Both the position numbers and the translations under genes were made by a program. The notes below the pieces were generated by a model. It was given only the letters and a program-made list of their open reading frames with translations. It was not told the DNA's origin and did not search any database. From the IMG/VR virus record IMGVR_UViG_3300026554_000027, positions 1-47,288 of that record: a DNA stretch of 47,288 nucleotides. One strand, 5' to 3'. The stretch comes from a virus. This document shows, piece after piece, positions 1 to 47,288 of this stretch (positions are counted from its first letter, which is position 1; the number at the start of each line of letters is the position of its first letter).

Positions 1-24
1 GGTCACGATTGCGTCATAACTGAG
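1..24. repeat. 24-nt terminal overlap identical to 47265..47288 (circular or terminally redundant assembly; 47264 unique bp)
   Basis: ggtcacgattgcgtcataactgag is present at both window ends. The intercistronic element and the stop of ORF 14..262 read seamlessly across the junction. Confidence 0.9.
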
Positions 25-262
25 CATCAATTTTCTGTCCACAATATGAGCAATAATTATCCATGTATTTTATGGGCATATGACATTCTCTACAGCGCAA
101 ATTGTCTGAATAATTAGCAATTATCCTGCTCGGGATTGTGGGCTTCTGCTTTTTAAGTGATTTTATTGCCATTTTAAGAGCTTCAAGAATCATGGATGTT
201 TCTACATAACCTTGAAATTTAATCTCAGTTTCAATGACATCAATCGCATCTTCGACTTTCAT
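14..262 (-). CDS. hypothetical protein with C-terminal zinc-ribbon (CxxC...CxxC)
   Basis: 82-aa ORF with ATG start and GAAAGAAAGGG RBS 8 nt upstream. Carries a CRECH..CSYCG motif. Confidence 0.6.
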   Translation of the reverse strand: MKVEDAIDVIETEIKFQGYVETSMILEALKMAIKSLKKQKPTIPSRIIANYSDNLRCRECHMPIKYMDNYCSYCGQKIDAQL

Positions 263-277
263 TTACAATCCCTTTCT

Positions 278-301
278 TTCGCAATATCGCTCGATTGCGA
301 A
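278..301 (-). repeat. 24-nt intercistronic element, copy A (TTCGCAATCGAGCGATATTGCGAA on the minus strand)
   Basis: Perfect 8-bp inverted arms. Lies directly upstream of the RBS of ORF 14..262. Confidence 0.85.
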
Positions 302-406
302 CTATCGCTCTAAAATTTTCAAAAGATCATCAATCATTTGATCGTTGCGGTTTGGTTCCGTTTTTACTGTTGCTTTTGCAGTAATTATTGTGCTCCATGT
401 TTCCAT
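302..406 (-). CDS. small hypothetical ORF (34 aa)
   Basis: GGAGG RBS 7 nt upstream of ATG. Start overlaps the upstream stop (TGATG). Stop abuts the 24-nt element. Too short to be sure. Confidence 0.3.
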   Translation of the reverse strand: METWSTIITAKATVKTEPNRNDQMIDDLLKILER

Positions 407-753
407 CACTTAACCTCCTGTGGCGGTTCTGGCAACGGCATCCAATGGGTGACTGGATTTTGCCTTGGCATCCATGTATGTCCGTAATGCCATCTCTTGT
501 CCGACCAAATAGCACTTGTGATTTCTTCCCTTTGCACACTATCTTCCGTGGTGTGTGCCGAAACATAAATCAAATACTTTCCGTTTTCAATTGGCAACCG
601 CTCACTCACCGGAATCCAGCGGGTTCCAGCAACAAAGTTTGAAATGATGTTTAGGTTGTCAACCGCATTGGAATAGCTTGAGTAGTCCATGTACTCACCG
701 TTGTGTTGTCCTAGGATTGTGTATAAATCGTCAATCGCTTCATCAATATTCAT
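406..753 (-). CDS. DUF551-like phage protein
   Basis: Motifs RWIPVSERLP and THWMPLPEPPQE are typical of DUF551. ATG at 753 follows GGAGG plus 7 nt; the track start at 756 is GTG. Confidence 0.7.
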   Translation of the reverse strand: MNIDEAIDDLYTILGQHNGEYMDYSSYSNAVDNLNIISNFVAGTRWIPVSERLPIENGKYLIYVSAHTTEDSVQREEITSAIWSDKRWHYGHTWMPRQNPVTHWMPLPEPPQEVK

Positions 754-980
754 CACTCAACCTCCTGCTTTAGCCAATCGTTAACAACAGATTTACCCAT
801 TACAATATAATTGTCCCAATTCCAATGCTTCAAAAATTCAGTCAACTCCTCGTCACTCATGGCTCGAATGCGGTCTGCGTTGGTTTTGTGGAATATTGGA
901 TCGTACATGCTACATACGTGGTTTTTGTCATCATCTGCATTGCGGCAAATAAGCTGATGGTCACAATTCATGCAATTCAT
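753..980 (-). CDS. hypothetical Cys-rich protein
   Basis: ATG at 980 lies 8 nt after the upstream stop. The track start at 1016 is a TTG with no RBS. Sequence includes MNCMNCDHQLICRN...HVC. Confidence 0.55.
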   Translation of the reverse strand: MNCMNCDHQLICRNADDDKNHVCSMYDPIFHKTNADRIRAMSDEELTEFLKHWNWDNYIVMGKSVVNDWLKQEVE

Positions 981-988
981 TTGCACGG

Positions 989-1261
989 TCACCGCCCCTC
1001 TTTTACAGGCCCACAAGTTATATCTTGCTTGTCTAATTCATCCAGCTCGCAAGCAAGTTTTTCCAAATGTTTAACAGCAATGGACTTGATAGCGGCAGAC
1101 ACTTCGGCATACAAGTACCCGTGCTCTTTTAAATATCTATCTCCAATTGATATGTTCCGTCCTAGATCCAACTTTTCTAAAATATCATTGCAGACATACA
1201 ATTGATCCTCTATTTTAGTAACTGATTTGATCAAGTCTTTTGCTTGATTTATAACTCCCAT
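989..1261 (-). CDS. hypothetical protein
   Basis: 90-aa ORF with ATG start, preceded by a 24-nt element and a GAAAGAAAGG RBS. Confidence 0.6.
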   Translation of the reverse strand: MGVINQAKDLIKSVTKIEDQLYVCNDILEKLDLGRNISIGDRYLKEHGYLYAEVSAAIKSIAVKHLEKLACELDELDKQDITCGPVKEGR

Positions 1262-1277
1262 TTTTAACCACCTTTCT

Positions 1278-1301
1278 TTCGCATAATTTCACTATTGCGA
1301 A
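1278..1301 (-). repeat. 24-nt intercistronic element, copy B (TTCGCAATAGTGAAATTATGCGAA)
   Basis: Overlaps the stop of 1292..1516. Upstream of the RBS of 989..1261. Confidence 0.85.
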
Positions 1302-1516
1302 CTATCAAACCAATACTCATACTCATCCAAAATCGCTTCAATCGTCCCAATGATATGAGAACTCATTGAATAGCATTGATCATAAATCAACCTTTCGGAA
1401 ACTTTCTCACGATACTTAGCTACTCTTGAATCAGATCTATAGAATTCTTCAATATCGTCATAGGCGTTTGCTTTTCCTTGTAAAACAGCTAGCTCTTTTT
1501 GAGATATTTCAGGCAT
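1292..1516 (-). CDS. hypothetical protein
   Basis: ATG at 1516 (the track start at 1519 is GTG). The stop TAG lies inside a copy of the 24-nt element. Confidence 0.6.
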   Translation of the reverse strand: MPEISQKELAVLQGKANAYDDIEEFYRSDSRVAKYREKVSERLIYDQCYSMSSHIIGTIEAILDEYEYWFDSSQ

Positions 1517-1644
1517 CACTCAACCCCCTGTTTTTTCTGACAAGCCGTTAGCTGGCACTGCCCCCATTCGTTTGCATGTTGGCAATAGCAATTTTTCGAA
1601 CTGCAATATTTGTGGCCATTTTCAACTGCGGTTGTGCTATACAT
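1516..1644 (-). CDS. small Cys-rich hypothetical ORF (42 aa)
   Basis: GGAGG RBS 7 nt upstream. ATGA overlap with the upstream stop and TGATG overlap with the next start. Confidence 0.4.
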   Translation of the reverse strand: MYSTTAVENGHKYCSSKNCYCQHANEWGQCQLTACQKKQGVE

Positions 1645-1976
1645 CACTCAACCTCCTGTGGCGGATTCGGTAACGTCATCCAGTGGGTGATATAGGTATG
1701 CTTTATTTGTAAGTCAAAATGTTCGTTGACTAATATTGGATTCCAAAGATCAACAACCCCGTTTGAAAACAATACAAGAATTTTGAAGTTGATCCCATTT
1801 GCATCGTTCTCAGTCGGCAACCGCTCACTCACAGGAATCCAGCGAAGTTTTTCTTCTGCGGCGATCCTCCTTTTAATTGACAAAGCCAAAGCGTCCTCAT
1901 GATAGTCGAGCGGAACTAATTCTGGAACTTCTTGATTATCTGGAAGTTGACTATTGCAAACCGGACACAGTTTCAT
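1644..1976 (-). CDS. DUF551-like phage protein (paralogue of 406..753) with N-terminal CxxC
   Basis: Motifs RWIPVSERLP and THWMTLPNPPQEVE. Nucleotide-level similarity to 406..753 at both motif regions. Confidence 0.7.
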   Translation of the reverse strand: MKLCPVCNSQLPDNQEVPELVPLDYHEDALALSIKRRIAAEEKLRWIPVSERLPTENDANGINFKILVLFSNGVVDLWNPILVNEHFDLQIKHTYITHWMTLPNPPQEVE

Positions 1977-1996
1977 AACTTAACCTCTTTCCTTTC

Positions 1997-2020
1997 TTCA
2001 CAATGTTTCACGATTGCGTC
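1997..2020 (-). repeat. 24-nt intercistronic element, copy C (GACGCAATCGTGAAACATTGTGAA)
   Basis: The stop TGA of 2019..2333 is fused to the element (TATTGACGCAAT). Confidence 0.85.
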
Positions 2021-2333
2021 AATAATCATCACTGTCATCACTGATGGCGGCAATGAAATCTGATCCATCCTCGTATCCTTCAATCAGCAATTCAAACATC
2101 TGATCAAATGCTTTATGCAAATAATTTGAACCATCTTCCTGATCACATTCAGCGATGATATGTTCGGCACAAAACTCTGCAAATGCAGTATGCTTACCTT
2201 TTTTGACCTTGTTCGGATATTCATAGTCGGGCATGTTTTCAAAAGCCATAACAAGGTTTTTGACAGGTATTTCGATTGTCAATTTTCCGTTTGACACTTT
2301 TGTAGTGAACCCCATATTTTCAAACTTCTTCAA
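2019..2333 (-). CDS. acidic hypothetical protein (start codon uncertain, TTG)
   Basis: 104-aa ORF with a D/E-rich C-terminus (ISDDSDDY). AGAAAGGA RBS 9 nt before the TTG; the internal ATG has no RBS. Confidence 0.55.
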   Translation of the reverse strand: MKKFENMGFTTKVSNGKLTIEIPVKNLVMAFENMPDYEYPNKVKKGKHTAFAEFCAEHIIAECDQEDGSNYLHKAFDQMFELLIEGYEDGSDFIAAISDDSDDY

Positions 2334-2353
2334 ACTTTTGTTTCCTTTCTAAG

Positions 2354-2377
2354 TTCACAATATCGCTCAATTGCGTC
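2354..2377 (-). repeat. 24-nt intercistronic element, copy D (GACGCAATTGAGCGATATTGTGAA)
   Basis: Contains the stop of ORF 2367..2519 (AATTGA). Confidence 0.85.
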
Positions 2378-2456
2378 CTTCTTCCAATCGTGCGTTAATC
2401 ATGTCAGACAGCATCCAGATAACCTCTCCCTTTTCGTTGCCGTCTTGAATCAGACC
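2364..2456 (-). repeat. 93-nt dispersed repeat (89/93 identical to 45417..45509)
   Basis: Aligned by eye. Mismatches at 2421, 2435, 2445 and 2454. Confidence 0.85.
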
Positions 2457-2519
2457 AGTTCGACCGGTCGCTTTGTGTTTGGCCCTTCTAAACAGATATT
2501 CGCTACGTTGCCCGGGCAT
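2367..2519 (-). CDS. 50-aa protein sharing its C-terminal 29 aa with ORF 45420..45689
   Basis: ATG start. The 93-nt repeat with 45417..45509 differs at 4 positions, and all 4 are synonymous in this frame. Confidence 0.5.
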   Translation of the reverse strand: MPGQRSEYLFRRAKHKATGRTGLIQDGNEKGEVIWMLSDMINARLEEGRN

Positions 2520-2527
2520 AATACAAA

Positions 2528-2689
2528 TTATCCTTTCTTTTTATTTGGCATACGGGCTTGACAATACTTACACATATCAATCAATATTAATTGACAGAAC
2601 GTGGGACCTCGTGCTAAATCGCGATAATATTGTCCGTCACAGTGCTTTTTAGGGACGCCACAATTGGTTTTTATAGTTGGATATGCCAC
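2528..2689 (-). CDS. small Cys-containing hypothetical ORF (GTG start)
   Basis: GGAGTGA RBS upstream of GTG. 53 aa. Weak evidence. Confidence 0.3.
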   Translation of the reverse strand: MAYPTIKTNCGVPKKHCDGQYYRDLARGPTFCQLILIDMCKYCQARMPNKKKG

Positions 2690-2704
2690 GTAAAAATCAC
2701 TCCT

Positions 2705-3130
2705 TTACAATTTATTTGTCTTAGCCGCCACCAATAGATCTGCGATCATAACCCCAACCTTGGTAAAATCGGCATGATCTTTAATCAGATTATTACCATT
2801 TAGAATTAATAATTGCTTCCTTGTAACCAAGATTAAATTATCCAGATCGGTGTTTAAGAAGTCGCCATCACCAAATATCAACACATGACCTTTTGGGATT
2901 GGACCGTTGGCTTGCTCCCAAATATGATTATGCAACTGTACCCATTTGTGTGGTGCAATTTTGATGTATTGACGACGCTCTTTAATACGGATACTACCGA
3001 TTGGCTTACCATCAGTATATGATGGAATATGCTTAATACAACCCATAATATCTCGAATCATAGTTTTATCCGGCTCGGTTGAGTTTTGATAGTGGCTTGA
3101 CAGCCAATGTACTATTTTTATGTAATTCAT
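2705..3130 (-). CDS. HNH homing endonuclease (HNH_3-like)
   Basis: HKWVQLHNHIWEQANGPIPKGHVLIFGDGDFLNTDLDNLILVT matches the HNH_3 pattern. I use the ATG at 3130 because the longer track ORF overlaps the pentapeptide gene. Confidence 0.75.
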   Translation of the reverse strand: MNYIKIVHWLSSHYQNSTEPDKTMIRDIMGCIKHIPSYTDGKPIGSIRIKERRQYIKIAPHKWVQLHNHIWEQANGPIPKGHVLIFGDGDFLNTDLDNLILVTRKQLLILNGNNLIKDHADFTKVGVMIADLLVAAKTNKL

Positions 3131-3143
3131 TCTTCCACATCTT

Positions 3144-3779
3144 TTAATAGCACTCCGCTTCTGCTCTCGTGATAAAGAAATGTATTCCGCATGAACACTC
3201 GTTCCACCTGTTTTCGTCAAAATTATCAACTGATACAGTTTCGCCTTTTCTATAAATAAATGACGGGTCTTGCTGAGAAATTCCTTCATCCGCTCCCAAC
3301 ACATCTAACACAACGGCTTTATCGCATCTACACTTTCTTGTCGTTGCGCTAGATCGCCTTGCGTCTTCCGGTATTAGCAGTTTTACAATAACATTGTTTC
3401 GGCACTTCTTCCACCCCGTAAAAGCACCATCTTCAGGACAAACAAGCCAGAACCCTGATGTTCTTTCGTTTCCAATAGCACCACCCAAGTTAGCACCACT
3501 CAAGTTAGCACCACTCAAGTTAGCACCACTCAAGTCAGCATCACTCAAGTTAGCACGACGCAAGTTAGCACCACTCAAGTTAGCACCACTCAAGTCAGCA
3601 TCACGCAAGTTAGCATCACGCAATTTAGCATAACTCAAGTTAGCATAACTCAAGTTAGCACGACTCAAGTTAGCACGACTCAAGTCAGCACGACTCAAGT
3701 CAGCACAAATACCATTTTTATCACCTAACAACCAATTTTTGTGCGAATCTAAAATGTTGTTCAATTCTTCTATTTTCAT
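3144..3779 (-). CDS. pentapeptide-repeat protein with a C-terminal non-repeat domain
   Basis: 15 consecutive A(D/N)LSx pentapeptides (aa 26-100), then a 110-aa Cys-containing domain. Confidence 0.85.
3480..3704 (-). repeat. 15-bp tandem repeat array (coding; the pentapeptide repeats)
   Basis: caagttagcaccact-type units are reiterated about 15 times. They are in frame within CDS 3144..3779. Confidence 0.9.
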
Positions 3780-3943
3780 TCTTCAACCTCTCTAGGCTTC
3801 ATGCTTGTCGAAACATCAAATTCAGATCGGTCTGCTTGAGTTTTGGGAAACCATTTTGATGCTGATCCATCAAAACAGCCTTCGCACGGTGCGCTTTCTG
3901 CGCTTAAGTTTTCGTACTTACAAGTAAAACAATATTTGTGCAT
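3776..3943 (-). CDS. small zinc-ribbon-like ORF (55 aa)
   Basis: AAGGAGAG RBS, CxxC...CxxC motif, ATGA overlap with the pentapeptide gene start. Confidence 0.45.
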
Positions 3944-3957
3944 TTCAACTCTCCTTA

Positions 3958-3981
3958 TTACGCAATACGCTCAAATTGTTC
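3958..3981 (-). repeat. degenerate copy J of the intercistronic element (GAACAATTTGAGCGTATTGCGTAA)
   Basis: Shares TTGAGCG-N-ATTGCG. Overlaps the stop of 3971..4219. Confidence 0.5.
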
Positions 3982-4219
3982 CCTCATTCCTCATCTGCTC
4001 CAAAAAATCTTCCGGCAGATTGTCGTCTGATTCTCGCTCGATTTCCTCTAAATGCTTTTCGTACCACTCCCTTGCCGCAATCACATCGAAGTATGTCTTG
4101 CCCTTGTACCTGAACCTAGGCAAGCCCATCGTCATGTACCTCTGCATCGTGCTTCTGACTACTCCAAATTCCTCGCACAATTCCATCTTCGTCAGATAAC
4201 GCTTGTCCACCGTGTTCAC
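3971..4219 (-). CDS. HTH DNA-binding protein (MerR/excisionase-like), GTG start coupled to upstream stop
   Basis: LTKMELCEEFGVVRSTMQRYMTMGLP helix-turn-helix. GTGA overlap with the stop of 4216..4524. Confidence 0.6.
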   Translation of the reverse strand: MNTVDKRYLTKMELCEEFGVVRSTMQRYMTMGLPRFRYKGKTYFDVIAAREWYEKHLEEIERESDDNLPEDFLEQMRNEGTI

Positions 4220-4524
4220 CTACTTCTATTATACTGCTTTGCTTCCTTGGCAGCAAGGGCTTCTTCCGTTCTTTTCCTGTATTCTTCCTTGATTCTACGT
4301 AGCTCACGATACCCACCATGCGTGATGGAAGTGTCGATGATGACCGCATCTCTAGGGATAATCCAGGTCGAGCCGATCTTGACTGCACCAACGATCCTGC
4401 CCTGTTTCAAAGCTGTTCTAATAGCTTGAGTCGTGGAATAGCCCATGTGTCGGCGGTACCCTTCAATGGTCATGTAGATGCCGCCACGAATTACAAACCT
4501 GTGTTGCTCTTTTTCTTCACTCAT
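4216..4524 (-). CDS. HTH DNA-binding protein (excisionase-family-like)
   Basis: YSTTQAIRTALKQGRIVGAVKIGSTWIIPRDAV resembles the Xis-type HTH. Confidence 0.6.
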   Translation of the reverse strand: MSEEKEQHRFVIRGGIYMTIEGYRRHMGYSTTQAIRTALKQGRIVGAVKIGSTWIIPRDAVIIDTSITHGGYRELRRIKEEYRKRTEEALAAKEAKQYNRSR

Positions 4525-4687
4525 TGACTACCTCATCATTTCCAAGCAGGTCATAAATCTCGATCAATCTGAGCATTGAGTTTTCAATGATAGACACCGG
4601 ACTGCCCTGCTCTTTGTCTATGATCACCTTACAAAGCTCTGCAACGTCCTGCCTGAGCAGTTCTACATTAAGCTCCAGTGCTGTCAT
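4517..4687 (-). CDS. small hypothetical protein (56 aa)
   Basis: An internal ATG with a GAAGG RBS. The upstream part of track ORF 4517..4933 is better explained by 4668..4937 in another frame. Confidence 0.4.
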   Translation of the reverse strand: MTALELNVELLRQDVAELCKVIIDKEQGSPVSIIENSMLRLIEIYDLLGNDEVVNE

Positions 4688-4937
4688 TATCTGCCTTCTT
4701 TCTGGCTCGCCATGCCCTGACGTATTCTGTGTTGTACTTTCTGACGTGCTCTCTGTTGCGTTTGATCCATTCTGCACTGTTGACCTTATATTGCTCTTTG
4801 TGGGCTTCATAGTATTTCTTGGCATATTCCCGCCGCTTGGCAATCGATTCAGGGCTTTTCTTCTTGGGCCAATACTTCGGATCACAGTCTGGATATGGGC
4901 AGGTCGAACAATCGGCCCACCCACATTTCTCATTCAT
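4668..4937 (-). CDS. CSTCPYPDC-motif basic protein (paralogue of 35965..36225)
   Basis: N-terminal C-x4-C-x2-C-x4-C (CGWADCSTCPYPDC) followed by a K/R/Y-rich helical region. Confidence 0.6.
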   Translation of the reverse strand: MNEKCGWADCSTCPYPDCDPKYWPKKKSPESIAKRREYAKKYYEAHKEQYKVNSAEWIKRNREHVRKYNTEYVRAWRARKKADNDSTGA

Positions 4938-5244
4938 CTTCCGGCTCCTCTTTGGTGTAGTTTGCTTCCAAGTATTTCATCAGGGCACAGTACAAAACGT
5001 CAATGAACTCGTTTCCATCTGCGCCATGCCACTTGCTGCCACTCATCGCTTGGTGAGTGTTCATGCTGATTGTAATAAACGGTGCTACAACCTTTGGATC
5101 AAAATACATTCCTATTTGCAGGTCAACTTTCTCTTTTTCAAAGAAGCGCAGAATATCCGCAACATGAATGGCAGGATAATCGAGCACGCCATATTCCCAC
5201 ACGGACTTCAGCTGGTCTACAGACAGGACAGGTTTTGCAAACAT
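4930..5244 (-). CDS. hypothetical protein
   Basis: 104-aa ORF with ATG start, tightly packed in the operon. Confidence 0.6.
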   Translation of the reverse strand: MFAKPVLSVDQLKSVWEYGVLDYPAIHVADILRFFEKEKVDLQIGMYFDPKVVAPFITISMNTHQAMSGSKWHGADGNEFIDVLYCALMKYLEANYTKEEPEDE

Positions 5245-5245
5245 A

Positions 5246-5467
5246 TCAAATCACCTCATCATAAAAATTGATGCCTATCGACTCCATGTCAACCACGCTA
5301 AAATCTTCCTCTTTGATCTCGTTCGTTTCGAGCATCCACTCAATTTTATCAATGATCTCTGATTCTCTGCACCGCACAGTTACATCTGCATAACACATGG
5401 CAGATACACGGACGGAATATTCTTTGACCGGTTCTTCCGGTTCGTTGATAGGTAGCTCAATATTCAT
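5246..5467 (-). CDS. acidic hypothetical protein
   Basis: 73-aa ORF with ATG start. Its stop is adjacent to the next start. Confidence 0.6.
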   Translation of the reverse strand: MNIELPINEPEEPVKEYSVRVSAMCYADVTVRCRESEIIDKIEWMLETNEIKEEDFSVVDMESIGINFYDEVI

Positions 5468-5983
5468 TTACTCCACCTCTTTATCCTTGAAGTTCGCAGA
5501 AACATCGAACTCCTGACCTTCTATCGAGATACGCACGTTCGTGACTGTCTGCGAAACAGGCTGACCGTTTTCCTTGTATTCAGCCTTGCGAGCCTTGAGA
5601 GCGAACATAGTTGGAAGTCCAGCTCCATCACTGTCAATGACATTTCGCCACAACTTAGATTCTGCCAGCGTAGCTTCCGCACTTTTCAAAACGTTCAAAA
5701 TCGATGAAAACTCCGGTTTTTTAGACCACATCTCAACCTCGACAGGCGAAACATTGCAAAGCTCGACCGCCTCATGATGAACAAGTCCGTTTATCCTGGC
5801 ATACAGATACCCGATTGTACGTGCTCCGAGTATCTGCTCCAAATCCCCTGTGAACTCTGGATTGTCTTGCAATACCATTTCACGCATCATAGCGATTGCA
5901 TCAGGCATAGCCAAAGGCGAGATTTTAACCTCGCTTGGCACTGATAACTCTGTTGATTCTGTGTTCTTTTTAGGTCTACCCAT
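5468..5983 (-). CDS. HTH protein resembling phage small terminase / homeodomain-like family (function uncertain)
   Basis: N-terminal GRPKK, a central HTH-like segment, and C-terminal LWRNV...MFALKARKAEYKE, which resembles the TerS-type ...LLerr.PekY... tail. It lies on the early strand, far from terL. Confidence 0.5.
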   Translation of the reverse strand: MGRPKKNTESTELSVPSEVKISPLAMPDAIAMMREMVLQDNPEFTGDLEQILGARTIGYLYARINGLVHHEAVELCNVSPVEVEMWSKKPEFSSILNVLKSAEATLAESKLWRNVIDSDGAGLPTMFALKARKAEYKENGQPVSQTVTNVRISIEGQEFDVSANFKDKEVE

Positions 5984-6140
5984 TTCGATAGGTTCCTTTC
6001 TTGATTTCTTCTGCTACTTTCACAATGTAGTCAGACCAAGTCGACTCTGACTCATTCCATTGCGAGCTAATGACCTTGAAATTATACCGACTCTGTAAGA
6101 TGATAGCTTGCGCTTCGAGAAGCTCTCTACCTGTTGCCAT
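5976..6140 (-). CDS. small hypothetical ORF (54 aa)
   Basis: ATGA overlap with the upstream stop. It ends overlapping the start of 5468..5983. Confidence 0.4.
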   Translation of the reverse strand: MATGRELLEAQAIILQSRYNFKVISSQWNESESTWSDYIVKVAEEIKKGTYRNG

Positions 6141-6313
6141 CACTTAACTCCTTTTCTTACTCTTACGGCCCAATCAAACACAAAGTCAGGCCATGAAATG
6201 TCTTTTGTCTGCCAATAGGCAAACTCTATCTCTGCTTTTGTGATCCCTTGATCGAGTAAAAACTCATAGTTTTCTTTTGCCCCGTCAATAGAACTGTGAT
6301 GTAATCCAATCAT
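6140..6313 (-). CDS. small hypothetical protein (57 aa)
   Basis: GGAGG RBS before the internal ATG at 6313. The upstream part of the track ORF overlaps 6315..6524. Confidence 0.5.
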   Translation of the reverse strand: MIGLHHSSIDGAKENYEFLLDQGITKAEIEFAYWQTKDISWPDFVFDWAVRVRKGVK

Positions 6314-6314
6314 T

Positions 6315-6524
6315 TTATGCCTCCGTAACAAATACAGTATAACCAAATTGACGCAGCTCGTTAGCTCTCTTTTGAGCTTCCTTGAAATTGTAAAAATATT
6401 CACGTGTGGCGTTTTTAGAATATTGACTAGGCCATGCGAAAACTACATAAGTTTTCCGACACAGCAACAGCATGGCAACGAGCGCAAATACCAACATCGA
6501 TGACCAGAATAATGCGTTGATCAT
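6315..6524 (-). CDS. small membrane protein
   Basis: N-terminal hydrophobic helix ALFWSSMLVFALVAMLLL. Confidence 0.55.
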   Translation of the reverse strand: MINALFWSSMLVFALVAMLLLCRKTYVVFAWPSQYSKNATREYFYNFKEAQKRANELRQFGYTVFVTEA

Positions 6525-6572
6525 AGACCGTCTTTCCCTTCTGGCCGTCCAGCCGATACCGCAGCTTATAGG

Positions 6573-6716
6573 TTAAATTTCAGATCCCACTAATACCCTA
6601 ATAAGATTCTCTGGAATCGAGTACATCTTCGCACAGGCTCGGCGAGCTTGCTTTGCACTGTCGCACAAGATGTTTAGATAAGCGTTTGAGTCATAGTAGC
6701 AGTAGTATCTTTTCAT
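6573..6716 (-). CDS. small hypothetical ORF (47 aa)
   Basis: GGAGGG RBS 6 nt upstream of ATG. Confidence 0.4.
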   Translation of the reverse strand: MKRYYCYYDSNAYLNILCDSAKQARRACAKMYSIPENLIRVLVGSEI

Positions 6717-6801
6717 GGTATCCCTCCGGTTTTATTGTAGGCTATAAGCCCCATGTCTACCACCAACAAGTGATGATAGATAGCGGATTATAGATTGTTT
6801 G

Positions 6802-7050
6802 TTAATATCTTCCGTGTAAAATGTATTCAAGACGTTTGTGAACTGTTTCCAGGTCTGCGGCAATTGCTTTTAATTCTGTTCTATTGCATTTTGAAAATTC
6901 TTCACGCTTGTGTTTGTATGAGTTTCCTGTTCCGTCCTCTAGTGGTTCTACAGCTTCAAAAATACGGCTCGCGTAATCTCTTATATAATCATACAAATTT
7001 ACCTCATTTACACTATTATAATCCGATGCTTTGACTCTGGTAATTTTCAT
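6802..7050 (-). CDS. hypothetical protein
   Basis: 82-aa ORF with AAGAGGG RBS. Confidence 0.6.
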   Translation of the reverse strand: MKITRVKASDYNSVNEVNLYDYIRDYASRIFEAVEPLEDGTGNSYKHKREEFSKCNRTELKAIAADLETVHKRLEYILHGRY

Positions 7051-7125
7051 ATTTTATGCCCTCTTTTCTTTTTGTAGGCTAATCGCCCCATAATGCCCAC
7101 TATCACTAATGAGCACTTGCGATGA

Positions 7126-7422
7126 TTAGAAATTCATGGCCAGGAATCGATCACTGTTAATCGGAATGATAATTGTATCATCGATTTGGTTCATGCTGGA
7201 ATATTCCTTGTTATAATCGTGATTAAATTCTTCGATTGATTCATATTCCGTCCACTCGCAGCAAAGGCCGATTACATCCAATTCCTGCTCAACGCCTGCA
7301 TCCTCCTCGAGATCAGTCAAATATTCGTACAATGCGTTGAGACCACTATAGCTGAAATTTTCTTTGCGTCTAGATCGAATGAAGGCATCCCTAAAATCAC
7401 TTTGGTATACTGTCTGTTTCAT
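7126..7422 (-). CDS. acidic hypothetical protein
   Basis: 98-aa ORF with AGAGGGAAAG RBS. Contains the D/E-rich stretch LTDLEEDAGVEQELD. Confidence 0.6.
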   Translation of the reverse strand: MKQTVYQSDFRDAFIRSRRKENFSYSGLNALYEYLTDLEEDAGVEQELDVIGLCCEWTEYESIEEFNHDYNKEYSSMNQIDDTIIIPINSDRFLAMNF

Positions 7423-7461
7423 CGTCTTTCCCTCTTTTCTGTTTTTTATTGGACTAGCGTT

Positions 7462-7836
7462 TCAGATAATCTCTTTAGTCAATGCATAGTAATATGTATC
7501 TAACAAATACTCTTTTATGTCGTTTTTGTTTTTGCCAGATATAGTTAAATCAAGTCCACTAAACGATGGCCTAACTGTGATAACGTGATCAGTCCATCCA
7601 TCATAGAAGCCATTTTCGTCCATATGATGAAATGATAACGTTAGTTTGAATTGATTCGCTTTAAGATCCCTTGTATCAATTTTTGTTCCGCAGTCAATGC
7701 CAGACCCGGACGGCAAATTCTTTTCAAGCTCGATCAATTTTTCCGTGTGCTTGTCCAGCCATTCACTATTGCTAGACTTCTTACAATTCTCAATGGCCAT
7801 TAACCTAGAGTAAATCTCACTTGCTACAGTTTTCAT
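7462..7836 (-). CDS. hypothetical protein
   Basis: 124-aa ORF with GGAGGG RBS. Probably the first solid gene of the leftward early operon. Confidence 0.65.
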   Translation of the reverse strand: MKTVASEIYSRLMAIENCKKSSNSEWLDKHTEKLIELEKNLPSGSGIDCGTKIDTRDLKANQFKLTLSFHHMDENGFYDGWTDHVITVRPSFSGLDLTISGKNKNDIKEYLLDTYYYALTKEII

Positions 7837-7872
7837 TTTTATCCCTCCAGTTGTTTTTTATTGGACTAGCGT

Positions 7873-7894
7873 TGACTGTCTTGTGACTGTCTTG
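7873..7894. repeat. tandem 11-bp direct repeat tgactgtcttg x2
   Basis: Read directly from the sequence, in the 5' leader of the leftward early operon. Confidence 0.8.
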
Positions 7895-8031
7895 TCGCTG
7901 TCCCATGATTCCATCATAAACACTACTATATAGGCTGTCAACACTAAAATCCATCTTTTTACGTAGCCATGGCAACCAAACGGAATAGCAATAATATGTT
8001 ATATTCACTACTGCATATTTATTCAATATTC

Positions 8032-8045
8032 TGCATAATTATGCA
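8032..8045. promoter_or_regulatory. perfect 14-bp palindrome TGCATAATTATGCA (operator candidate at the head of the leftward early operon)
   Basis: Read directly from the sequence. A TTGATT box lies 17-19 nt upstream on the minus strand. Confidence 0.45.
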
Positions 8046-8237
8046 ACTCTTATAAGGCAGCAAATCAATAATTATAGTAAACTTTTCCATAACTTTGGTT
8101 TACTAACTGAATGAAACTCAAATAGCACGGCCTATGCAAGCAACAACCAAAGCGCCTATAATCAGCACTCGCAAGCTCTACCTATAACCTGAATCGTAAA
8201 ATAAAACCAAGCTATAGCTTTAAACTATGCCTTGCAA

Positions 8238-8274
8238 TAAAAAAATCCGGATCACTCTTTACTGTAATCCGGAT
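8238..8274 (-). terminator. intrinsic terminator (minus strand)
   Basis: Two copies of the self-complementary ATCCGGAT give an 8-bp stem and 14-nt loop, followed by TTTTTTTATT on the minus strand. Confidence 0.6.
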
Positions 8275-8309
8275 CATTGTAATCTTTTGCGATTTTTTGT
8301 AATTTTTTG

Positions 8310-8486
8310 TTATTGGTTAAGTTTGATTCTGTACTGGATCGAATGAAAGCCAATGATGATATCTGTTATAGCAATTGGACGTGCCATATTGCCTAGTTTA
8401 ACCCTGTCGCCGATGCAATAGGCTTTGCGGATGTTTGCGATATGATAGAGTGATCCGTGGCCTTCAAACATTAATTCTTGTTTCAT
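8310..8486 (-). CDS. small hypothetical ORF (58 aa)
   Basis: AAAGGGGA RBS. Second gene of an isolated two-gene unit. Confidence 0.4.
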   Translation of the reverse strand: MKQELMFEGHGSLYHIANIRKAYCIGDRVKLGNMARPIAITDIIIGFHSIQYRIKLNQ

Positions 8487-8515
8487 GTTATTATCCCCTT
8501 TCGCTGAGTGGTGGA

Positions 8516-8779
8516 CTATAGCAACACTATTCCACTTGTCTTGTCTAACGGTGAAACGTTATGGTCAAGATAGGCAATCAGAGCGAGACACTCAACCTCA
8601 GAGTCGCACAGCATTCTATAGTTTACCCTGTCGCTGTTGATATACGTGTCAATCTTGCGCAAGATTTTAGGATTCAGCGCGTCGAATTGCTCGTCAGACA
8701 GATAGGCGATAGGATAATAAACTCGTCCCCTGTGCGGGTGCTGGTAGGATTCTACTTGCCAGTTCATTGTACGCTTCAT
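8516..8779 (-). CDS. hypothetical protein (87 aa)
   Basis: ATG at 8779 with a GAAGGGAG RBS. The longer track ORF start has no RBS. Confidence 0.5.
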   Translation of the reverse strand: MKRTMNWQVESYQHPHRGRVYYPIAYLSDEQFDALNPKILRKIDTYINSDRVNYRMLCDSEVECLALIAYLDHNVSPLDKTSGIVLL

Positions 8780-8825
8780 AGTGTTATCTCCCTTCATTTG
8801 CCTGCTTTGTGCAGGTCGTGGCCTA

Positions 8826-8854
8826 ACGATAGCGCGTGTCGCTTTGCCTGTCAA
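8826..8854 (-). promoter_or_regulatory. sigma-A-like promoter (TTGACA, 17-nt spacer, TATCGT)
   Basis: On the minus strand: cgtgTTGACAggcaaagcgacacgcgcTATCGT, about 50 nt upstream of ORF 8516..8779. Confidence 0.5.
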
Positions 8855-9098
8855 CACGTTCAATGCATGTTATTCCGTGCTGTTTACCGTTCGTAGCCAT
8901 GGCAACATGATAGCAAGTCTTGAGAGAGAATAGCAGGGCAAGGGATGGATCTGTGCTTTGCTCGGCTGGCTGTAATTGGCTGATGCTGGCTGTCTCTGCA
9001 TGGCAAGGATAGCATCGTTTGGTATCGTGGCTTTGCTGTTTAGCGTGCTCTGATGGACGGATCAAGCCTTGCGCGTATAAGGATAGATGCCAGGCTGA

Positions 9099-9124
9099 TG
9101 ATCGTTTGTGATCACCTGTGATCG
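9099..9124. repeat. three helically phased TGATC(A/G) hexamers within a 13-bp direct repeat (tgatcgtttgtga x2, period 20)
   Basis: TGATCG at 9099, TGATCA at 9109 and TGATCG at 9119. The palindrome GTGATCAC lies at 9108..9115. Confidence 0.8.
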
Positions 9125-9454
9125 TTTGTGAGCGGCAATCGGCAAGCTGTTTTGTGGGGGTACTGATGCAGGACAGGGCAGGTTATATGATTATTTTAAC
9201 GTGTAAACTGACAGCGGATCGAGCGGACTGGGGCGGGGGTTACCTCGGTTTCGCGCGCACAAGCTGGTACGGTACTAGCGATATTCAAATCAGCCAGACA
9301 AAAAGAACTTCTACCAGGAGGCTACGTTGGTGTTTGAGGTGCCAAATCGAGGTTGACAAGTGACATTCAAATCATACTCACAAAAAAGAGTTTACAAGTA
9401 TGCTTATTTGGCGGATGAAATAAGCACGGAAGTAAAGACGGACAAAGTATGGTG

Positions 9455-9482
9455 TTGACAACCATAAAAGTTGTGGTATAAT
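9455..9482 (+). promoter_or_regulatory. near-consensus sigma-A promoter with extended -10 (TTGACA, 16-nt spacer, TGgTATAAT)
   Basis: gtgTTGACAaccataaaagttgTGgTATAAT, read directly from the sequence. Confidence 0.7.
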
Positions 9483-9490
9483 CGCGCGAT

Positions 9491-9522
9491 CGTGCGTGCG
9501 TGTGCGCACGCGTGCGTTTTAT
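9491..9522 (+). terminator. GC-rich hairpin plus T-run (intrinsic terminator) immediately downstream of promoter 9455..9482
   Basis: 9494-9503 pairs with 9508-9517 (10 bp including G-U pairs), followed by ttttatattt. There is no T-run in the minus orientation. Confidence 0.55.
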
Positions 9523-9638
9523 ATTTATTAATTTCTTTCTTTATTTAGAAGAGTTAATTCTTTTTCTTTGCTTACTTTCTTTTTCTTATCAGAGAAACCT
9601 TTTTTCTTTCTTTATCGGAAAAGTGAAATGGAATTGGC

Positions 9639-9670
9639 AAAAATAAAAAGACCGAGTTTTTGGCTCGATC
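9639..9670 (-). terminator. intrinsic terminator ending the RHH mini-operon
   Basis: On the minus strand: GATCGAG-CCAAAAA-CTCGGTC stem-loop followed by TTTTTATTTTT. Confidence 0.65.
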
Positions 9671-9696
9671 TTTCCGGTTTGTTTGCTTTGACTTGG

Positions 9697-9924
9697 CTAC
9701 TCCTCATCGTTTTCAGTAATAATCTCGATTACATCGTCCAGCATTTCTGTTGCTTCATAGATATTGTCTAAGATTTTTGAATACCTTATTCCGTCTTTAC
9801 CTTCTTCTTCGCTTTCTGGCAGTTCGTCGAAAAGATCGGAGACGCTTTCTTCCAGAAGCTCCAAATCTAGTTTCAGATCTTCGATCAGTTTAGTAATGCG
9901 CTGAATTTCCCTTTTGATTTCCAC
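9697..9924 (-). CDS. acidic coiled-coil hypothetical protein (GTG start)
   Basis: AAGGAGG RBS 8 nt before GTG. 75 aa, E/D/L-rich. Confidence 0.55.
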   Translation of the reverse strand: MEIKREIQRITKLIEDLKLDLELLEESVSDLFDELPESEEEGKDGIRYSKILDNIYEATEMLDDVIEIITENDEE

Positions 9925-9927
9925 AAT

Positions 9928-10221
9928 TCAAACCTCCTTGTATGTCAGGCTGGAATATTTCTTGTCCAACTCTGCAATCAGCCTCTTGATTTCGTCCTGT
10001 TTCGCCATAAGTTCTTCAAGTGAATTAGATTCTGCCACGGCAAGCCTTGTCTGACGCACGCACAGGCCTGCCAAGGCGTTTCCTAGGTCGGAGTAATAAA
10101 GGAAGTCATATGCCGTTCGTTCCTTGCCTGTACGCTTGTCCACACGCTTTCCGATTTCCTTTGCCAAGATGAACTGTTTTTCGTCTGCGTCGAGGTAGTA
10201 ATTGTCTATCAGATGAATCAT
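9928..10221 (-). CDS. hypothetical protein
   Basis: 97-aa ORF. Its ATG overlaps the stop of the RHH gene (ATGA). Confidence 0.6.
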   Translation of the reverse strand: MIHLIDNYYLDADEKQFILAKEIGKRVDKRTGKERTAYDFLYYSDLGNALAGLCVRQTRLAVAESNSLEELMAKQDEIKRLIAELDKKYSSLTYKEV

Positions 10222-10349
10222 TGCTTAATCTCCTTTTCCACTGCTGTTCGGATAAGTTCACCTACCGAAATGCCCATCAGTTTTGCGTATTCCACCCATG
10301 TCTGCTTCTGCTCCGGCGAGATTCTCAAGATAATGTTTGCTGTTTTCAT
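10218..10349 (-). CDS. ribbon-helix-helix (CopG/Arc-like) DNA-binding protein
   Basis: 43 aa with a GAAAGGAG RBS. The pattern NIILRISPEQKQTWVEYAKLMGISVGELIRTAVEKE fits beta-strand/helix/helix. Confidence 0.55.
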   Translation of the reverse strand: MKTANIILRISPEQKQTWVEYAKLMGISVGELIRTAVEKEIKQ

Positions 10350-10375
10350 AGTTCACACTCCTTTCTGTGTAACTA

Positions 10376-10406
10376 CATTGTACCATGGTAAATACAATGC
10401 TGTCAA
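10376..10406 (-). promoter_or_regulatory. promoter of the RHH operon (TTGACA, 18-nt spacer, TGgTACAAT) overlapped by the inverted repeat CATTGTA-N10-TACAATG
   Basis: -35 at 10401..10406 and -10 at 10377..10382 (minus strand). The inverted repeat at 10376..10399 spans the -10 and the spacer. Confidence 0.6.
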
Positions 10407-10509
10407 TACGTCATCTTTCTTACATATTCATCACTTTATGGTGACGACAGCGTTTTCTGGTAGTGTTAGACTATACATGGCTACGTTGTTTGACGGCTAA
10501 GGAGGCTGC

Positions 10510-11274
10510 ATGGAATCAATCAAAATGCTGTGCTACGATTTCCCGGACAAAGAGTACATCACGCTACACGGACTGGCAGACACGCACATAGGCTCACCGC
10601 AATTCGAGAGGGTAAAGCTTGAAAAGCATCTTGCAAAGATCATGAGCGATCCAAATAGCTATTTGGTGCTTGCTGGCGACCTGATAGACAACGGTCTGAA
10701 GGGATCAAAGACAAATGTATATCGGCAGACGATGAGTCCTGATGAGCAGATAGACTTGGCTGGTTCGTTGTTTGAACCGTATAAGGATCGTATTCTCTGC
10801 ATGGATGATGGCAACCATGAGCGAAGAAGTGTTCTGGAAGCGGATATCAGCCCAACGAGATTGCTTGCATACAGGCTAGGATTGTCTGATAGATACCACC
10901 GAATTATGAGTTTTTTAAGGATTTCTGTCGGGCAAAGACGGAACGGACACGTGGATAGACCGGTTTATTCGGTCGCTGTGCACCACGGAGCGAGCAGTAA
11001 CGTTCACACGCAGAACAATTACGCGATCAGTTGTGGCGCAGATGTATTCATGACAGGGCACACGCACAGGCCTAGAACCGAGCCATTGGAACGATATGAG
11101 ATGGACTTGCAGCAGAAGGTTGCAAGATTGAAGCCGATTTACATGTGTGTGCTGACATCGTGGATGAGATACGGTGATTACGGCGCAGAGAAGATGTTGA
11201 AGCCAAACGGCGTGCATCCTAACTGGGTGAAGCTGTATGGTGGCGAAAGACAAGTTGAGGTAACGCAATCATGA
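10510..11274 (+). CDS. calcineurin-like metallophosphoesterase (Mre11/SbcD- or phosphatase-like)
   Basis: Motifs GLADTHIG, LAGDLIDNG, GNHE, HHG and GHTH appear in the canonical order. AAGGAGG RBS. Confidence 0.85.
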   Translation: MESIKMLCYDFPDKEYITLHGLADTHIGSPQFERVKLEKHLAKIMSDPNSYLVLAGDLIDNGLKGSKTNVYRQTMSPDEQIDLAGSLFEPYKDRILCMDDGNHERRSVLEADISPTRLLAYRLGLSDRYHRIMSFLRISVGQRRNGHVDRPVYSVAVHHGASSNVHTQNNYAISCGADVFMTGHTHRPRTEPLERYEMDLQQKVARLKPIYMCVLTSWMRYGDYGAEKMLKPNGVHPNWVKLYGGERQVEVTQS

Positions 11275-11432
11275 GTTATTGCCGATATAGAGACAAGGAA
11301 TGTTCCGCTTGCAACGCTAATGGGACTTGCATCTATCAGATGTGTCCACACTTGATGGCCGAGATTTACCGGCTGGAAAAGAGAGTGGGCGAGTTGACTG
11401 CTTGCCAAGATAGCGGTATAATGGACGAGTAA
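11271..11432 (+). CDS. small Cys-rich hypothetical ORF (53 aa)
   Basis: ATGA overlap with the upstream stop. 7 Cys residues. Confidence 0.45.
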   Translation: MSYCRYRDKECSACNANGTCIYQMCPHLMAEIYRLEKRVGELTACQDSGIMDE

Positions 11433-11548
11433 CAAGTTTACCAGGACTTTTACGCACAATTTAATAATGGCAGCAGGAAACTGTTCGCCGTTGACCGGAT
11501 GAATCCATTGACCAGCCTCTGATTAGTGATGAGCTACCAGACGAGCAG

Positions 11549-11576
11549 TTGACGGATTTTTTCGTTATGTTAATAT
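11549..11576 (+). promoter_or_regulatory. promoter (TTGACG, 16-nt spacer, TGtTAATAT)
   Basis: cagTTGACGgattttttcgttaTGtTAATAT. This is the first copy of a duplicated promoter block. Confidence 0.5.
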
Positions 11577-11596
11577 AAAAAGAAAAGGGGTTTAAT

Positions 11597-11785
11597 ATGG
11601 CATCAACGGCAAAAAGGTATGGGTTTGTTGACGTTGCAACATCCGCAAAGATTTATAAGAAATTGAAAGACACGCCTACTAGGTCGTTTGCTGGTAAAAA
11701 AGTTGCTGAATCTGTTCGGCTAACAAAGGCGCAGCGCAACGCTGGAGAATTGCCAGAACAAAACAAAAAACGCAAAAAGAAATAA
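11597..11785 (+). CDS. small basic protein (62 aa, K/R-rich C-terminus)
   Basis: AAAGGGG RBS 7 nt upstream. Flanked by the duplicated promoter blocks. Confidence 0.45.
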   Translation: MASTAKRYGFVDVATSAKIYKKLKDTPTRSFAGKKVAESVRLTKAQRNAGELPEQNKKRKKK

Positions 11786-11799
11786 CATAACAGCTACCA

Positions 11800-11828
11800 T
11801 TGACGGATTTTTTCGTTAGTGCTACAAT
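11800..11828 (+). promoter_or_regulatory. promoter (TTGACG, 17-nt spacer, TGcTACAAT)
   Basis: catTGACGgattttttcgttagTGcTACAAT. This is the second copy of the block agctacca..ttgacggattttttcgtta. Confidence 0.6.
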
Positions 11829-11834
11829 GTGGAT

Positions 11835-11928
11835 AGCCATTCACTCGCTCCTTTCGTACGTTTTTCATCGATGCACCTCCCTCCTCGCATGAGAGAGTCG
11901 GTTTCCCTCCCGGCTCTCTTTTGTTTTC
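11835..11928 (+). ncRNA. candidate small RNA (about 95 nt) between promoter 11800..11828 and terminator 11891..11930
   Basis: No plus-strand ORF with an RBS. Contains CACCUCCCUCCUC (11874..11886), complementary to GGAGG-type SD sequences. Confidence 0.35.
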
Positions 11929-11930
11929 GT
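11891..11930 (+). terminator. intrinsic terminator
   Basis: 11-bp stem (11891-11901 with 11910-11920), 8-nt loop, then ttgttttcgtttt. Confidence 0.7.
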
Positions 11931-11934
11931 TTTA

Positions 11935-11943
11935 TGGTATAAT
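11935..11943 (+). promoter_or_regulatory. extended -10 element TGgTATAAT (weak or no -35)
   Basis: Same TGgTATAAT as at 9474..9482. The -35 position falls in the terminator arm. Confidence 0.35.
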
Positions 11944-11949
11944 GTTGTT

Positions 11950-12012
11950 GCGAATTGCGGAATATCTCTGCGGAGACTTCCTGAAAGAGTCGGATGCGTC
12001 TGGCTCTTTTAC
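11950..12012 (+). ncRNA. second candidate small RNA (about 60 nt)
   Basis: Bounded by the extended -10 at 11935..11943 and terminator 11984..12015. No ORF. Confidence 0.25.
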
Positions 12013-12015
12013 TTT
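11984..12015 (+). terminator. intrinsic terminator (diverged duplicate of 11891..11930); may also serve minus-strand ORF 12009..12443
   Basis: Stem AGAGTCGGA / TCTGGCTCT with loop tgcg, followed by ttttactttg. Shares agagtcgg...ggctct with the first terminator. Confidence 0.55.
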
Positions 12016-12443
12016 GTCTTGATTTCTTCCCTGCCGAGGATCATGTCGGTGATTTCTTCCGTGACGATTTCCAGCGTTTCAGACTTGGTTGCGAGAAGCA
12101 CGATCTTCTTCACTTCAAAGATGGGCGTTACAGATTCGATGACACTCATGCCACGACCTGTGCCTTTGTACGCCACGTCAGGTCTATAGACGCAACGAAT
12201 GTAGACTTTATCCGTTGCCTTGTACCTTGCATGGATGGCTACCGCTGTCGCTTTTAACGCAAACAGGCTTATCGGAACAAATGCTTTAGGCGAAAACTCG
12301 TTGCAATAGCTTGCAATCTGGAAATCCGCTCTGGGCACAACGTTTTTGTCCTTGTAGACGTGCTCCGAAAGAACGATGTCGCCTGAAATCCAGCCTTCAA
12401 ATTGGCAGATATTTTCATCTGGGTAGTTCCTGCGCTTTAGCAT
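12009..12443 (-). CDS. hypothetical protein
   Basis: 144-aa ORF. Its ATG overlaps the stop of the HNH gene. Last gene of the RHH-HNH cassette. Confidence 0.6.
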   Translation of the reverse strand: MLKRRNYPDENICQFEGWISGDIVLSEHVYKDKNVVPRADFQIASYCNEFSPKAFVPISLFALKATAVAIHARYKATDKVYIRCVYRPDVAYKGTGRGMSVIESVTPIFEVKKIVLLATKSETLEIVTEEITDMILGREEIKTK

Positions 12444-12946
12444 TGTGGCACCTCGTTTAAGCGAGCAAATTCACCATGCAGCTCCAATGCCAGTTTGTTG
12501 TATGCCATTGCTGCTTCCTCTGCTGTTTTAAAACCGCAAATTCTTTTTGTTTTTCCATATAATGTTACTCTGCACATATAGGTTGGTTTTTCTAGGTGTG
12601 GATTGTTGATGACAACTCCCTTGTAACCGGTTTTTGAATGCCTTTCAGAATTGCACATGTTTTTTGCTTGGTCGCAAATTCTTAAATTTGATCTTCTGTT
12701 GTCTAATTTATCTCTATTTATGTGATCGACGTATGTTTTGTTTCCTTTTTCCAACCCAAAAATAAATCTGTGCATAAGAACTTTTTCTGAATGTTGTTTC
12801 TTGCCTTTTTTGCCAAGAAATTTAGTTCTTGCAACATATCCTTGAGGGCTAACGGTCCAACAATATTTTGAAAGAACCTCATAATCGTCTTCATCAACAC
12901 AAGTATATGGTCCGTTTGAGCACTTAATCCATCTTGGTTCGCTCAT
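12437..12946 (-). CDS. HNH endonuclease with C-terminal AP2 DNA-binding domain
   Basis: YVDHINRDKLDNRRSNLR (HNH_3-like), plus YKGV...YMCRVTLYGKTKRICGFKTAEEAAMAYNKLALELHGEFA (AP2-like). ATG at 12946 has a GGAAAGGG RBS; the track start is TTG. Confidence 0.8.
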   Translation of the reverse strand: MSEPRWIKCSNGPYTCVDEDDYEVLSKYCWTVSPQGYVARTKFLGKKGKKQHSEKVLMHRFIFGLEKGNKTYVDHINRDKLDNRRSNLRICDQAKNMCNSERHSKTGYKGVVINNPHLEKPTYMCRVTLYGKTKRICGFKTAEEAAMAYNKLALELHGEFARLNEVPQC

Positions 12947-13073
12947 TTTTTGCCCTTTCCGCAATCATGCTTTCAATAATCTTTGCCATTGATGTGTGCG
13001 CTTGGTCTGCCCATGCCTCAAGCATCCGCTTCTGTTCCGTTGTAAGTCTAATTTCAAGCCTTTCTGGTTTCAT
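12924..13073 (-). CDS. ribbon-helix-helix DNA-binding protein
   Basis: AAAGGAGG RBS. ERLEIRLTTEQKRMLEAWADQAHTSMAKIIESMI fits the RHH pattern. Confidence 0.55.
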   Translation of the reverse strand: MKPERLEIRLTTEQKRMLEAWADQAHTSMAKIIESMIAERAKNERTKMD

Positions 13074-13095
13074 ATAAAAACCTCCTTTTACGTAC

Positions 13096-13124
13096 ATTGT
13101 AAGCCCTTTACGTAACAAAGTCAA
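13096..13124 (-). promoter_or_regulatory. promoter of the RHH-HNH cassette (TTGACT, 17-nt spacer, TACAAT)
   Basis: On the minus strand: cataTTGACTttgttacgtaaagggctTACAATgtacgtaaaaggagg. Confidence 0.65.
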
Positions 13125-13135
13125 TATGTTATTAT
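13107..13135 (+). promoter_or_regulatory. terL promoter (TTTACG, 17-nt spacer, TGtTATTAT) that places the transcription start at or next to the terL ATG
   Basis: The -10 ends at 13135 and the terL ATG is at 13142 (+7). There is no SD sequence in 13121..13141. Confidence 0.5.
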
Positions 13136-13141
13136 TTAGTC

Positions 13142-14755
13142 ATGGCAAAAAGTTTAGCACCTCTAAGTGAAACATATAAAATTGACATCGATAAACGCTT
13201 TTTCAACAAAGTGTATCTTCCCTATTTAAACGAAATACATCGATTTGAAATATATCTTGGCTCGGCAGGTTCCGGCAAAAGTGCATGGGTGGCCCAAAAA
13301 TTATCTATTCATCTTTCTACTATGCCGGGACGCAATTTGCTTTGTCTTAGAAAACAGGCAAAAGATTGTAGGGATTCTGTATTCAATGAAATGCGCCTCG
13401 CCATGCGCCAGCTTAATTTGCTTGATCTGTGGAAAGTGTCTACTCACCCCGAGCCTCGAATGGTTAATCGGGTGAATGGAAATACGATTATGTTTTCTGG
13501 TCTGGATGACCCGGAAAATCTAAAAAGTATCAAGTTTGAAAACGGAAACCTATGCGACACGTGGGTTGAAGAAGCTACGGAAATAGAAGATATAAACGCA
13601 ATCCGAGAAATCAATCGCCGTATGCGTGACAGAAAACTCAAATCGCGCATTATATTAACTTTTAACCCTGTTTCCAGAACACACTGGCTGTTCAACTTTA
13701 CAACCAAAGAAATGAAAATGCCAGGCGTTGATTCTTTGGTTCTTAAAACAACTTACAAGGACAATGCGTTTTTGCCTGACGACTACATTCAAGAGCTTGA
13801 ACGTTTAAAATATGTCGATCCATTTGCTTACTCTGTATATGCACTCGGTGAATGGGGCGTCATGGGGCAGAGCGTCTTCAACGCGAACAAGGTCAGCGCA
13901 CGCCTTGCAGAGTTGGCATCACTTGAGTACAAGAAGGCAGAATTTTCCTACGAGAAGGATGATATGGGTAGATTTGATCCGAAGTCTACTCGTATTTTTT
14001 ATCATGCGGATGGCGAGACGAAGATATTCAAGGAACCGGAAGAAGGAGTGCCGTATGTCATAGCGTTTGACACGGCTGGCGAGGGTTCTGACTACTATGC
14101 GGCTCATGTGGTGGATAATATCACTGGCGAACAGGTGGCTGTCTATCACTCTGTGCGCGACCCTTCTGACTGCATCATTCAGATATTCGGATTGGGGCAT
14201 TATTACAACTACGCCTTGCTGTGTCCAGAAGTAAACTTTGACTCGTATCCTTTGAAGAAACTATTGGAATGGGGCTACCACAAGATTTATACACGTGAGT
14301 CTGCGGTGGATAGAACTGATTCGATTTACGAGCAGAAGTTAGGGTTCAGGACGACCAGCGCAAACAGGCAACAGATGCTTTCGGAGTTGGTTGAGTGGGT
14401 GAATGAGAACACGCATCTAATCAACGACGCTGATACGCTGAACGAAATGCTTACGTTTACAAGGCAGAGTAGGAAACAAAAGGGTATCTTCTGGGCAGCT
14501 GAAAACGGTGCTAAAGACGATCTCGTGATGGCCGCAGCCATTGTGTTACAAGCACGAGAACAGCAGATTGCATACAAGGTGAAAGCGAAGGTGAAGAAGG
14601 GCGGCGTGTATCTGATGGAAGATATTGAGAAAATGTTTAAGCGTGGCGAGATTAGTTCTGACGAGAAGAAAGAACTGATGAAGATTTCAGCGGATACGTA
14701 TGGTGATTATGGTTCCGCTAAGATGCAAAGGAGCAGTGCAAGGTATGCTAGGTAA
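13142..14755 (+). CDS. terL: terminase large subunit (PBSX/Terminase_3-like)
   Basis: Walker A YLGSAGSGKS, WVEEATE (Walker B-like), FNPVS, and the C-terminal nuclease-type segments AFDTAGEGSDYYAAHVV and GAKDDLVMAAA. 537 aa. Confidence 0.9.
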   Translation: MAKSLAPLSETYKIDIDKRFFNKVYLPYLNEIHRFEIYLGSAGSGKSAWVAQKLSIHLSTMPGRNLLCLRKQAKDCRDSVFNEMRLAMRQLNLLDLWKVSTHPEPRMVNRVNGNTIMFSGLDDPENLKSIKFENGNLCDTWVEEATEIEDINAIREINRRMRDRKLKSRIILTFNPVSRTHWLFNFTTKEMKMPGVDSLVLKTTYKDNAFLPDDYIQELERLKYVDPFAYSVYALGEWGVMGQSVFNANKVSARLAELASLEYKKAEFSYEKDDMGRFDPKSTRIFYHADGETKIFKEPEEGVPYVIAFDTAGEGSDYYAAHVVDNITGEQVAVYHSVRDPSDCIIQIFGLGHYYNYALLCPEVNFDSYPLKKLLEWGYHKIYTRESAVDRTDSIYEQKLGFRTTSANRQQMLSELVEWVNENTHLINDADTLNEMLTFTRQSRKQKGIFWAAENGAKDDLVMAAAIVLQAREQQIAYKVKAKVKKGGVYLMEDIEKMFKRGEISSDEKKELMKISADTYGDYGSAKMQRSSARYAR

Positions 14756-15014
14756 AAGGTTGGCCGAAAAACTAATCCAGCTTATCCATGACAAGAGCAA
14801 CGACACGGAGTATATGCTTGGTGAAATGCAAGCGAGTCAGAACAAACGACTAGATGTAATTGAACAGCTCTTGCGTGATTTGGTAGCTAGGGATACAATG
14901 ACAGGAGAAGTTAAATCTGCCGATTATTACAGGGACAAAACAGGATTGTATTCGTACAAGGCACACGAGAACAAGATGCGCGAGTATTACGACAGGCCAA
15001 GGGACAAGGAGTAA
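14745..15014 (+). CDS. hypothetical protein (between terL and portal)
   Basis: ATG at 14745 with an AAAGGAG upstream. 89 aa. Confidence 0.5.
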   Translation: MLGKRLAEKLIQLIHDKSNDTEYMLGEMQASQNKRLDVIEQLLRDLVARDTMTGEVKSADYYRDKTGLYSYKAHENKMREYYDRPRDKE

Positions 15015-15017
15015 AGG

Positions 15018-16880
15018 ATGCTTCAACCGGAAATCTACGAGGACAAGCTAGAGCAGAAGAACACAAACGTTCCTTTGCAGGACTTGATGGACGATGAACA
15101 GCTTAAGCGTGGGCAGTATTACGCCAATCAGTATCTCATTCGCCGTGGCGAAGTTGAGCAGATGAAGTCGGAGTGGGACGAACTGTGGCGTTTGTACGCT
15201 TGCGAACGCGATCCTGACCCGAATGACCCGAATCTGCCTAATTCGTTTATTCCGTTGATTACGCCTGTTGTCGAAGGACAGGTTGCGGCGATGATGGAAT
15301 CCACGATTGATTTCACTCATGTGACTGACAATCCTGCTCACGAACAGTATATGCGCCAGTTGGACGAAGCATCTGCATGGTTCCGCAGAAAAGGCAACTT
15401 CAACCTGCAAATGAAAGATTTTGCGCGTATGTATGAAGTTCTTGGCGGTGCATGGATTGTTCCGTTGTGGGAAAAGACTCACTCGAAAAAGAAGGGCGTG
15501 CCAAGCGGATACCCTCGCTTTACCGTTCCTCCGATTCAGTCTGTCTTGGTTGATGGTCGAATTAAAGACTACAAGGATTTGCAGAACGCTGAATACATCA
15601 TTCACGAGATTGGCTATCAGTCGATTGGCTGGGCTAGAAAAGAATATGGCGATGACATGGCAGAAGCGTTGGCGGCTGGTTATAACCGTGAAGACGGCGA
15701 AGAACCGATGCAGTCTTATGACGACCGCAATTCGTTCCAATTGCTTCATGTCTGGACTCGTGCCAACGAAAAAGGCAACCTGCAACTGATCGAGATGGAT
15801 GTCAATGGACTGATTCTGCGTGAGTCTGATCCGTCTAAGCCGTACTACGAGAAGGTAGACAACGAGTATCCGTTCTACTTTGCTCGTATGATGCCTAAGC
15901 AGGGCAATTTCTATGGCTATGGTGATGGCAAGATTCTGAAACCGATGCAGTACACCGTGAATCGATTGACCGATGAACTTGAATTGGCGGCTCGTTTCTC
16001 TGCACAGAGCAAGGTTGCGATTGATCCTAAAGGAGAATGCGATGTAGAGCAGTTTAACTCTGATCCTAGCAAGCCTATCATGATTACCAATCCAAACCAG
16101 AACATCCGTGAGTTGCAAGCCGGTGGTATCAACCCTGTCGTGGTGAACATGATTGAGTTCACTTTGCGAGAGGCACAGAGAGCCACACGGTTTGCGGACA
16201 TCATGACCGGTCAGAGCATCGCAGCTTCTTCTACCGCTACTTCAGTCAATGCGCAGATTCAGCAGGGTTCGGTTGGTATCAAGGACAAGAAAACTGATAT
16301 TGCCGAAGCAATGGCATGGGCTGATATGTACGGCATCAAGATGTGTTTGCAGTATTGGAAAGCTCCTTTCTGGGCTAACGTAGTTGGTGAACGTGCAGAG
16401 TTTGTCGATATGCAGGAAATGCGTGAAGCACCTGCCGCCAAACCTCTGTCTGCCGCAAGTGTTTCCAAGATGATTGAAGACAATGTGCCGATTGAAAACC
16501 TGCCGACATTTGAGTTGGTTGAAGATGATGACGGCATTACGACTACCGACTTCGACTTTGCTACTCGTGTTGTGATTGGTCATGGCATTGGTCGTGGCAA
16601 AACTGAAATCTACAACATGGTTATTGGACTTGTCCAGCTTGGTCTTATCACGCCTAAACGTGCCAAAAAACTTTTGGAAGATACACTTGGATTCAAGCTG
16701 TCTACCGATGAAGATGACCGGTTGGAAGCAGAGCAACAGCAAGCATCGATGCAACAGAACGCTTCTCAAATGAATCCTTTAGGCAATCCTAATGTCGTTC
16801 AAAAGCCGGTGCAGATGCCAGCAGAGAATCAGATGTCCACGCCTGGTATTGGCTCAATGGATCGAAGGGTGCTCGCATGA
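15018..16880 (+). CDS. portal protein
   Basis: 620 aa, immediately downstream of terL. Acidic/Q-rich C-terminus. The call rests on size and position. Confidence 0.75.
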   Translation: MLQPEIYEDKLEQKNTNVPLQDLMDDEQLKRGQYYANQYLIRRGEVEQMKSEWDELWRLYACERDPDPNDPNLPNSFIPLITPVVEGQVAAMMESTIDFTHVTDNPAHEQYMRQLDEASAWFRRKGNFNLQMKDFARMYEVLGGAWIVPLWEKTHSKKKGVPSGYPRFTVPPIQSVLVDGRIKDYKDLQNAEYIIHEIGYQSIGWARKEYGDDMAEALAAGYNREDGEEPMQSYDDRNSFQLLHVWTRANEKGNLQLIEMDVNGLILRESDPSKPYYEKVDNEYPFYFARMMPKQGNFYGYGDGKILKPMQYTVNRLTDELELAARFSAQSKVAIDPKGECDVEQFNSDPSKPIMITNPNQNIRELQAGGINPVVVNMIEFTLREAQRATRFADIMTGQSIAASSTATSVNAQIQQGSVGIKDKKTDIAEAMAWADMYGIKMCLQYWKAPFWANVVGERAEFVDMQEMREAPAAKPLSAASVSKMIEDNVPIENLPTFELVEDDDGITTTDFDFATRVVIGHGIGRGKTEIYNMVIGLVQLGLITPKRAKKLLEDTLGFKLSTDEDDRLEAEQQQASMQQNASQMNPLGNPNVVQKPVQMPAENQMSTPGIGSMDRRVLA

Positions 16881-17461
16881 GTCTTGAACATCAAATGATG
16901 GTCAATATGTTTTCCAATCCTGACCCGCATAATGCCGGTGTGTATAATATGCTCCAAAACCTTTATCCGGCGTTTGCCAAGAAAGTGTTTGAAGGAAGTG
17001 GTTTCATTGGGAAACTTGTGCGGATGGGCTACGATTCTTCTGATGTGCTGGATTTTCCTATCTGTGGACGGTGCGAATCGCTGGCGGCACTAGACGGATA
17101 CCATTGGAACGGAAAGCAGTATGTCAACAAATGCACGTGCATGAAAGAAGGTTGCGGTCATACGACTGTCAACCCGATAACTTTCCGTGAGTGGATCAGG
17201 GATGAGATAAAGCACAAGGCTCCGAAAGAAGTCATAGATCAATTGGACGATTTGCTTGATATGGCCGTAGACCTCTATGCCAAGCAGATGATGGCGAAAG
17301 CAGAGCGAGATTTGACCGAGGCGTTGGCACTGAAAAACGGTGCGATACGTCAAGCAGGAAGCATCATAATGCCGGATGGCGAAACTCATGTTGTTCCTGC
17401 AAAGATTTCCATCAACGAGTTTTCCATGTCAGACAAAGATTTCAAACAAACGTTGGATTGA
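16877..17461 (+). CDS. hypothetical head-module protein with a Cys cluster
   Basis: ATGA coupling to the portal gene. Contains CGRCES...CTCMKEGCGH. Confidence 0.6.
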   Translation: MSLEHQMMVNMFSNPDPHNAGVYNMLQNLYPAFAKKVFEGSGFIGKLVRMGYDSSDVLDFPICGRCESLAALDGYHWNGKQYVNKCTCMKEGCGHTTVNPITFREWIRDEIKHKAPKEVIDQLDDLLDMAVDLYAKQMMAKAERDLTEALALKNGAIRQAGSIIMPDGETHVVPAKISINEFSMSDKDFKQTLD

Positions 17462-17470
17462 GAGGTTTCC

Positions 17471-18094
17471 ATGTACGACAAAGTAAAAAACCGAATCACA
17501 ATGCCGCATACCATTCCTATGCCGATTCTTGATGGCAAGAAGTACACCATGAACGACATCAACGGTGGCACGACTAGAATTGCAGACCTGAATATTCCAA
17601 CCAACACTTTCTGGGGAGGCAACGTCCTTGTTGTTGGCATGGTAAATGAGCTTGGGTTCTATGCCTGTCCTAGCCGATACGACAACAGTATTCAGGGTTT
17701 CTACATCCACGATGGCACAAAGGTGACTGAAAAGGGCAAGGCTTTGCTGGCCAAGAGATTCCCTGGCATCGAGATCGTGTACGAACCTGTTTCAGATGAG
17801 GTCACTCCGGAAGAAGCAGAACACTTGAAAGAGTTGCGTGCAGAAGCGATCAAGGTTGGTGTTGCATCACAGCAAATTACGCAGGTATCTGCCAAGGAGC
17901 TTGAAGGACTGATTCGTGCAATGGCTAGTGGAATCAATCAGGCAAATGTTGTTGAAACGGAATCCTTGACTGTCGAGCCTTACTCAACCGAGATGGTTCA
18001 CGTGGACAACAGCGGTAACGAGCGTGTTTCAAAAGAAGATCGTGATATAATGGAACAACGTTCGACAAGGCGTGCAAGGAAGTTTGAAGTCTGA
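17471..18094 (+). CDS. hypothetical head-module protein
   Basis: 207-aa ORF with GAGAGG RBS. Confidence 0.6.
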   Translation: MYDKVKNRITMPHTIPMPILDGKKYTMNDINGGTTRIADLNIPTNTFWGGNVLVVGMVNELGFYACPSRYDNSIQGFYIHDGTKVTEKGKALLAKRFPGIEIVYEPVSDEVTPEEAEHLKELRAEAIKVGVASQQITQVSAKELEGLIRAMASGINQANVVETESLTVEPYSTEMVHVDNSGNERVSKEDRDIMEQRSTRRARKFEV

Positions 18095-18203
18095 TTTGCG
18101 CCCTGTGATAGTATGTATATGAGAGTTTTGACTCTTTAGGAGCTGGCAAAGAGCTTTGATCTTTGTAATATGAGTCGCCGGACTTTAATCACGGAGGAAT
18201 GTT

Positions 18204-18998
18204 ATGGACAAAAAGAACCTTGAAAATCTCGAAAATGACGATGTACTGGAAGCACTTCGGAAACTTGGTGTTGTGGATGAAGGTGAGGAAGAAGTAGCCG
18301 AACCGGACGAGAAGCAGGACGGAGAAACAAGTGACGAAGTGACTACAGATGAAGATTCTGACATTGAAGAATCGACAGAGGACGAATCCGATGTAGTTGA
18401 ACCGCAGACCAAAACATTGTCTAAAGAGGAAAAGGCAATCCTCGCCTTGAAAAAGGAACTGAAACTAGCCAAGCAACTACTCAAGGAAAAAGCAGACGAG
18501 TCAGAACGGGTTGCATCTGAACAGCGCAAGGCCAACGTGATTCAGAGCTACAAGGACAAAGGCTATGACGAAGAAACAGCCGTCCTGTACGCCAACAACG
18601 AACTCAAAATGAAAGTCCTTGAAGAAAAGCTGGCAGTCACAGAGTTCAAAGAGGAAAATGCCGAGGTTCTCGCCAAGTATCCAGAAGCGAAGAGCGATCT
18701 TAAATGGCTGATGGATGCTGTGGAAAAAACTGGTCTTAGTGCCGAACAACTTTGCCGTGGCAAATACGGTGACTCCATGAACAAGTCAGACCGTAGAGCC
18801 GATGACGCTATGAGGGGCAGGATAGATGACTCTATCGAAGATGTTGCAAGCTCCGCAATCCGTAGCGCGAACCGCCAAGTTGAACAGTCTTTGACCGAAT
18901 CAGACCGCAGGAATAAAACGCAGTTGGAGAAGCTATCCGGCGTGAAAATCTCCACAAAAGACTACTTGAACTACTACAAGAAGAATTTCAAATTGTAA
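18204..18998 (+). CDS. scaffolding protein (putative)
   Basis: Acidic, helical, E/K-rich 264-aa protein encoded just upstream of the capsid gene. Confidence 0.6.
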   Translation: MDKKNLENLENDDVLEALRKLGVVDEGEEEVAEPDEKQDGETSDEVTTDEDSDIEESTEDESDVVEPQTKTLSKEEKAILALKKELKLAKQLLKEKADESERVASEQRKANVIQSYKDKGYDEETAVLYANNELKMKVLEEKLAVTEFKEENAEVLAKYPEAKSDLKWLMDAVEKTGLSAEQLCRGKYGDSMNKSDRRADDAMRGRIDDSIEDVASSAIRSANRQVEQSLTESDRRNKTQLEKLSGVKISTKDYLNYYKKNFKL

Positions 18999-19013
18999 GA
19001 AAGGAACACAATT

Positions 19014-19433
19014 ATGAAAGTTGTAACTCCTACCAATAGCCCCGTTATCCCGTTTTACGTGGGTACTGGCGGCGTTCTAAAAGGTCAGCTTGCCATGGTT
19101 TCGTCTAACACCGCCATTGATGCTGCCGAAGGTCAGTCTACCGCCGTTCTGATTGGTATTGCCCAGGACGACTATGATGCCTCAGAAGTCGGTTATTTTG
19201 AAGACATCCGTGGCGCTCTCGTTGAACTGCCTATCTATCAGGGTGGTGCTACAGATACTTTTGCCGCCGCTGACATTGGCAAAGCTTTTGACATCTATGT
19301 TGATGGCACGTCCGGTGAGATGTACATTGACCCGAATGACACGACCGGTGCTATGGCCGTCGTCTACTCCTACAACAATGACAAACAGACTGCTATCGTG
19401 CGCTTCCTCAGTGCATTGATCTATCTGGCATAA
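19014..19433 (+). CDS. putative head decoration/cement protein (DUF2190-like)
   Basis: 139 aa, G/A/V-rich, beta-type sequence, located between scaffold and capsid. The family call is from memory of the pattern only. Confidence 0.4.
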   Translation: MKVVTPTNSPVIPFYVGTGGVLKGQLAMVSSNTAIDAAEGQSTAVLIGIAQDDYDASEVGYFEDIRGALVELPIYQGGATDTFAAADIGKAFDIYVDGTSGEMYIDPNDTTGAMAVVYSYNNDKQTAIVRFLSALIYLA

Positions 19434-19453
19434 CGAAAGGAAGGTAAAACACT

Positions 19454-20380
19454 ATGGCTGGTACTTATGTTTCTGATCTCGGCAATCTGCTGTATGCAGG
19501 ACTTGATGCCGTTTTCAACTCCGCTTTGAAAGCACCTCGACAGACCTACTACAAGAACATCGTCCACCAGAAATCCGTTGGCAAGAAGTATGGCTGGTAT
19601 GAAACCATCGGTGCGATGGGTGCCGCCTACGAGAAACTTGATGGTGCGGCATACACCTTCGACAAAATCGAAGATGGTGCGAAAACTACCATCACCAATA
19701 AAGAGTATGCCAAGGGCGTTGAAGCAACTCGTCAGGCTCTGAAATATGACCTGTACAGCACTTTGCAGAAAACCTTTGGTGCTCCGCTCGTTTCCCGTCT
19801 TGTTCAGCTCAAAGAAAAAGCCGTTGCCGATGCTTACAACGATGGCTTTACCAACACTGGTGCTGACGGCGTTGCAATCTTCTCCAACTCTCATCCGTTG
19901 CAGAACGATCCTGCCAAACTGAATGACAACCTTGCGTCCGGTGCTCTGACCCCTGATAACCTGATTGCCGCAAAGAACATGTTCAATGCGATCTACGATC
20001 AGGGTGGTGAGTTCTTTGACACCATGCCGACTCATCTGCTGATCCATCCGAACAAAAAGTATCTGGCTCTCCAGATTCTGATGTCTAACCTGATGGCTCT
20101 TGAGCTGTCGAACACCAAGAACGTTGTTCAGGATGTTATGCCTGTCAAACTGATCGAGAACAAGTACATCGACTACAATACCTCGACTGGCGTTTCCCCG
20201 TGGTTCCTTATCGACATGACCCTGACCGATGCTGGCTGTGTCCTGCAACAGGAAGGTGGCACGGAACTCAAAACGTGGGAAGACAACAACACCGGAAATC
20301 TCCGTGGCGTTGCCCGAGAGGATTGGGGTGTCGGTTTCTGTAGCCCAGGTTACGGCGTTGTTGCCTCTAGTGGTTCCTGA
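19454..20380 (+). CDS. major capsid protein
   Basis: 308 aa, strong RBS, followed by a strong terminator. Position is after the scaffold gene. Confidence 0.75.
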   Translation: MAGTYVSDLGNLLYAGLDAVFNSALKAPRQTYYKNIVHQKSVGKKYGWYETIGAMGAAYEKLDGAAYTFDKIEDGAKTTITNKEYAKGVEATRQALKYDLYSTLQKTFGAPLVSRLVQLKEKAVADAYNDGFTNTGADGVAIFSNSHPLQNDPAKLNDNLASGALTPDNLIAAKNMFNAIYDQGGEFFDTMPTHLLIHPNKKYLALQILMSNLMALELSNTKNVVQDVMPVKLIENKYIDYNTSTGVSPWFLIDMTLTDAGCVLQQEGGTELKTWEDNNTGNLRGVAREDWGVGFCSPGYGVVASSGS

Positions 20381-20401
20381 TCCTAGCTAATCCAAAGTCT
20401 T

Positions 20402-20438
20402 AAGGGGAGCGGAGAGCGATCTCCCTCCCTTTATTTTT
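20402..20438 (+). terminator. intrinsic terminator after the capsid gene
   Basis: GGGGAG(c)GGAGA-gcga-TCTCCCTCCC stem followed by tttattttt. Confidence 0.75.
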
Positions 20439-20455
20439 AGAAAAGGAGAATCTTT

Positions 20456-20668
20456 ATGGGATATATCGATCCTATCAAGCCTACTGCTGACAGTGATTCT
20501 GTTGCTTATGGCACACAAGGCTCGCACGTTGCAGATGCAAAGGTCACCTATGCGACTGGCGATCTTGACGCAGAAGCGGAAATCATCGCGGCTTTCAACA
20601 CGACCAACGGCAAAATCAATAGCATCCTTGCGATCCTTGAAGAATTTGGCTTGCTTGCCAGTTCCTAA
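20456..20668 (+). CDS. small virion-module protein (70 aa)
   Basis: AAAGGAGA RBS. Bracketed by two terminators. Confidence 0.6.
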   Translation: MGYIDPIKPTADSDSVAYGTQGSHVADAKVTYATGDLDAEAEIIAAFNTTNGKINSILAILEEFGLLASS

Positions 20669-20690
20669 GATTTGCGTGATGTGCTAAACT

Positions 20691-20729
20691 AGAGGGAGAT
20701 AGGACGATGCGCCTACTCCCTTTTCTTTT
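20691..20729 (+). terminator. intrinsic terminator
   Basis: GGGAG(a)TAGG-8 nt-CCTACTCCC stem followed by ttttctttt. Confidence 0.65.
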
Positions 20730-20741
20730 AAGGAGGATTTC

Positions 20742-21032
20742 ATGTATTTTACTACCGAAAAATTTGCCAAGATAAAGAAGATTGTAGGCGTTACTGCGTT
20801 GGATGCCACTGCTGATACGCTTGCAGAATATGGCGAGAATATCTCGTTCGTCTGCGTGACTGGCAACATCTGGCTGAATCCAAACGCTACTGCCGTTGCT
20901 GATGCTACAGCTTTCAAATTGACTGCCGGTGATGGAATTGACTTTGCTTCTCGTTCTGATAGGGGCGTGAGCATTATCTCTGATGCTGCCGGTGCGGAAT
21001 ATGAATACGTTGTCTGGGGGGATCTTCTGTGA
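20742..21032 (+). CDS. hypothetical structural protein
   Basis: 96 aa with AAGGAGG RBS. Confidence 0.6.
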   Translation: MYFTTEKFAKIKKIVGVTALDATADTLAEYGENISFVCVTGNIWLNPNATAVADATAFKLTAGDGIDFASRSDRGVSIISDAAGAEYEYVVWGDLL

Positions 21033-21409
21033 TTAGCAAGAGATTGCATCCTGCTAGTTTTAGTAATGTTAATGCGCAATTGGCGCAAAAAGCGAACATG
21101 GCGCAGGAGGCGTGGATTACACCGACTTTGTTAAATTCGTGGACTCAACACACGGCTTCCTTTTCGTTTTTCAAAGACAATTTTGGAATCGTTCACTTCA
21201 AAGGACGATTGGTTCCCGGCACAACTTCTCAACCTTGCTTTACCTTGCCTGTTGGATACAGACCCGGGGCAACAAGAATGTTTCCAACTATTGATTCAAA
21301 TGGATCAGTTAAATATACCGGTGTGCAGAATAACGGCGATGTTGTTATATGGGCAGCTCCAACGACATATTGTACGATGGATGTAATATCATTCAAAGCG
21401 GAGGCATAA
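21029..21409 (+). CDS. hypothetical structural protein (GTG start, GTGA coupling)
   Basis: 126 aa with a beta-rich C-terminal half. Confidence 0.55.
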   Translation: MISKRLHPASFSNVNAQLAQKANMAQEAWITPTLLNSWTQHTASFSFFKDNFGIVHFKGRLVPGTTSQPCFTLPVGYRPGATRMFPTIDSNGSVKYTGVQNNGDVVIWAAPTTYCTMDVISFKAEA

Positions 21410-21667
21410 ATGATTAAAAGGATTATAGACCAAAGCGGATTCTTTATCCGTGATGATTTTACTGCTAATGATGGCGAGATTGCGCTTGATGTCGCTCCTG
21501 CACAGGGGTTTTATCTGCCTAAGTGGGACGGCACTCAATGGATCGAAGGCAAGACACAGGCCGAGATTGATGCTATTCTCGCTCAAGCAACACCGTCTGA
21601 ACCAAGCACAGACGAAGTGATCGACAACCTTATCACCACTTTAGTGGACAAAGGGGTGCTGTATTAA
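21410..21667 (+). CDS. hypothetical protein (XkdW/tail-fibre-chaperone-like motif)
   Basis: FYLPKWDGTQWIEGKTQAEID motif. 85 aa. Confidence 0.5.
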   Translation: MIKRIIDQSGFFIRDDFTANDGEIALDVAPAQGFYLPKWDGTQWIEGKTQAEIDAILAQATPSEPSTDEVIDNLITTLVDKGVLY

Positions 21668-21846
21668 TGGGTGCGTTAGAGGACAGAATCAAGGTGTTAG
21701 GGCTTGAGGAAAAGGCACTTGCGAACAAAGCAAAGCGAGAGGCCAAGAAGGCGATTGCAGACGATTGGAAAGCTAAGTCTATAACGGACAAAGGCAAACT
21801 GACAAAGGCCGAGTTGATTGCAACGTTAGACAAGCTAAGTTCATAA
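21667..21846 (+). CDS. small coiled-coil ORF (59 aa)
   Basis: The ATG overlaps the upstream stop. K/E/A-rich. Confidence 0.4.
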   Translation: MGALEDRIKVLGLEEKALANKAKREAKKAIADDWKAKSITDKGKLTKAELIATLDKLSS

Positions 21847-22059
21847 TCGTCTCATAATACGAACTAAGGAAAACTCATGACAGTATTCAGCAAACTAGGA
21901 AATGTCGGATTGGTGGAGACGAAACAGACATATTTACGGGAGTCGCATATCTTGATGAGTTTGACATTCACTATCCGGAGAATACCGTTGGCAGTTCGGA
22001 AGAATACACCAAGTAAAAGATGGCACTCAGGAATGGGTGCTTTTCTTATTATGTTGCTA

Positions 22060-22068
22060 TGCTATAAT
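22060..22068 (+). promoter_or_regulatory. extended -10 element TGcTATAAT upstream of the tail-fibre gene
   Basis: ttgctaTGcTATAATg, 28 nt upstream of the ATG at 22096. The -35 is weak. Confidence 0.35.
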
Positions 22069-22095
22069 GAATAGTGAATAGCGCAGGGGGTTCCT

Positions 22096-23400
22096 ATGGC
22101 GATTACGATTACTGTTACCGCAGACGACAATCACTCAATTGCGGCATCAAAGAAAATATTGTCAAGGCAAGGCGAACTAGGAGAAACCATAACTTTCAGT
22201 TTGCCGTCTACATTAAATGCGGCTTATCCTCGTGCTTGGATCATGATTCAGCAACCGGATGGTCAACTTTACTATATTGATAATGGTTCTGGTGCTGGTT
22301 TCACTTGGCCTAATCCTTACACATTTACTTACAATATTGGCGACAGAGATACAATGCTTTCGTCTGATGGCACGCTTGGAATCCAGATTGTTCTTCGTGA
22401 CGCAACACCACCTGCGCAGACGGTTGAATGGCGTTCTCGCATTTTGTATCTTACCATTGAAGGTTCGATTCTTTCCAATGTAGATAGTGGCGGTTCGCTG
22501 ATTGATTCTCTGTCTAGCGGTACTCTTGATCGTCTTGCCGATATTCAGTACGATTCTTTGGCCGATGGCGACTTGCTTTATCGCGATACAGCTACTGGCA
22601 AATGGCGTAATGTCACGCTGGTTGAGGGTTTGCACATTACGGCGACACTTAACAAAACATCTGGAACGCTCACACTAAGCGCAACTGGCGATATAAGCCC
22701 GAACGCAGAAGATGTCTTGTTGGCTGATGTTGCAGGAAATTTTGTTGCGACAGAAGTTGAAAGTGCTCTTGCCGAATTGTTTGACGAAACAGTAAAAAAC
22801 ACCGGAAACGAAACAATTGCTGGAATAAAAACATTTGCATCTAGTCCAATTGTACCAACACCAACTACAGATTATCAGACAAGCACCAAAAAATATGTTG
22901 ATGACAAAACATCATTGCTCGCCGAATATGAAGTCACTGGCTCTGCTGTCACCAGTATTGATTTTAGCGGGCTGGATATCAACACGCACAAGTCTTATGT
23001 CGTAGAAATTGAATTAAAAAACGCCACGGCGAGCAATAGCAATGTATCTTTGTTTATAAACGGAGATACAACTGCTACTAATTATTACACTCAAGTATTT
23101 GGGTACTCGCACACGACAGCCGTAGCTGGTAGAAGTAACAATGCAATTGTTTGTGGGCTCAAAAATAGCACAAGTTCTGTAGTGTTTGCAAAATTTAACA
23201 TTATGCTCAGTGATGGTGGAATCGCGAATTCGTTGTCTCATGACAGAGAGGGAGTTAGTATGGCTACTCCAGAATCCTATGTTTATGCGTTAACGAAAGC
23301 AGCAACTGTCGCAAATATCACCCAACTCACATTTACTGCTTCTGTAGCTAGTTCAATTGCTGTCGGTTCAAAAATCAGGATTTATCGAGGCGATGTATGA
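22096..23400 (+). CDS. tail fibre / receptor-binding protein
   Basis: ESALAELF...TGNETIAGIKTFASSPIVPTPTTDYQTSTKKYVDDK is the conserved phage-fibre motif. 434 aa. Confidence 0.8.
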   Translation: MAITITVTADDNHSIAASKKILSRQGELGETITFSLPSTLNAAYPRAWIMIQQPDGQLYYIDNGSGAGFTWPNPYTFTYNIGDRDTMLSSDGTLGIQIVLRDATPPAQTVEWRSRILYLTIEGSILSNVDSGGSLIDSLSSGTLDRLADIQYDSLADGDLLYRDTATGKWRNVTLVEGLHITATLNKTSGTLTLSATGDISPNAEDVLLADVAGNFVATEVESALAELFDETVKNTGNETIAGIKTFASSPIVPTPTTDYQTSTKKYVDDKTSLLAEYEVTGSAVTSIDFSGLDINTHKSYVVEIELKNATASNSNVSLFINGDTTATNYYTQVFGYSHTTAVAGRSNNAIVCGLKNSTSSVVFAKFNIMLSDGGIANSLSHDREGVSMATPESYVYALTKAATVANITQLTFTASVASSIAVGSKIRIYRGDV

Positions 23401-23609
23401 TAAAAATTACAACTCAAACCGGGCAAATCATTCCCCAGCCAGAACTAGACAAGGCTGAAAAAGACCGTCAGATTGCGGAGGCGTTTGCTTATCTTAGGGA
23501 TACAGATTTTTATTACGCTCGAAAAATGGAAATAAACGAAGAAGTCCCTACCGATGTTGTTTCAAAGCGTATTGAGGCGAGGCAATTGATTCGAGCAAAC
23601 GGAGGTTAA
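23397..23609 (+). CDS. tail-fibre assembly chaperone-like protein
   Basis: AYLRDTDFYYARKME..EVPTDVVSKRIEARQLIR resembles the L..TDW...R...G..vP......R...R pattern. ATGA coupling to the fibre gene. Confidence 0.5.
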   Translation: MIKITTQTGQIIPQPELDKAEKDRQIAEAFAYLRDTDFYYARKMEINEEVPTDVVSKRIEARQLIRANGG

Positions 23610-23612
23610 CAA

Positions 23613-24260
23613 ATGACGTTTCAACAAATCCTCCAGCGTGTAGCGGAACTGTATCCGCACGGCGAACAAGCGTCCACCATTGTCAACCATATCAATTCAG
23701 GACAAGATGAACTGTCGCCTTATTTTGGCAAGGTTGTCATGGATTCGTCTGTTCTGACTGTTGCCGATCAAGAAACCTATTCGTTTCCGTCTGGATTGAA
23801 CGACTGTTCGGAAATCAAACTTTTAGAGATTGGCACATCCGATACACCTACTGATTCGTTTGACTACGTTCAGTATCGCTTTCACGAGCTGGAAAAAGGT
23901 CGCCCAAGTGGAAATGTTTTTTACCAGATGTATGACTCAAGTGGTAACAAAACTTTCGGGATTTATCCTGTCCCTGAAACAGCAAACTATCCAATCAGAA
24001 TTACGTATCTCAAGCAACTGACCGATGCCACTATTTCGACATTGACTTCATCGCCTGACTTTGATTCTCGTTATCATGACTTGCTTGTGTACTATGCTTG
24101 CTACATGATTTGTTCCAGCGGTGCTTCTCCTGACGGTGTGCAAGCTGATGCGTTCTATCAGAAGTTCAAGGATGGACTGAACGAGTTGTGGAAGCTCAAG
24201 AGCAACAAGTTGATTGATGCCCCTGTCAAGCGCAGGGATAATGCTACGTGGTATAGATAA
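23613..24260 (+). CDS. putative head-tail adaptor / tail tubular protein A-like
   Basis: 215 aa, immediately before a large beta-propeller-like protein. The call is inferred from position. Confidence 0.4.
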   Translation: MTFQQILQRVAELYPHGEQASTIVNHINSGQDELSPYFGKVVMDSSVLTVADQETYSFPSGLNDCSEIKLLEIGTSDTPTDSFDYVQYRFHELEKGRPSGNVFYQMYDSSGNKTFGIYPVPETANYPIRITYLKQLTDATISTLTSSPDFDSRYHDLLVYYACYMICSSGASPDGVQADAFYQKFKDGLNELWKLKSNKLIDAPVKRRDNATWYR

Positions 24261-26041
24261 TGGGATTCTATAAGAACACGATTCCAAACCAGAAAATAGG
24301 CTATGTATCGAATCCGGTTGAGGGGCTTAACGAATATCCAAGCCCTATTAACATTCGCGACAACCAGTTCAGCGATTGCCTGGATGTTATTCCGTATCGA
24401 GAGAACGCAGTCAAGTTCAATTATCAGGCTGTAGCGTCTGCCGTTGGTACTGGTGCAAACGGTTATGCAAATGAATCTATTGCTGATATTGGAACAGATG
24501 GCGTTTCGTATATTTACTCCATCGGAAACTATTCACGTGATACGTTTGCTTCTTATGCTGGGACAACCGTTACAGTCACATTGGCTAACCACGGATTAAG
24601 TGCTGGTAATTATTTTTACATCGAGTTTGAAACATTGGCTGGTTCTGGCACGTTCCAAGTTGGTTCTGTCACTGACGCAAACACATTTGTCTACACCTCA
24701 ACTACAAGTCTAACTGCATCTGATAATTGCGATATTATTCTTGGTTACATTACAAAAATCAATTTATCGACAGATGCCTACACTCAATCGAATATTACAT
24801 CACTTGGGTATCCGACATATGCGCCTGATGCCAAAGTCTATTCGTCTTGCTTGTTCTCAACAGAGGCGAACAACTATATTGTGTTTTCCTATTCTGACGT
24901 AAAGAAACTGTTTTATCATGATGGTTCCAGCGTTGCGTCTGTGACGATACCTTTCTATCCGTACAAACTAATCACGCACGCAAACCGTATTTTTGCGATT
25001 GACGACAAGAACAAGTTGTGGTGGTCTGCCGCTGGTGATTTCAAGGATGCCGCTGACTGGTATGGTTCTGGCACAACTGAATCTTCTGTTGTTGAGGATA
25101 GCGGTTACTGGACTGTTGAAAGAGAACGCAAGTTAAGCGAAATTGCCGTTATTGGCAACACGCTGTATATCTTTGGAACGAACAGCATCTATGCTTTTAG
25201 CGGATACGATTATGACACATTTGCCTTGCAAGTCATCGTTCCTGATGTTGGCGTTGCAAACGGATATGATGTGCGACATCTCACGCAGACAGGCAACGTG
25301 GTCTACTTCATTTCTGGTAACGATATATATGAGTTTGATGGCAGTACAGCCCCTCGCGTCATTAGTCGTTCTATTGAAATCAATGGAACGCTTTCTAACG
25401 GTGTGCTAGGTTCTATTGATTTGACGGACTCAAATTACGACTTTATTTCTTCGGATGAAAACAGAGTATATGTTTCGGAAGGATCATATGGCGCCTCGTC
25501 TACGCACGATCCGGTCTTGTATGTGTTTGAAATCAGGAACAGAACTTGGTGGAAGTATAGCGGAATTAACACGGACGCTACTGGCATAGGAGCTGTATTT
25601 GCATACAGATATTTCAACAGCCAAAACCGTGATACAACTTACGCTGTAGTGAGTGACATTGACTCGAATAAATTCTATGCGTTTGAAAGCATTGGTTTTA
25701 CAGGTGATACAATTCCGTTTGTTGTTACCAAGGCTTTTTCAACTTTGCCGACAGACAAGCAAACGTTGACCTCTATCGCCTTGCAATTCCAAGCCGCCGA
25801 AGATGCAGACTTGTACATTCACGTGCAGTTAAGCACAAGCGCAGAAGATGATGATTTTGAAACAATCAAGGAATATGATCACTATATTGCCAACGGCAAA
25901 ATTGAGACACTTGAATTATTCCTTCCGATTCGACTTGTTTCCAGAGCTTCGCATTATCGAGTGAAGATTCAAATAAGCAACGCTGTCTGCTATCTGTACA
26001 ATATTGAACGCAGATTCAGGACAACAGGAAGGAGCAGATAA
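24260..26041 (+). CDS. putative tail nozzle / tubular protein B-like (beta-propeller-like repeats)
   Basis: Recurrent blade-like segments (NRIFAIDDKNKLWW, NTLYIFGTNSIYAF, GNVVYFISGNDIYEF, VLYVFEIRNRTWW). 593 aa. Confidence 0.45.
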   Translation: MGFYKNTIPNQKIGYVSNPVEGLNEYPSPINIRDNQFSDCLDVIPYRENAVKFNYQAVASAVGTGANGYANESIADIGTDGVSYIYSIGNYSRDTFASYAGTTVTVTLANHGLSAGNYFYIEFETLAGSGTFQVGSVTDANTFVYTSTTSLTASDNCDIILGYITKINLSTDAYTQSNITSLGYPTYAPDAKVYSSCLFSTEANNYIVFSYSDVKKLFYHDGSSVASVTIPFYPYKLITHANRIFAIDDKNKLWWSAAGDFKDAADWYGSGTTESSVVEDSGYWTVERERKLSEIAVIGNTLYIFGTNSIYAFSGYDYDTFALQVIVPDVGVANGYDVRHLTQTGNVVYFISGNDIYEFDGSTAPRVISRSIEINGTLSNGVLGSIDLTDSNYDFISSDENRVYVSEGSYGASSTHDPVLYVFEIRNRTWWKYSGINTDATGIGAVFAYRYFNSQNRDTTYAVVSDIDSNKFYAFESIGFTGDTIPFVVTKAFSTLPTDKQTLTSIALQFQAAEDADLYIHVQLSTSAEDDDFETIKEYDHYIANGKIETLELFLPIRLVSRASHYRVKIQISNAVCYLYNIERRFRTTGRSR

Positions 26042-26244
26042 TGGCAAGCAAGACAGCTTCTGCGCGTGTCATGGGTGCTCAAGACAAGAAGATGCAAGAT
26101 GCTCATAACAGACTGTGCGACATCATTGATTCGTCATTGTTCACCAATCTTCCATCATATGCAGACAACGCAGCGGCAATAGCTGGTGGCCTTAAGGTTG
26201 GCCAACTCTATCGGACAACTGACACACTAAAGGTAGTTCATTGA
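26041..26244 (+). CDS. small virion-module protein
   Basis: GGAAGGAG RBS. 67 aa. Confidence 0.55.
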   Translation: MASKTASARVMGAQDKKMQDAHNRLCDIIDSSLFTNLPSYADNAAAIAGGLKVGQLYRTTDTLKVVH

Positions 26245-26276
26245 TAGTGTATAATAGTAGCAAGAGGTAAAGATAC

Positions 26277-27848
26277 ATGGCTTTAATTGTAGAAGGTACA
26301 ACTTCAAAAGACATCACGGTGGCAAAGCCTAAGGCTACTACTACAACTACCAAGGCTACTGCAACTACACCGGCAAAAACCACAACCACGGTAACCACTG
26401 CGGCTCCTACTCCAGTTGCCACGGTTAGCAAGTCTACCGGTGGTGTCAAATCAACTACAATGACTCCGACAGCTGCGACAAAAGCGGCTACACCAACTAT
26501 CACCGCAACAAAACCTTCAACCTTTGCAATTCAGCAAGGTGTTAAAGAAAACTTCCAGCAAAAGGTTTCTGCTCCTGCTCCGGCGGCATCAACTTTAGGA
26601 ATTGCAAAAACTGCACAGACCAACGTTGTGTCTCCTACCGCTACAGGCGTTGCAGGTGGAATCAGCAACATCCAAGGTCAGCAGATAGAGCCCGTCAATC
26701 AAGGTCAGTATTCTCCCGTAGCTGGAATGGCCGCAGCAAACATTCAGGCAACGCAACAGGCAATTGATGCCGTCAATGCGCAGTTCGCACCTACGACAGG
26801 AATGGATGTTGATGCCGCAAGACAGGCTTTGCAAAGCATCCAAGACCAGGACGTTGCCAATCTTGAAGAACAGCAGTCTCAACAGGCTGATGCACTGAGT
26901 CGCAATACGCTACGTCAGGGCACCGGTGTCATTAACGCACCGATACCAAGCGCAGCAGAATATCAAGGCTTGCAGTACGACCCTACAACAGGCATGGCAC
27001 TGAGTGGCGTTCCTAATGCTGTCGGGATGTTTGGTTCTGCTACGGGTAATCCTTACTTCGACCAGCTAATGTCGATGAAGTTTGACTACGATCCGGCTAA
27101 AGACCCTGAATACATCAACGGTTCAAAAGCCTTGGAAAATCAAGTTGCACAGATGATGGTCGGTCGTGGCGGCTTGTATTCGTCTGTCAATCAGGCGGCT
27201 TTGTCTAGTAAGCTCATCGAGTTCCAGATTGCATTGAGAAAACAAAAGTACGAGCAGTACATTCAAGACCGCTCGTTCATGCTCCAGATGGCTAACACTG
27301 TGTGGGACAGGCAGGATGCCGCTTTCAACCAGTACATGACCGTTGCTAAGTATAATGCTGATCGTGAAGATGCGATGTTCTCTCGCCAGATGCAACAGGA
27401 ACAATTGAACCTGCAAAGAGCTAGTGCGGCATTGGCACAAGCACGTTATCAGGCAGAAATTGAAGCAGAAAACCAGACAGCAAACCTTAACTCTCGCATT
27501 TCCAGTGTTGTTTACAAAGAAGAAAATTACAATAAACTGTGGACAAAATGGCGTGAGCTGGGTAGTGCAACAAACGATGTTGCTGCTTTCTTTGGCGTGA
27601 AGCCAGGGGCAGGATTCCTGCAATCTTCCGGAGCAATCATGCGTGTCAAGGATTCCATCACAAACGAAAAGACTGCTATTGGCCAGTTAGCCGCAAACTA
27701 TGGTAATATGGCTGTAACGCAAGCCGCTATTTATGGGTTTATTGAACAGCCTGTCGTTGCAACCCCAGAGGTGAGCCAGACTGTTTATGTGCGTGATCCT
27801 GTTACCGGAGAGCTTATAGAGTCCACAACGACAAAATACGGAGGCTGA
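26277..27848 (+). CDS. putative internal virion / ejection protein with a T/A/P/K-rich N-terminus and Q-rich body
   Basis: 523 aa. Low-complexity region at aa 12-80. Precedes the giant protein, as in podovirus core-protein gene sets. Confidence 0.45.
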   Translation: MALIVEGTTSKDITVAKPKATTTTTKATATTPAKTTTTVTTAAPTPVATVSKSTGGVKSTTMTPTAATKAATPTITATKPSTFAIQQGVKENFQQKVSAPAPAASTLGIAKTAQTNVVSPTATGVAGGISNIQGQQIEPVNQGQYSPVAGMAAANIQATQQAIDAVNAQFAPTTGMDVDAARQALQSIQDQDVANLEEQQSQQADALSRNTLRQGTGVINAPIPSAAEYQGLQYDPTTGMALSGVPNAVGMFGSATGNPYFDQLMSMKFDYDPAKDPEYINGSKALENQVAQMMVGRGGLYSSVNQAALSSKLIEFQIALRKQKYEQYIQDRSFMLQMANTVWDRQDAAFNQYMTVAKYNADREDAMFSRQMQQEQLNLQRASAALAQARYQAEIEAENQTANLNSRISSVVYKEENYNKLWTKWRELGSATNDVAAFFGVKPGAGFLQSSGAIMRVKDSITNEKTAIGQLAANYGNMAVTQAAIYGFIEQPVVATPEVSQTVYVRDPVTGELIESTTTKYGG

Positions 27849-27849
27849 A

Positions 27850-30800
27850 ATGGCCAAGGAAGATTATCTGTTCACGCTTTCTAACGGAAAGCTGTCAGAG
27901 GCCCAAGTTAATGCGCTCAACAAAAGCGATTATCTGTTTAGCATAAACAAGCATTTCACGCCTGAAGAAAAGGTTCCGTTTACTGGATGGGATAATTCGT
28001 CTCTTGCGTCTAATGCTCAAAAGATTAAAATACCAGAAGTCACCACCGCCATAAACAAAGCGCAGACAGCAAGCACATCTCTTTTAGACAAGTACCGTGC
28101 TTCGTTTGTTCAGAAAACACCTCAAGAGCTGGCAACAAATCCCGTGTCGAAGTTTTTTCAAGGTGTTTCGTCTGGGTTTATTAATGGCGCAGTCGATGTT
28201 GTTCGTGGCGCAGGAACCGTTATTGAAGCAGGTGTTGGCAAGATTGCTGACGACATAAAGACCGGTCGTTTTGTGGATAACCTGACAAAGATGCCTGGAG
28301 ACACTCAAGCGTTAAAAGATGACTGGTCAAGATTCATTGACAAGCGCAAGGAAACAAAGATAGACGCAACACTTGCTCCTGCAATATCTACAGTCCGTCA
28401 AGGAATGGTTCAGGAAAGCAAGGCCGCTCAAGCAGGTTCATTTGTCGGCGGTGCTGGCGCATATGCAACACTTGCTGGTGCTTCTGGACTGGTCGGAGTT
28501 GCTCCGTTGTTCTTGTCTTCTTTGGATAACTCTATATCAACGATTGAAGCAGAAGGTAAAGACATCAAAACACTTGACGCTATGGCTCGTGCTTTTGGAA
28601 CTGCCGCTGTTGAAGTTGGAACGGAATATTTGTTTAATGTTCTCGGCGGCATGGGTAGCAAAGGAGCCGCAATTGCCGCAAGATCAACGATTGGAAGGTC
28701 TGCGCTTTCTCGTGTGACTGGCGTTTACGATAACATGGCTATCAAAGCATCGTCCATGTTTGGCAAATTTGTTGCGTCTACGCCTAATCCTACTTTGACT
28801 AAGTATGTTTCATTTCTTCTTGCCAAGGGGAATGAAGAAGGATTTGAAGAACTTGCTTCGTATATTGGCAGTGGAATGATTCAGTTATGGACGACCGACA
28901 AGGACAAGAAACCGTCAGAGGTCATGAACGCCAAGGATGCCGCTACGAATTATCTGCTTGGCGGTGTTATGGGGTTTGCTATCAGTGCGGTAAACAATGT
29001 CGATGGACTGCTTGCCTCCATGCCACAGTCAAAAGCCAAGATTGATTCGATATCGAGCAAACCGATTACAGAAGTGACGGCAGATGAAATGTCTGATGTA
29101 ATCAACACAATTGCCGAAGAAGGTCAAGCGCCAATTGTCCAGAACATCACAAGTCAAATGGCCCAGAAAGCTGCGTCCGTTGCTGAAACGGTCAATGCTA
29201 CAGCTGACACGGAATATGCAGAAGAAATTGCCAAGCCAGTTGAACAGGCAACGGCTCCTGCTCAAATCAATGTTGATGAAACACTTGCATCCATTAACAG
29301 CAACATCGAGGAATTTATCAACACGCAACAGGATGCTCCGTCTGACTGGAAAGCGGAGTTCATGCGTAAGTTTAGCTTGCAACATCTTGCATTGAAATCT
29401 CTTGCGCAAAGAATTGACATGGAAGCACCAGAAGGAAAGCGTTTGTCTGAGCACATTCGCAAACTGGAAAAGTTGATTTCTTCACGTGTATCCAATCCAA
29501 GAATCAGGAACTTGGTTGAAGAATATCTGAGCGACAAGTACATTTTCCATAATATTGTTACAGACCAGATGGCAGAAGAAGAAGCCAGAAAAATTCCTAC
29601 TGATGATCTTGGCTGGAAACGACTTTACAAGCGTCTTGGTAACAGTCAATATGCACCTACCAAAGCAGAAGCGATTGTTGTTTATGATGAAATGACTCGC
29701 CTGATGTCTTTGACGAATCCAACTGATGCTGAAATCGCAACTCTTGGCAAGCTTGAACAAATTGTCATGAAGAAGTCCAGCCTTGCCGGTTCTGCTCTTC
29801 AAGCGTGGTCGTATATTGCTAAGCGCACGCCTGAATATGAAGCGTCCATGATCATCAAGAAAGCAGAGCCGATGTTTGACACAGCCAAGACAAAGCAAGG
29901 TCGAGAAGTTGTTAACGGTCTGGTTGATGATTCTAAAAAGGCTCGCAAAAAAGCTGCTGACGATACTGCCGACAAGATTCAAAAGGATATTGACGAGTCC
30001 GGCAAAATAGAAGATGAATTTTCTGCTTTTTCAGATGTTATGTCGAAAGAAGAGTTTGAAGAACCAGAAGGACTTCCGACAGAACTAGAAGGAATCATTG
30101 GCGACTTTGAAGAAGTCTCAGGTGAGTCTATTGAAAAAGAACCCACAATGGAAGAAACTCTTGCCAAGAAAATCCGTAAGGACTTCAATAAGGTTGCTAA
30201 AACTACAAAAGAAAAAACAAAAGCAGACGAAATTGTTGATTATCTTTTTAAGGCTTACAAAGATGTAGTTCCGACTGCAAAAGAAAAGAAAGCGCCCAAA
30301 ACAGACGAAGAACGCTTTGCGTTTATTGCTCAAGTCATGATGGACAAAACCGTTTATGATGAAGTCTGGAGTAAGGCGAAAGATATTGTTGGTGAGTTTG
30401 CAGAAGGTGATGAAACGTTTGAACCGTTCTTTGCCAAATTTGATTCGCTTTACAGAACACAGTTGGTTAAGTCTGCCGTTCGCATGAACTTAAAATCAAT
30501 GGGCATTAGCCTGAACAAGATTGCAAAAGAATATTATCTCGGCAATCGCAATGCGACTGTTTCTGGATTTATGGACTCTCTCAAAACAAATCTTAGAAAG
30601 TCCGTTGGCGATCAGATGTCAACATACGACTTTAACTTCTTGTTCGACCAAGTTTACAAAGAGCTGTCTGCACAGATTGAAACCAAAAAAGAAGCAATCA
30701 TGAAAGCAGAAGAAGAAAGGATTGCTAAAGAAAAAGCCAAGGCAGATAAAAAGAAAAAAGATTTATTAACTTCATCTCAGATTGCAAAATTGATCAAAAA

Positions 30801-33348
30801 TCGTCTGAACTGGAAAGAGAAGCCGGCGCCGCAAAACCAGATCGAGCGCAAGATTGTGCGTGCCTTGTATGACCGCTTTGCAGAAACCATCCCATCCATT
30901 CCTAAAAAGGCAAAGCCAACTGACGATGATTTGTTTCAGTTTGTTGGTGTCATGGCTTATGACAACAAGACGATTAACAAGATATGGGAAGATGCTCAAA
31001 AGGTTATAGCTGATGTGGAAACCAAATGTTACAACCTTGACGAGTTTATGGAAATCATCAATCCGCTGTACAACGAAAAGCTCGTTAGAAAACTGATGCT
31101 GGCTAACTTGAAGTCGATGGGAATAAACATCAGGGATATGATGAGAGCGCACTTTTCGCTGGAGGATGTAGCATTTGATTCATTCAGCGAAGTCTTAAGG
31201 AATAATCTCGAAAAGAATCTTTCCGTCAAAATCAGTGACGCAGACTTTGCGTATCTTGATAACATGATTCGTCAGGAAATGGAAACATCCATTGAAAACG
31301 AGAAGATTAAAATGGTTGTTGCGTTCCACAAAAAGCTTGAAAAGATGTTCAGCAAGAAAATGTCTGCCGATGACAGGAACAGGGCGATTGCAGAGCTGAC
31401 CGACATGGCTATGTCCAACGCATTTGACGAACCGTTGATTGCCGACTCTTGGAAAAAACGTCTTGGTATTAAAGATTTCACCAATGAAATGCGAGAAAGA
31501 ATCCACGAAACATTGAAACAAATTGCCGTGCTTAAACTTAATAACGGCGATCAGGATGAGATCAACAAGCTGTACGATGATATGATCCATGATATTGCCA
31601 AGTCTGCTCCGGCTGAAATGAAAGAAAAGTATTCATCTTTCAGGCGCATGGCTATGTTGCTTAATCCTGGCACGTGGGTTAGAAACTCTGTGGCAAATAA
31701 TGTCGCTGCCGCTTTCTATGGCGTGTCTGACAGGATGCAAATGTTTGCAGAGGGCAAATTGAGAATTCCATCTGAATACCGGCGTTTCTCTGGTCAGTTG
31801 ATTGATGTAAAAGGTGATAGCGATATTGCCAACGTTGTTAAGATTCGTGCAACAGACAAGTCCATGACACGTTCCATGCGACGCTCTGCCAAGTACGGCA
31901 TTGAGTCTGCTGTTGGGTATGAGAAGAACATCTTTGACAATGCAACATTGCAAGCGATCAACGATTTCTCAAAGCACATTCTATCCGGTGACTTTGAAGG
32001 TAACAGATTAAAAGTCTTGAACTTCTTGGGTGATAAGCCAGTATATGAGCACCATTATCGTGTCGCAATGGCAAACAGCCTGTCAGCACAAGGCTATTCT
32101 GAATCACTAAGTCCTGTTGCTAAAGAACAGATGATTCAACAGGCAATGGAAGTCGCAGAGAATGTTGCAACCAGGCGTGTGTTCCGTCAAATGAACTGGG
32201 TGTCTCAAAAACTGCTCAACCTTAAAAAGACCAACAAGGTTGCCGATGCTGTGATCTCTGTCATGCAGCCGTTTATCATCACACCCACGGCTGTTGCATA
32301 TGAAGCGTATCGATTCTCCCCTGTCGCGCTTGCCGTGGAAACTGGGAAATTGATTACAAGTGGAATATCGAATAAAGGGATTCAAAACATTCCTGTTGAA
32401 ACCAGAATGAAGATTGCGGAGAGCTTGCCACAAGCATTGACAGGAACGGTCGGGCAAGTTGTCATTGGCTATTTGCTTGCTTCGTTTGGTTTCCTTACTG
32501 CTGGTTGGCCTGACAGCGAAAAAGAACGTGAACAATGGAAGCTGCAAGGCAAGAGTCCGTATTCTCTGTATATTCCAAATGTCGGATCGTTCTCCATTGA
32601 TTGGGCACAACCAGTTGCTGTTGGCATTACAATGGGAGCTCAATTCCAGCAAAGCAAAGGCGATCCGTCAAAGATTTCGGAAGCCATGTTCAACTCTCTG
32701 CTTGGCGGTTCCATCATTGAAAACTTCACTAAGTCTTATGGAAAGGATGTGTGGACAAGTATTGCTGTAGACACGGCAACAGACGGCATTATTCAGAACT
32801 TCCCAACGTTATTAAAAAAAGTTGGAGACTCGATTGATCCGTTTGAACGTGACGTTTATCAAGGAAGTGCGTTGAATATCTTGGGCAACCGTGCATTGTC
32901 GTATATTCCTGGCGGTTCATATTTTATTCCTGCCAAGGTTGATGTGTGGGGCAATCCTATTCAGAAGACTCAAACAGAAGGCGTTGCTGGAGCAGCAGTC
33001 AGAACGGTTCGTGCGTTGCTCTTGCCGTTTACCGTCAAGGAATCCAACATGGACGACACAACACGCAAGGTGTACGATGTGTTCAAGGCCAGCGGAAAGT
33101 CAGATGCTTTGCCTAAAGTCGCTCCGCAAAAGTTTACATACAACAAGGTCGACTACGAGCTGGACGGAAAAGAGTATGTTTTATTCCAGCAGGAGCTTGG
33201 AACCAGAAGCAAGTCGCTTGTGGACTCTGTTATAAACAAACCTGAATTTGGCGAAATGAGTCCTGAATTACAGGCAAAAGTTTTAGCGAGAATGTATTCT
33301 CGTGCTCTTGAACAAGCAAAAGCAACAATCGTACAAAAGATTAGTTGA
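27850..33348 (+). CDS. giant virion protein (1832 aa; putative internal core / DNA-ejection protein)
   Basis: Single ORF. G/A-rich hydrophobic segments near the N-terminus and at aa 1520-1560, a K/E-rich helical middle containing an internal 130-aa duplication. Confidence 0.6.
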   Translation: MAKEDYLFTLSNGKLSEAQVNALNKSDYLFSINKHFTPEEKVPFTGWDNSSLASNAQKIKIPEVTTAINKAQTASTSLLDKYRASFVQKTPQELATNPVSKFFQGVSSGFINGAVDVVRGAGTVIEAGVGKIADDIKTGRFVDNLTKMPGDTQALKDDWSRFIDKRKETKIDATLAPAISTVRQGMVQESKAAQAGSFVGGAGAYATLAGASGLVGVAPLFLSSLDNSISTIEAEGKDIKTLDAMARAFGTAAVEVGTEYLFNVLGGMGSKGAAIAARSTIGRSALSRVTGVYDNMAIKASSMFGKFVASTPNPTLTKYVSFLLAKGNEEGFEELASYIGSGMIQLWTTDKDKKPSEVMNAKDAATNYLLGGVMGFAISAVNNVDGLLASMPQSKAKIDSISSKPITEVTADEMSDVINTIAEEGQAPIVQNITSQMAQKAASVAETVNATADTEYAEEIAKPVEQATAPAQINVDETLASINSNIEEFINTQQDAPSDWKAEFMRKFSLQHLALKSLAQRIDMEAPEGKRLSEHIRKLEKLISSRVSNPRIRNLVEEYLSDKYIFHNIVTDQMAEEEARKIPTDDLGWKRLYKRLGNSQYAPTKAEAIVVYDEMTRLMSLTNPTDAEIATLGKLEQIVMKKSSLAGSALQAWSYIAKRTPEYEASMIIKKAEPMFDTAKTKQGREVVNGLVDDSKKARKKAADDTADKIQKDIDESGKIEDEFSAFSDVMSKEEFEEPEGLPTELEGIIGDFEEVSGESIEKEPTMEETLAKKIRKDFNKVAKTTKEKTKADEIVDYLFKAYKDVVPTAKEKKAPKTDEERFAFIAQVMMDKTVYDEVWSKAKDIVGEFAEGDETFEPFFAKFDSLYRTQLVKSAVRMNLKSMGISLNKIAKEYYLGNRNATVSGFMDSLKTNLRKSVGDQMSTYDFNFLFDQVYKELSAQIETKKEAIMKAEEERIAKEKAKADKKKKDLLTSSQIAKLIKNRLNWKEKPAPQNQIERKIVRALYDRFAETIPSIPKKAKPTDDDLFQFVGVMAYDNKTINKIWEDAQKVIADVETKCYNLDEFMEIINPLYNEKLVRKLMLANLKSMGINIRDMMRAHFSLEDVAFDSFSEVLRNNLEKNLSVKISDADFAYLDNMIRQEMETSIENEKIKMVVAFHKKLEKMFSKKMSADDRNRAIAELTDMAMSNAFDEPLIADSWKKRLGIKDFTNEMRERIHETLKQIAVLKLNNGDQDEINKLYDDMIHDIAKSAPAEMKEKYSSFRRMAMLLNPGTWVRNSVANNVAAAFYGVSDRMQMFAEGKLRIPSEYRRFSGQLIDVKGDSDIANVVKIRATDKSMTRSMRRSAKYGIESAVGYEKNIFDNATLQAINDFSKHILSGDFEGNRLKVLNFLGDKPVYEHHYRVAMANSLSAQGYSESLSPVAKEQMIQQAMEVAENVATRRVFRQMNWVSQKLLNLKKTNKVADAVISVMQPFIITPTAVAYEAYRFSPVALAVETGKLITSGISNKGIQNIPVETRMKIAESLPQALTGTVGQVVIGYLLASFGFLTAGWPDSEKEREQWKLQGKSPYSLYIPNVGSFSIDWAQPVAVGITMGAQFQQSKGDPSKISEAMFNSLLGGSIIENFTKSYGKDVWTSIAVDTATDGIIQNFPTLLKKVGDSIDPFERDVYQGSALNILGNRALSYIPGGSYFIPAKVDVWGNPIQKTQTEGVAGAAVRTVRALLLPFTVKESNMDDTTRKVYDVFKASGKSDALPKVAPQKFTYNKVDYELDGKEYVLFQQELGTRSKSLVDSVINKPEFGEMSPELQAKVLARMYSRALEQAKATIVQKIS

Positions 33349-33381
33349 TTGTTGCCTATGATAAAATAGGAGGTGAACAGT

Positions 33382-33519
33382 ATGCCGCTTAAAAAAGGGT
33401 CTAGCAAAGCAGTCGTTTCGGCTAACATCAAAACTGAAATGGCACATGGCAAGCCTCAAAAGCAAGCCATCGCAACAGCCCTAAGCAAAGCTGGTAAATC
33501 TAAACGAAAAGGGAAATGA
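33382..33519 (+). CDS. small basic protein (45 aa)
   Basis: TAGGAGGTG RBS. Sequence MPLKKGSSKAVVSANIKTEMAHGKPQKQAIATALSKAGKSKRKGK. Confidence 0.5.
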   Translation: MPLKKGSSKAVVSANIKTEMAHGKPQKQAIATALSKAGKSKRKGK

Positions 33520-33523
33520 CAAC

Positions 33524-33862
33524 ATGGAATCAGCTTTAATCGCAGAAGCAACAAAACAAGGTCTTGGCTACTTAATGTTCATCTTCCTGTTTGTATGGGT
33601 GATGAGAAAGAACGAAAAGCACGAAGCTAAAAGCGAAGAACGAGAAATCAAGTATCAGGACTTTGTTGCAAAGTTGCAGAATGAGATTAGCTGTACAACG
33701 AGTAACACTCATACCGTTCTGTCCGGCGTTGCTGACGATGTTGAGAAGATTCACGATACCGTCAAGAAGGTTCAAGTCAAGACGGACGAGATTGACAAAA
33801 AGCTCGATAGGGTGAATCATAAGCTAAAGACTGCCGAAGCTATGGCAGACACAGATTATTAA
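33524..33862 (+). CDS. BhlA/UviB-like holin-type membrane protein
   Basis: One N-terminal TM helix (GLGYLMFIFLFVWVM), then RKNEKHEAKSEEREIKYQ and a coiled coil, as in BhlA-family proteins. Confidence 0.5.
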   Translation: MESALIAEATKQGLGYLMFIFLFVWVMRKNEKHEAKSEEREIKYQDFVAKLQNEISCTTSNTHTVLSGVADDVEKIHDTVKKVQVKTDEIDKKLDRVNHKLKTAEAMADTDY

Positions 33863-33872
33863 GGAGAGTAAC

Positions 33873-34064
33873 ATGGAACTTCAATCGCGTTGGTCATCGC
33901 CTGTTTTCTGGAGTGGCATCGCTACTCAAATTATTGCTATCTTGACATGGGCCAATGTAATCGATTTGTCGCAGTCTGAAATCATCAAAGGGATTGTTAT
34001 TGCTGTTTGTGAACTGTGGGTTATGTTCTCACAACAGAACAGCCCTGAATTGAAAACGTGGTGA
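33873..34064 (+). CDS. holin (two TM segments)
   Basis: 63 aa with two hydrophobic helices, immediately upstream of the endolysin. AAGGAGAG RBS. Confidence 0.6.
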   Translation: MELQSRWSSPVFWSGIATQIIAILTWANVIDLSQSEIIKGIVIAVCELWVMFSQQNSPELKTW

Positions 34065-34069
34065 TTGAT

Positions 34070-35245
34070 ATGCCATTAAAAGGTATCGATGTAAGCTCGC
34101 ATCAGGGCCAGTTTCCGTGGTCGCTTGTCAAGCCACAGATAGACTTTGCTATCTTGCGTTCTTCTCACGGGATGAACGAGAAAGACGTTCAGTTTGAGCG
34201 CAACTACGCAGAGTGCAAGCGGCTTGGAATCCCTGTCGGCGTGTATCACTACTTCTACTATTCAGACTACGGCAAGCACCTTCTTGAGATGCAGAACTTT
34301 TTGTCGGTTATAACCGGAAAAACTTTCGATTTCCCTGCTTTTATCGATTACGAAGAGGGAAACTTTTTGACTCCTGCCAAGTTGGGCTATCTGTCAAAAG
34401 ATACAATCACACGCTATGCAAAAGAAGATATCGCCAAACTGAAAGCTCGTGGTTTCCGGGCTGGTATCTATGCTAATACGAACTGGCTGACAAACAAGGT
34501 AGACGCTACGAAGATCGATGCTGACATGGTATGGCTCGCACAGTATGCTTCCAAGCCAACCTATAAAGGTGAGTACGACATCTGGCAATTCACCTCGAAA
34601 GGCACTATCGCTGGTTTTTCTGGCAATCTGGATGTAAACTACTACTATCCTTCTGTCGATCAAGGCGTTGTTGCTCCTGTCAAACTGGGCGAAAAGTCTT
34701 CACGTGTTGTAAAGATGCAGACGCTGTTGAAACAGAAAGCGTATAAGATTGCTACGGACGGCGTATTTGGCAATCAAACCATTACTATTCTTAAGGCGTT
34801 CCAAACAGACAACAATCTAAAACCGGATGGCGTTTGTGGTGTCAAAACATGGGAGAAGCTCGACTCAGTTATTCGATATTCTCGAAAGACTGACGGCGAG
34901 AAGTATGTTTCCAAGAACTTTCAGGTCAAAGAGTTTGCTTGCAAGGATGGTTCAGATGAAGTCTTGATCTGCAAAGTAAATGTCGAAAGACTGCAAGCGT
35001 TCAGGGACAAGATTGGTAAGCCTATCCACATCAATTCAGGCTATCGAACTGTTGCCTACAACAAGAGCGTGGGAGGGGCGTCAGACAGCTTGCACACGTT
35101 CGGCTATGCTGTAGACTTCTATGTGGATGGAATGAGCCCTGCATCCGTCTACGGCTCTCTGACAGGCACTCACAAAGGTGGGTTAGGGAAGTACCGGACA
35201 TTCACCCACATTGATTCAGGCAGACGCAGACGGTGGTTCGGATAA
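34070..35245 (+). CDS. endolysin: GH25 muramidase + PG_binding_1 + peptidase M15-like domain
   Basis: GIDVSSHQG...GVYHYFY (GH25). LLKQKAYKIATDGVFGNQTITILKAFQTDNNLKPDGVCGVKTWEKL (PG-binding). SGYRTVAYNKSVGGASDSLHTFGYAVDF...THID (M15/zinc D-Ala-D-Ala-type). An in-frame GTG at 34058 is an alternative start. Confidence 0.9.
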   Translation: MPLKGIDVSSHQGQFPWSLVKPQIDFAILRSSHGMNEKDVQFERNYAECKRLGIPVGVYHYFYYSDYGKHLLEMQNFLSVITGKTFDFPAFIDYEEGNFLTPAKLGYLSKDTITRYAKEDIAKLKARGFRAGIYANTNWLTNKVDATKIDADMVWLAQYASKPTYKGEYDIWQFTSKGTIAGFSGNLDVNYYYPSVDQGVVAPVKLGEKSSRVVKMQTLLKQKAYKIATDGVFGNQTITILKAFQTDNNLKPDGVCGVKTWEKLDSVIRYSRKTDGEKYVSKNFQVKEFACKDGSDEVLICKVNVERLQAFRDKIGKPIHINSGYRTVAYNKSVGGASDSLHTFGYAVDFYVDGMSPASVYGSLTGTHKGGLGKYRTFTHIDSGRRRRWFG

Positions 35246-35248
35246 TAA

Positions 35249-35284
35249 AGAAAGAGGTGGCGTAAAAACCACCTCTCTTTTTAT
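35249..35284. terminator. bidirectional intrinsic terminator at the convergence of the two arms
   Basis: AGAGGTGG-cgtaaaaa-CCACCTCT stem with T-runs on both strands. Confidence 0.8.
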
Positions 35285-35571
35285 GCGTTGATAATCTCGA
35301 TCAATTGTTCTTCCAGTTGCTTTACTGCATCCAACACTTCTTGATACGTTGCAGACTTCCAATTATCACCAAGACAGTCTTGAATAGCCTTGTTCTCATC
35401 ACCTTCGCTGTAATCTCCGCTGTCCACCCATTCAATGTCGTGCATAGCTTTGGCTACTTTGGCGAGGTGTTTTACAAACGCTTTTCTTAATGGGGTGTTT
35501 GCTCGTCTGTCTAAATCCCTTATAAAACCATCCATATCCCTGTATGCGTAGTCGTAACTTCCACCGCTCAT
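35281..35571 (-). CDS. hypothetical protein
   Basis: ATG at 35571 with a GGAGG RBS. 96 aa. Confidence 0.6.
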   Translation of the reverse strand: MSGGSYDYAYRDMDGFIRDLDRRANTPLRKAFVKHLAKVAKAMHDIEWVDSGDYSEGDENKAIQDCLGDNWKSATYQEVLDAVKQLEEQLIEIINA

Positions 35572-35747
35572 TGTCCGGCCTCCTGCTTGTCCAGCCATGC
35601 TTCAATCTTTCTATAGACCCTCAATATCAGCTCGTTATGCTCATCGACCTTTCGTGTGTACAAGCGTAACTGCATGGCGTTCTGTGTCAACCTAATGATT
35701 TGAGTCAACACAAGTGCTGTTGTGATGATTGCCAAGTATGTGTTCAT
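35568..35747 (-). CDS. small membrane protein (59 aa)
   Basis: GAGGTGGAAGG RBS. N-terminal TM helix NTYLAIITTALVLTQII. ATGA overlaps at both ends. Confidence 0.45.
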   Translation of the reverse strand: MNTYLAIITTALVLTQIIRLTQNAMQLRLYTRKVDEHNELILRVYRKIEAWLDKQEAGQ

Positions 35748-35968
35748 AATCCTTCCACCTCACTTAGATACTCTCTAAACACTCCAGAAACCGTTTTAAG
35801 CACCTTCTCTGTCGAGATCATGTCGCATGACTTGCCTGACCTGTAAGGGCACTTCTCGATGCCTTGTTGCTCGTCAGAATCGCATTGGCTCCTGCCTTGA
35901 CATAAATCTCTCATGTCTGCCCACAAAACAACCATCTTCATTCCGTTCAAAACCTTGTCTGTGTTCAT
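35744..35968 (-). CDS. hypothetical protein
   Basis: 74-aa ORF with ATG start, coupled to its neighbours. Confidence 0.55.
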   Translation of the reverse strand: MNTDKVLNGMKMVVLWADMRDLCQGRSQCDSDEQQGIEKCPYRSGKSCDMISTEKVLKTVSGVFREYLSEVEGL

Positions 35969-36225
35969 GCTTGCAACGCCTTTCTTTTCTGATAATCTGC
36001 TTTCCGTTTTGCGCTGATAATGTCTTTGTTCTTTTCTCTGTACGCTTTCTGGTACGCCTTGATCTTTGCCTTGTTTTTTTGCTGATACTTTTTAATCCGC
36101 TTCAAGACCTTTAATCGGTTGTTTTTGTAATGGATTCTGTGTCTTTCTCGATCTCTTTCTGCGTGTTCATCTTTGATGCAATCAGGATAGGGGCAAGTCG
36201 AGCAGTCATCGTGCGTGCATTTCAT
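35965..36225 (-). CDS. CSTCPYPDC-motif basic protein (paralogue of 4668..4937)
   Basis: MKCTHDDCSTCPYPDC followed by K/R/Y-rich repeats. GAGGAGG RBS at the internal ATG 36225. Confidence 0.6.
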   Translation of the reverse strand: MKCTHDDCSTCPYPDCIKDEHAERDRERHRIHYKNNRLKVLKRIKKYQQKNKAKIKAYQKAYREKNKDIISAKRKADYQKRKALQA

Positions 36226-36479
36226 TCTTCCTCCTCTTGCAGTTTTCTTCCGCACATCGGACAATAGTTTGGGTCTACACTTTGTTGCTTGCAATATTTT
36301 AACTGAATCCACACCAACATCTGTTCTTCTTCATCGCAAAACTCACACGGATTGATCCTATCTTTCTTCTCAAACGCTTCAATCACTTCTTTGGCTTCGT
36401 TTAAAGGCATTTCGTAGCCATATTCAACTGCACCGGTGTTAACAAATTCTTTAAGGTCTTTTATAATTTCACTAATCAT
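36222..36479 (-). CDS. hypothetical zinc-ribbon protein
   Basis: CEFCDEE...CPMCG. 85 aa. Confidence 0.6.
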   Translation of the reverse strand: MISEIIKDLKEFVNTGAVEYGYEMPLNEAKEVIEAFEKKDRINPCEFCDEEEQMLVWIQLKYCKQQSVDPNYCPMCGRKLQEEEE

Positions 36480-37093
36480 TATTTGTACTCCCTTAGCACA
36501 ATCTCGATTCGTTCTTCGCCTTTCGGCACTATATACATTCTACTACCGTCAAACGACCTGATGCAAGGATCACTTGTGGAACGTATCAGCACTCGCATTT
36601 CAATCAACAGCTTCTCTATAACAGCGCAGAATCTAGGCAACGTACCGCCGTTATCTTCCGTCACGTATGCCTTGACGATACAATGCACGTGTCCGTAGTA
36701 TGGGAACTTGACTCCGGCTTTCTTGAACTTGCGATAATCCTTGATGTTCTTCCTGACAGCCTGTAGCATGGTAGAGAACCTAAAGTTGAACTTCTTCTTG
36801 ATGTTGCCATACGTGTCTATCTCTACCTCTTGCCCTTTCCATTCTCCAGGACATTCCCTAGGGATCACCAACGAGTAGATCATCTGTGTGCCTTGCTCTG
36901 CTTTGCTTGAAAGAGAATCGCTGTCGTTGACGTGTTCTACAATGTAGTCTGCCCAATCTTCCGGTATGCCCATTGAGATGACACTTCCATTTGCCGCCGT
37001 GAGATAATTTGCAACACCTGACGTTCCGCTTTTCCCAACAACGATTGTCTTGCGTTTCTCAATCGGTATCAGCAGAAGTTTGTCGAAACTCAT
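36479..37093 (-). CDS. hypothetical protein
   Basis: 204-aa ORF, coupled to its neighbours. I recognised no motif. Confidence 0.6.
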   Translation of the reverse strand: MSFDKLLLIPIEKRKTIVVGKSGTSGVANYLTAANGSVISMGIPEDWADYIVEHVNDSDSLSSKAEQGTQMIYSLVIPRECPGEWKGQEVEIDTYGNIKKKFNFRFSTMLQAVRKNIKDYRKFKKAGVKFPYYGHVHCIVKAYVTEDNGGTLPRFCAVIEKLLIEMRVLIRSTSDPCIRSFDGSRMYIVPKGEERIEIVLREYK

Positions 37094-37323
37094 AGCATCA
37101 ATTGCTCCAATTGTTGTTGTTCGATTGCATCAATCCGTGGCTGTCGCATGAAATCTTCTAAGCGTTGCTTTGACTTTGCATAGTAGTCTGGATCAAGTTC
37201 AAACCCTTTTCCGAATGATGCCGTGCTATTGTTCGGTTGTTTGTTTCCCATTTCAAACTCCATCGCATTGTTGTGTGTTTTCATCGGCTTTTCAATAATC
37301 TTGCTGTAATCCATGTATGCCAT
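37090..37323 (-). CDS. hypothetical protein; its C-terminal half resembles the end of N4/N6 DNA methyltransferases
   Basis: GKGFELDPDYYAKSKQRLEDF resembles the ...GIE(I/L)DpeYyeiAkkRLe tail of DNA methylases. No catalytic motifs are present. Confidence 0.5.
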   Translation of the reverse strand: MAYMDYSKIIEKPMKTHNNAMEFEMGNKQPNNSTASFGKGFELDPDYYAKSKQRLEDFMRQPRIDAIEQQQLEQLML

Positions 37324-37344
37324 TGTTTATTCCTCTCTGTTTAT

Positions 37345-37368
37345 TGCTTAATTGGTCACGATTGTGAA
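37345..37368 (-). repeat. 24-nt intercistronic element, copy F (TTCACAATCGTGACCAATTAAGCA)
   Basis: GTGACCAATT subfamily. Upstream of 37090..37323. Confidence 0.75.
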
Positions 37369-37378
37369 CTTGCTATTG

Positions 37379-38125
37379 TTATTTGTTCCACGGAAATTCT
37401 TGAATAAATTCATCTCCCATAAGCTGCCTCAATGATTCTTTCATAAACACCGGAATGTTGTTTTCTTCGCAAACGTTCATAATGTTTTCTATCCATGTTT
37501 TTTCTGGAATTATCTTTTCCTTGCTATTTCCGGTTTCAGCGCCAATAATCACCCAATCCGCAAATGGGATTCTTATTCTATTGCGAATCTTAATTGGTTC
37601 AAGGATTGGCTCAATGCTCATGAATCTATTTCCACTTATCAACATTTGAGCGAGATTATATTCAGAGTCTTGAGTCGTTATACTTGTTCCGCACCACCAA
37701 TTTCTATGTTCTTTAAACTCTTTATCAAACGCAGCTGTCCGAGAAGCATTCTTGGTTAGGAATAAATACCTGTGCTGCGGGGCTTCTTCGCACGCTTTGA
37801 AAACTTCGCTGATCCATTGGTCAGGAACCCATTCTCCAAACAAATCAGACATTGAACATACAAATATTGTTTGTGGAACCTTCTTATTCTTTGGATCATC
37901 GAGCCTATATCTATGCAACGTAGGTTCAAATCCAAATGGATACGGATCAACACCTTTATAACCGTCAAATCTTTTGTCTAAAACATTTATGCCATTTCCA
38001 TAAGGCATGTATTTGTTTCCGAATCTGTTGGCTATTTTTCGAGCGTAGCAATATTCACAATCGTGTAAACATCCTGTAATTGGATTCCATGTCATATCTG
38101 CCCAGTCTATTTTTGTTTTATTCAT
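37379..38125 (-). CDS. phage Gp37/Gp68 family protein (DUF5131)
   Basis: N-terminal KIDWADMTWNPITGCLHDCEYCYA is the family signature. Confidence 0.85.
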   Translation of the reverse strand: MNKTKIDWADMTWNPITGCLHDCEYCYARKIANRFGNKYMPYGNGINVLDKRFDGYKGVDPYPFGFEPTLHRYRLDDPKNKKVPQTIFVCSMSDLFGEWVPDQWISEVFKACEEAPQHRYLFLTKNASRTAAFDKEFKEHRNWWCGTSITTQDSEYNLAQMLISGNRFMSIEPILEPIKIRNRIRIPFADWVIIGAETGNSKEKIIPEKTWIENIMNVCEENNIPVFMKESLRQLMGDEFIQEFPWNK

Positions 38126-38156
38126 ATCAACCTCACTTTCTAACTTTCAAAGTTAG

Positions 38157-38180
38157 TTCGCCATTTCGCTCAACTGCGAC
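38157..38180 (-). repeat. degenerate copy I of the intercistronic element (GTCGCAGTTGAGCGAAATGGCGAA)
   Basis: Directly follows the stop of 38181..38540. Followed by the hairpin CTAACTT-tga-AAGTTAG (38140..38156). Confidence 0.6.
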
Positions 38181-38540
38181 TCACACCTCTGTAATTGTCA
38201 GCGGATAATACCGCTTCTCGAATAGTTTGACCTTTTGCAAATAAGCAGGTAGCTTTCTAAATCCTTTTGAGTCCTCGACTGTCATAAACTCTGCTACGTC
38301 ATTGTTGGCTATCTTGAAATAAGTGAAGTCTGCGATGTACTTTATTTCACGAATCTTCTTGCCGTTCCCGTTGACGTAAGCATCATGCAGGACGAACGGA
38401 ACCTGTCGTTCAAGTAAGCATATCTCACCTCTCTTTTGCATGGCGACCAGCTCTAGCCACCTCTTGTATTCCCTCTTGCTATCCCATTTAATCCCATCTG
38501 CTTCAAACTTCTTGGCGTTGTACTTCGGTCTGCTCAGCAT
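38181..38540 (-). CDS. DUF1064 protein (putative endonuclease/resolvase)
   Basis: KYNAKKFEADGIKWDSKREYKRWLELVAMQKRGEI..LERQVPFVL matches the DUF1064 pattern. Confidence 0.75.
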   Translation of the reverse strand: MLSRPKYNAKKFEADGIKWDSKREYKRWLELVAMQKRGEICLLERQVPFVLHDAYVNGNGKKIREIKYIADFTYFKIANNDVAEFMTVEDSKGFRKLPAYLQKVKLFEKRYYPLTITEV

Positions 38541-39640
38541 AGGTCAGCCCATCCATACTTCGTTATTTTGTTCCCACCTTGTTCAATGAACTGTCTGCAC
38601 GACCTGTCAAAGTCATACATGATGTGCGACTCATCACCGTAATCACGATTCTTTGTGATGCTTATCGAACAGTCTGCGTTTTTCTCCGTCCTCTCTTTCT
38701 CGTCTAGTTTCTTTACATTGATAACGTTGTCAGCTCTGTTTGTGATGTCCGATGAACCGCTTACGTTGTCGTTGATGTCTCCGCTATCCCCTTTCTTTGG
38801 ATGTGCAACAAGAACAATATGGCAAAAGTTTTCCTGTGCGAAGTCTTTCAACGCTCCGGCAAAGTTTGATTGTGCTCTCCAGTAGTTTTGCTCATTATCA
38901 ATCTCATACTTGGCAGTCATCAGGTTGTCTACAAAGAATAAGTCACAGCCATATACTCGCCTTGCCATGGCGAAACGTTCCAGGATAGCGTTCTTGTCAG
39001 AGTGCTTTGACACGGAATTGTCGTATAGTAATAGTTTCTTGCCAAGCCAAGCACGTATTCTTTGTTCTATGTATTTCTCAACGTAATAATCCGTGTTACC
39101 AAACTGATCTCTTTCAGCAACCATGTGTTCAGGACCTGCCGCCTGTGCGAAAATCCACGATTGAAACATCCTTGCAGACAGCTCGCCAGAGTAAAAACAA
39201 ACCTTGTGACCGTCTTGGATTGCGTTAAGTGCAAGTTGCCCTGCGAACGTTGATTTGCCCTGTCCTCTTTTGCCCGTCAGAATGGTCAAAGATGAATCAC
39301 CAAGACCACGAAGCAAGCTGTCTATTTTACTAAACCCTGTACTGATCCTGAACTTTTTCTTTTCTGACTTGTAATCGGATACAACGATGAGTCCTTCTTC
39401 TGGTTTTTCAAACCGGATTGTTTCTGCGAGTTGCTTCCCAATTGTGTCTGTGTTTGCAAGCCGAGACTTGAACTCTGCTATTGGACGAGCCGTGGCTTTG
39501 CACCCATCGCACCACCATGTTCCGTCTGTCTCAAACGACAATGTGTTTTCTTGTTGGCAGATAGGACAGTGCTCAACGTGGTATTTAGTGCCAATCCAAT
39601 ATCCATGGCTAAGGTGTGATGCAAAGAGCGGTGCTTCCAT
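38534..39640 (-). CDS. DnaB-family replicative helicase with N-terminal zinc finger
   Basis: CPICQ...WWCDGC zinc finger, Walker A LTGKRGQGKST, DLFFVDNL (Walker B-like). GGAGG RBS 7 nt before the ATG at 39640. Confidence 0.85.
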   Translation of the reverse strand: MEAPLFASHLSHGYWIGTKYHVEHCPICQQENTLSFETDGTWWCDGCKATARPIAEFKSRLANTDTIGKQLAETIRFEKPEEGLIVVSDYKSEKKKFRISTGFSKIDSLLRGLGDSSLTILTGKRGQGKSTFAGQLALNAIQDGHKVCFYSGELSARMFQSWIFAQAAGPEHMVAERDQFGNTDYYVEKYIEQRIRAWLGKKLLLYDNSVSKHSDKNAILERFAMARRVYGCDLFFVDNLMTAKYEIDNEQNYWRAQSNFAGALKDFAQENFCHIVLVAHPKKGDSGDINDNVSGSSDITNRADNVINVKKLDEKERTEKNADCSISITKNRDYGDESHIMYDFDRSCRQFIEQGGNKITKYGWADLC

Positions 39641-39642
39641 TA

Positions 39643-39939
39643 TCATTCCTCCGAGTCTGCGAAAAATCTGTCGTACCAAATCTCATTATACAAGTCAGGG
39701 TAGTGTTGCATAAAGTTTTCTAGTTCTGGCATGAATGAGTTACTGCACATTCTGTTGATTTCATCCATGAACTCATGGCCTTGCCTGGGATCACCACCAT
39801 GAAAGAACTCGTTGCGTTTGTGTCTCAATTCTACCAGAAACGCACAGCGTTGTGCCAACCACTTGATATTATCTTTCGGCCAAACGGACATGGGAAGAGG
39901 GAACATTGCGACTGCTGATGTGTATTGATAGTCTTTCAC
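39643..39939 (-). CDS. hypothetical protein (GTG start)
   Basis: GGAAGGAG RBS 6 nt before GTG. GTGA coupling. Confidence 0.55.
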   Translation of the reverse strand: MKDYQYTSAVAMFPLPMSVWPKDNIKWLAQRCAFLVELRHKRNEFFHGGDPRQGHEFMDEINRMCSNSFMPELENFMQHYPDLYNEIWYDRFFADSEE

Positions 39940-40994
39940 ATAATTCTCCTTCCGTCATTGAATATGGACGTTTGCTCCTGCTTTGGCTTTTGCTGTTTAG
40001 GATTGTTCTTCTCCCACGTCCTGACGGCGGCTTTCCAGTCTTGCATCTTTGTCTTACCAACCATCCAGCCACGTGCCTCATAGTAGTCAAGCCAATACGA
40101 AGGATCAATGCCGTTATCTCGCTGGATGCAATAAGCCCGAACTTCATCTAACGTTGGTTTAGTGAACGTTGTCCTTGCTCGCCGTGGTGAAATACTCTTT
40201 TCTTCAACCACTTGTTGGTTGATAATATCTTTCTCTAACTCTGTCTCTTTCTCTAACTCTATCTCTATATACTGTTTCGAAGCGTTTCTGTAACGTTTCA
40301 TCATCATGTCATCAAAACCAACGTTGTCTAAAATGTGCTGTTCTGGCAAAATCCCTAAAACCTTGTTTTTACTTTTGTTGTGAAGTGATGTGTGGCAAGA
40401 TGAACATAATGTTACAAGGTTTTCAATTCTAATTGTGTCATCATTGTTTGCATCGTACGGGATTATGTGATGCACCATAAGTTTTGTTTCTGCTCCACAT
40501 CTCTTGCAAACAAACCCATCTCTTTCTAAAACCTTATAATAAAACCCTCCATATCTTTTGTTGTTTATATGTGCTTCAATAAAATTTTGTGTTCTTTCAG
40601 AAAGAAGTTTTTGCTTTTCTCTGAACTTCTCAACTCTTTCTGTTGAGTTTTTAGAAGAACTTCCAAGCATTTTATCAACTTCGTTCATGTAAATTGTTTC
40701 GTCATCCATTATGTCAATCAAATTTAGTTTTGAAAAAATATCAAGAGCCTGTCTTACAACCTTGACATCTGTATTTGTTATTGTTGAAAGCATTTCTTCG
40801 TTGTATGGAAGCGAGTCGTTAAACCGTAAGCTTCCGTTGTTTTCTATGCTTTCCAAAAGAAGTTTAAGATAAAACAAAACAAAATCTTTTCCACTGGGCA
40901 TTGACTCTATCAGAACAATATCTTTTCTTTTGAAAAAGTCGTTCTTTAACTTTAACCAGTAGTATCTTCTGTTATCCGCTTTGTTCTGTTCCAT
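39936..40994 (-). CDS. replisome organiser (Phage_rep_org_N-like) with an embedded HNH nuclease domain
   Basis: The N-terminus RRYYWLKLKNDFF...FVLFYLKLLL is typical of the replisome-organiser N domain. The middle segment CKRCG...HHIIP...ENLVTLCSSCHTSLHN is HNH. The C-terminal segment TLDEVRAYC...WLDYYEARGW..GKTKMQDWKAAVRTWEKN is typical of organiser/DnaD-like tails. Confidence 0.8.
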   Translation of the reverse strand: MEQNKADNRRYYWLKLKNDFFKRKDIVLIESMPSGKDFVLFYLKLLLESIENNGSLRFNDSLPYNEEMLSTITNTDVKVVRQALDIFSKLNLIDIMDDETIYMNEVDKMLGSSSKNSTERVEKFREKQKLLSERTQNFIEAHINNKRYGGFYYKVLERDGFVCKRCGAETKLMVHHIIPYDANNDDTIRIENLVTLCSSCHTSLHNKSKNKVLGILPEQHILDNVGFDDMMMKRYRNASKQYIEIELEKETELEKDIINQQVVEEKSISPRRARTTFTKPTLDEVRAYCIQRDNGIDPSYWLDYYEARGWMVGKTKMQDWKAAVRTWEKNNPKQQKPKQEQTSIFNDGRRIM

Positions 40995-41142
40995 CTTTTC
41001 TGACCCTTTCTACTTCTGATTCTTCTATTTTGTACACATTGCCAATGCGCACGGCGTCAATTTTGCCGGAACGTATCAGCTTGATTACTGTCGGCTTACT
41101 GATGCCAAGAATTTCAGAAGCCTTTTGAGCCGATATTCTCAT
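40972..41142 (-). CDS. small Xis/MerR-like HTH protein (56 aa)
   Basis: GGAGAG RBS. ASEILGISKPTVIKLIRSGKIDAVRIGNVYKIEESEVERV. Confidence 0.5.
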   Translation of the reverse strand: MRISAQKASEILGISKPTVIKLIRSGKIDAVRIGNVYKIEESEVERVRKDGTEQSG

Positions 41143-41163
41143 ACTCACTCTCCTCTGTTTATG

Positions 41164-41191
41164 ATTTTAACATACTTTACAAATAAGTCAA
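41164..41191 (-). promoter_or_regulatory. promoter (TTGACT, 16-nt spacer, TGtTAAAAT)
   Basis: On the minus strand: agTTGACTtatttgtaaagtaTGtTAAAAT, about 20 nt upstream of ORF 40972..41142. Confidence 0.55.
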
Positions 41192-41197
41192 CTGGCC

Positions 41198-41725
41198 TTA
41201 CTTTCCATACATCTCTTCTTCCATGCAATCAATCTTGTAAGCAACATGATCTATGTTCTGCAACGCTTCAATGAAACCATCATCCATATTTTCCCAGGAC
41301 TTCGGATGCTCTTTCAATTTCTGGTTATACTTCCTGTGCAAATCAAGAAGATTGTCATATTCGTCTTGCTCGCTGTATCTCTTCACAGCCATCTTTGCTT
41401 CTTGAATTGACCTTGATTTTACCCACGCTTTCTCAGCATCATCGGAGCCAACCACGCCCAAGTTGAAATCTTTATCAAGAATCTTAACTGCATCTGTGTA
41501 ATCAACGTTCAAGATTTTCTTTGCAAGAGCGATTGAGTCACCTTTGGCATGGCAAACAAAGCAATAAAACCCCTTTTTGCCATCACCAAACAACTGCATG
41601 TTACTGTCTACTCCTTGATGAAATGGACACGGACACCTGTTTGCTCGATTGACTTTCAGCCCATACTTCTTAGCGACATCCAGCGCAGATACTTGTTTTG
41701 CAATCAACTCAGATATGTAACTCAT
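41198..41725 (-). CDS. primase zinc-finger (zf-CHC2) protein lacking a recognisable catalytic domain
   Basis: CPCPFHQGVDSNMQLF...FYCFVCHAKGDSI is the CHC2 finger. 175 aa, with no Toprim/RNAP motifs seen. Confidence 0.65.
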   Translation of the reverse strand: MSYISELIAKQVSALDVAKKYGLKVNRANRCPCPFHQGVDSNMQLFGDGKKGFYCFVCHAKGDSIALAKKILNVDYTDAVKILDKDFNLGVVGSDDAEKAWVKSRSIQEAKMAVKRYSEQDEYDNLLDLHRKYNQKLKEHPKSWENMDDGFIEALQNIDHVAYKIDCMEEEMYGK

Positions 41726-41880
41726 TTTGTAGTCCTGTTCCTGACTCGCTCAACTTCTTCTTCTTCTACACGTAGTGTTTTGCCGAGTTGAACAGCAATC
41801 AGCCTTCCATCTTTAATCATTCGATAAACCGTCATGCGACTAACACCGAAGATTTTAGCCACCTTTGTAATTGAAAGCAC
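41722..41880 (-). CDS. small Xis/MerR-like HTH protein (52 aa, GTG start), paralogue of 40972..41142
   Basis: GAGGTGA RBS. VAKIFGVSRMTVYRMIKDGRLIAVQLGKTLRVEEEEVERV. Confidence 0.45.
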   Translation of the reverse strand: MLSITKVAKIFGVSRMTVYRMIKDGRLIAVQLGKTLRVEEEEVERVRNRTTK

Positions 41881-41904
41881 AATCTCACCTCTTTCTCACT
41901 CACT

Positions 41905-41932
41905 ATTATACTGCTTTGTTATTATTTGTCAA
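41905..41932 (-). promoter_or_regulatory. consensus sigma-A promoter (TTGACA, 16-nt spacer, TATAAT)
   Basis: On the minus strand: cgTTGACAaataataacaaagcagTATAATagtg, about 25 nt upstream of ORF 41722..41880. Confidence 0.7.
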
Positions 41933-41959
41933 CGTTTGTTACACTTAATGGGGATATAT

Positions 41960-41981
41960 GGGGAGCCATTTCTGACTCCCC
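41960..41981 (-). terminator. possible terminator hairpin after the SSB-like gene
   Basis: GGGGAG-10 nt-CTCCCC. The trailing AUAUAUCCCC is only weakly U-rich. Confidence 0.35.
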
Positions 41982-41989
41982 TTTCCTGC

Positions 41990-42358
41990 TTACAGATCGA
42001 ACGGAAGATTGTATGGGTCTGCTGCAACTGGCGGTACGAATCCAGCACTCGCGTTATTAGAAGGAATTTGTGCCGCTTCGTCACGTTTTTCTTCGCTGGA
42101 CAGCTTCACCGTAGCTTCATAGGACATACGCTTGTTGCCGTCCTTGTCCACCCACGGACGAACCTGAAAGCTCTCGATCTCTGCGATATTGATTGTGTCG
42201 CCGTCTGCAATCTCGTGGTTGCCCCACACAGTCAGCTTGTAGTTTGTGTATTCTTCCTGACCTTTGAGCTTCTCCCCAACGCTGAACTCAACAAGAGGAC
42301 CAGCAGATGTTTCACGATGCTTGACGAACTTGACTCGGAACTCTTGGTTTTTCTTCAT
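41990..42358 (-). CDS. single-stranded DNA-binding protein-like (OB-fold, acidic PF tail)
   Basis: 122 aa. The C-terminal ...DPYNLPFDL resembles the SSB D-D-D-I-P-F tip. It sits in the replication module. Confidence 0.6.
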   Translation of the reverse strand: MKKNQEFRVKFVKHRETSAGPLVEFSVGEKLKGQEEYTNYKLTVWGNHEIADGDTINIAEIESFQVRPWVDKDGNKRMSYEATVKLSSEEKRDEAAQIPSNNASAGFVPPVAADPYNLPFDL

Positions 42359-42376
42359 TTTGTCTCTCCTTAAATC

Positions 42377-42571
42377 TTAATTTTCTTTTACTTCTTCGTT
42401 CATGTAATCTGCCCAAACTTCGCAACAAGGCTTTCCGGTTGACTCAAAGCATTGAATGTCTAGTGGGCATATCGGACATCTCATTGTCTGTGCCATGAAC
42501 AAACCTGCGTTCTCTGCGCTCTGAAATGCTTTCTCAAACCGTTTCATTTGTCTTTGTGCCTCATCTTTCAA
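42377..42571 (-). CDS. Cys-rich hypothetical protein (start uncertain: TTG 42571 or ATG 42547)
   Basis: CPICPLDIQC...CC. TTGA coupling to the mazG stop. Confidence 0.5.
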   Translation of the reverse strand: MKDEAQRQMKRFEKAFQSAENAGLFMAQTMRCPICPLDIQCFESTGKPCCEVWADYMNEEVKEN

Positions 42572-42897
42572 AACACCTTTCCGTGCTTGGTTGGCCTTGT
42601 GGCATTGTACTTCATCTTCATTTCGATGATGTGTTCAAGATCAATCTTGTGTCTGCCACAAAAGTCTGCTATGCGGATGACGCAATCGGCAAGCTCTACT
42701 CCGACACCCTCCGGCTTCTCGCTATTCTTTTCGTAGTAGATAAGCTCCGGTGAGTGCCCCTTGCGAGCTTCCTCAAGGGCTTCTGATAGTTCAGAGTGCA
42801 TCAGGGCAATCGCTTCACCTACGCCACGGTCCTCATCCCACCAGCCTTTCTCCATAGCCATTCCGTGTGCCTGTTCCACCATCTCTTTGATTGTCAT
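42568..42897 (-). CDS. mazG: MazG-like nucleotide pyrophosphohydrolase
   Basis: HSELSEALEEARKG...EGVGVELADCVIRIADFC is the MazG EExxE/ExxD pattern. ATG at 42897 (ATGA coupling). Confidence 0.8.
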   Translation of the reverse strand: MTIKEMVEQAHGMAMEKGWWDEDRGVGEAIALMHSELSEALEEARKGHSPELIYYEKNSEKPEGVGVELADCVIRIADFCGRHKIDLEHIIEMKMKYNATRPTKHGKVF

Positions 42898-43415
42898 CCG
42901 TTCTTCTCCTTTGCTTCTAGCATTTCTACAAGTCGAGTTAAATACCATTTTGCCTTTTGGTAATCTTGCAATCCGTTTTTCTTTGGTGCCCTGCATACAT
43001 ACTGTAGGATGCTTAAGACATATCCCCATTCTACCGCACTATACCCACCGTGAACAGCCAATTCGTCGAGAAAGTCTATCAATTCATACTTGCCAATCAT
43101 GTAGTGCTTTGGTGAATTGACCATATTATCTGGCTGTGCATCAGGTTCCATGGCGTCTGAGTTCACTCCCCAAAACTTTTCCTTTTCGTCTTGTGTTACT
43201 TCATCTTCTACTTTGCACTCAATCATATGATCTTCCCAAAAATATCCTTCCCCTTCAAGTTCGGTAAAATCTTCATACATCTTGTAGTAATCATCACCGA
43301 CACAACGCACCGTCATAACCTTGCCAGACCACATCAACATCCTTGCTACTGTACCCGCATCACTTATAGACAAATCTTCCCTAATCTTTACACGATCTCC
43401 AACTTTGTATTTCAT
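42894..43415 (-). CDS. DUF3310 domain protein
   Basis: VNSPKHY...ELIDFL...ILQYVCRAPKKNGLQDYQKAKWYL matches the DUF3310 pattern. Confidence 0.7.
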   Translation of the reverse strand: MKYKVGDRVKIREDLSISDAGTVARMLMWSGKVMTVRCVGDDYYKMYEDFTELEGEGYFWEDHMIECKVEDEVTQDEKEKFWGVNSDAMEPDAQPDNMVNSPKHYMIGKYELIDFLDELAVHGGYSAVEWGYVLSILQYVCRAPKKNGLQDYQKAKWYLTRLVEMLEAKEKNG

Positions 43416-44101
43416 AGCGTCACCTCTACTCCTTTATCAGCTATCACCGGAATTATTCCTGTCAGTTTAAATAGCTCATACTTGATCCGTTCTGCATCGC
43501 TGTTCTTGTCGCTCAAGTGGCAGATGATGAGGGTCTTGAGCTTGTATCCTTCGCTGTCCATCATCTTCTGTAGCAGTTCCTTAGCCCTGCGAAGCGAGTT
43601 GTGATACTTGACAAGCCGTAGATACCTGTCGCCTAACTCGTTCTGTTTTGACTCAATGATATCGTCGATGTAACTTATCTCCAGTATCAACGTGTCAACC
43701 GTGGCAGGAACCAGCTTCGTGTATGAGAAGTCAGTCATGTAGGCAATCTTATGCTTTGTAGGTTTATGGTAGAGCAGATAAGCCCAGTTCCTTACATCAT
43801 GTTCAACGTCCCACGCCTTGATTTTCCAATCGCCTATCTCAAACTCTGTCTGTGTGGACTCCCAATCGTCAATAGGTGGCGAGATTGTGGGTATTCCTGC
43901 TTTCTTGATGTCATCAAAGCACTTGCCATGATCTGCGTGACCGTGCGTAAGAGCAACGAAATCAACCCTGTCCAACTGCCATCCGCAACTCTCTTTGAAC
44001 CGTGGGAACGCAAGCCCTGCATCGAGATAGACATACCGCTCGTTGTGTGACAGCCGGTGCATATTTCCTTTACTGCCCGTCCCAAAGCATTTGTACTTCA
44101 C
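43412..44101 (-). CDS. metallo-beta-lactamase-fold hydrolase (GTG start)
   Basis: VALTHGHADHG motif. 229 aa. Next to recT, so it may be the nuclease partner. Confidence 0.75.
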   Translation of the reverse strand: MKYKCFGTGSKGNMHRLSHNERYVYLDAGLAFPRFKESCGWQLDRVDFVALTHGHADHGKCFDDIKKAGIPTISPPIDDWESTQTEFEIGDWKIKAWDVEHDVRNWAYLLYHKPTKHKIAYMTDFSYTKLVPATVDTLILEISYIDDIIESKQNELGDRYLRLVKYHNSLRRAKELLQKMMDSEGYKLKTLIICHLSDKNSDAERIKYELFKLTGIIPVIADKGVEVTL

Positions 44102-44292
44102 TTGTTTACCTCATCCCATGCGTGGACATACGGAGCGTACTTCTGAACCATTTCCTTGCGCTTGTTAAAGAATTCATGGACGTACTTGACCGACACACCG
44201 TACTTCTCTGCTGTGACTCGCTGTGATGCTCCATTAAGCAAGTCGGTGAACATCGCCACCCTTTGCTTCTCTGTCAGCTTTTCTTCAAACAT
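44098..44292 (-). CDS. small HTH protein (sigma region-4 / LuxR-like)
   Basis: LTEKQRVAMFTDLLNGASQRVTAEKYGVSVKYVHEF. Confidence 0.55.
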   Translation of the reverse strand: MFEEKLTEKQRVAMFTDLLNGASQRVTAEKYGVSVKYVHEFFNKRKEMVQKYAPYVHAWDEVNK

Positions 44293-44304
44293 CTGATCAC
44301 CACC

Positions 44305-45180
44305 TCACAAATCAAATGCGCTGTCGTCTAGCGTAAGCTGTTCCAGTTCGTCAACCTCTTTCACGTCTCCTGCCATATCGCTATCGGTAACAACAACAGG
44401 ATCAACAGCATCGCAAACGGGATCGTCACCACCGATATCAATAATGTCCTGATTAGCTTTAGAATCATGATCTTCCTCGATTTCTTCTGCCTGGTCGAAC
44501 AACGAATCATTGTTTGTGGCGTTGAGCAGTTTCGCAAGTCTACGAAGAACCGTTTTCTTGCACATTTCGGATGTCGTCAAGTTGTGAGCCTTTGAGTCGC
44601 CTTTTGCAATCCCGAAGTTCCAGCTTTTCTTAATGTCTGCAAGCGGCATATACTCTGCTTGGCTTGTCCCGTCAAAGAACTCAACGCACGCATAAGCACC
44701 TTTGATTTTTTCAGGGGCGATATTGTCGATGTCCTGTTCGTGAAGTGTAATCTCTTTTCTGCCATTAACAATTTTGAATTTAAAAATGTCTCCTTGATAG
44801 ACAATTTCGCTGTAAATGTTTTTCACGTTGTGGTTGTTCTGTTTCAGCTTGTAACATTCTCCGAGATAACTGGTCAACATTGTCAGCTTGTTGCCGTAGA
44901 CAACGGGATAGAAATGTGTCTTGTTTGCATAGAGTCCGTCTTGCACTACCTTGAGAAGGAACTCTTTAATTGAATCAGGCGTGCAAACAGTCAATGCAGG
45001 TTTGTCGTTCTTGTCTACTGTCTGCTGTATAGCAAGCATGGCACTTTGTAATCCGTTCGCAAGGGCGTACCCTTTTGGCACAACAATTCCAGTCGATGAA
45101 ACCTTTTCTGAAACCGCTCGCACGGTCATGTCTACATATTCTTCCATTGTTGCCGGTTGTTTAGTAATAATTTCGCTCAT
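44305..45180 (-). CDS. recT: RecT-family single-strand annealing protein
   Basis: CTPDSIKEFLLKVVQDGLYANKTHFYPVVYGNKL...YSEIVYQGD.F and KKTVLRRLAKLL match RecT hallmarks. Confidence 0.75.
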   Translation of the reverse strand: MSEIITKQPATMEEYVDMTVRAVSEKVSSTGIVVPKGYALANGLQSAMLAIQQTVDKNDKPALTVCTPDSIKEFLLKVVQDGLYANKTHFYPVVYGNKLTMLTSYLGECYKLKQNNHNVKNIYSEIVYQGDIFKFKIVNGRKEITLHEQDIDNIAPEKIKGAYACVEFFDGTSQAEYMPLADIKKSWNFGIAKGDSKAHNLTTSEMCKKTVLRRLAKLLNATNNDSLFDQAEEIEEDHDSKANQDIIDIGGDDPVCDAVDPVVVTDSDMAGDVKEVDELEQLTLDDSAFDL

Positions 45181-45196
45181 TCTTTTTCTCCTTTAT

Positions 45197-45220
45197 TTCG
45201 GTTAAGGTCACTATTGCGTC
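45197..45220 (-). repeat. 24-nt intercistronic element, copy G (GACGCAATAGTGACCTTAACCGAA)
   Basis: Stop fused as TATTGACGCAAT. Upstream of recT. Confidence 0.8.
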
Positions 45221-45392
45221 AATACTCGGTTATGTTTTTGTTTTCAACAACACCAATAGCATAACTAATTGCGTACAATGCTCCGCTGTAAAAATCACTC
45301 AAATGATTGTGTTCTTTACACTTTTCTTGAATTTTTTCTCTTTCTTCTAACAAAAGCTCTAATGCAATTTCATAATTTTCTTTATAAGTCAT
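45219..45392 (-). CDS. small hypothetical protein (57 aa)
   Basis: ATG at 45392 with an AAAGGGG RBS. The track TTG start lies inside the 24-nt element. Confidence 0.5.
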   Translation of the reverse strand: MTYKENYEIALELLLEEREKIQEKCKEHNHLSDFYSGALYAISYAIGVVENKNITEY

Positions 45393-45406
45393 GGCATCCC
45401 CTTTCA

Positions 45407-45430
45407 AACGCAATTTCGCTCAATTGCGTC
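45407..45430 (-). repeat. 24-nt intercistronic element, copy H (GACGCAATTGAGCGAAATTGCGTT)
   Basis: Perfect CGCAAT/ATTGCG arms. Contains the stop of 45420..45689. Confidence 0.85.
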
Positions 45431-45689
45431 CTTCTTCCAATCGTGCGTTAATCATGTCAGACAGCATCCAGATGACCTCTCCCTTTTCATTGCCGTCCTG
45501 AATCAGTCCTGTGAGAAACATCGCTATGGAGTTCAGTATAACCTTGTCACTGCCGGATGATACCATCTCAACCTGCCTGTTATCGTCCACCCTTGCCACG
45601 ATGAATCCCTGTTCTGCGCCTGTCTTGTGCGTCTTGAGCACATCATAGGCAAAGTCAATCACGTCCTTGTCTGTCACTTCTTCAATCAT
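45420..45689 (-). CDS. hypothetical protein (its C-terminal 29 aa are duplicated in ORF 2367..2519)
   Basis: 89-aa ORF with ATGA coupling. Confidence 0.6.
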   Translation of the reverse strand: MIEEVTDKDVIDFAYDVLKTHKTGAEQGFIVARVDDNRQVEMVSSGSDKVILNSIAMFLTGLIQDGNEKGEVIWMLSDMINARLEEGRN

Positions 45690-47242
45690 TCAACCACCAC
45701 TTTCAATTCTTTTTCCTCTTCCTTAACGTAGAGCGTAATAACTTGGCAGTCCATCTTATTGAGCCAGCTTGCAGATTCAGCATTGTCGATGAACACCACA
45801 GCTCTCGTGTTTGTGTGTCGCTGGATAGCGTTGATAACTTCCTGCCCTGCTCTGATCGCTTCTGACCGTGAGCAGTCACTATAAGGAACGTTTCCATTTA
45901 CCATCGCCGTGCAGTCATCCGATATGTTGCCGTTCATAGCTTCGTCAAACAACCTGAACTTCAATGTCGAGAATAGATCATTGACCCTACTCTGTACCGC
46001 TTCTGCCTTTGCCCTGATGAACCGTTCTACAGCGTTCTTGATTCCTTCCTGCTGAACGATGAGTGTAGCCAGTTCCCTGTTCCTCTGCTCAAGTTCGTGA
46101 ATCCGATTGCTTGTATCGTTTGCAAGATTTGCAAGTGCAAGTTTCGTTTTGAGTTCATCCAAGAACCGCTTCTGCTCTGCGATGACTTCCGGCTTTTTGC
46201 AACCGTCAAGATTTTCTCTTGCAATTTGACGCTGTTTGTCTAGTCCTTGATACGTTGCCTTGAGTTGAGCTGCGTTCTTTAGCAGGTCTTGCTTGCGCTG
46301 TGCGATAAAGTTTGCCTTGTCCTCAATTACTTGATGGCAGGTCGGGCACGTGCTTACAACACCTTCGCCGGACATAATCTCTAGCTCTGCGTGCTCTTTC
46401 TTGAGTTCTTCCATGTGAGCCTTGATGTCGTTGCAAGCCTTGTCGAGCATCGTGTAGTTGGCTGAAACCGTTTCGTACATTCCTGGCTGTGCAAGCTCAA
46501 TCTCTTTTTCCAATGCTTCAATCTGTAATCCGAGCTTTTCATTGTTTTCAACCGGTTCGTTTCTTCGTTTCAGTTCATCGATTCGAGCTGGTATCTGGTC
46601 TTGCTCTTTCTTGTATTCCTTGATCTTGCTCGTAACGATCTTGAGCAGGTCTTCTGTTGTGTGTCCCTTGGCTTGCATCGTAGCAACCACTCGCAGAAGG
46701 TCTGCATCGCCTTGGCACATCTCCACCGGATCAATGCCGTCAATCATGTTCAAAAGATAGGCACGCTGGTCTTTCTTGTTCATCGTCAGGAAAGCATCTA
46801 CGTTGGTGATAACTCGGAATGTCTGCTCTGATACTATCGAGTCGATCTTTGCCTTGTATTCGTTCTGTTTTACAGGTACTTCGTTGATGATGAACTCTGT
46901 GGTGTAGCCATCGAACGTTTTCTCAAGCGCACCTCTGCGGTTCAGCCACTTGGATTTCAATGTGCGTTTTAGGACAAGGCTTTCACCGTCTACCGACAAA
47001 TCAATCGTGACGCTAGGTTCAACGCCTCTGTTTGGCTGTCCATCAATCAATGGAACGATCTCAAAGTCTGCCTTGCCCTTGCTGTCTTTTCCGAATAAGT
47101 TCCAAAGAAAAGCATCGTAAACTGTTGTCTTACCTACTGCATTGTCGGCATAAATCTGTGCGTTTTTGCCATTAAACTCAATCGTCTGTTCTTTGATGCC
47201 TTTGAAGTCTTTGATAGCGATGCCATTTAAACTGATGTTCAT
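45686..47242 (-). CDS. SMC/Rad50/SbcC-like ATPase with coiled coil and CxxC hook
   Basis: N-terminal Walker A ADNAVGKTT, a long E/K/L/Q coiled coil, a central STCPTCHQ, and C-terminal VVFIDNAES (Walker B-like). Confidence 0.8.
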   Translation of the reverse strand: MNISLNGIAIKDFKGIKEQTIEFNGKNAQIYADNAVGKTTVYDAFLWNLFGKDSKGKADFEIVPLIDGQPNRGVEPSVTIDLSVDGESLVLKRTLKSKWLNRRGALEKTFDGYTTEFIINEVPVKQNEYKAKIDSIVSEQTFRVITNVDAFLTMNKKDQRAYLLNMIDGIDPVEMCQGDADLLRVVATMQAKGHTTEDLLKIVTSKIKEYKKEQDQIPARIDELKRRNEPVENNEKLGLQIEALEKEIELAQPGMYETVSANYTMLDKACNDIKAHMEELKKEHAELEIMSGEGVVSTCPTCHQVIEDKANFIAQRKQDLLKNAAQLKATYQGLDKQRQIARENLDGCKKPEVIAEQKRFLDELKTKLALANLANDTSNRIHELEQRNRELATLIVQQEGIKNAVERFIRAKAEAVQSRVNDLFSTLKFRLFDEAMNGNISDDCTAMVNGNVPYSDCSRSEAIRAGQEVINAIQRHTNTRAVVFIDNAESASWLNKMDCQVITLYVKEEEKELKVVVE

Positions 47243-47255
47243 TTGCTTTCCCTCT

Positions 47256-47279
47256 TTCCGAATTGGTCACGATTGCGTC
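47256..47279 (-). repeat. 24-nt intercistronic element, copy E (GACGCAATCGTGACCAATTCGGAA)
   Basis: Spans the circular junction region. Upstream of the SMC-like ATPase gene. Confidence 0.8.
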
Positions 47280-47288
47280 ATAACTGAG

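Follow-up and report, generated by a model that had tools for sequence, protein, structure and literature searches.

A 24-nt sequence repeated at early-gene junctions of a siphovirus-like phage lineage coincides with breakpoints between related genomes

The early arm and its repeated junction element

The window, by which we mean the whole 47,288-nt stretch of DNA analysed here, is a siphovirus-like phage genome of ~47 kb that is known from metagenomes only. Its minus-strand early arm is arranged in long sigma-A-driven operons (Table 1) that include recombination-type genes (RecT, an SbcC-like ATPase and an exonuclease) and encode four small HTH proteins, two of which, of 102 and 79 aa, lie directly upstream of the first copy of the element described below, are 98–99% conserved among close relatives and are candidates for proteins that bind it. 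Two HTH_17 proteins are encoded at 41722–41880 and 40972–41142. In Pfam and PHROG scans of the early proteins, neither an integrase nor an annotated immunity repressor turned up; RecT and nucleases were present and no integrase or recombinase domain was found, nor was any RNA polymerase or sigma-like protein among the scanned proteins, several of which match no family. Paralogues occur in the gene array (two DUF551 genes, and a 50-aa and an 89-aa gene), and a separate 22-nt perfect direct repeat flanks the gene at 7462–7836, which is absent from the relatives.

Table 1. Features of the early arm and copies of the 24-nt element
Feature	Coordinates	Strand	Remarks
Copy A, TTCGCAATCGAGCGATATTGCGAA	278..301	-	perfect 8+8 palindrome; upstream, TAG stop of 34-aa gene; downstream, AGAAAGG SD of gene 14-262
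Copy B	1278..1301	-	downstream gene 989-1261
Copy C	1997..2020	-	TGA stop of upstream gene overlaps element positions -1 to +1
Copy D	2354..2377	-	TGA at element positions 8-10 is stop of 50-aa gene
Copy J (degenerate), GAACAATTTGAGCG-TATTGCGTAA	3958..3981	-	1-nt deletion; after conserved 79-aa HTH_17 gene; left border of slot 1
Two small HTH genes	3971..4524	-	102 aa at 4216-4524; 79 aa (HTH_17-like) at 3971-4210
Sigma-A-like promoter, TTGACA-17-TATGAT	7913..7941	-	heads operon with copies J, D, C, B, A, E, H, G
Terminator-like hairpin	35251..35278	-	early arm end
Copy F	37345..37368	-	after DUF5131 gene; right border of slot 3
Copy I	38157..38180	-	after DUF1064 gene; left border of slot 3
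Perfect sigma-A-like promoter, TTGACA-16-TATAAT	41905..41932	-	intergenic gap without element
RecT-family single-strand annealing protein	44305..45180	-	candidate short-homology exchange enzyme
Copy G	45197..45220	-	RecT downstream; right border of slot 2
Copy H	45407..45430	-	after 89-aa gene; left border of slot 2
AAA_23 (SbcC-like) ATPase	45686..47242	-	core gene; query for finding relatives
Copy E	47256..47279	-	AAA_23 gene downstream; right border of slot 1

Nine clear copies and one degenerate copy (J) of a 24-mer with the approximate consensus KWCGCAAT-N-GWG-N4-ATTGYGAA are present in the window, all on the minus (coding) strand, and an independent gene call placed every one of them between genes. 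An earlier sequence-only reading had reported an alignable 24-mer at ten junctions in a single orientation relative to transcription; all the sequences it listed are present on the minus strand (its sequence and coordinate lists are ordered differently), and the orientation is the same in the relatives. The assembly is circular and the two ends of the window overlap by 24 nt, so a partial copy at 1–15 is an assembly duplicate of copy E. Each copy is bounded by a stop codon on one side and a purine-rich Shine-Dalgarno (SD) sequence on the other, and the claimed distance of 0–20 nt to the SD holds for each copy; in most, the SD begins 0–3 nt past the element, and the distance from element end to ATG is 15–45 nt. 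The stop codon of the upstream gene was said to fall in different registers, and it does: three registers are seen, over element positions −13 to +10, and the codon is often inside the element. In the consensus, an asymmetric centre separates two inverted half-sites (CGCAAT/ATTGCG), and the asymmetric positions T7, G9 and G11 are nearly invariant; the left part is the better conserved, and about one third of the copies lack the right half-site. Copies D and H share a 118-nt repeat that includes the element, and beyond this pair the flanks are unrelated while the 24-mer is ~75% identical per column.

The core CGCAATNGWG occurs 9 times where 0.99 occurrences are expected, a number reached in 0 of 100 shuffles; these 9 include the assembly duplicate at 4–13 and a chance match at 22134. 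A position weight matrix scan gave 9 matches at 21–31 bits, the best other independent match scoring 13. When a model was built from 20 copies in other genomes only, its top matches in the window were exactly copies A–I, all on the minus strand, with E-values of 1e-5 to 0.06 for these nine and above 1 for everything else; the degenerate copy J was missed by this model. All copies lie at about ten junctions of the minus-strand early arm, and there are 0 in the 25-kb structural arm.

Occurrence in related genomes

The comparison set consisted of six related metagenomic phages whose AAA_23 protein is 94–97% identical to that of the window or whose DNA is ~90% identical. The contigs of L017 and L018 measure 47–49 kb, and the AAA_23 protein belongs to a cluster of 20 members. 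The motif is present in all six relatives, at junctions whose neighbouring genes differ. Across seven genomes from different samples the element is found at gene junctions in the coding orientation every time, and copies are kept at junctions that are not the same from genome to genome. Conservation in relatives, whose absence would have refuted the proposal by the sequence-only reading's own account, is seen in the close relatives; in relatives with an AAA_23 protein 49–57% identical the motif is absent, and these genomes are still mosaic. In the 57% relative (L010) a search for another repeated motif found none, and both HTH proteins have homologues there and in L015, where the element and any other repeated motif are likewise absent.

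A megablast search of deposited phages and IMG/VR with a 6 kb query gave no match. When one junction was compared with GenBank phages by blastn, the matches were at chance level only, and a search for loci by way of RecT in viral and genome collections was negative. Viral contigs scanned for the pattern yielded 7 single matches, of which the two checked (L001 and L003) lie inside ORFs, and a pattern scan of metagenomes added just one relative, L101. This is the seventh genome; the 29 distinct copies analysed come from the other six. None of these copies has stop codons in all three frames (two frames in 19, one frame in 10), counts near the shuffled expectation, and a three-frame stop cassette was rejected.

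The element is not a conserved RNA hairpin, promoter or terminator

The sequence-only reading had held that sequence rather than structure is conserved, and the folding results agree. The ten junctions folded no better than shuffled sequences (z-scores −1.9 to +0.55), and the junction hairpin is often missing from the minimum-energy structure. An 8-bp hairpin, with G-U among the pairs in some cases, is possible for some copies, and several copies have no hairpin at all. Paired cells made up 68.5% in the copies and 68.5% in the shuffled control, so the arms do not covary and the palindrome is a property of the consensus only; a conserved hairpin was rejected on these z-scores and this control-level pair count. 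Rfam gave no match at gathering thresholds or at E ≤ 1. The denial of a sigma-A promoter was also borne out, with coding-strand sigma-A matches at 0 copies, and intrinsic terminator calls were likewise absent from the copies, which have no U tract; both identities were rejected. The strong sigma-A promoters of the early arm occupy gaps without the element.

Breakpoints between relatives coincide with the element

Comparison of the window with its relatives by blastn gave 43 internal breakpoints, of which 10 are inside the element and 13 are within 20 nt of a copy. Random placement would put 1.35 within that distance, and the maximum in 10,000 trials was 7; the other 30 of the 43 lie away from elements. 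Three variable gene slots are each bordered by a pair of copies (J and E, H and G, I and F); their cassette genes mostly have no homologue in the relatives, and the flanking core genes are mostly 93–100% identical where present. For example, in L017 five other genes replace DUF5131 between I and F, and homology stops exactly in these two copies. Partners vary: among the genomes compared, six different genes precede the AAA_23 gene, five different genes follow the 89-aa gene and its 50-aa paralogue, and the 79-aa HTH gene has three different partners.

At chimeric junctions the element is split: its left half accompanies the upstream gene, and its right half and the SD accompany the downstream gene; L013_385, for instance, consists of the left part of L020_1644 and the right part of window copy E. 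The 24-nt register is kept in nearly all recombinant junctions, which fits homology-guided exchange and not random joining. Some of the indels that removed elements used 5–6-nt microhomologies (the H-G fusion in L019, and window position 6001 relative to L018). Apart from the paralogous D-H pair, non-allelic copies share just 10–15 nt of exact identity.

A possible crossover point for accessory cassettes

The explanation that we favour for the observed anatomy of the junctions, for their conservation among relatives, for the breakpoints that coincide with elements and for the chimeric in-register junctions, and which we hold to be moderately probable, is that a standard stop-motif-SD junction acts as a short-homology crossover point for the shuffling of cassettes. 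The 24-mer would be the core of this junction (upstream stop codon, 24-mer, purine-rich SD, 6–10 nt, ATG), which would separate independently translated cassettes within the long early operons of the lineage and may double as a portable translation-initiation region. Because it recurs between unrelated genes, it would give related genomes a short stretch of shared sequence in which to cross over in register; we infer that this homology causes the exchanges, for which the RecT-type annealing protein encoded by the phage is the probable enzyme and co-infection a possible occasion. Since after such a crossover the upstream gene keeps its stop codon and the downstream gene its ribosome-binding site, the recombinants would stay viable, and the outcome would be the three hypervariable slots with accessory genes that differ from phage to phage. 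That Rad52-like recombinases recombine short, diverged sequences (PMC3945230) counts in favour of this explanation, as do the RecT, SbcC-like ATPase and exonuclease genes of the phage and the separate 22-nt direct repeat around a gene missing from the relatives. The minimal pairing segment of Red-beta is quoted in the same source as 23–27 bp, and the 10–15 nt of identity between copies falls below it, which counts against. Selection for intact genes alone could also place the surviving breakpoints in the sole non-overlapping gaps, recombination does not explain the near-invariance of T7, G9 and G11, and the mosaicism of the motif-less relatives, the 30 breakpoints off the elements and the microhomology indels that removed elements also weigh against it.

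Could the near-invariant core instead be a binding site? A DNA site at which a protein of the phage binds in one orientation, much as with Cluster K ESAS or Cluster A stoperators, would account for the inverted half-sites, the asymmetric centre with its near-invariant G9 and G11 and the lack of covariation between arms, a lack from which Pope et al. argued for DNA binding in the case of the ESAS (PMC3203893). Such a protein would modulate or stop transcription across the accessory early genes, with the location at mosaic boundaries a side effect, and the four small HTH proteins, above all the conserved pair directly upstream of the first element, could supply it. We nevertheless regard such a site as unlikely: stoperator-type prophage silencing is improbable since no integrase or annotated repressor was found, the right half-site is missing from about one third of the copies, the sites are limited to ~10 junctions of one arm, and L010 and L015 have homologues of both HTH proteins without this or another repeated motif. 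A further reading, in which the 24-mer is a dedicated cassette-exchange site whose asymmetric core is recognised by a phage factor that stimulates in-register exchange of accessory cassettes, we consider very unlikely; candidates for the factor would be a conserved excisionase-like HTH_17 protein or one of three HNH nucleases, and, if true, it would amount to integron-like gene capture in a lytic phage without an integrase.

The strict sense orientation, the fixed place between stop codon and SD and the 8-bp hairpin open to some copies would also suit an element that works in mRNA, as a translational operator, a site of processing by an endonuclease, or a 5' element just ahead of the SD that stabilises or insulates; T4 RegA is an example of an RNA-binding translational repressor. 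The shuffled-level folding and pairing, the copies without any hairpin and the lack of an Rfam match make this quite unlikely. It is improbable that the copies are functionless remnants of an ancestral gene that was duplicated in tandem together with its spacer: the DUF551 paralogues and the 50-aa and 89-aa genes with their 118-nt repeat point to such duplication, but outside the D-H pair unrelated flanks surround a 24-mer that remains ~75% identical per column, the copies persist at differing junctions across seven genomes, and the 24-nt register is retained in recombinant junctions. A conserved motif of ~24 nt that precedes genes in a single orientation, with its left part better conserved, could likewise be a middle-gene promoter read by an RNA polymerase or sigma factor specific to the phage. 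With the SD only 0–3 nt past most copies, the upstream stop codon often within the element, the strong sigma-A promoters in element-free gaps instead, and no RNA polymerase or sigma-like protein in the Pfam and PHROG scans of the early proteins (in which several proteins match no family), such a promoter is extremely unlikely.

Comparison with known systems

The analogues proposed by the sequence-only reading fared unequally; the comparison with PeSL elements stands, in that breakpoints between relatives fall inside the element, and membership among the stoperators or start-associated sequences (SAS) is not supported. PeSLs (promoter-early stem-loops) are cassettes known from T4-type phages (Arbiol et al. 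2010, PMC2839356; Comeau et al. 2014, PMC4122927), in which recombination between nearby motifs gives mini-circles. Shared with the present element are a short repeated intergenic motif that reaches from the upstream stop to the next gene's SD and start codon, enrichment in hyperplastic regions beside ORFans (here three slots with mostly genome-specific genes), and indel or replacement end points between close relatives that fall in the motif (here the 13 of 43). PeSLs, however, by definition include a strong sigma-70 early promoter and a stable stem-loop that ends or attenuates transcription, and the phages that carry them are T4-like myoviruses, whereas the present element is 24 nt long, has neither of these parts, and lies within operons of a ~47 kb siphovirus-like genome with a RecT system.

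The likeness to Cluster K ESAS is in form only. In Pope et al. (2011, PMC3203893) the SAS and ESAS occur solely in the non-structural half of the genome and in a single orientation, lie directly upstream of translation starts of genes of differing families, and include an imperfect inverted repeat with better conservation on its left than on its right and with departures that do not support RNA pairing; all of this is shared here. The 13-bp SAS consensus GGGATAGGAGCCC of that paper has no sequence similarity to our element and overlaps the ribosome-binding site 3–7 bp from the start codon, and the ESAS has 17 bp arms and a 4–13 bp spacer; here the arms are 8 nt plus 8 nt and the conserved block is upstream of, not over, an ordinary SD. 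We met no report of SAS or ESAS as crossover points in the parts of PMC3203893 consulted. Stoperators of L5 and Cluster A phages are likewise asymmetric repeated sites, mostly in short intergenic spaces and oriented with transcription, but they are 13 bp long, are bound by a temperate phage's immunity repressor and occur genome-wide in both arms (PMC9283540, PMC6550527). The element studied here is in part of one arm only, in a phage with small HTH proteins and no integrase or annotated repressor found, and the stoperator-like label is not supported as membership either.

The modular theory of Susskind and Botstein reportedly proposed boundary or 'linker' sequences for the mosaicism of lambdoid phages, with which our element shares the notion of short conserved gene-border sequences as guides for homologous exchange of modules. 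To our knowledge the evidence for linkers in lambdoid phages is sparse and includes no single repeated motif, whereas here one motif occurs 9–10 times per genome and breakpoints can be demonstrated. Integron attC-type sites are served by a site-specific (tyrosine) recombinase encoded beside the cassette array; here, in contrast, no integrase or recombinase domain was found.

The origin of phage mosaicism is an old question, with homologous exchange at short boundaries set against random illegitimate joining plus selection, and we know of few clear cases of repeated boundary motifs, the PeSLs of T4-like phages being the main one. The present lineage is a second and simpler case (a 24-nt motif, no promoter or terminator, 9–10 copies per genome, a RecT system) in which natural variants display in-register chimeric junctions. 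If the motif guides exchange, a minimal 'stop-motif-SD' junction would suffice for plug-and-play accessory genes, and there would be a defined sequence to mutate when recombination and selection are tested against each other. This value is limited for now, the phage being known from metagenomes only. Its SD usage, promoters and endolysin domains have a Firmicutes-like look. In one contig (L011) the phage DNA begins 48 nt inside the AAA_23 gene and is fused to a Smithella-like chromosome (TrmD 72% identical; GC 39% versus 44.6%), a junction that may be a chimeric assembly or an integrated remnant.

Copies of the element and their position

The 47,288-nt window (43.7% GC) is a circular phage assembly whose first 24 nt are identical to its last 24 nt; this terminal direct repeat is the assembly overlap, and it repeats part of copy E at the window start. 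The minus-strand arm, which runs from ~10,220 down to 1 and then from 47,288 down to 35,281, carries early and replication functions: an AAA_23 (SbcC-like) ATPase, RecT, an MBL-fold protein, DUF3310, a primase zinc ribbon, a replisome organiser with an HNH domain, a DnaB-type helicase, DUF1064, DUF5131 and numerous small ORFs. The plus-strand arm (~10.2–35.2 kb) has long ORFs as expected for packaging and structural genes, with an endolysin at its end, and no integrase was found in the window. Deposited phages show no DNA-level similarity to it, and known phages have at most 36% identity to its proteins; contigs L008 and L009, from two other JGI samples, are the same phage (99.6–100% identical).

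The 24-mers that the sequence-only reading had listed at early-arm gene junctions (approximately KWCGCAAT-N-GWG-N4-ATTGYGAA) are all present on the minus strand, and their repetition was confirmed in three ways: the core CGCAATNGWG occurs 9 times in the window against 0.99 expected; a PWM scan gives nine sites at 21–31 bits with the rest at ≤13 bits, palindromic self-matches aside; and the nine best matches of a sequence-only model trained on 20 copies from other genomes are exactly the nine copies, all on the minus strand (E 1e-5 to 0.06), every other match having E > 1. The tenth site, copy J, is genuine but degenerate, with a 1-nt deletion, and its counterparts in two related genomes (L018 and L101) are full-length. 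By an independent gene call every copy lies in a 27–55-nt gap between genes; the stop codon of the upstream gene falls at element positions −13 to +10, and a purine-rich SD follows 0–20 nt downstream of the element. A copy is present in each such short gap from position 3971 through the circular junction to 45180, and two more flank DUF5131. Positions 2–23 of the element have high information content and the flanks little; C2, A5, T7, G9, G11, G21 and A23 are near-invariant.

Coordinates of the element copies and other features in the window
Feature	Position	Strand	Remarks
Copy A	278–301	minus	
Copy B	1278–1301	minus	
Copy C	1997–2020	minus	
Copy D	2354–2377	minus	
Copy E	47256–47279	minus	
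Copy F	37345–37368	minus	
Copy G	45197–45220	minus	
Copy H	45407–45430	minus	
Copy I	38157–38180	minus	
Copy J	3958–3981	minus	degenerate
Sigma-A-type promoter	7941–7913	coding	strong; gap without element
Sigma-A-type promoter	41932–41905	coding	strong, 12/12 consensus positions; gap without element
Sigma-A-type promoter	41191–41164	coding	strong; gap without element
Terminator	35278–35251		end of minus-strand arm
Promoter-hairpin unit	9455–9525	plus	TTGACA-16-TATAAT with upstream TG; hairpin 9491–9517
22-nt direct repeat	7440–7461, 7852–7873	minus	AACGCTAGTCCAATAAAAAACA; perfect
124-aa gene	7462–7836		between the 22-nt repeats
Second junction type	400–420, 747–767, 1510–1530, 1638–1658	minus	CAGGAGGTTGAGTGATG
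118-nt repeat	2358–2475, 45411–45528		89% identity ungapped; 96% over 96 nt (blastn)
Pentapeptide-repeat gene	3144–3779		
Tandem repeat in that gene	3432–3751		15-nt period
HNH genes/domains	2705–3304, 12437–12964, 39936–40994		one within replisome-organiser gene
MBL-fold protein gene	43412–44101		adjoins RecT

Related genomes with and without the element

A search with the AAA_23 protein and its 90% cluster gave six more genomes, which come from different samples: L013, L017, L018, L019 and L020, whose AAA_23 proteins are 94–97% identical to the window's, and L101. The sequence-only reading had named a lack of conservation in relatives as a refuting outcome; all six of these close relatives keep the 24-mer at gene junctions in the coding orientation; 29 distinct copies are found across six genomes, window included, and L101 adds four more sites. 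Genomes L010 and L015 (AAA_23 identity 57% and 49%) have the same core gene order as the window, and neither the element nor any other repeated motif was found in them. The short contig L014 (68%) has no match to the element model, and in L016 (52%) the model gives a marginal copy, with E 0.08, at the edge of the contig.

In contigs L011 (9859–12051) and L012, phage DNA ~90% identical to the window begins 48 nt inside the AAA_23 gene and is joined to ~10 kb of bacterial chromosome (trmD, rimM, ffh, rplS; TrmD is 72% identical to that of Smithella). The same join recurs in contigs of two consecutively numbered JGI samples; it reflects either an assembly chimera or a remnant of integration. The H-type element in this phage DNA has a 1-nt deletion that takes out the stop codon.

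Homology end points and variable gene slots

When L013, L017 and L018 were aligned with the arm of the window, homology ended internally at 43 points, 10 of which lie inside an element and 13 of which lie ≤20 nt from one; random positions gave 1.35 near elements on average, with a maximum of 7 in 10,000 trials. L019, L020 and L101 show the same pattern. Element copies border three variable slots: between J and E the window has 14 genes in blocks that copies D, C, B and A separate, L017 has one gene, and L018, L020, L101 and L013 have other sets; between H and G the window has one 57-aa gene, L019 has none, and L013, L017, L018 and L020 have different genes; and between I and F the window has DUF5131 and L017 has five other genes, homology stopping exactly in I and F. 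Most of the window's slot genes have no homologue in the relatives, and the core genes bordering the slots are mostly 93–100% identical where present.

The junctions form chimeras that keep register: the element's left half goes with the gene upstream of it, and its right half, together with the SD, goes with the gene downstream. There are six different upstream partners for AAA_23, five different downstream partners for the 89-aa gene and its 50-aa paralogue, and three different partners for a 79-aa HTH gene. Copy L013_385, for example, consists of the left part of L020_1644 and the right part of window copy E.

Promoters, terminators and RNA structure

Strong promoters of the coding strand sit in gaps that lack the element and a terminator sits at the arm's end; thus the elements lie inside long operons, and they were rejected as promoters or terminators. 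A conserved RNA hairpin was likewise rejected, since the ten junctions fold no better than shuffled sequence (z −1.9 to +0.55); the element's 8-bp hairpin is frequently missing from their optimal folds. Among 21 distinct copies 68.5% of cells pair in the palindrome, exactly as in the shuffled control (25–47% in slid registers), so the inverted repeat belongs to the consensus and is not compensated within single copies. An Rfam search of the element gave no match, and a three-frame stop cassette was tried and failed.

A perfect sigma-A promoter on the plus strand, in a gene-poor part of the opposite-strand arm, is followed directly by a GC-rich terminator-like hairpin and a T run. This unit could give a very short transcript, or be a regulatory or origin feature.

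Gene shuffling or protein binding

If the element is neither promoter nor terminator, what does it do? PeSL cassettes of T4-type phages are repeated intergenic motifs, reaching from stop codon to SD, that in hyperplastic regions are end points of insertions, deletions and replacements, and their defining parts are a sigma-70 promoter and a terminator stem-loop (PMC2839356, PMC4122927). The window element likewise reaches from stop codon to SD and coincides with homology end points, but has neither sigma-70 promoter nor terminator stem-loop. By this analogy it appears to work like a PeSL, and it is not classed as one because those defining parts are absent; the earlier interpretation is supported in part. 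That recombinant junctions keep the 24-nt register speaks for exchange guided by homology and against joining at random. RecT is encoded by the phage; recombinases of the Rad52-like kind can act on short, diverged sequences, and the minimal pairing segment of Red-beta is quoted as 23–27 bp (PMC3945230).

A role in recombination alone is opposed by several observations: non-allelic copies share exact identity of only 10–15 nt, elements are not involved in most of the arm's other breakpoints, some indels use 5–6-nt microhomologies, breakpoints in gaps are also favoured by selection for intact genes, and the asymmetric, near-invariant centre is left unaccounted for. A sequence-specific protein-binding site is therefore a serious rival and a possible role. 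Formally the element is similar to the ESAS of Cluster K mycobacteriophages, which PMC3203893 describes as an inverted repeat upstream of the RBS whose left repeat is the better conserved one, without RNA covariation and of function not known; the window element shares the placement, the better conserved left repeat and the absence of covariation. Two small, highly conserved HTH genes just upstream of the first copy encode candidate binders, but both have homologues in relatives without the element. Overall, the 24-mer is best viewed as a novel and minimal form of boundary/shuffling motif, of the kind known from T4-like phages.

Other repeats and possibly mobile genes

The 124-aa gene just downstream of the 7941–7913 promoter is flanked by a perfect 22-nt repeat; because L017 and L018 have a single repeat copy and no such gene, it is a cassette indel bounded by a repeat other than the 24-mer. 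At the four CAGGAGGTTGAGTGATG junctions the final part of the upstream ORF contains the SD, and its stop codon overlaps the next start codon (TGATG), giving the four upstream genes, two of them DUF551 paralogues, a common C-terminal Q-E/G-V-E/K ending. The 118-nt repeat covers the 3' ends of the paralogous 50-aa and 89-aa genes and takes in the left part of copies D and H. The otherwise near-identical L008 is 90 nt shorter in the pentapeptide-repeat gene's tandem repeat (181 aa against 211 aa in the window).

The position of an HNH_3 gene differs between L018 and L010, which suggests that the HNH genes are mobile homing endonucleases that could stimulate recombination locally. A weak precomputed match of the L015 homologue of the MBL-fold protein to the Anti-Pycsar Apyc1 family hints at a possible anti-defence nuclease.

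Follow-up and report, generated by a model that had tools for sequence, protein, structure and literature searches.

What does a long ORF-free stretch contribute to the early region of a phage genome? The window analysed here, 47,288 nt in full, is a complete, Firmicutes-type phage genome without an integrase, apparently that of a virulent phage. Its ORF list leaves a gap of 917 nt (8780-9696) between two minus-strand genes, 8516..8779 and 9697..9924. The first-pass annotation of this DNA took most of the gap (8864-9640) for a G+T-skewed region holding one large structured RNA or, failing that, a replication origin or packaging site. We find that the gap is a patchwork, modular control region, not one large structured RNA. 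Its best explanation, to which we give an even chance of being right, is an early gene for a small non-coding RNA, lying next to a promoter-control spacer.

The whole gap, on either strand, is truly non-coding, as had been proposed. A codon model gives no coding potential in any of its frames, and mismatches with the relative L005 are spread without periodicity over the three codon positions (22/30/27), against periodic mismatches in flanking genes (12/1/5, 18/5/2 and 10/3/50). None of the ten stop-free frames of the gap matches a PHROGs or Pfam family, tblastn finds no homologue of the frames among phages, and an exhaustive phmmer search with the 119-aa frame returned 0 matches among 1.84 billion representatives. 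On these results we reject a degraded protein gene, a possibility named in the first-pass annotation. The latter had also regarded the two ORFs listed within the stretch (8823..9065 and 9118..9363) as doubtful genes: neither is kept in L005. No tRNA or tmRNA was found.

The stretch had been placed where the two gene arms diverge, but both genes that flank the gap lie on the minus strand. The arms part at ~10350-10510, between a promoter at 10406(-) and a gene at 10510(+), and the gap sits inside the early arm, ~0.7 kb from that point. The statement that early transcription diverges here fails for the gene arms and is true only narrowly, in that two promoters inside the gap point apart.

A recount of 8941..9060 reproduces the base numbers given earlier (G 42, T 40, C 22, A 16), and the highest G+T fraction of the genome, 0.61, is found in the 400-nt windows starting at 8801 and 8851, which cover 8801-9250 (mean of 400-nt windows 0.507, sd 0.036). 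This skew is not a property of the stretch as a whole, which falls into three distinct composition domains: a G-rich one at 8864-9260 (GC 0.52, GC skew +0.27), a purine-rich one at 9261-9454 with a G+T fraction of only 0.47, and a third at 9518-9612, with 60% T and a GC of 0.20. The G-runs and several of the repeats reported earlier are present, but some of the reported words are common genome-wide, with 20 copies of CTTTGCT and 14 of GGCAAGG, and so have no evidence value as reiterated words. A Chi-site cluster (AGCGG, three copies) was considered and rejected, its copies not being conserved among relatives.

The stretch is conserved in related phages. Searches of INPHARED (blastn and tblastn), of the JGI metagenome collection and of GTDB genomes gave no match, and three proteins and three DNA patterns run against IMG/VR matched a single truncated TerL contig; the relatives are thus limited to a narrow group. 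Within this group the region behaves as a set of modules. In L012, the most diverged relative, the right-hand cassette is retained and the left module has diverged: the cassette is 95.8% identical at aligned positions, the 97-aa gene 88.4% and the upstream module 70%, and the neighbouring 75/77-aa protein has 27% amino-acid identity. L018 keeps 8772-9438 at ~80% and carries an unrelated cassette and a different adjacent gene; the replacement, with a GC of ~0.36, is purine-rich on the same strand and has no 5' hairpin. At the other end, the gene downstream of the leftward promoter P_L differs among the window, L005 and L018. Finally, L019 and L022 are without 8951-9118, a segment of 168 nt.

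The right-hand cassette (9455-9685) opens with a plus-strand promoter, TTGACA-16-TGgTATAAT (9455..9482), which has 12 of 12 consensus matches and the additional TG. It ranks first among the sigma-A-type sites of the genome, with 19.0 of a possible 19.5, and is the only plus-strand site of the gap at a cut-off of 15.5. In L012 its -35 element and TGTGGTATAAT are retained; five spacer positions and the upstream flank differ. From this promoter and a downstream terminator we infer that an RNA is produced, with ends at 9489 and 9685 on the plus strand. The predicted non-coding transcript measures ~197 nt in the short form found here and ~240 nt where relatives have the long form, or about 190-240 nt overall. 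Aligned positions of the unit are 95.8-96.9% identical to those of L012, L005 and L015, and no ORF is preserved across the cassette variants.

The predicted transcript would begin with a 5' GC hairpin (9491..9517, plus strand), formed by a perfectly alternating purine/pyrimidine run of 27 nt and followed by TTTTATATTT. This alternating run is the longest of the genome, the runner-up having 14 nt. The two hairpin substitutions seen in relatives are both transitions, one turning a G-C into a G-U pair and the other lying in the loop, and pairing is kept. Next comes a T/C-rich tract on the plus strand (9518..9612) with six TTTCTTT motifs; the lowest-GC 100-nt window of the genome is 9521-9620. Short and long forms are set by indels of 21 and 23 nt in this tract, and the long-form insertion extends an existing GA/CU hairpin. 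The terminator (9645..9675) serves both strands, being common to the plus-strand transcript and to a converging minus-strand mini-operon (RHH/97-aa/75-aa). The minus strand has by far the stronger signal (z = -4.07, against -1.36 on the plus strand). Both this terminator and the minus-strand promoter at 8854..8826 are present where they had first been placed. Of the large non-coding RNA proposed there, what stands is a predicted RNA gene, but a small and T/C-rich one at the right end of the gap.

Over six full-length copies of the cassette the covariation term is -0.22 kcal/mol with nearly all columns invariant, so that the test is without power and the high identity could reflect recent cassette exchange instead of purifying selection. 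The weak plus-direction terminator is an observation that speaks against a small RNA. Moreover, the 5' hairpin and the T-run right after the start resemble a terminator in themselves, so the product could be limited to ~30 nt.

The functional steps we likewise infer. Host RNA polymerase would start at ~9489 from the strongest promoter of the genome, and the transcript would open with the stable GC hairpin, a 5' structure of the kind that in Firmicutes guards RNA from 5'-end-dependent decay. The UUUCUUU repeats would follow, and the RNA would end, probably leakily, at the terminator common to the mini-operon. As an abundant immediate-early RNA, it would most likely act via its exposed pyrimidine repeats, either by pairing with purine-rich RNA or by titration of a factor; it may also overlap the mini-operon mRNA at the 3' end and act as its antisense partner. 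The cassette as a whole would then be an exchangeable module for a small non-coding RNA.

Two groups of known RNAs can be compared with it. The first is that of small regulatory RNAs of bacteria and phages with pyrimidine-rich pairing regions, such as the RoxS/RsaE-type C-rich sRNAs of Firmicutes, and the cassette resembles them as a predicted stand-alone promoter-to-terminator unit of ~200 nt without an ORF, with repeated single-stranded pyrimidine motifs and high nucleotide conservation. It differs in that its motifs are U-rich UUUCUUU and not CCCC, in having no Rfam match, and in the lack of enriched complementarity between its repeats and the ribosome-binding regions of the phage itself (-20.5 kcal/mol, shuffled controls giving -21.7). 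The second group comprises lambda oop and P22 sar, convergent antisense RNAs of phage control regions, and the type I toxin-antitoxin pairs of Firmicutes, which can use one bidirectional terminator. Here, too, a short RNA from a strong promoter is predicted to converge on an early operon, and because one terminator hairpin is common to both, the 3' ends of the cassette RNA and of the mini-operon mRNA would be complementary. Unlike in these systems, the overlap would consist of the terminator only, unless the plus-strand RNA reads through, and the cassette has no conserved toxin-like ORF. A phage that has no integrase and is apparently virulent has no lysogeny switch either, in which it differs from lambda and P22.

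The left module (~8826-9438) begins with the leftward early promoter P_L (8826..8854, minus strand), TTGACA-17-TATCGT, or TAACGT in some relatives: across six relatives its -35 hexamer is invariant, its -10 conforms to TAWCGT and its spacer is variable. A candidate second leftward promoter with an extended -10 (CTGCTA-18-TGcTATCAT, promoter scan score 14) lies in an invariant block at 8907..8936 on the same strand, where TTGAGAGAGAATAGCA and TGATAGC are unchanged in six sequences. The 168-nt segment missing from L019 and L022 (8951..9118) includes the most G+T-skewed stretch plus a block 100% conserved with L005. Three sets of plus-strand repeats were found. Two copies of GCTGGCTGT with 20-nt spacing occupy 8965..8993, and both read CTGTCTG in L005 and L018. 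A 10-nt phased array, TGATCGTTTG / TGATCACCTG / TGATCGTTTG / TGA, spans 9099..9131; it is shorter by one unit in L018 and L019, and in L012 a different 12-mer occurs twice with the same 20-nt spacing at the same place. Within the array, the exact 13-mer TGATCGTTTGTGA is present twice at 20-nt spacing, above chance and nowhere else in the genome. The third set, a 31-nt repeat (ATTCAAATC..ACAAAAAGA), has copies at 9274..9304 and 9356..9386; such a pair is expected 0.04 times by chance and is unique to the gap, and relatives have 1 to 3 copies, with a 36-nt period in L005. A conserved GC-rich block (9226..9279, including GGGGCGGGGG at 9230-9239) is retained in every relative, L012 among them. The palindrome TGCTTATTT-N8-AAATAAGCA (9401..9426; folding z = -3.3 on the plus and -4.9 on the minus strand) marks the module's right end, ~75 nt ahead of the predicted start of transcription; its arms are retained in L012 and L018, with a different loop and flanks. 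The repeats as a group are confined to this locus and exceed chance expectation, and paired copies change together in relatives. Such concerted change, like the change in copy number, could also come from neutral tandem-repeat slippage.

We propose that this module consists of P_L plus ~550 nt of upstream DNA without an identified promoter, in which the repeats and the palindrome would be sites for phage or host DNA-binding proteins controlling the two outward promoters, and of which much may be tolerant spacer.

A live rival to the small-RNA reading, though one that we consider unlikely, is a transcription-activated replication origin: an initiator would bind the phased repeats, the strong promoter would fire into the most easily melted DNA of the genome, and a short untranslated RNA would activate or prime replication. 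The gap is suitably non-coding, repeat-bearing and conserved, and the most AT-rich 100 nt of the whole genome (9521-9620) lie directly downstream of the strongest promoter, in parallel with the promoter plus AT-rich-tract layout of the T7 and T4 origins. Non-B-DNA motifs are clustered here (the 27-nt alternating run, palindromes, the purine/pyrimidine tract), and the L018 tract, in the opposite strand sense, fits a property at the level of DNA. As regards RNA function, that purine-rich replacement fits a strand-independent purine/pyrimidine DNA property at least equally well. The adjoining 97-aa protein has a match (E = 3.5e-10) to phrog_154, whose annotation is 'replication initiation protein'; the protein has no NCBIfam or PDB match and its AlphaFold model is uninformative (pLDDT 54).

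There is also a precedent: the origins of lactococcal Ceduovirus (c2-type) phages are non-coding with early promoters on either side, one of which, PE1, gives rise to a non-coding transcript, PE1-T, thought to be crucial to initiation (PMC7150918). The present gap shares with them a non-coding stretch with early promoters at its borders, in the early region of a virulent siphophage of Firmicutes, and a promoter followed by neither ORF nor ribosome-binding site, from which a short untranslated transcript is predicted. The distinct, non-recombining sequence types of the c2-type origins among related phages can be compared with the CU-rich and purine-rich cassettes seen here. There is, however, no sequence similarity between the two; the c2 origin lies between divergent early and late blocks and the gap inside the early arm, and the promoters bounding the latter, 8854(-) and 9455(+), point apart, unlike those of c2. 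The origin in the gap is a candidate one. Moreover, c2 is not known to have a replisome-organiser and helicase module, which this phage has elsewhere.

That module (replisome organiser, DnaB-type helicase, primase and RecT) is placed at 38.5-47.2 kb, ~15 kb away round the circle. Origins of such phages are often found inside the replisome-organiser gene; in this phage that gene (39936-40994) contains an AT-rich island of its own together with an 18-nt tandem repeat. In 8700-9750 there is no DnaA box with at most one mismatch, and the sole site with two is the -35 hexamer. No second copy of the repeat motifs, in the style of SPP1 oriL/oriR, was found elsewhere in the genome. The 10- and 20-nt phased repeats lie ~390 nt from the lowest-GC 100 nt; their copy number differs among relatives, and 168 nt of the repeat module, part of the array included, are dispensable. 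The cassette itself is replaceable, by a substitute with a GC of ~0.36 and no hairpin. Lastly, the RNA would be pyrimidine-rich, and since pyrimidine-rich RNA makes weak RNA-DNA hybrids, this is unfavourable for a primer R-loop. If the origin were real, the c2-type mechanism would extend to a phage group unrelated to c2 and equipped with a replisome organiser as well.

For the left module (~8864-9400), a more doubtful alternative is that of a functionless spacer, its repeats driven by slippage and its conservation due to close kinship only. Compared with L005, the module evolves faster than the flanking genes (74-88% against 90-98% per 50 nt), with near-equal numbers of transitions and transversions (42 to 37), as a spacer would. 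The tolerance of a 168-nt deletion and of copy-number changes, and the missing structure signal, point the same way. Against this, ~600 nt are retained in every relative that spans the region, even where both neighbouring units have been exchanged; some stretches within it are invariant (8920-8935, 9226-9279 and both arms of the palindrome at 9401-9426); and the two-copy, 20-nt-spaced repeat of L012 keeps its place with a different sequence.

That the gap holds a packaging signal (pac or cos) or a physical genome terminus is very improbable. Ten independent contigs of relatives do end within 9320-9614, among them one of 48.8 kb ending at ~9545, and the large terminase gene is 3.5 kb away. These ends are nevertheless scattered over ~300 nt instead of falling on one position, and they coincide with a low-complexity tract that occurs in two length forms, which by itself breaks assembly graphs. 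The assemblies of the window, L002, L005, L018, L019 and L022 run through the site; the circle of the window is closed at another place, by a 24-nt overlap, and another full-length contig ends at 9944. In this genome the terminase gene has an HNH endonuclease and another non-coding stretch as its immediate neighbours, and this is the more usual place for a cos site.

We give equally little credence to a small protein encoded by the cassette, be it a 47-aa hydrophobic product of ORF 9629..9771, similar to type I toxins and converging with the mini-operon, or that of a GTG-initiated ORF, 9500..9646. Both ORFs are open in the window, and the product of the former combines a charged N-terminus with a segment that looks membrane-like. 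Convergent RNAs that share a terminator also recall type I toxin-antitoxin loci of Firmicutes, and L012 shows a 1-nt deletion and, five codons further on, a 1-nt insertion. The codon scores are, however, negative (-0.017 and -0.047), neither a good ribosome-binding site nor a family match is found, and a pyrimidine tract is stop-free through its composition alone. The 9500 frame has a stop in L015, probably also in L003, L010 and L011, which have a TAG at the same position, and it shifts between short and long forms. As to 9629..9771, it crosses the hairpin of the terminator, one half of its length is antisense to a gene under selection, and its counterpart in L012 is not hydrophobic. A type I toxin-antitoxin locus was rejected on the same grounds: there is no conserved hydrophobic toxin ORF, 9629..9771 not being conserved in L012.

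Least probable of all, and close to dismissed, is the leading idea of the first-pass annotation, a single ROOL/GOLLD-type RNA on the plus strand across 8864-9640. Such large ornate RNAs belong to Firmicutes phages and prophages, and the likeness lies in a long, conserved, ORF-free stretch of a Firmicutes-type phage; in its favour are also the relatively GC-rich, G-over-C island at 8864-9260 in a lower-GC genome and a local hairpin at ~9215-9250 with a few two-sided changes among four sequences. The ornate G/U-rich RNA that had been envisaged is not borne out. Rfam models gave 0 matches in the whole window at gathering thresholds and, in 8700-9750 with E up to 10, four chance-level matches, so that no family, whether ROOL, GOLLD, HEARO, OLE or any other, scores better than E = 1.5. 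Folding of 8864-9454 is no better than that of composition-matched shuffled sequence (z = -0.57 on the plus and -0.02 on the minus strand), no plus-strand 120-nt window in 8820-9340 reaches z = -1, and RNAalifold consensus folding of four relatives yields only -18 and -14 kcal/mol over 430 columns. No credible plus-strand promoter stands upstream of the G+T-rich part, where no site left of 9455 exceeds 14.5 of 19.5; the strongest promoter lies inside the proposed RNA and points out of it. Natural relatives show the 168-nt deletion, changes in repeat copy number and module swapping, so the gap is modular and tolerates large indels, unlike a ROOL or GOLLD RNA. A type III ToxI-like repeat RNA was rejected, as the 31/36-nt repeats lie upstream of the only strong promoter and have no Rfam match. 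Composition skew and an ORF-free stretch are thus insufficient for calling a large ornate RNA.

The preferred reading, a small-RNA cassette beside a control spacer, makes the cassette a concrete experimental candidate: it is better conserved than the neighbouring genes, has the best promoter and is absent from Rfam. The small RNAs that virulent phages of Firmicutes carry are poorly catalogued. Exchange of a cassette beside a hypervariable early gene is the usual pattern of host takeover or counter-defence. More speculatively, and in our view improbably, the exchangeable immediate-early RNA cassettes (CU-repeat in short and long form, and purine-rich) together with a unit at ~11.8 kb may form an undescribed class of host-takeover or counter-defence RNAs. 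They would occupy a fixed site beside a fast-evolving early gene, all would be driven by the strongest host-type promoters of the genome, and they could act, for example, as decoys for a ribosome-associated, RNA-binding or defence factor. The unit in question is a further small promoter-and-terminator unit at ~11800-11930, which suggests that the phage carries several such small RNAs; it is C-rich and resembles the anti-Shine-Dalgarno sequence.

The window holds the complete genome of a phage, whose circular assembly comprises 47,264 unique bases. The first 24 nt of the window (1-24) recur identically as its last 24 nt (47265-47288), as is typical when circular or terminally redundant genomes are assembled. 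A second contig, independent and near-identical, has 47,174 nt in permuted order and ends at window position 9944. The genome codes for a large terminase, a portal, a holin and an endolysin (GH25 plus M15), and its replication module (38.5-47.2 kb) comprises a Phage_rep_org_N replisome organiser, a DnaB-type helicase, a primase zinc ribbon and RecT; no integrase was found among the proteins scanned. Even the nearest relatives in culture have large terminases of only 38% identity; their hosts are Clostridium, Enterococcus, Streptococcus and other Firmicutes. The group was not found in the INPHARED, JGI or GTDB collections searched, and the sole match in IMG/VR is one TerL contig that ends short of the non-coding region. 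The related contigs compared here (numbered L002-L024) come from Logan, ENA and JGI, and were found by exact-protein look-up at 76-100% identity.

The gap of 917 nt between gene 8516..8779 and gene 9697..9924 has no positive codon score in any frame. Mismatches with relative L005 (~85% identical) across 8864-9450 are distributed 22/30/27 over the three codon phases; for genes flanking the gap, the values are 12/1/5, 18/5/2 and 10/3/50. The two ORFs proposed inside the gap (8823..9065 and 9118..9363) are not kept in L005, its ten stop-free frames have no match to PHROG or Pfam families, and its longest frame has 0 homologues among 1.84 billion representative proteins. These results bear out the first-pass annotation, which described the region as ORF-free, and speak against a degraded protein gene. 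The base counts given there are exact on recount. The G+T skew stands insofar as 400-nt windows spanning 8801-9250 have the maximum G+T fraction of the genome, but it is not uniform: a G-rich domain (8864-9260) is followed by a purine-rich (9261-9454) and a T-rich one (9518-9612). The region does not lie at the divergence point of the two arms, as had been thought, because the genes on either side of it are both minus-strand genes; the arms diverge at about 10350-10510.

Altogether, the initial observation is confirmed in part and its interpretation supported in part: the region is truly non-coding, and its best-supported content is a predicted small immediate-early non-coding RNA gene with a promoter-control spacer. 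The RNA gene occupies the right-hand cassette (9455-9685). Its plus-strand promoter, TTGACA-16-TGgTATAAT at 9455-9482, is the best sigma-A-type site in the genome, with 19.0 of a possible 19.5 in the scan's own scoring. The runner-up, at 10406 on the minus strand, drives a mini-operon of RHH, 97-aa and 75-aa genes that converges on the cassette. L012, the most diverged relative, retains the -35 and extended -10 unaltered but differs at five bases of the spacer and in the upstream flank. The transcribed part of the cassette is 95.8% identical to that of L012 at aligned positions; nearby, identity drops to 88.4% in the 97-aa gene, to about 70% in the upstream module and, at the amino-acid level, to 27% in the 75/77-aa protein.

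Transcription is predicted to begin near 9489, and the first element of the RNA would be a GC hairpin. Its sequence alternates perfectly between purine and pyrimidine over 27 nt, the longest such run in the genome. A tract of UUUCUUU motifs follows, and no other 100 nt of the genome is as AT-rich. The RNA would end at a hairpin that it shares with the mini-operon and that, as a terminator, is much the stronger on the minus strand (z = -4.07; plus strand, z = -1.36). The cassette exists naturally in two length forms, and no ORF is kept across them; the long one carries two purine-rich insertions, one of which lengthens an existing GA/CU hairpin. Its copies are almost invariant among the relatives compared, so that covariation is uninformative. 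A test for complementarity with ribosome-binding regions of the phage itself gave a negative result, and the RNA's mode of action is something we infer. On this reading, the element would be an unclassified representative of a known kind, phage genes for small RNAs that come with an intergenic control region.

The left-hand module (8826-9438) starts with a leftward, minus-strand early promoter whose -35 is invariant and whose -10 reads TAWCGT in six relatives. Further parts are an invariant block (8907-8936), possibly a second promoter of the extended -10 type; two copies of GCTGGCTGT with 20-nt spacing; an array of TGATC phased at 10 nt; a conserved, GC-rich block that includes GGGGCGGGGG; a 31-nt repeat, of which relatives have one to three copies; and a palindrome (9401-9426) with arms kept and loop changing. 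The repeats change in pairs: both CTGGCTG copies become CTGTCTG in L005 and L018, and L012 has a different 12-mer, again in two copies with the same 20-nt spacing. This pattern fits that expected of protein-binding sites, here putative, although slippage-driven turnover of tandem repeats could also produce it.

L019 and L022 are without 168 nt (8951-9118) that include the most skewed stretch and a block 100% conserved with L005. L018 keeps 8772-9438 at about 80%; in place of the 75-aa gene it has one for a basic 78-aa protein, and in place of the CU-rich cassette a purine-rich one with a TATAAT box and a terminator of its own. The gene 3' of the leftward early promoter also differs: 87 aa in the window, an unrelated 86 aa in L005 (3005-3265) and 124 aa in L018 (4489-4863). 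The loss, the swap and the differing leftward gene together indicate that the region is made of two independent modules between exchangeable genes. A mosaic boundary lies directly after the leftward early promoter (window 8784 and leftwards).

The mini-operon ends with a hypervariable gene (minus-strand 9697-9924 in the window, 382-615 in L012, 3360-3596 in L018). Under the second-strongest promoter, the window encodes a very acidic 75-aa protein (D or E at 26/75 positions), predicted to be helical; its counterparts are an acidic 77-aa protein with 27% identity in L012 and an unrelated basic 78-aa protein in L018. Such variability would be expected of a host-takeover or counter-defence gene.

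The main rival to a small-RNA gene is a transcription-activated replication origin, by analogy with Ceduovirus. In those phages, early promoters flank a non-coding region from which the untranslated PE1-T transcript is made, and this region can sustain plasmid replication (PMC7150918). In favour of an origin, the strongest promoter of the window points into its most meltable DNA, beside phased repeats. Yet the region has no DnaA boxes, the cassette is replaceable among relatives, and the replication module is about 15 kb off. There the replisome-organiser gene (39936-40994, minus strand, with an HNH endonuclease domain mid-gene) is a competing origin candidate, with an 18-nt tandem repeat at 40228-40263 and its own AT-rich island at about 40510-40650.

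A pac site or terminus is suggested only by contig ends: ten independent metagenomic contigs (L003, L004, L006-L011, L013, L014) break at window 9320-9614, inside or just before the T/C-rich tract, and two pairs from different samples coincide at 9435 and 9570. These ends are nevertheless spread over about 300 nt, and assembly failure at a low-complexity tract with two length forms is their likely cause, a physical DNA end the less likely one.

The evidence speaks against the large structured RNA proposed initially. No Rfam family is matched at gathering thresholds, and what matches there are in the region are at chance level (E of 1.5 or more). The stretch 8864-9454 folds no better than dinucleotide shuffles (z = -0.57 and -0.02 for the two strands). 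In a sliding 120-nt scan, no window of plus-strand 8820-9340 falls below z = -1, and the only significant windows are those with two palindromes. The consensus fold of four relatives is a weak one, whichever strand is used, and no credible plus-strand promoter was found left of the G+T-rich part.

A second gene-poor stretch (11433-12008) holds further small promoter-and-terminator units, with no match in Rfam. From TTGACG-17-TGcTACAAT (11800-11828), an RNA of about 95 nt is predicted to run to a terminator at 11891-11920; it carries CACCUCCCUCCUC, resembling an anti-Shine-Dalgarno, and the loop of its terminator has UUUCCCUCCC. A unit of about 65 nt that follows the extended -10 TGGTATAAT (11937-11945) has its terminator at 11982-12011. 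Two copies of the promoter sequence TTGACGGATTTTTTCGTTA, at 11549 and 11800, lie on either side of a 232-nt insertion (11568-11799) missing from L003, L006 and L008. The insertion contains a 62-aa ORF (11598-11786) with its own ribosome-binding site, and looks like a small gene brought in by recombination between the duplicated promoters. Finally, L019, L022 and L024 apparently lack the 254-aa metallophosphatase gene that heads the plus-strand arm of the window, and have a 59-aa gene instead (L019 2785-3500 compared with window 10510-11274).
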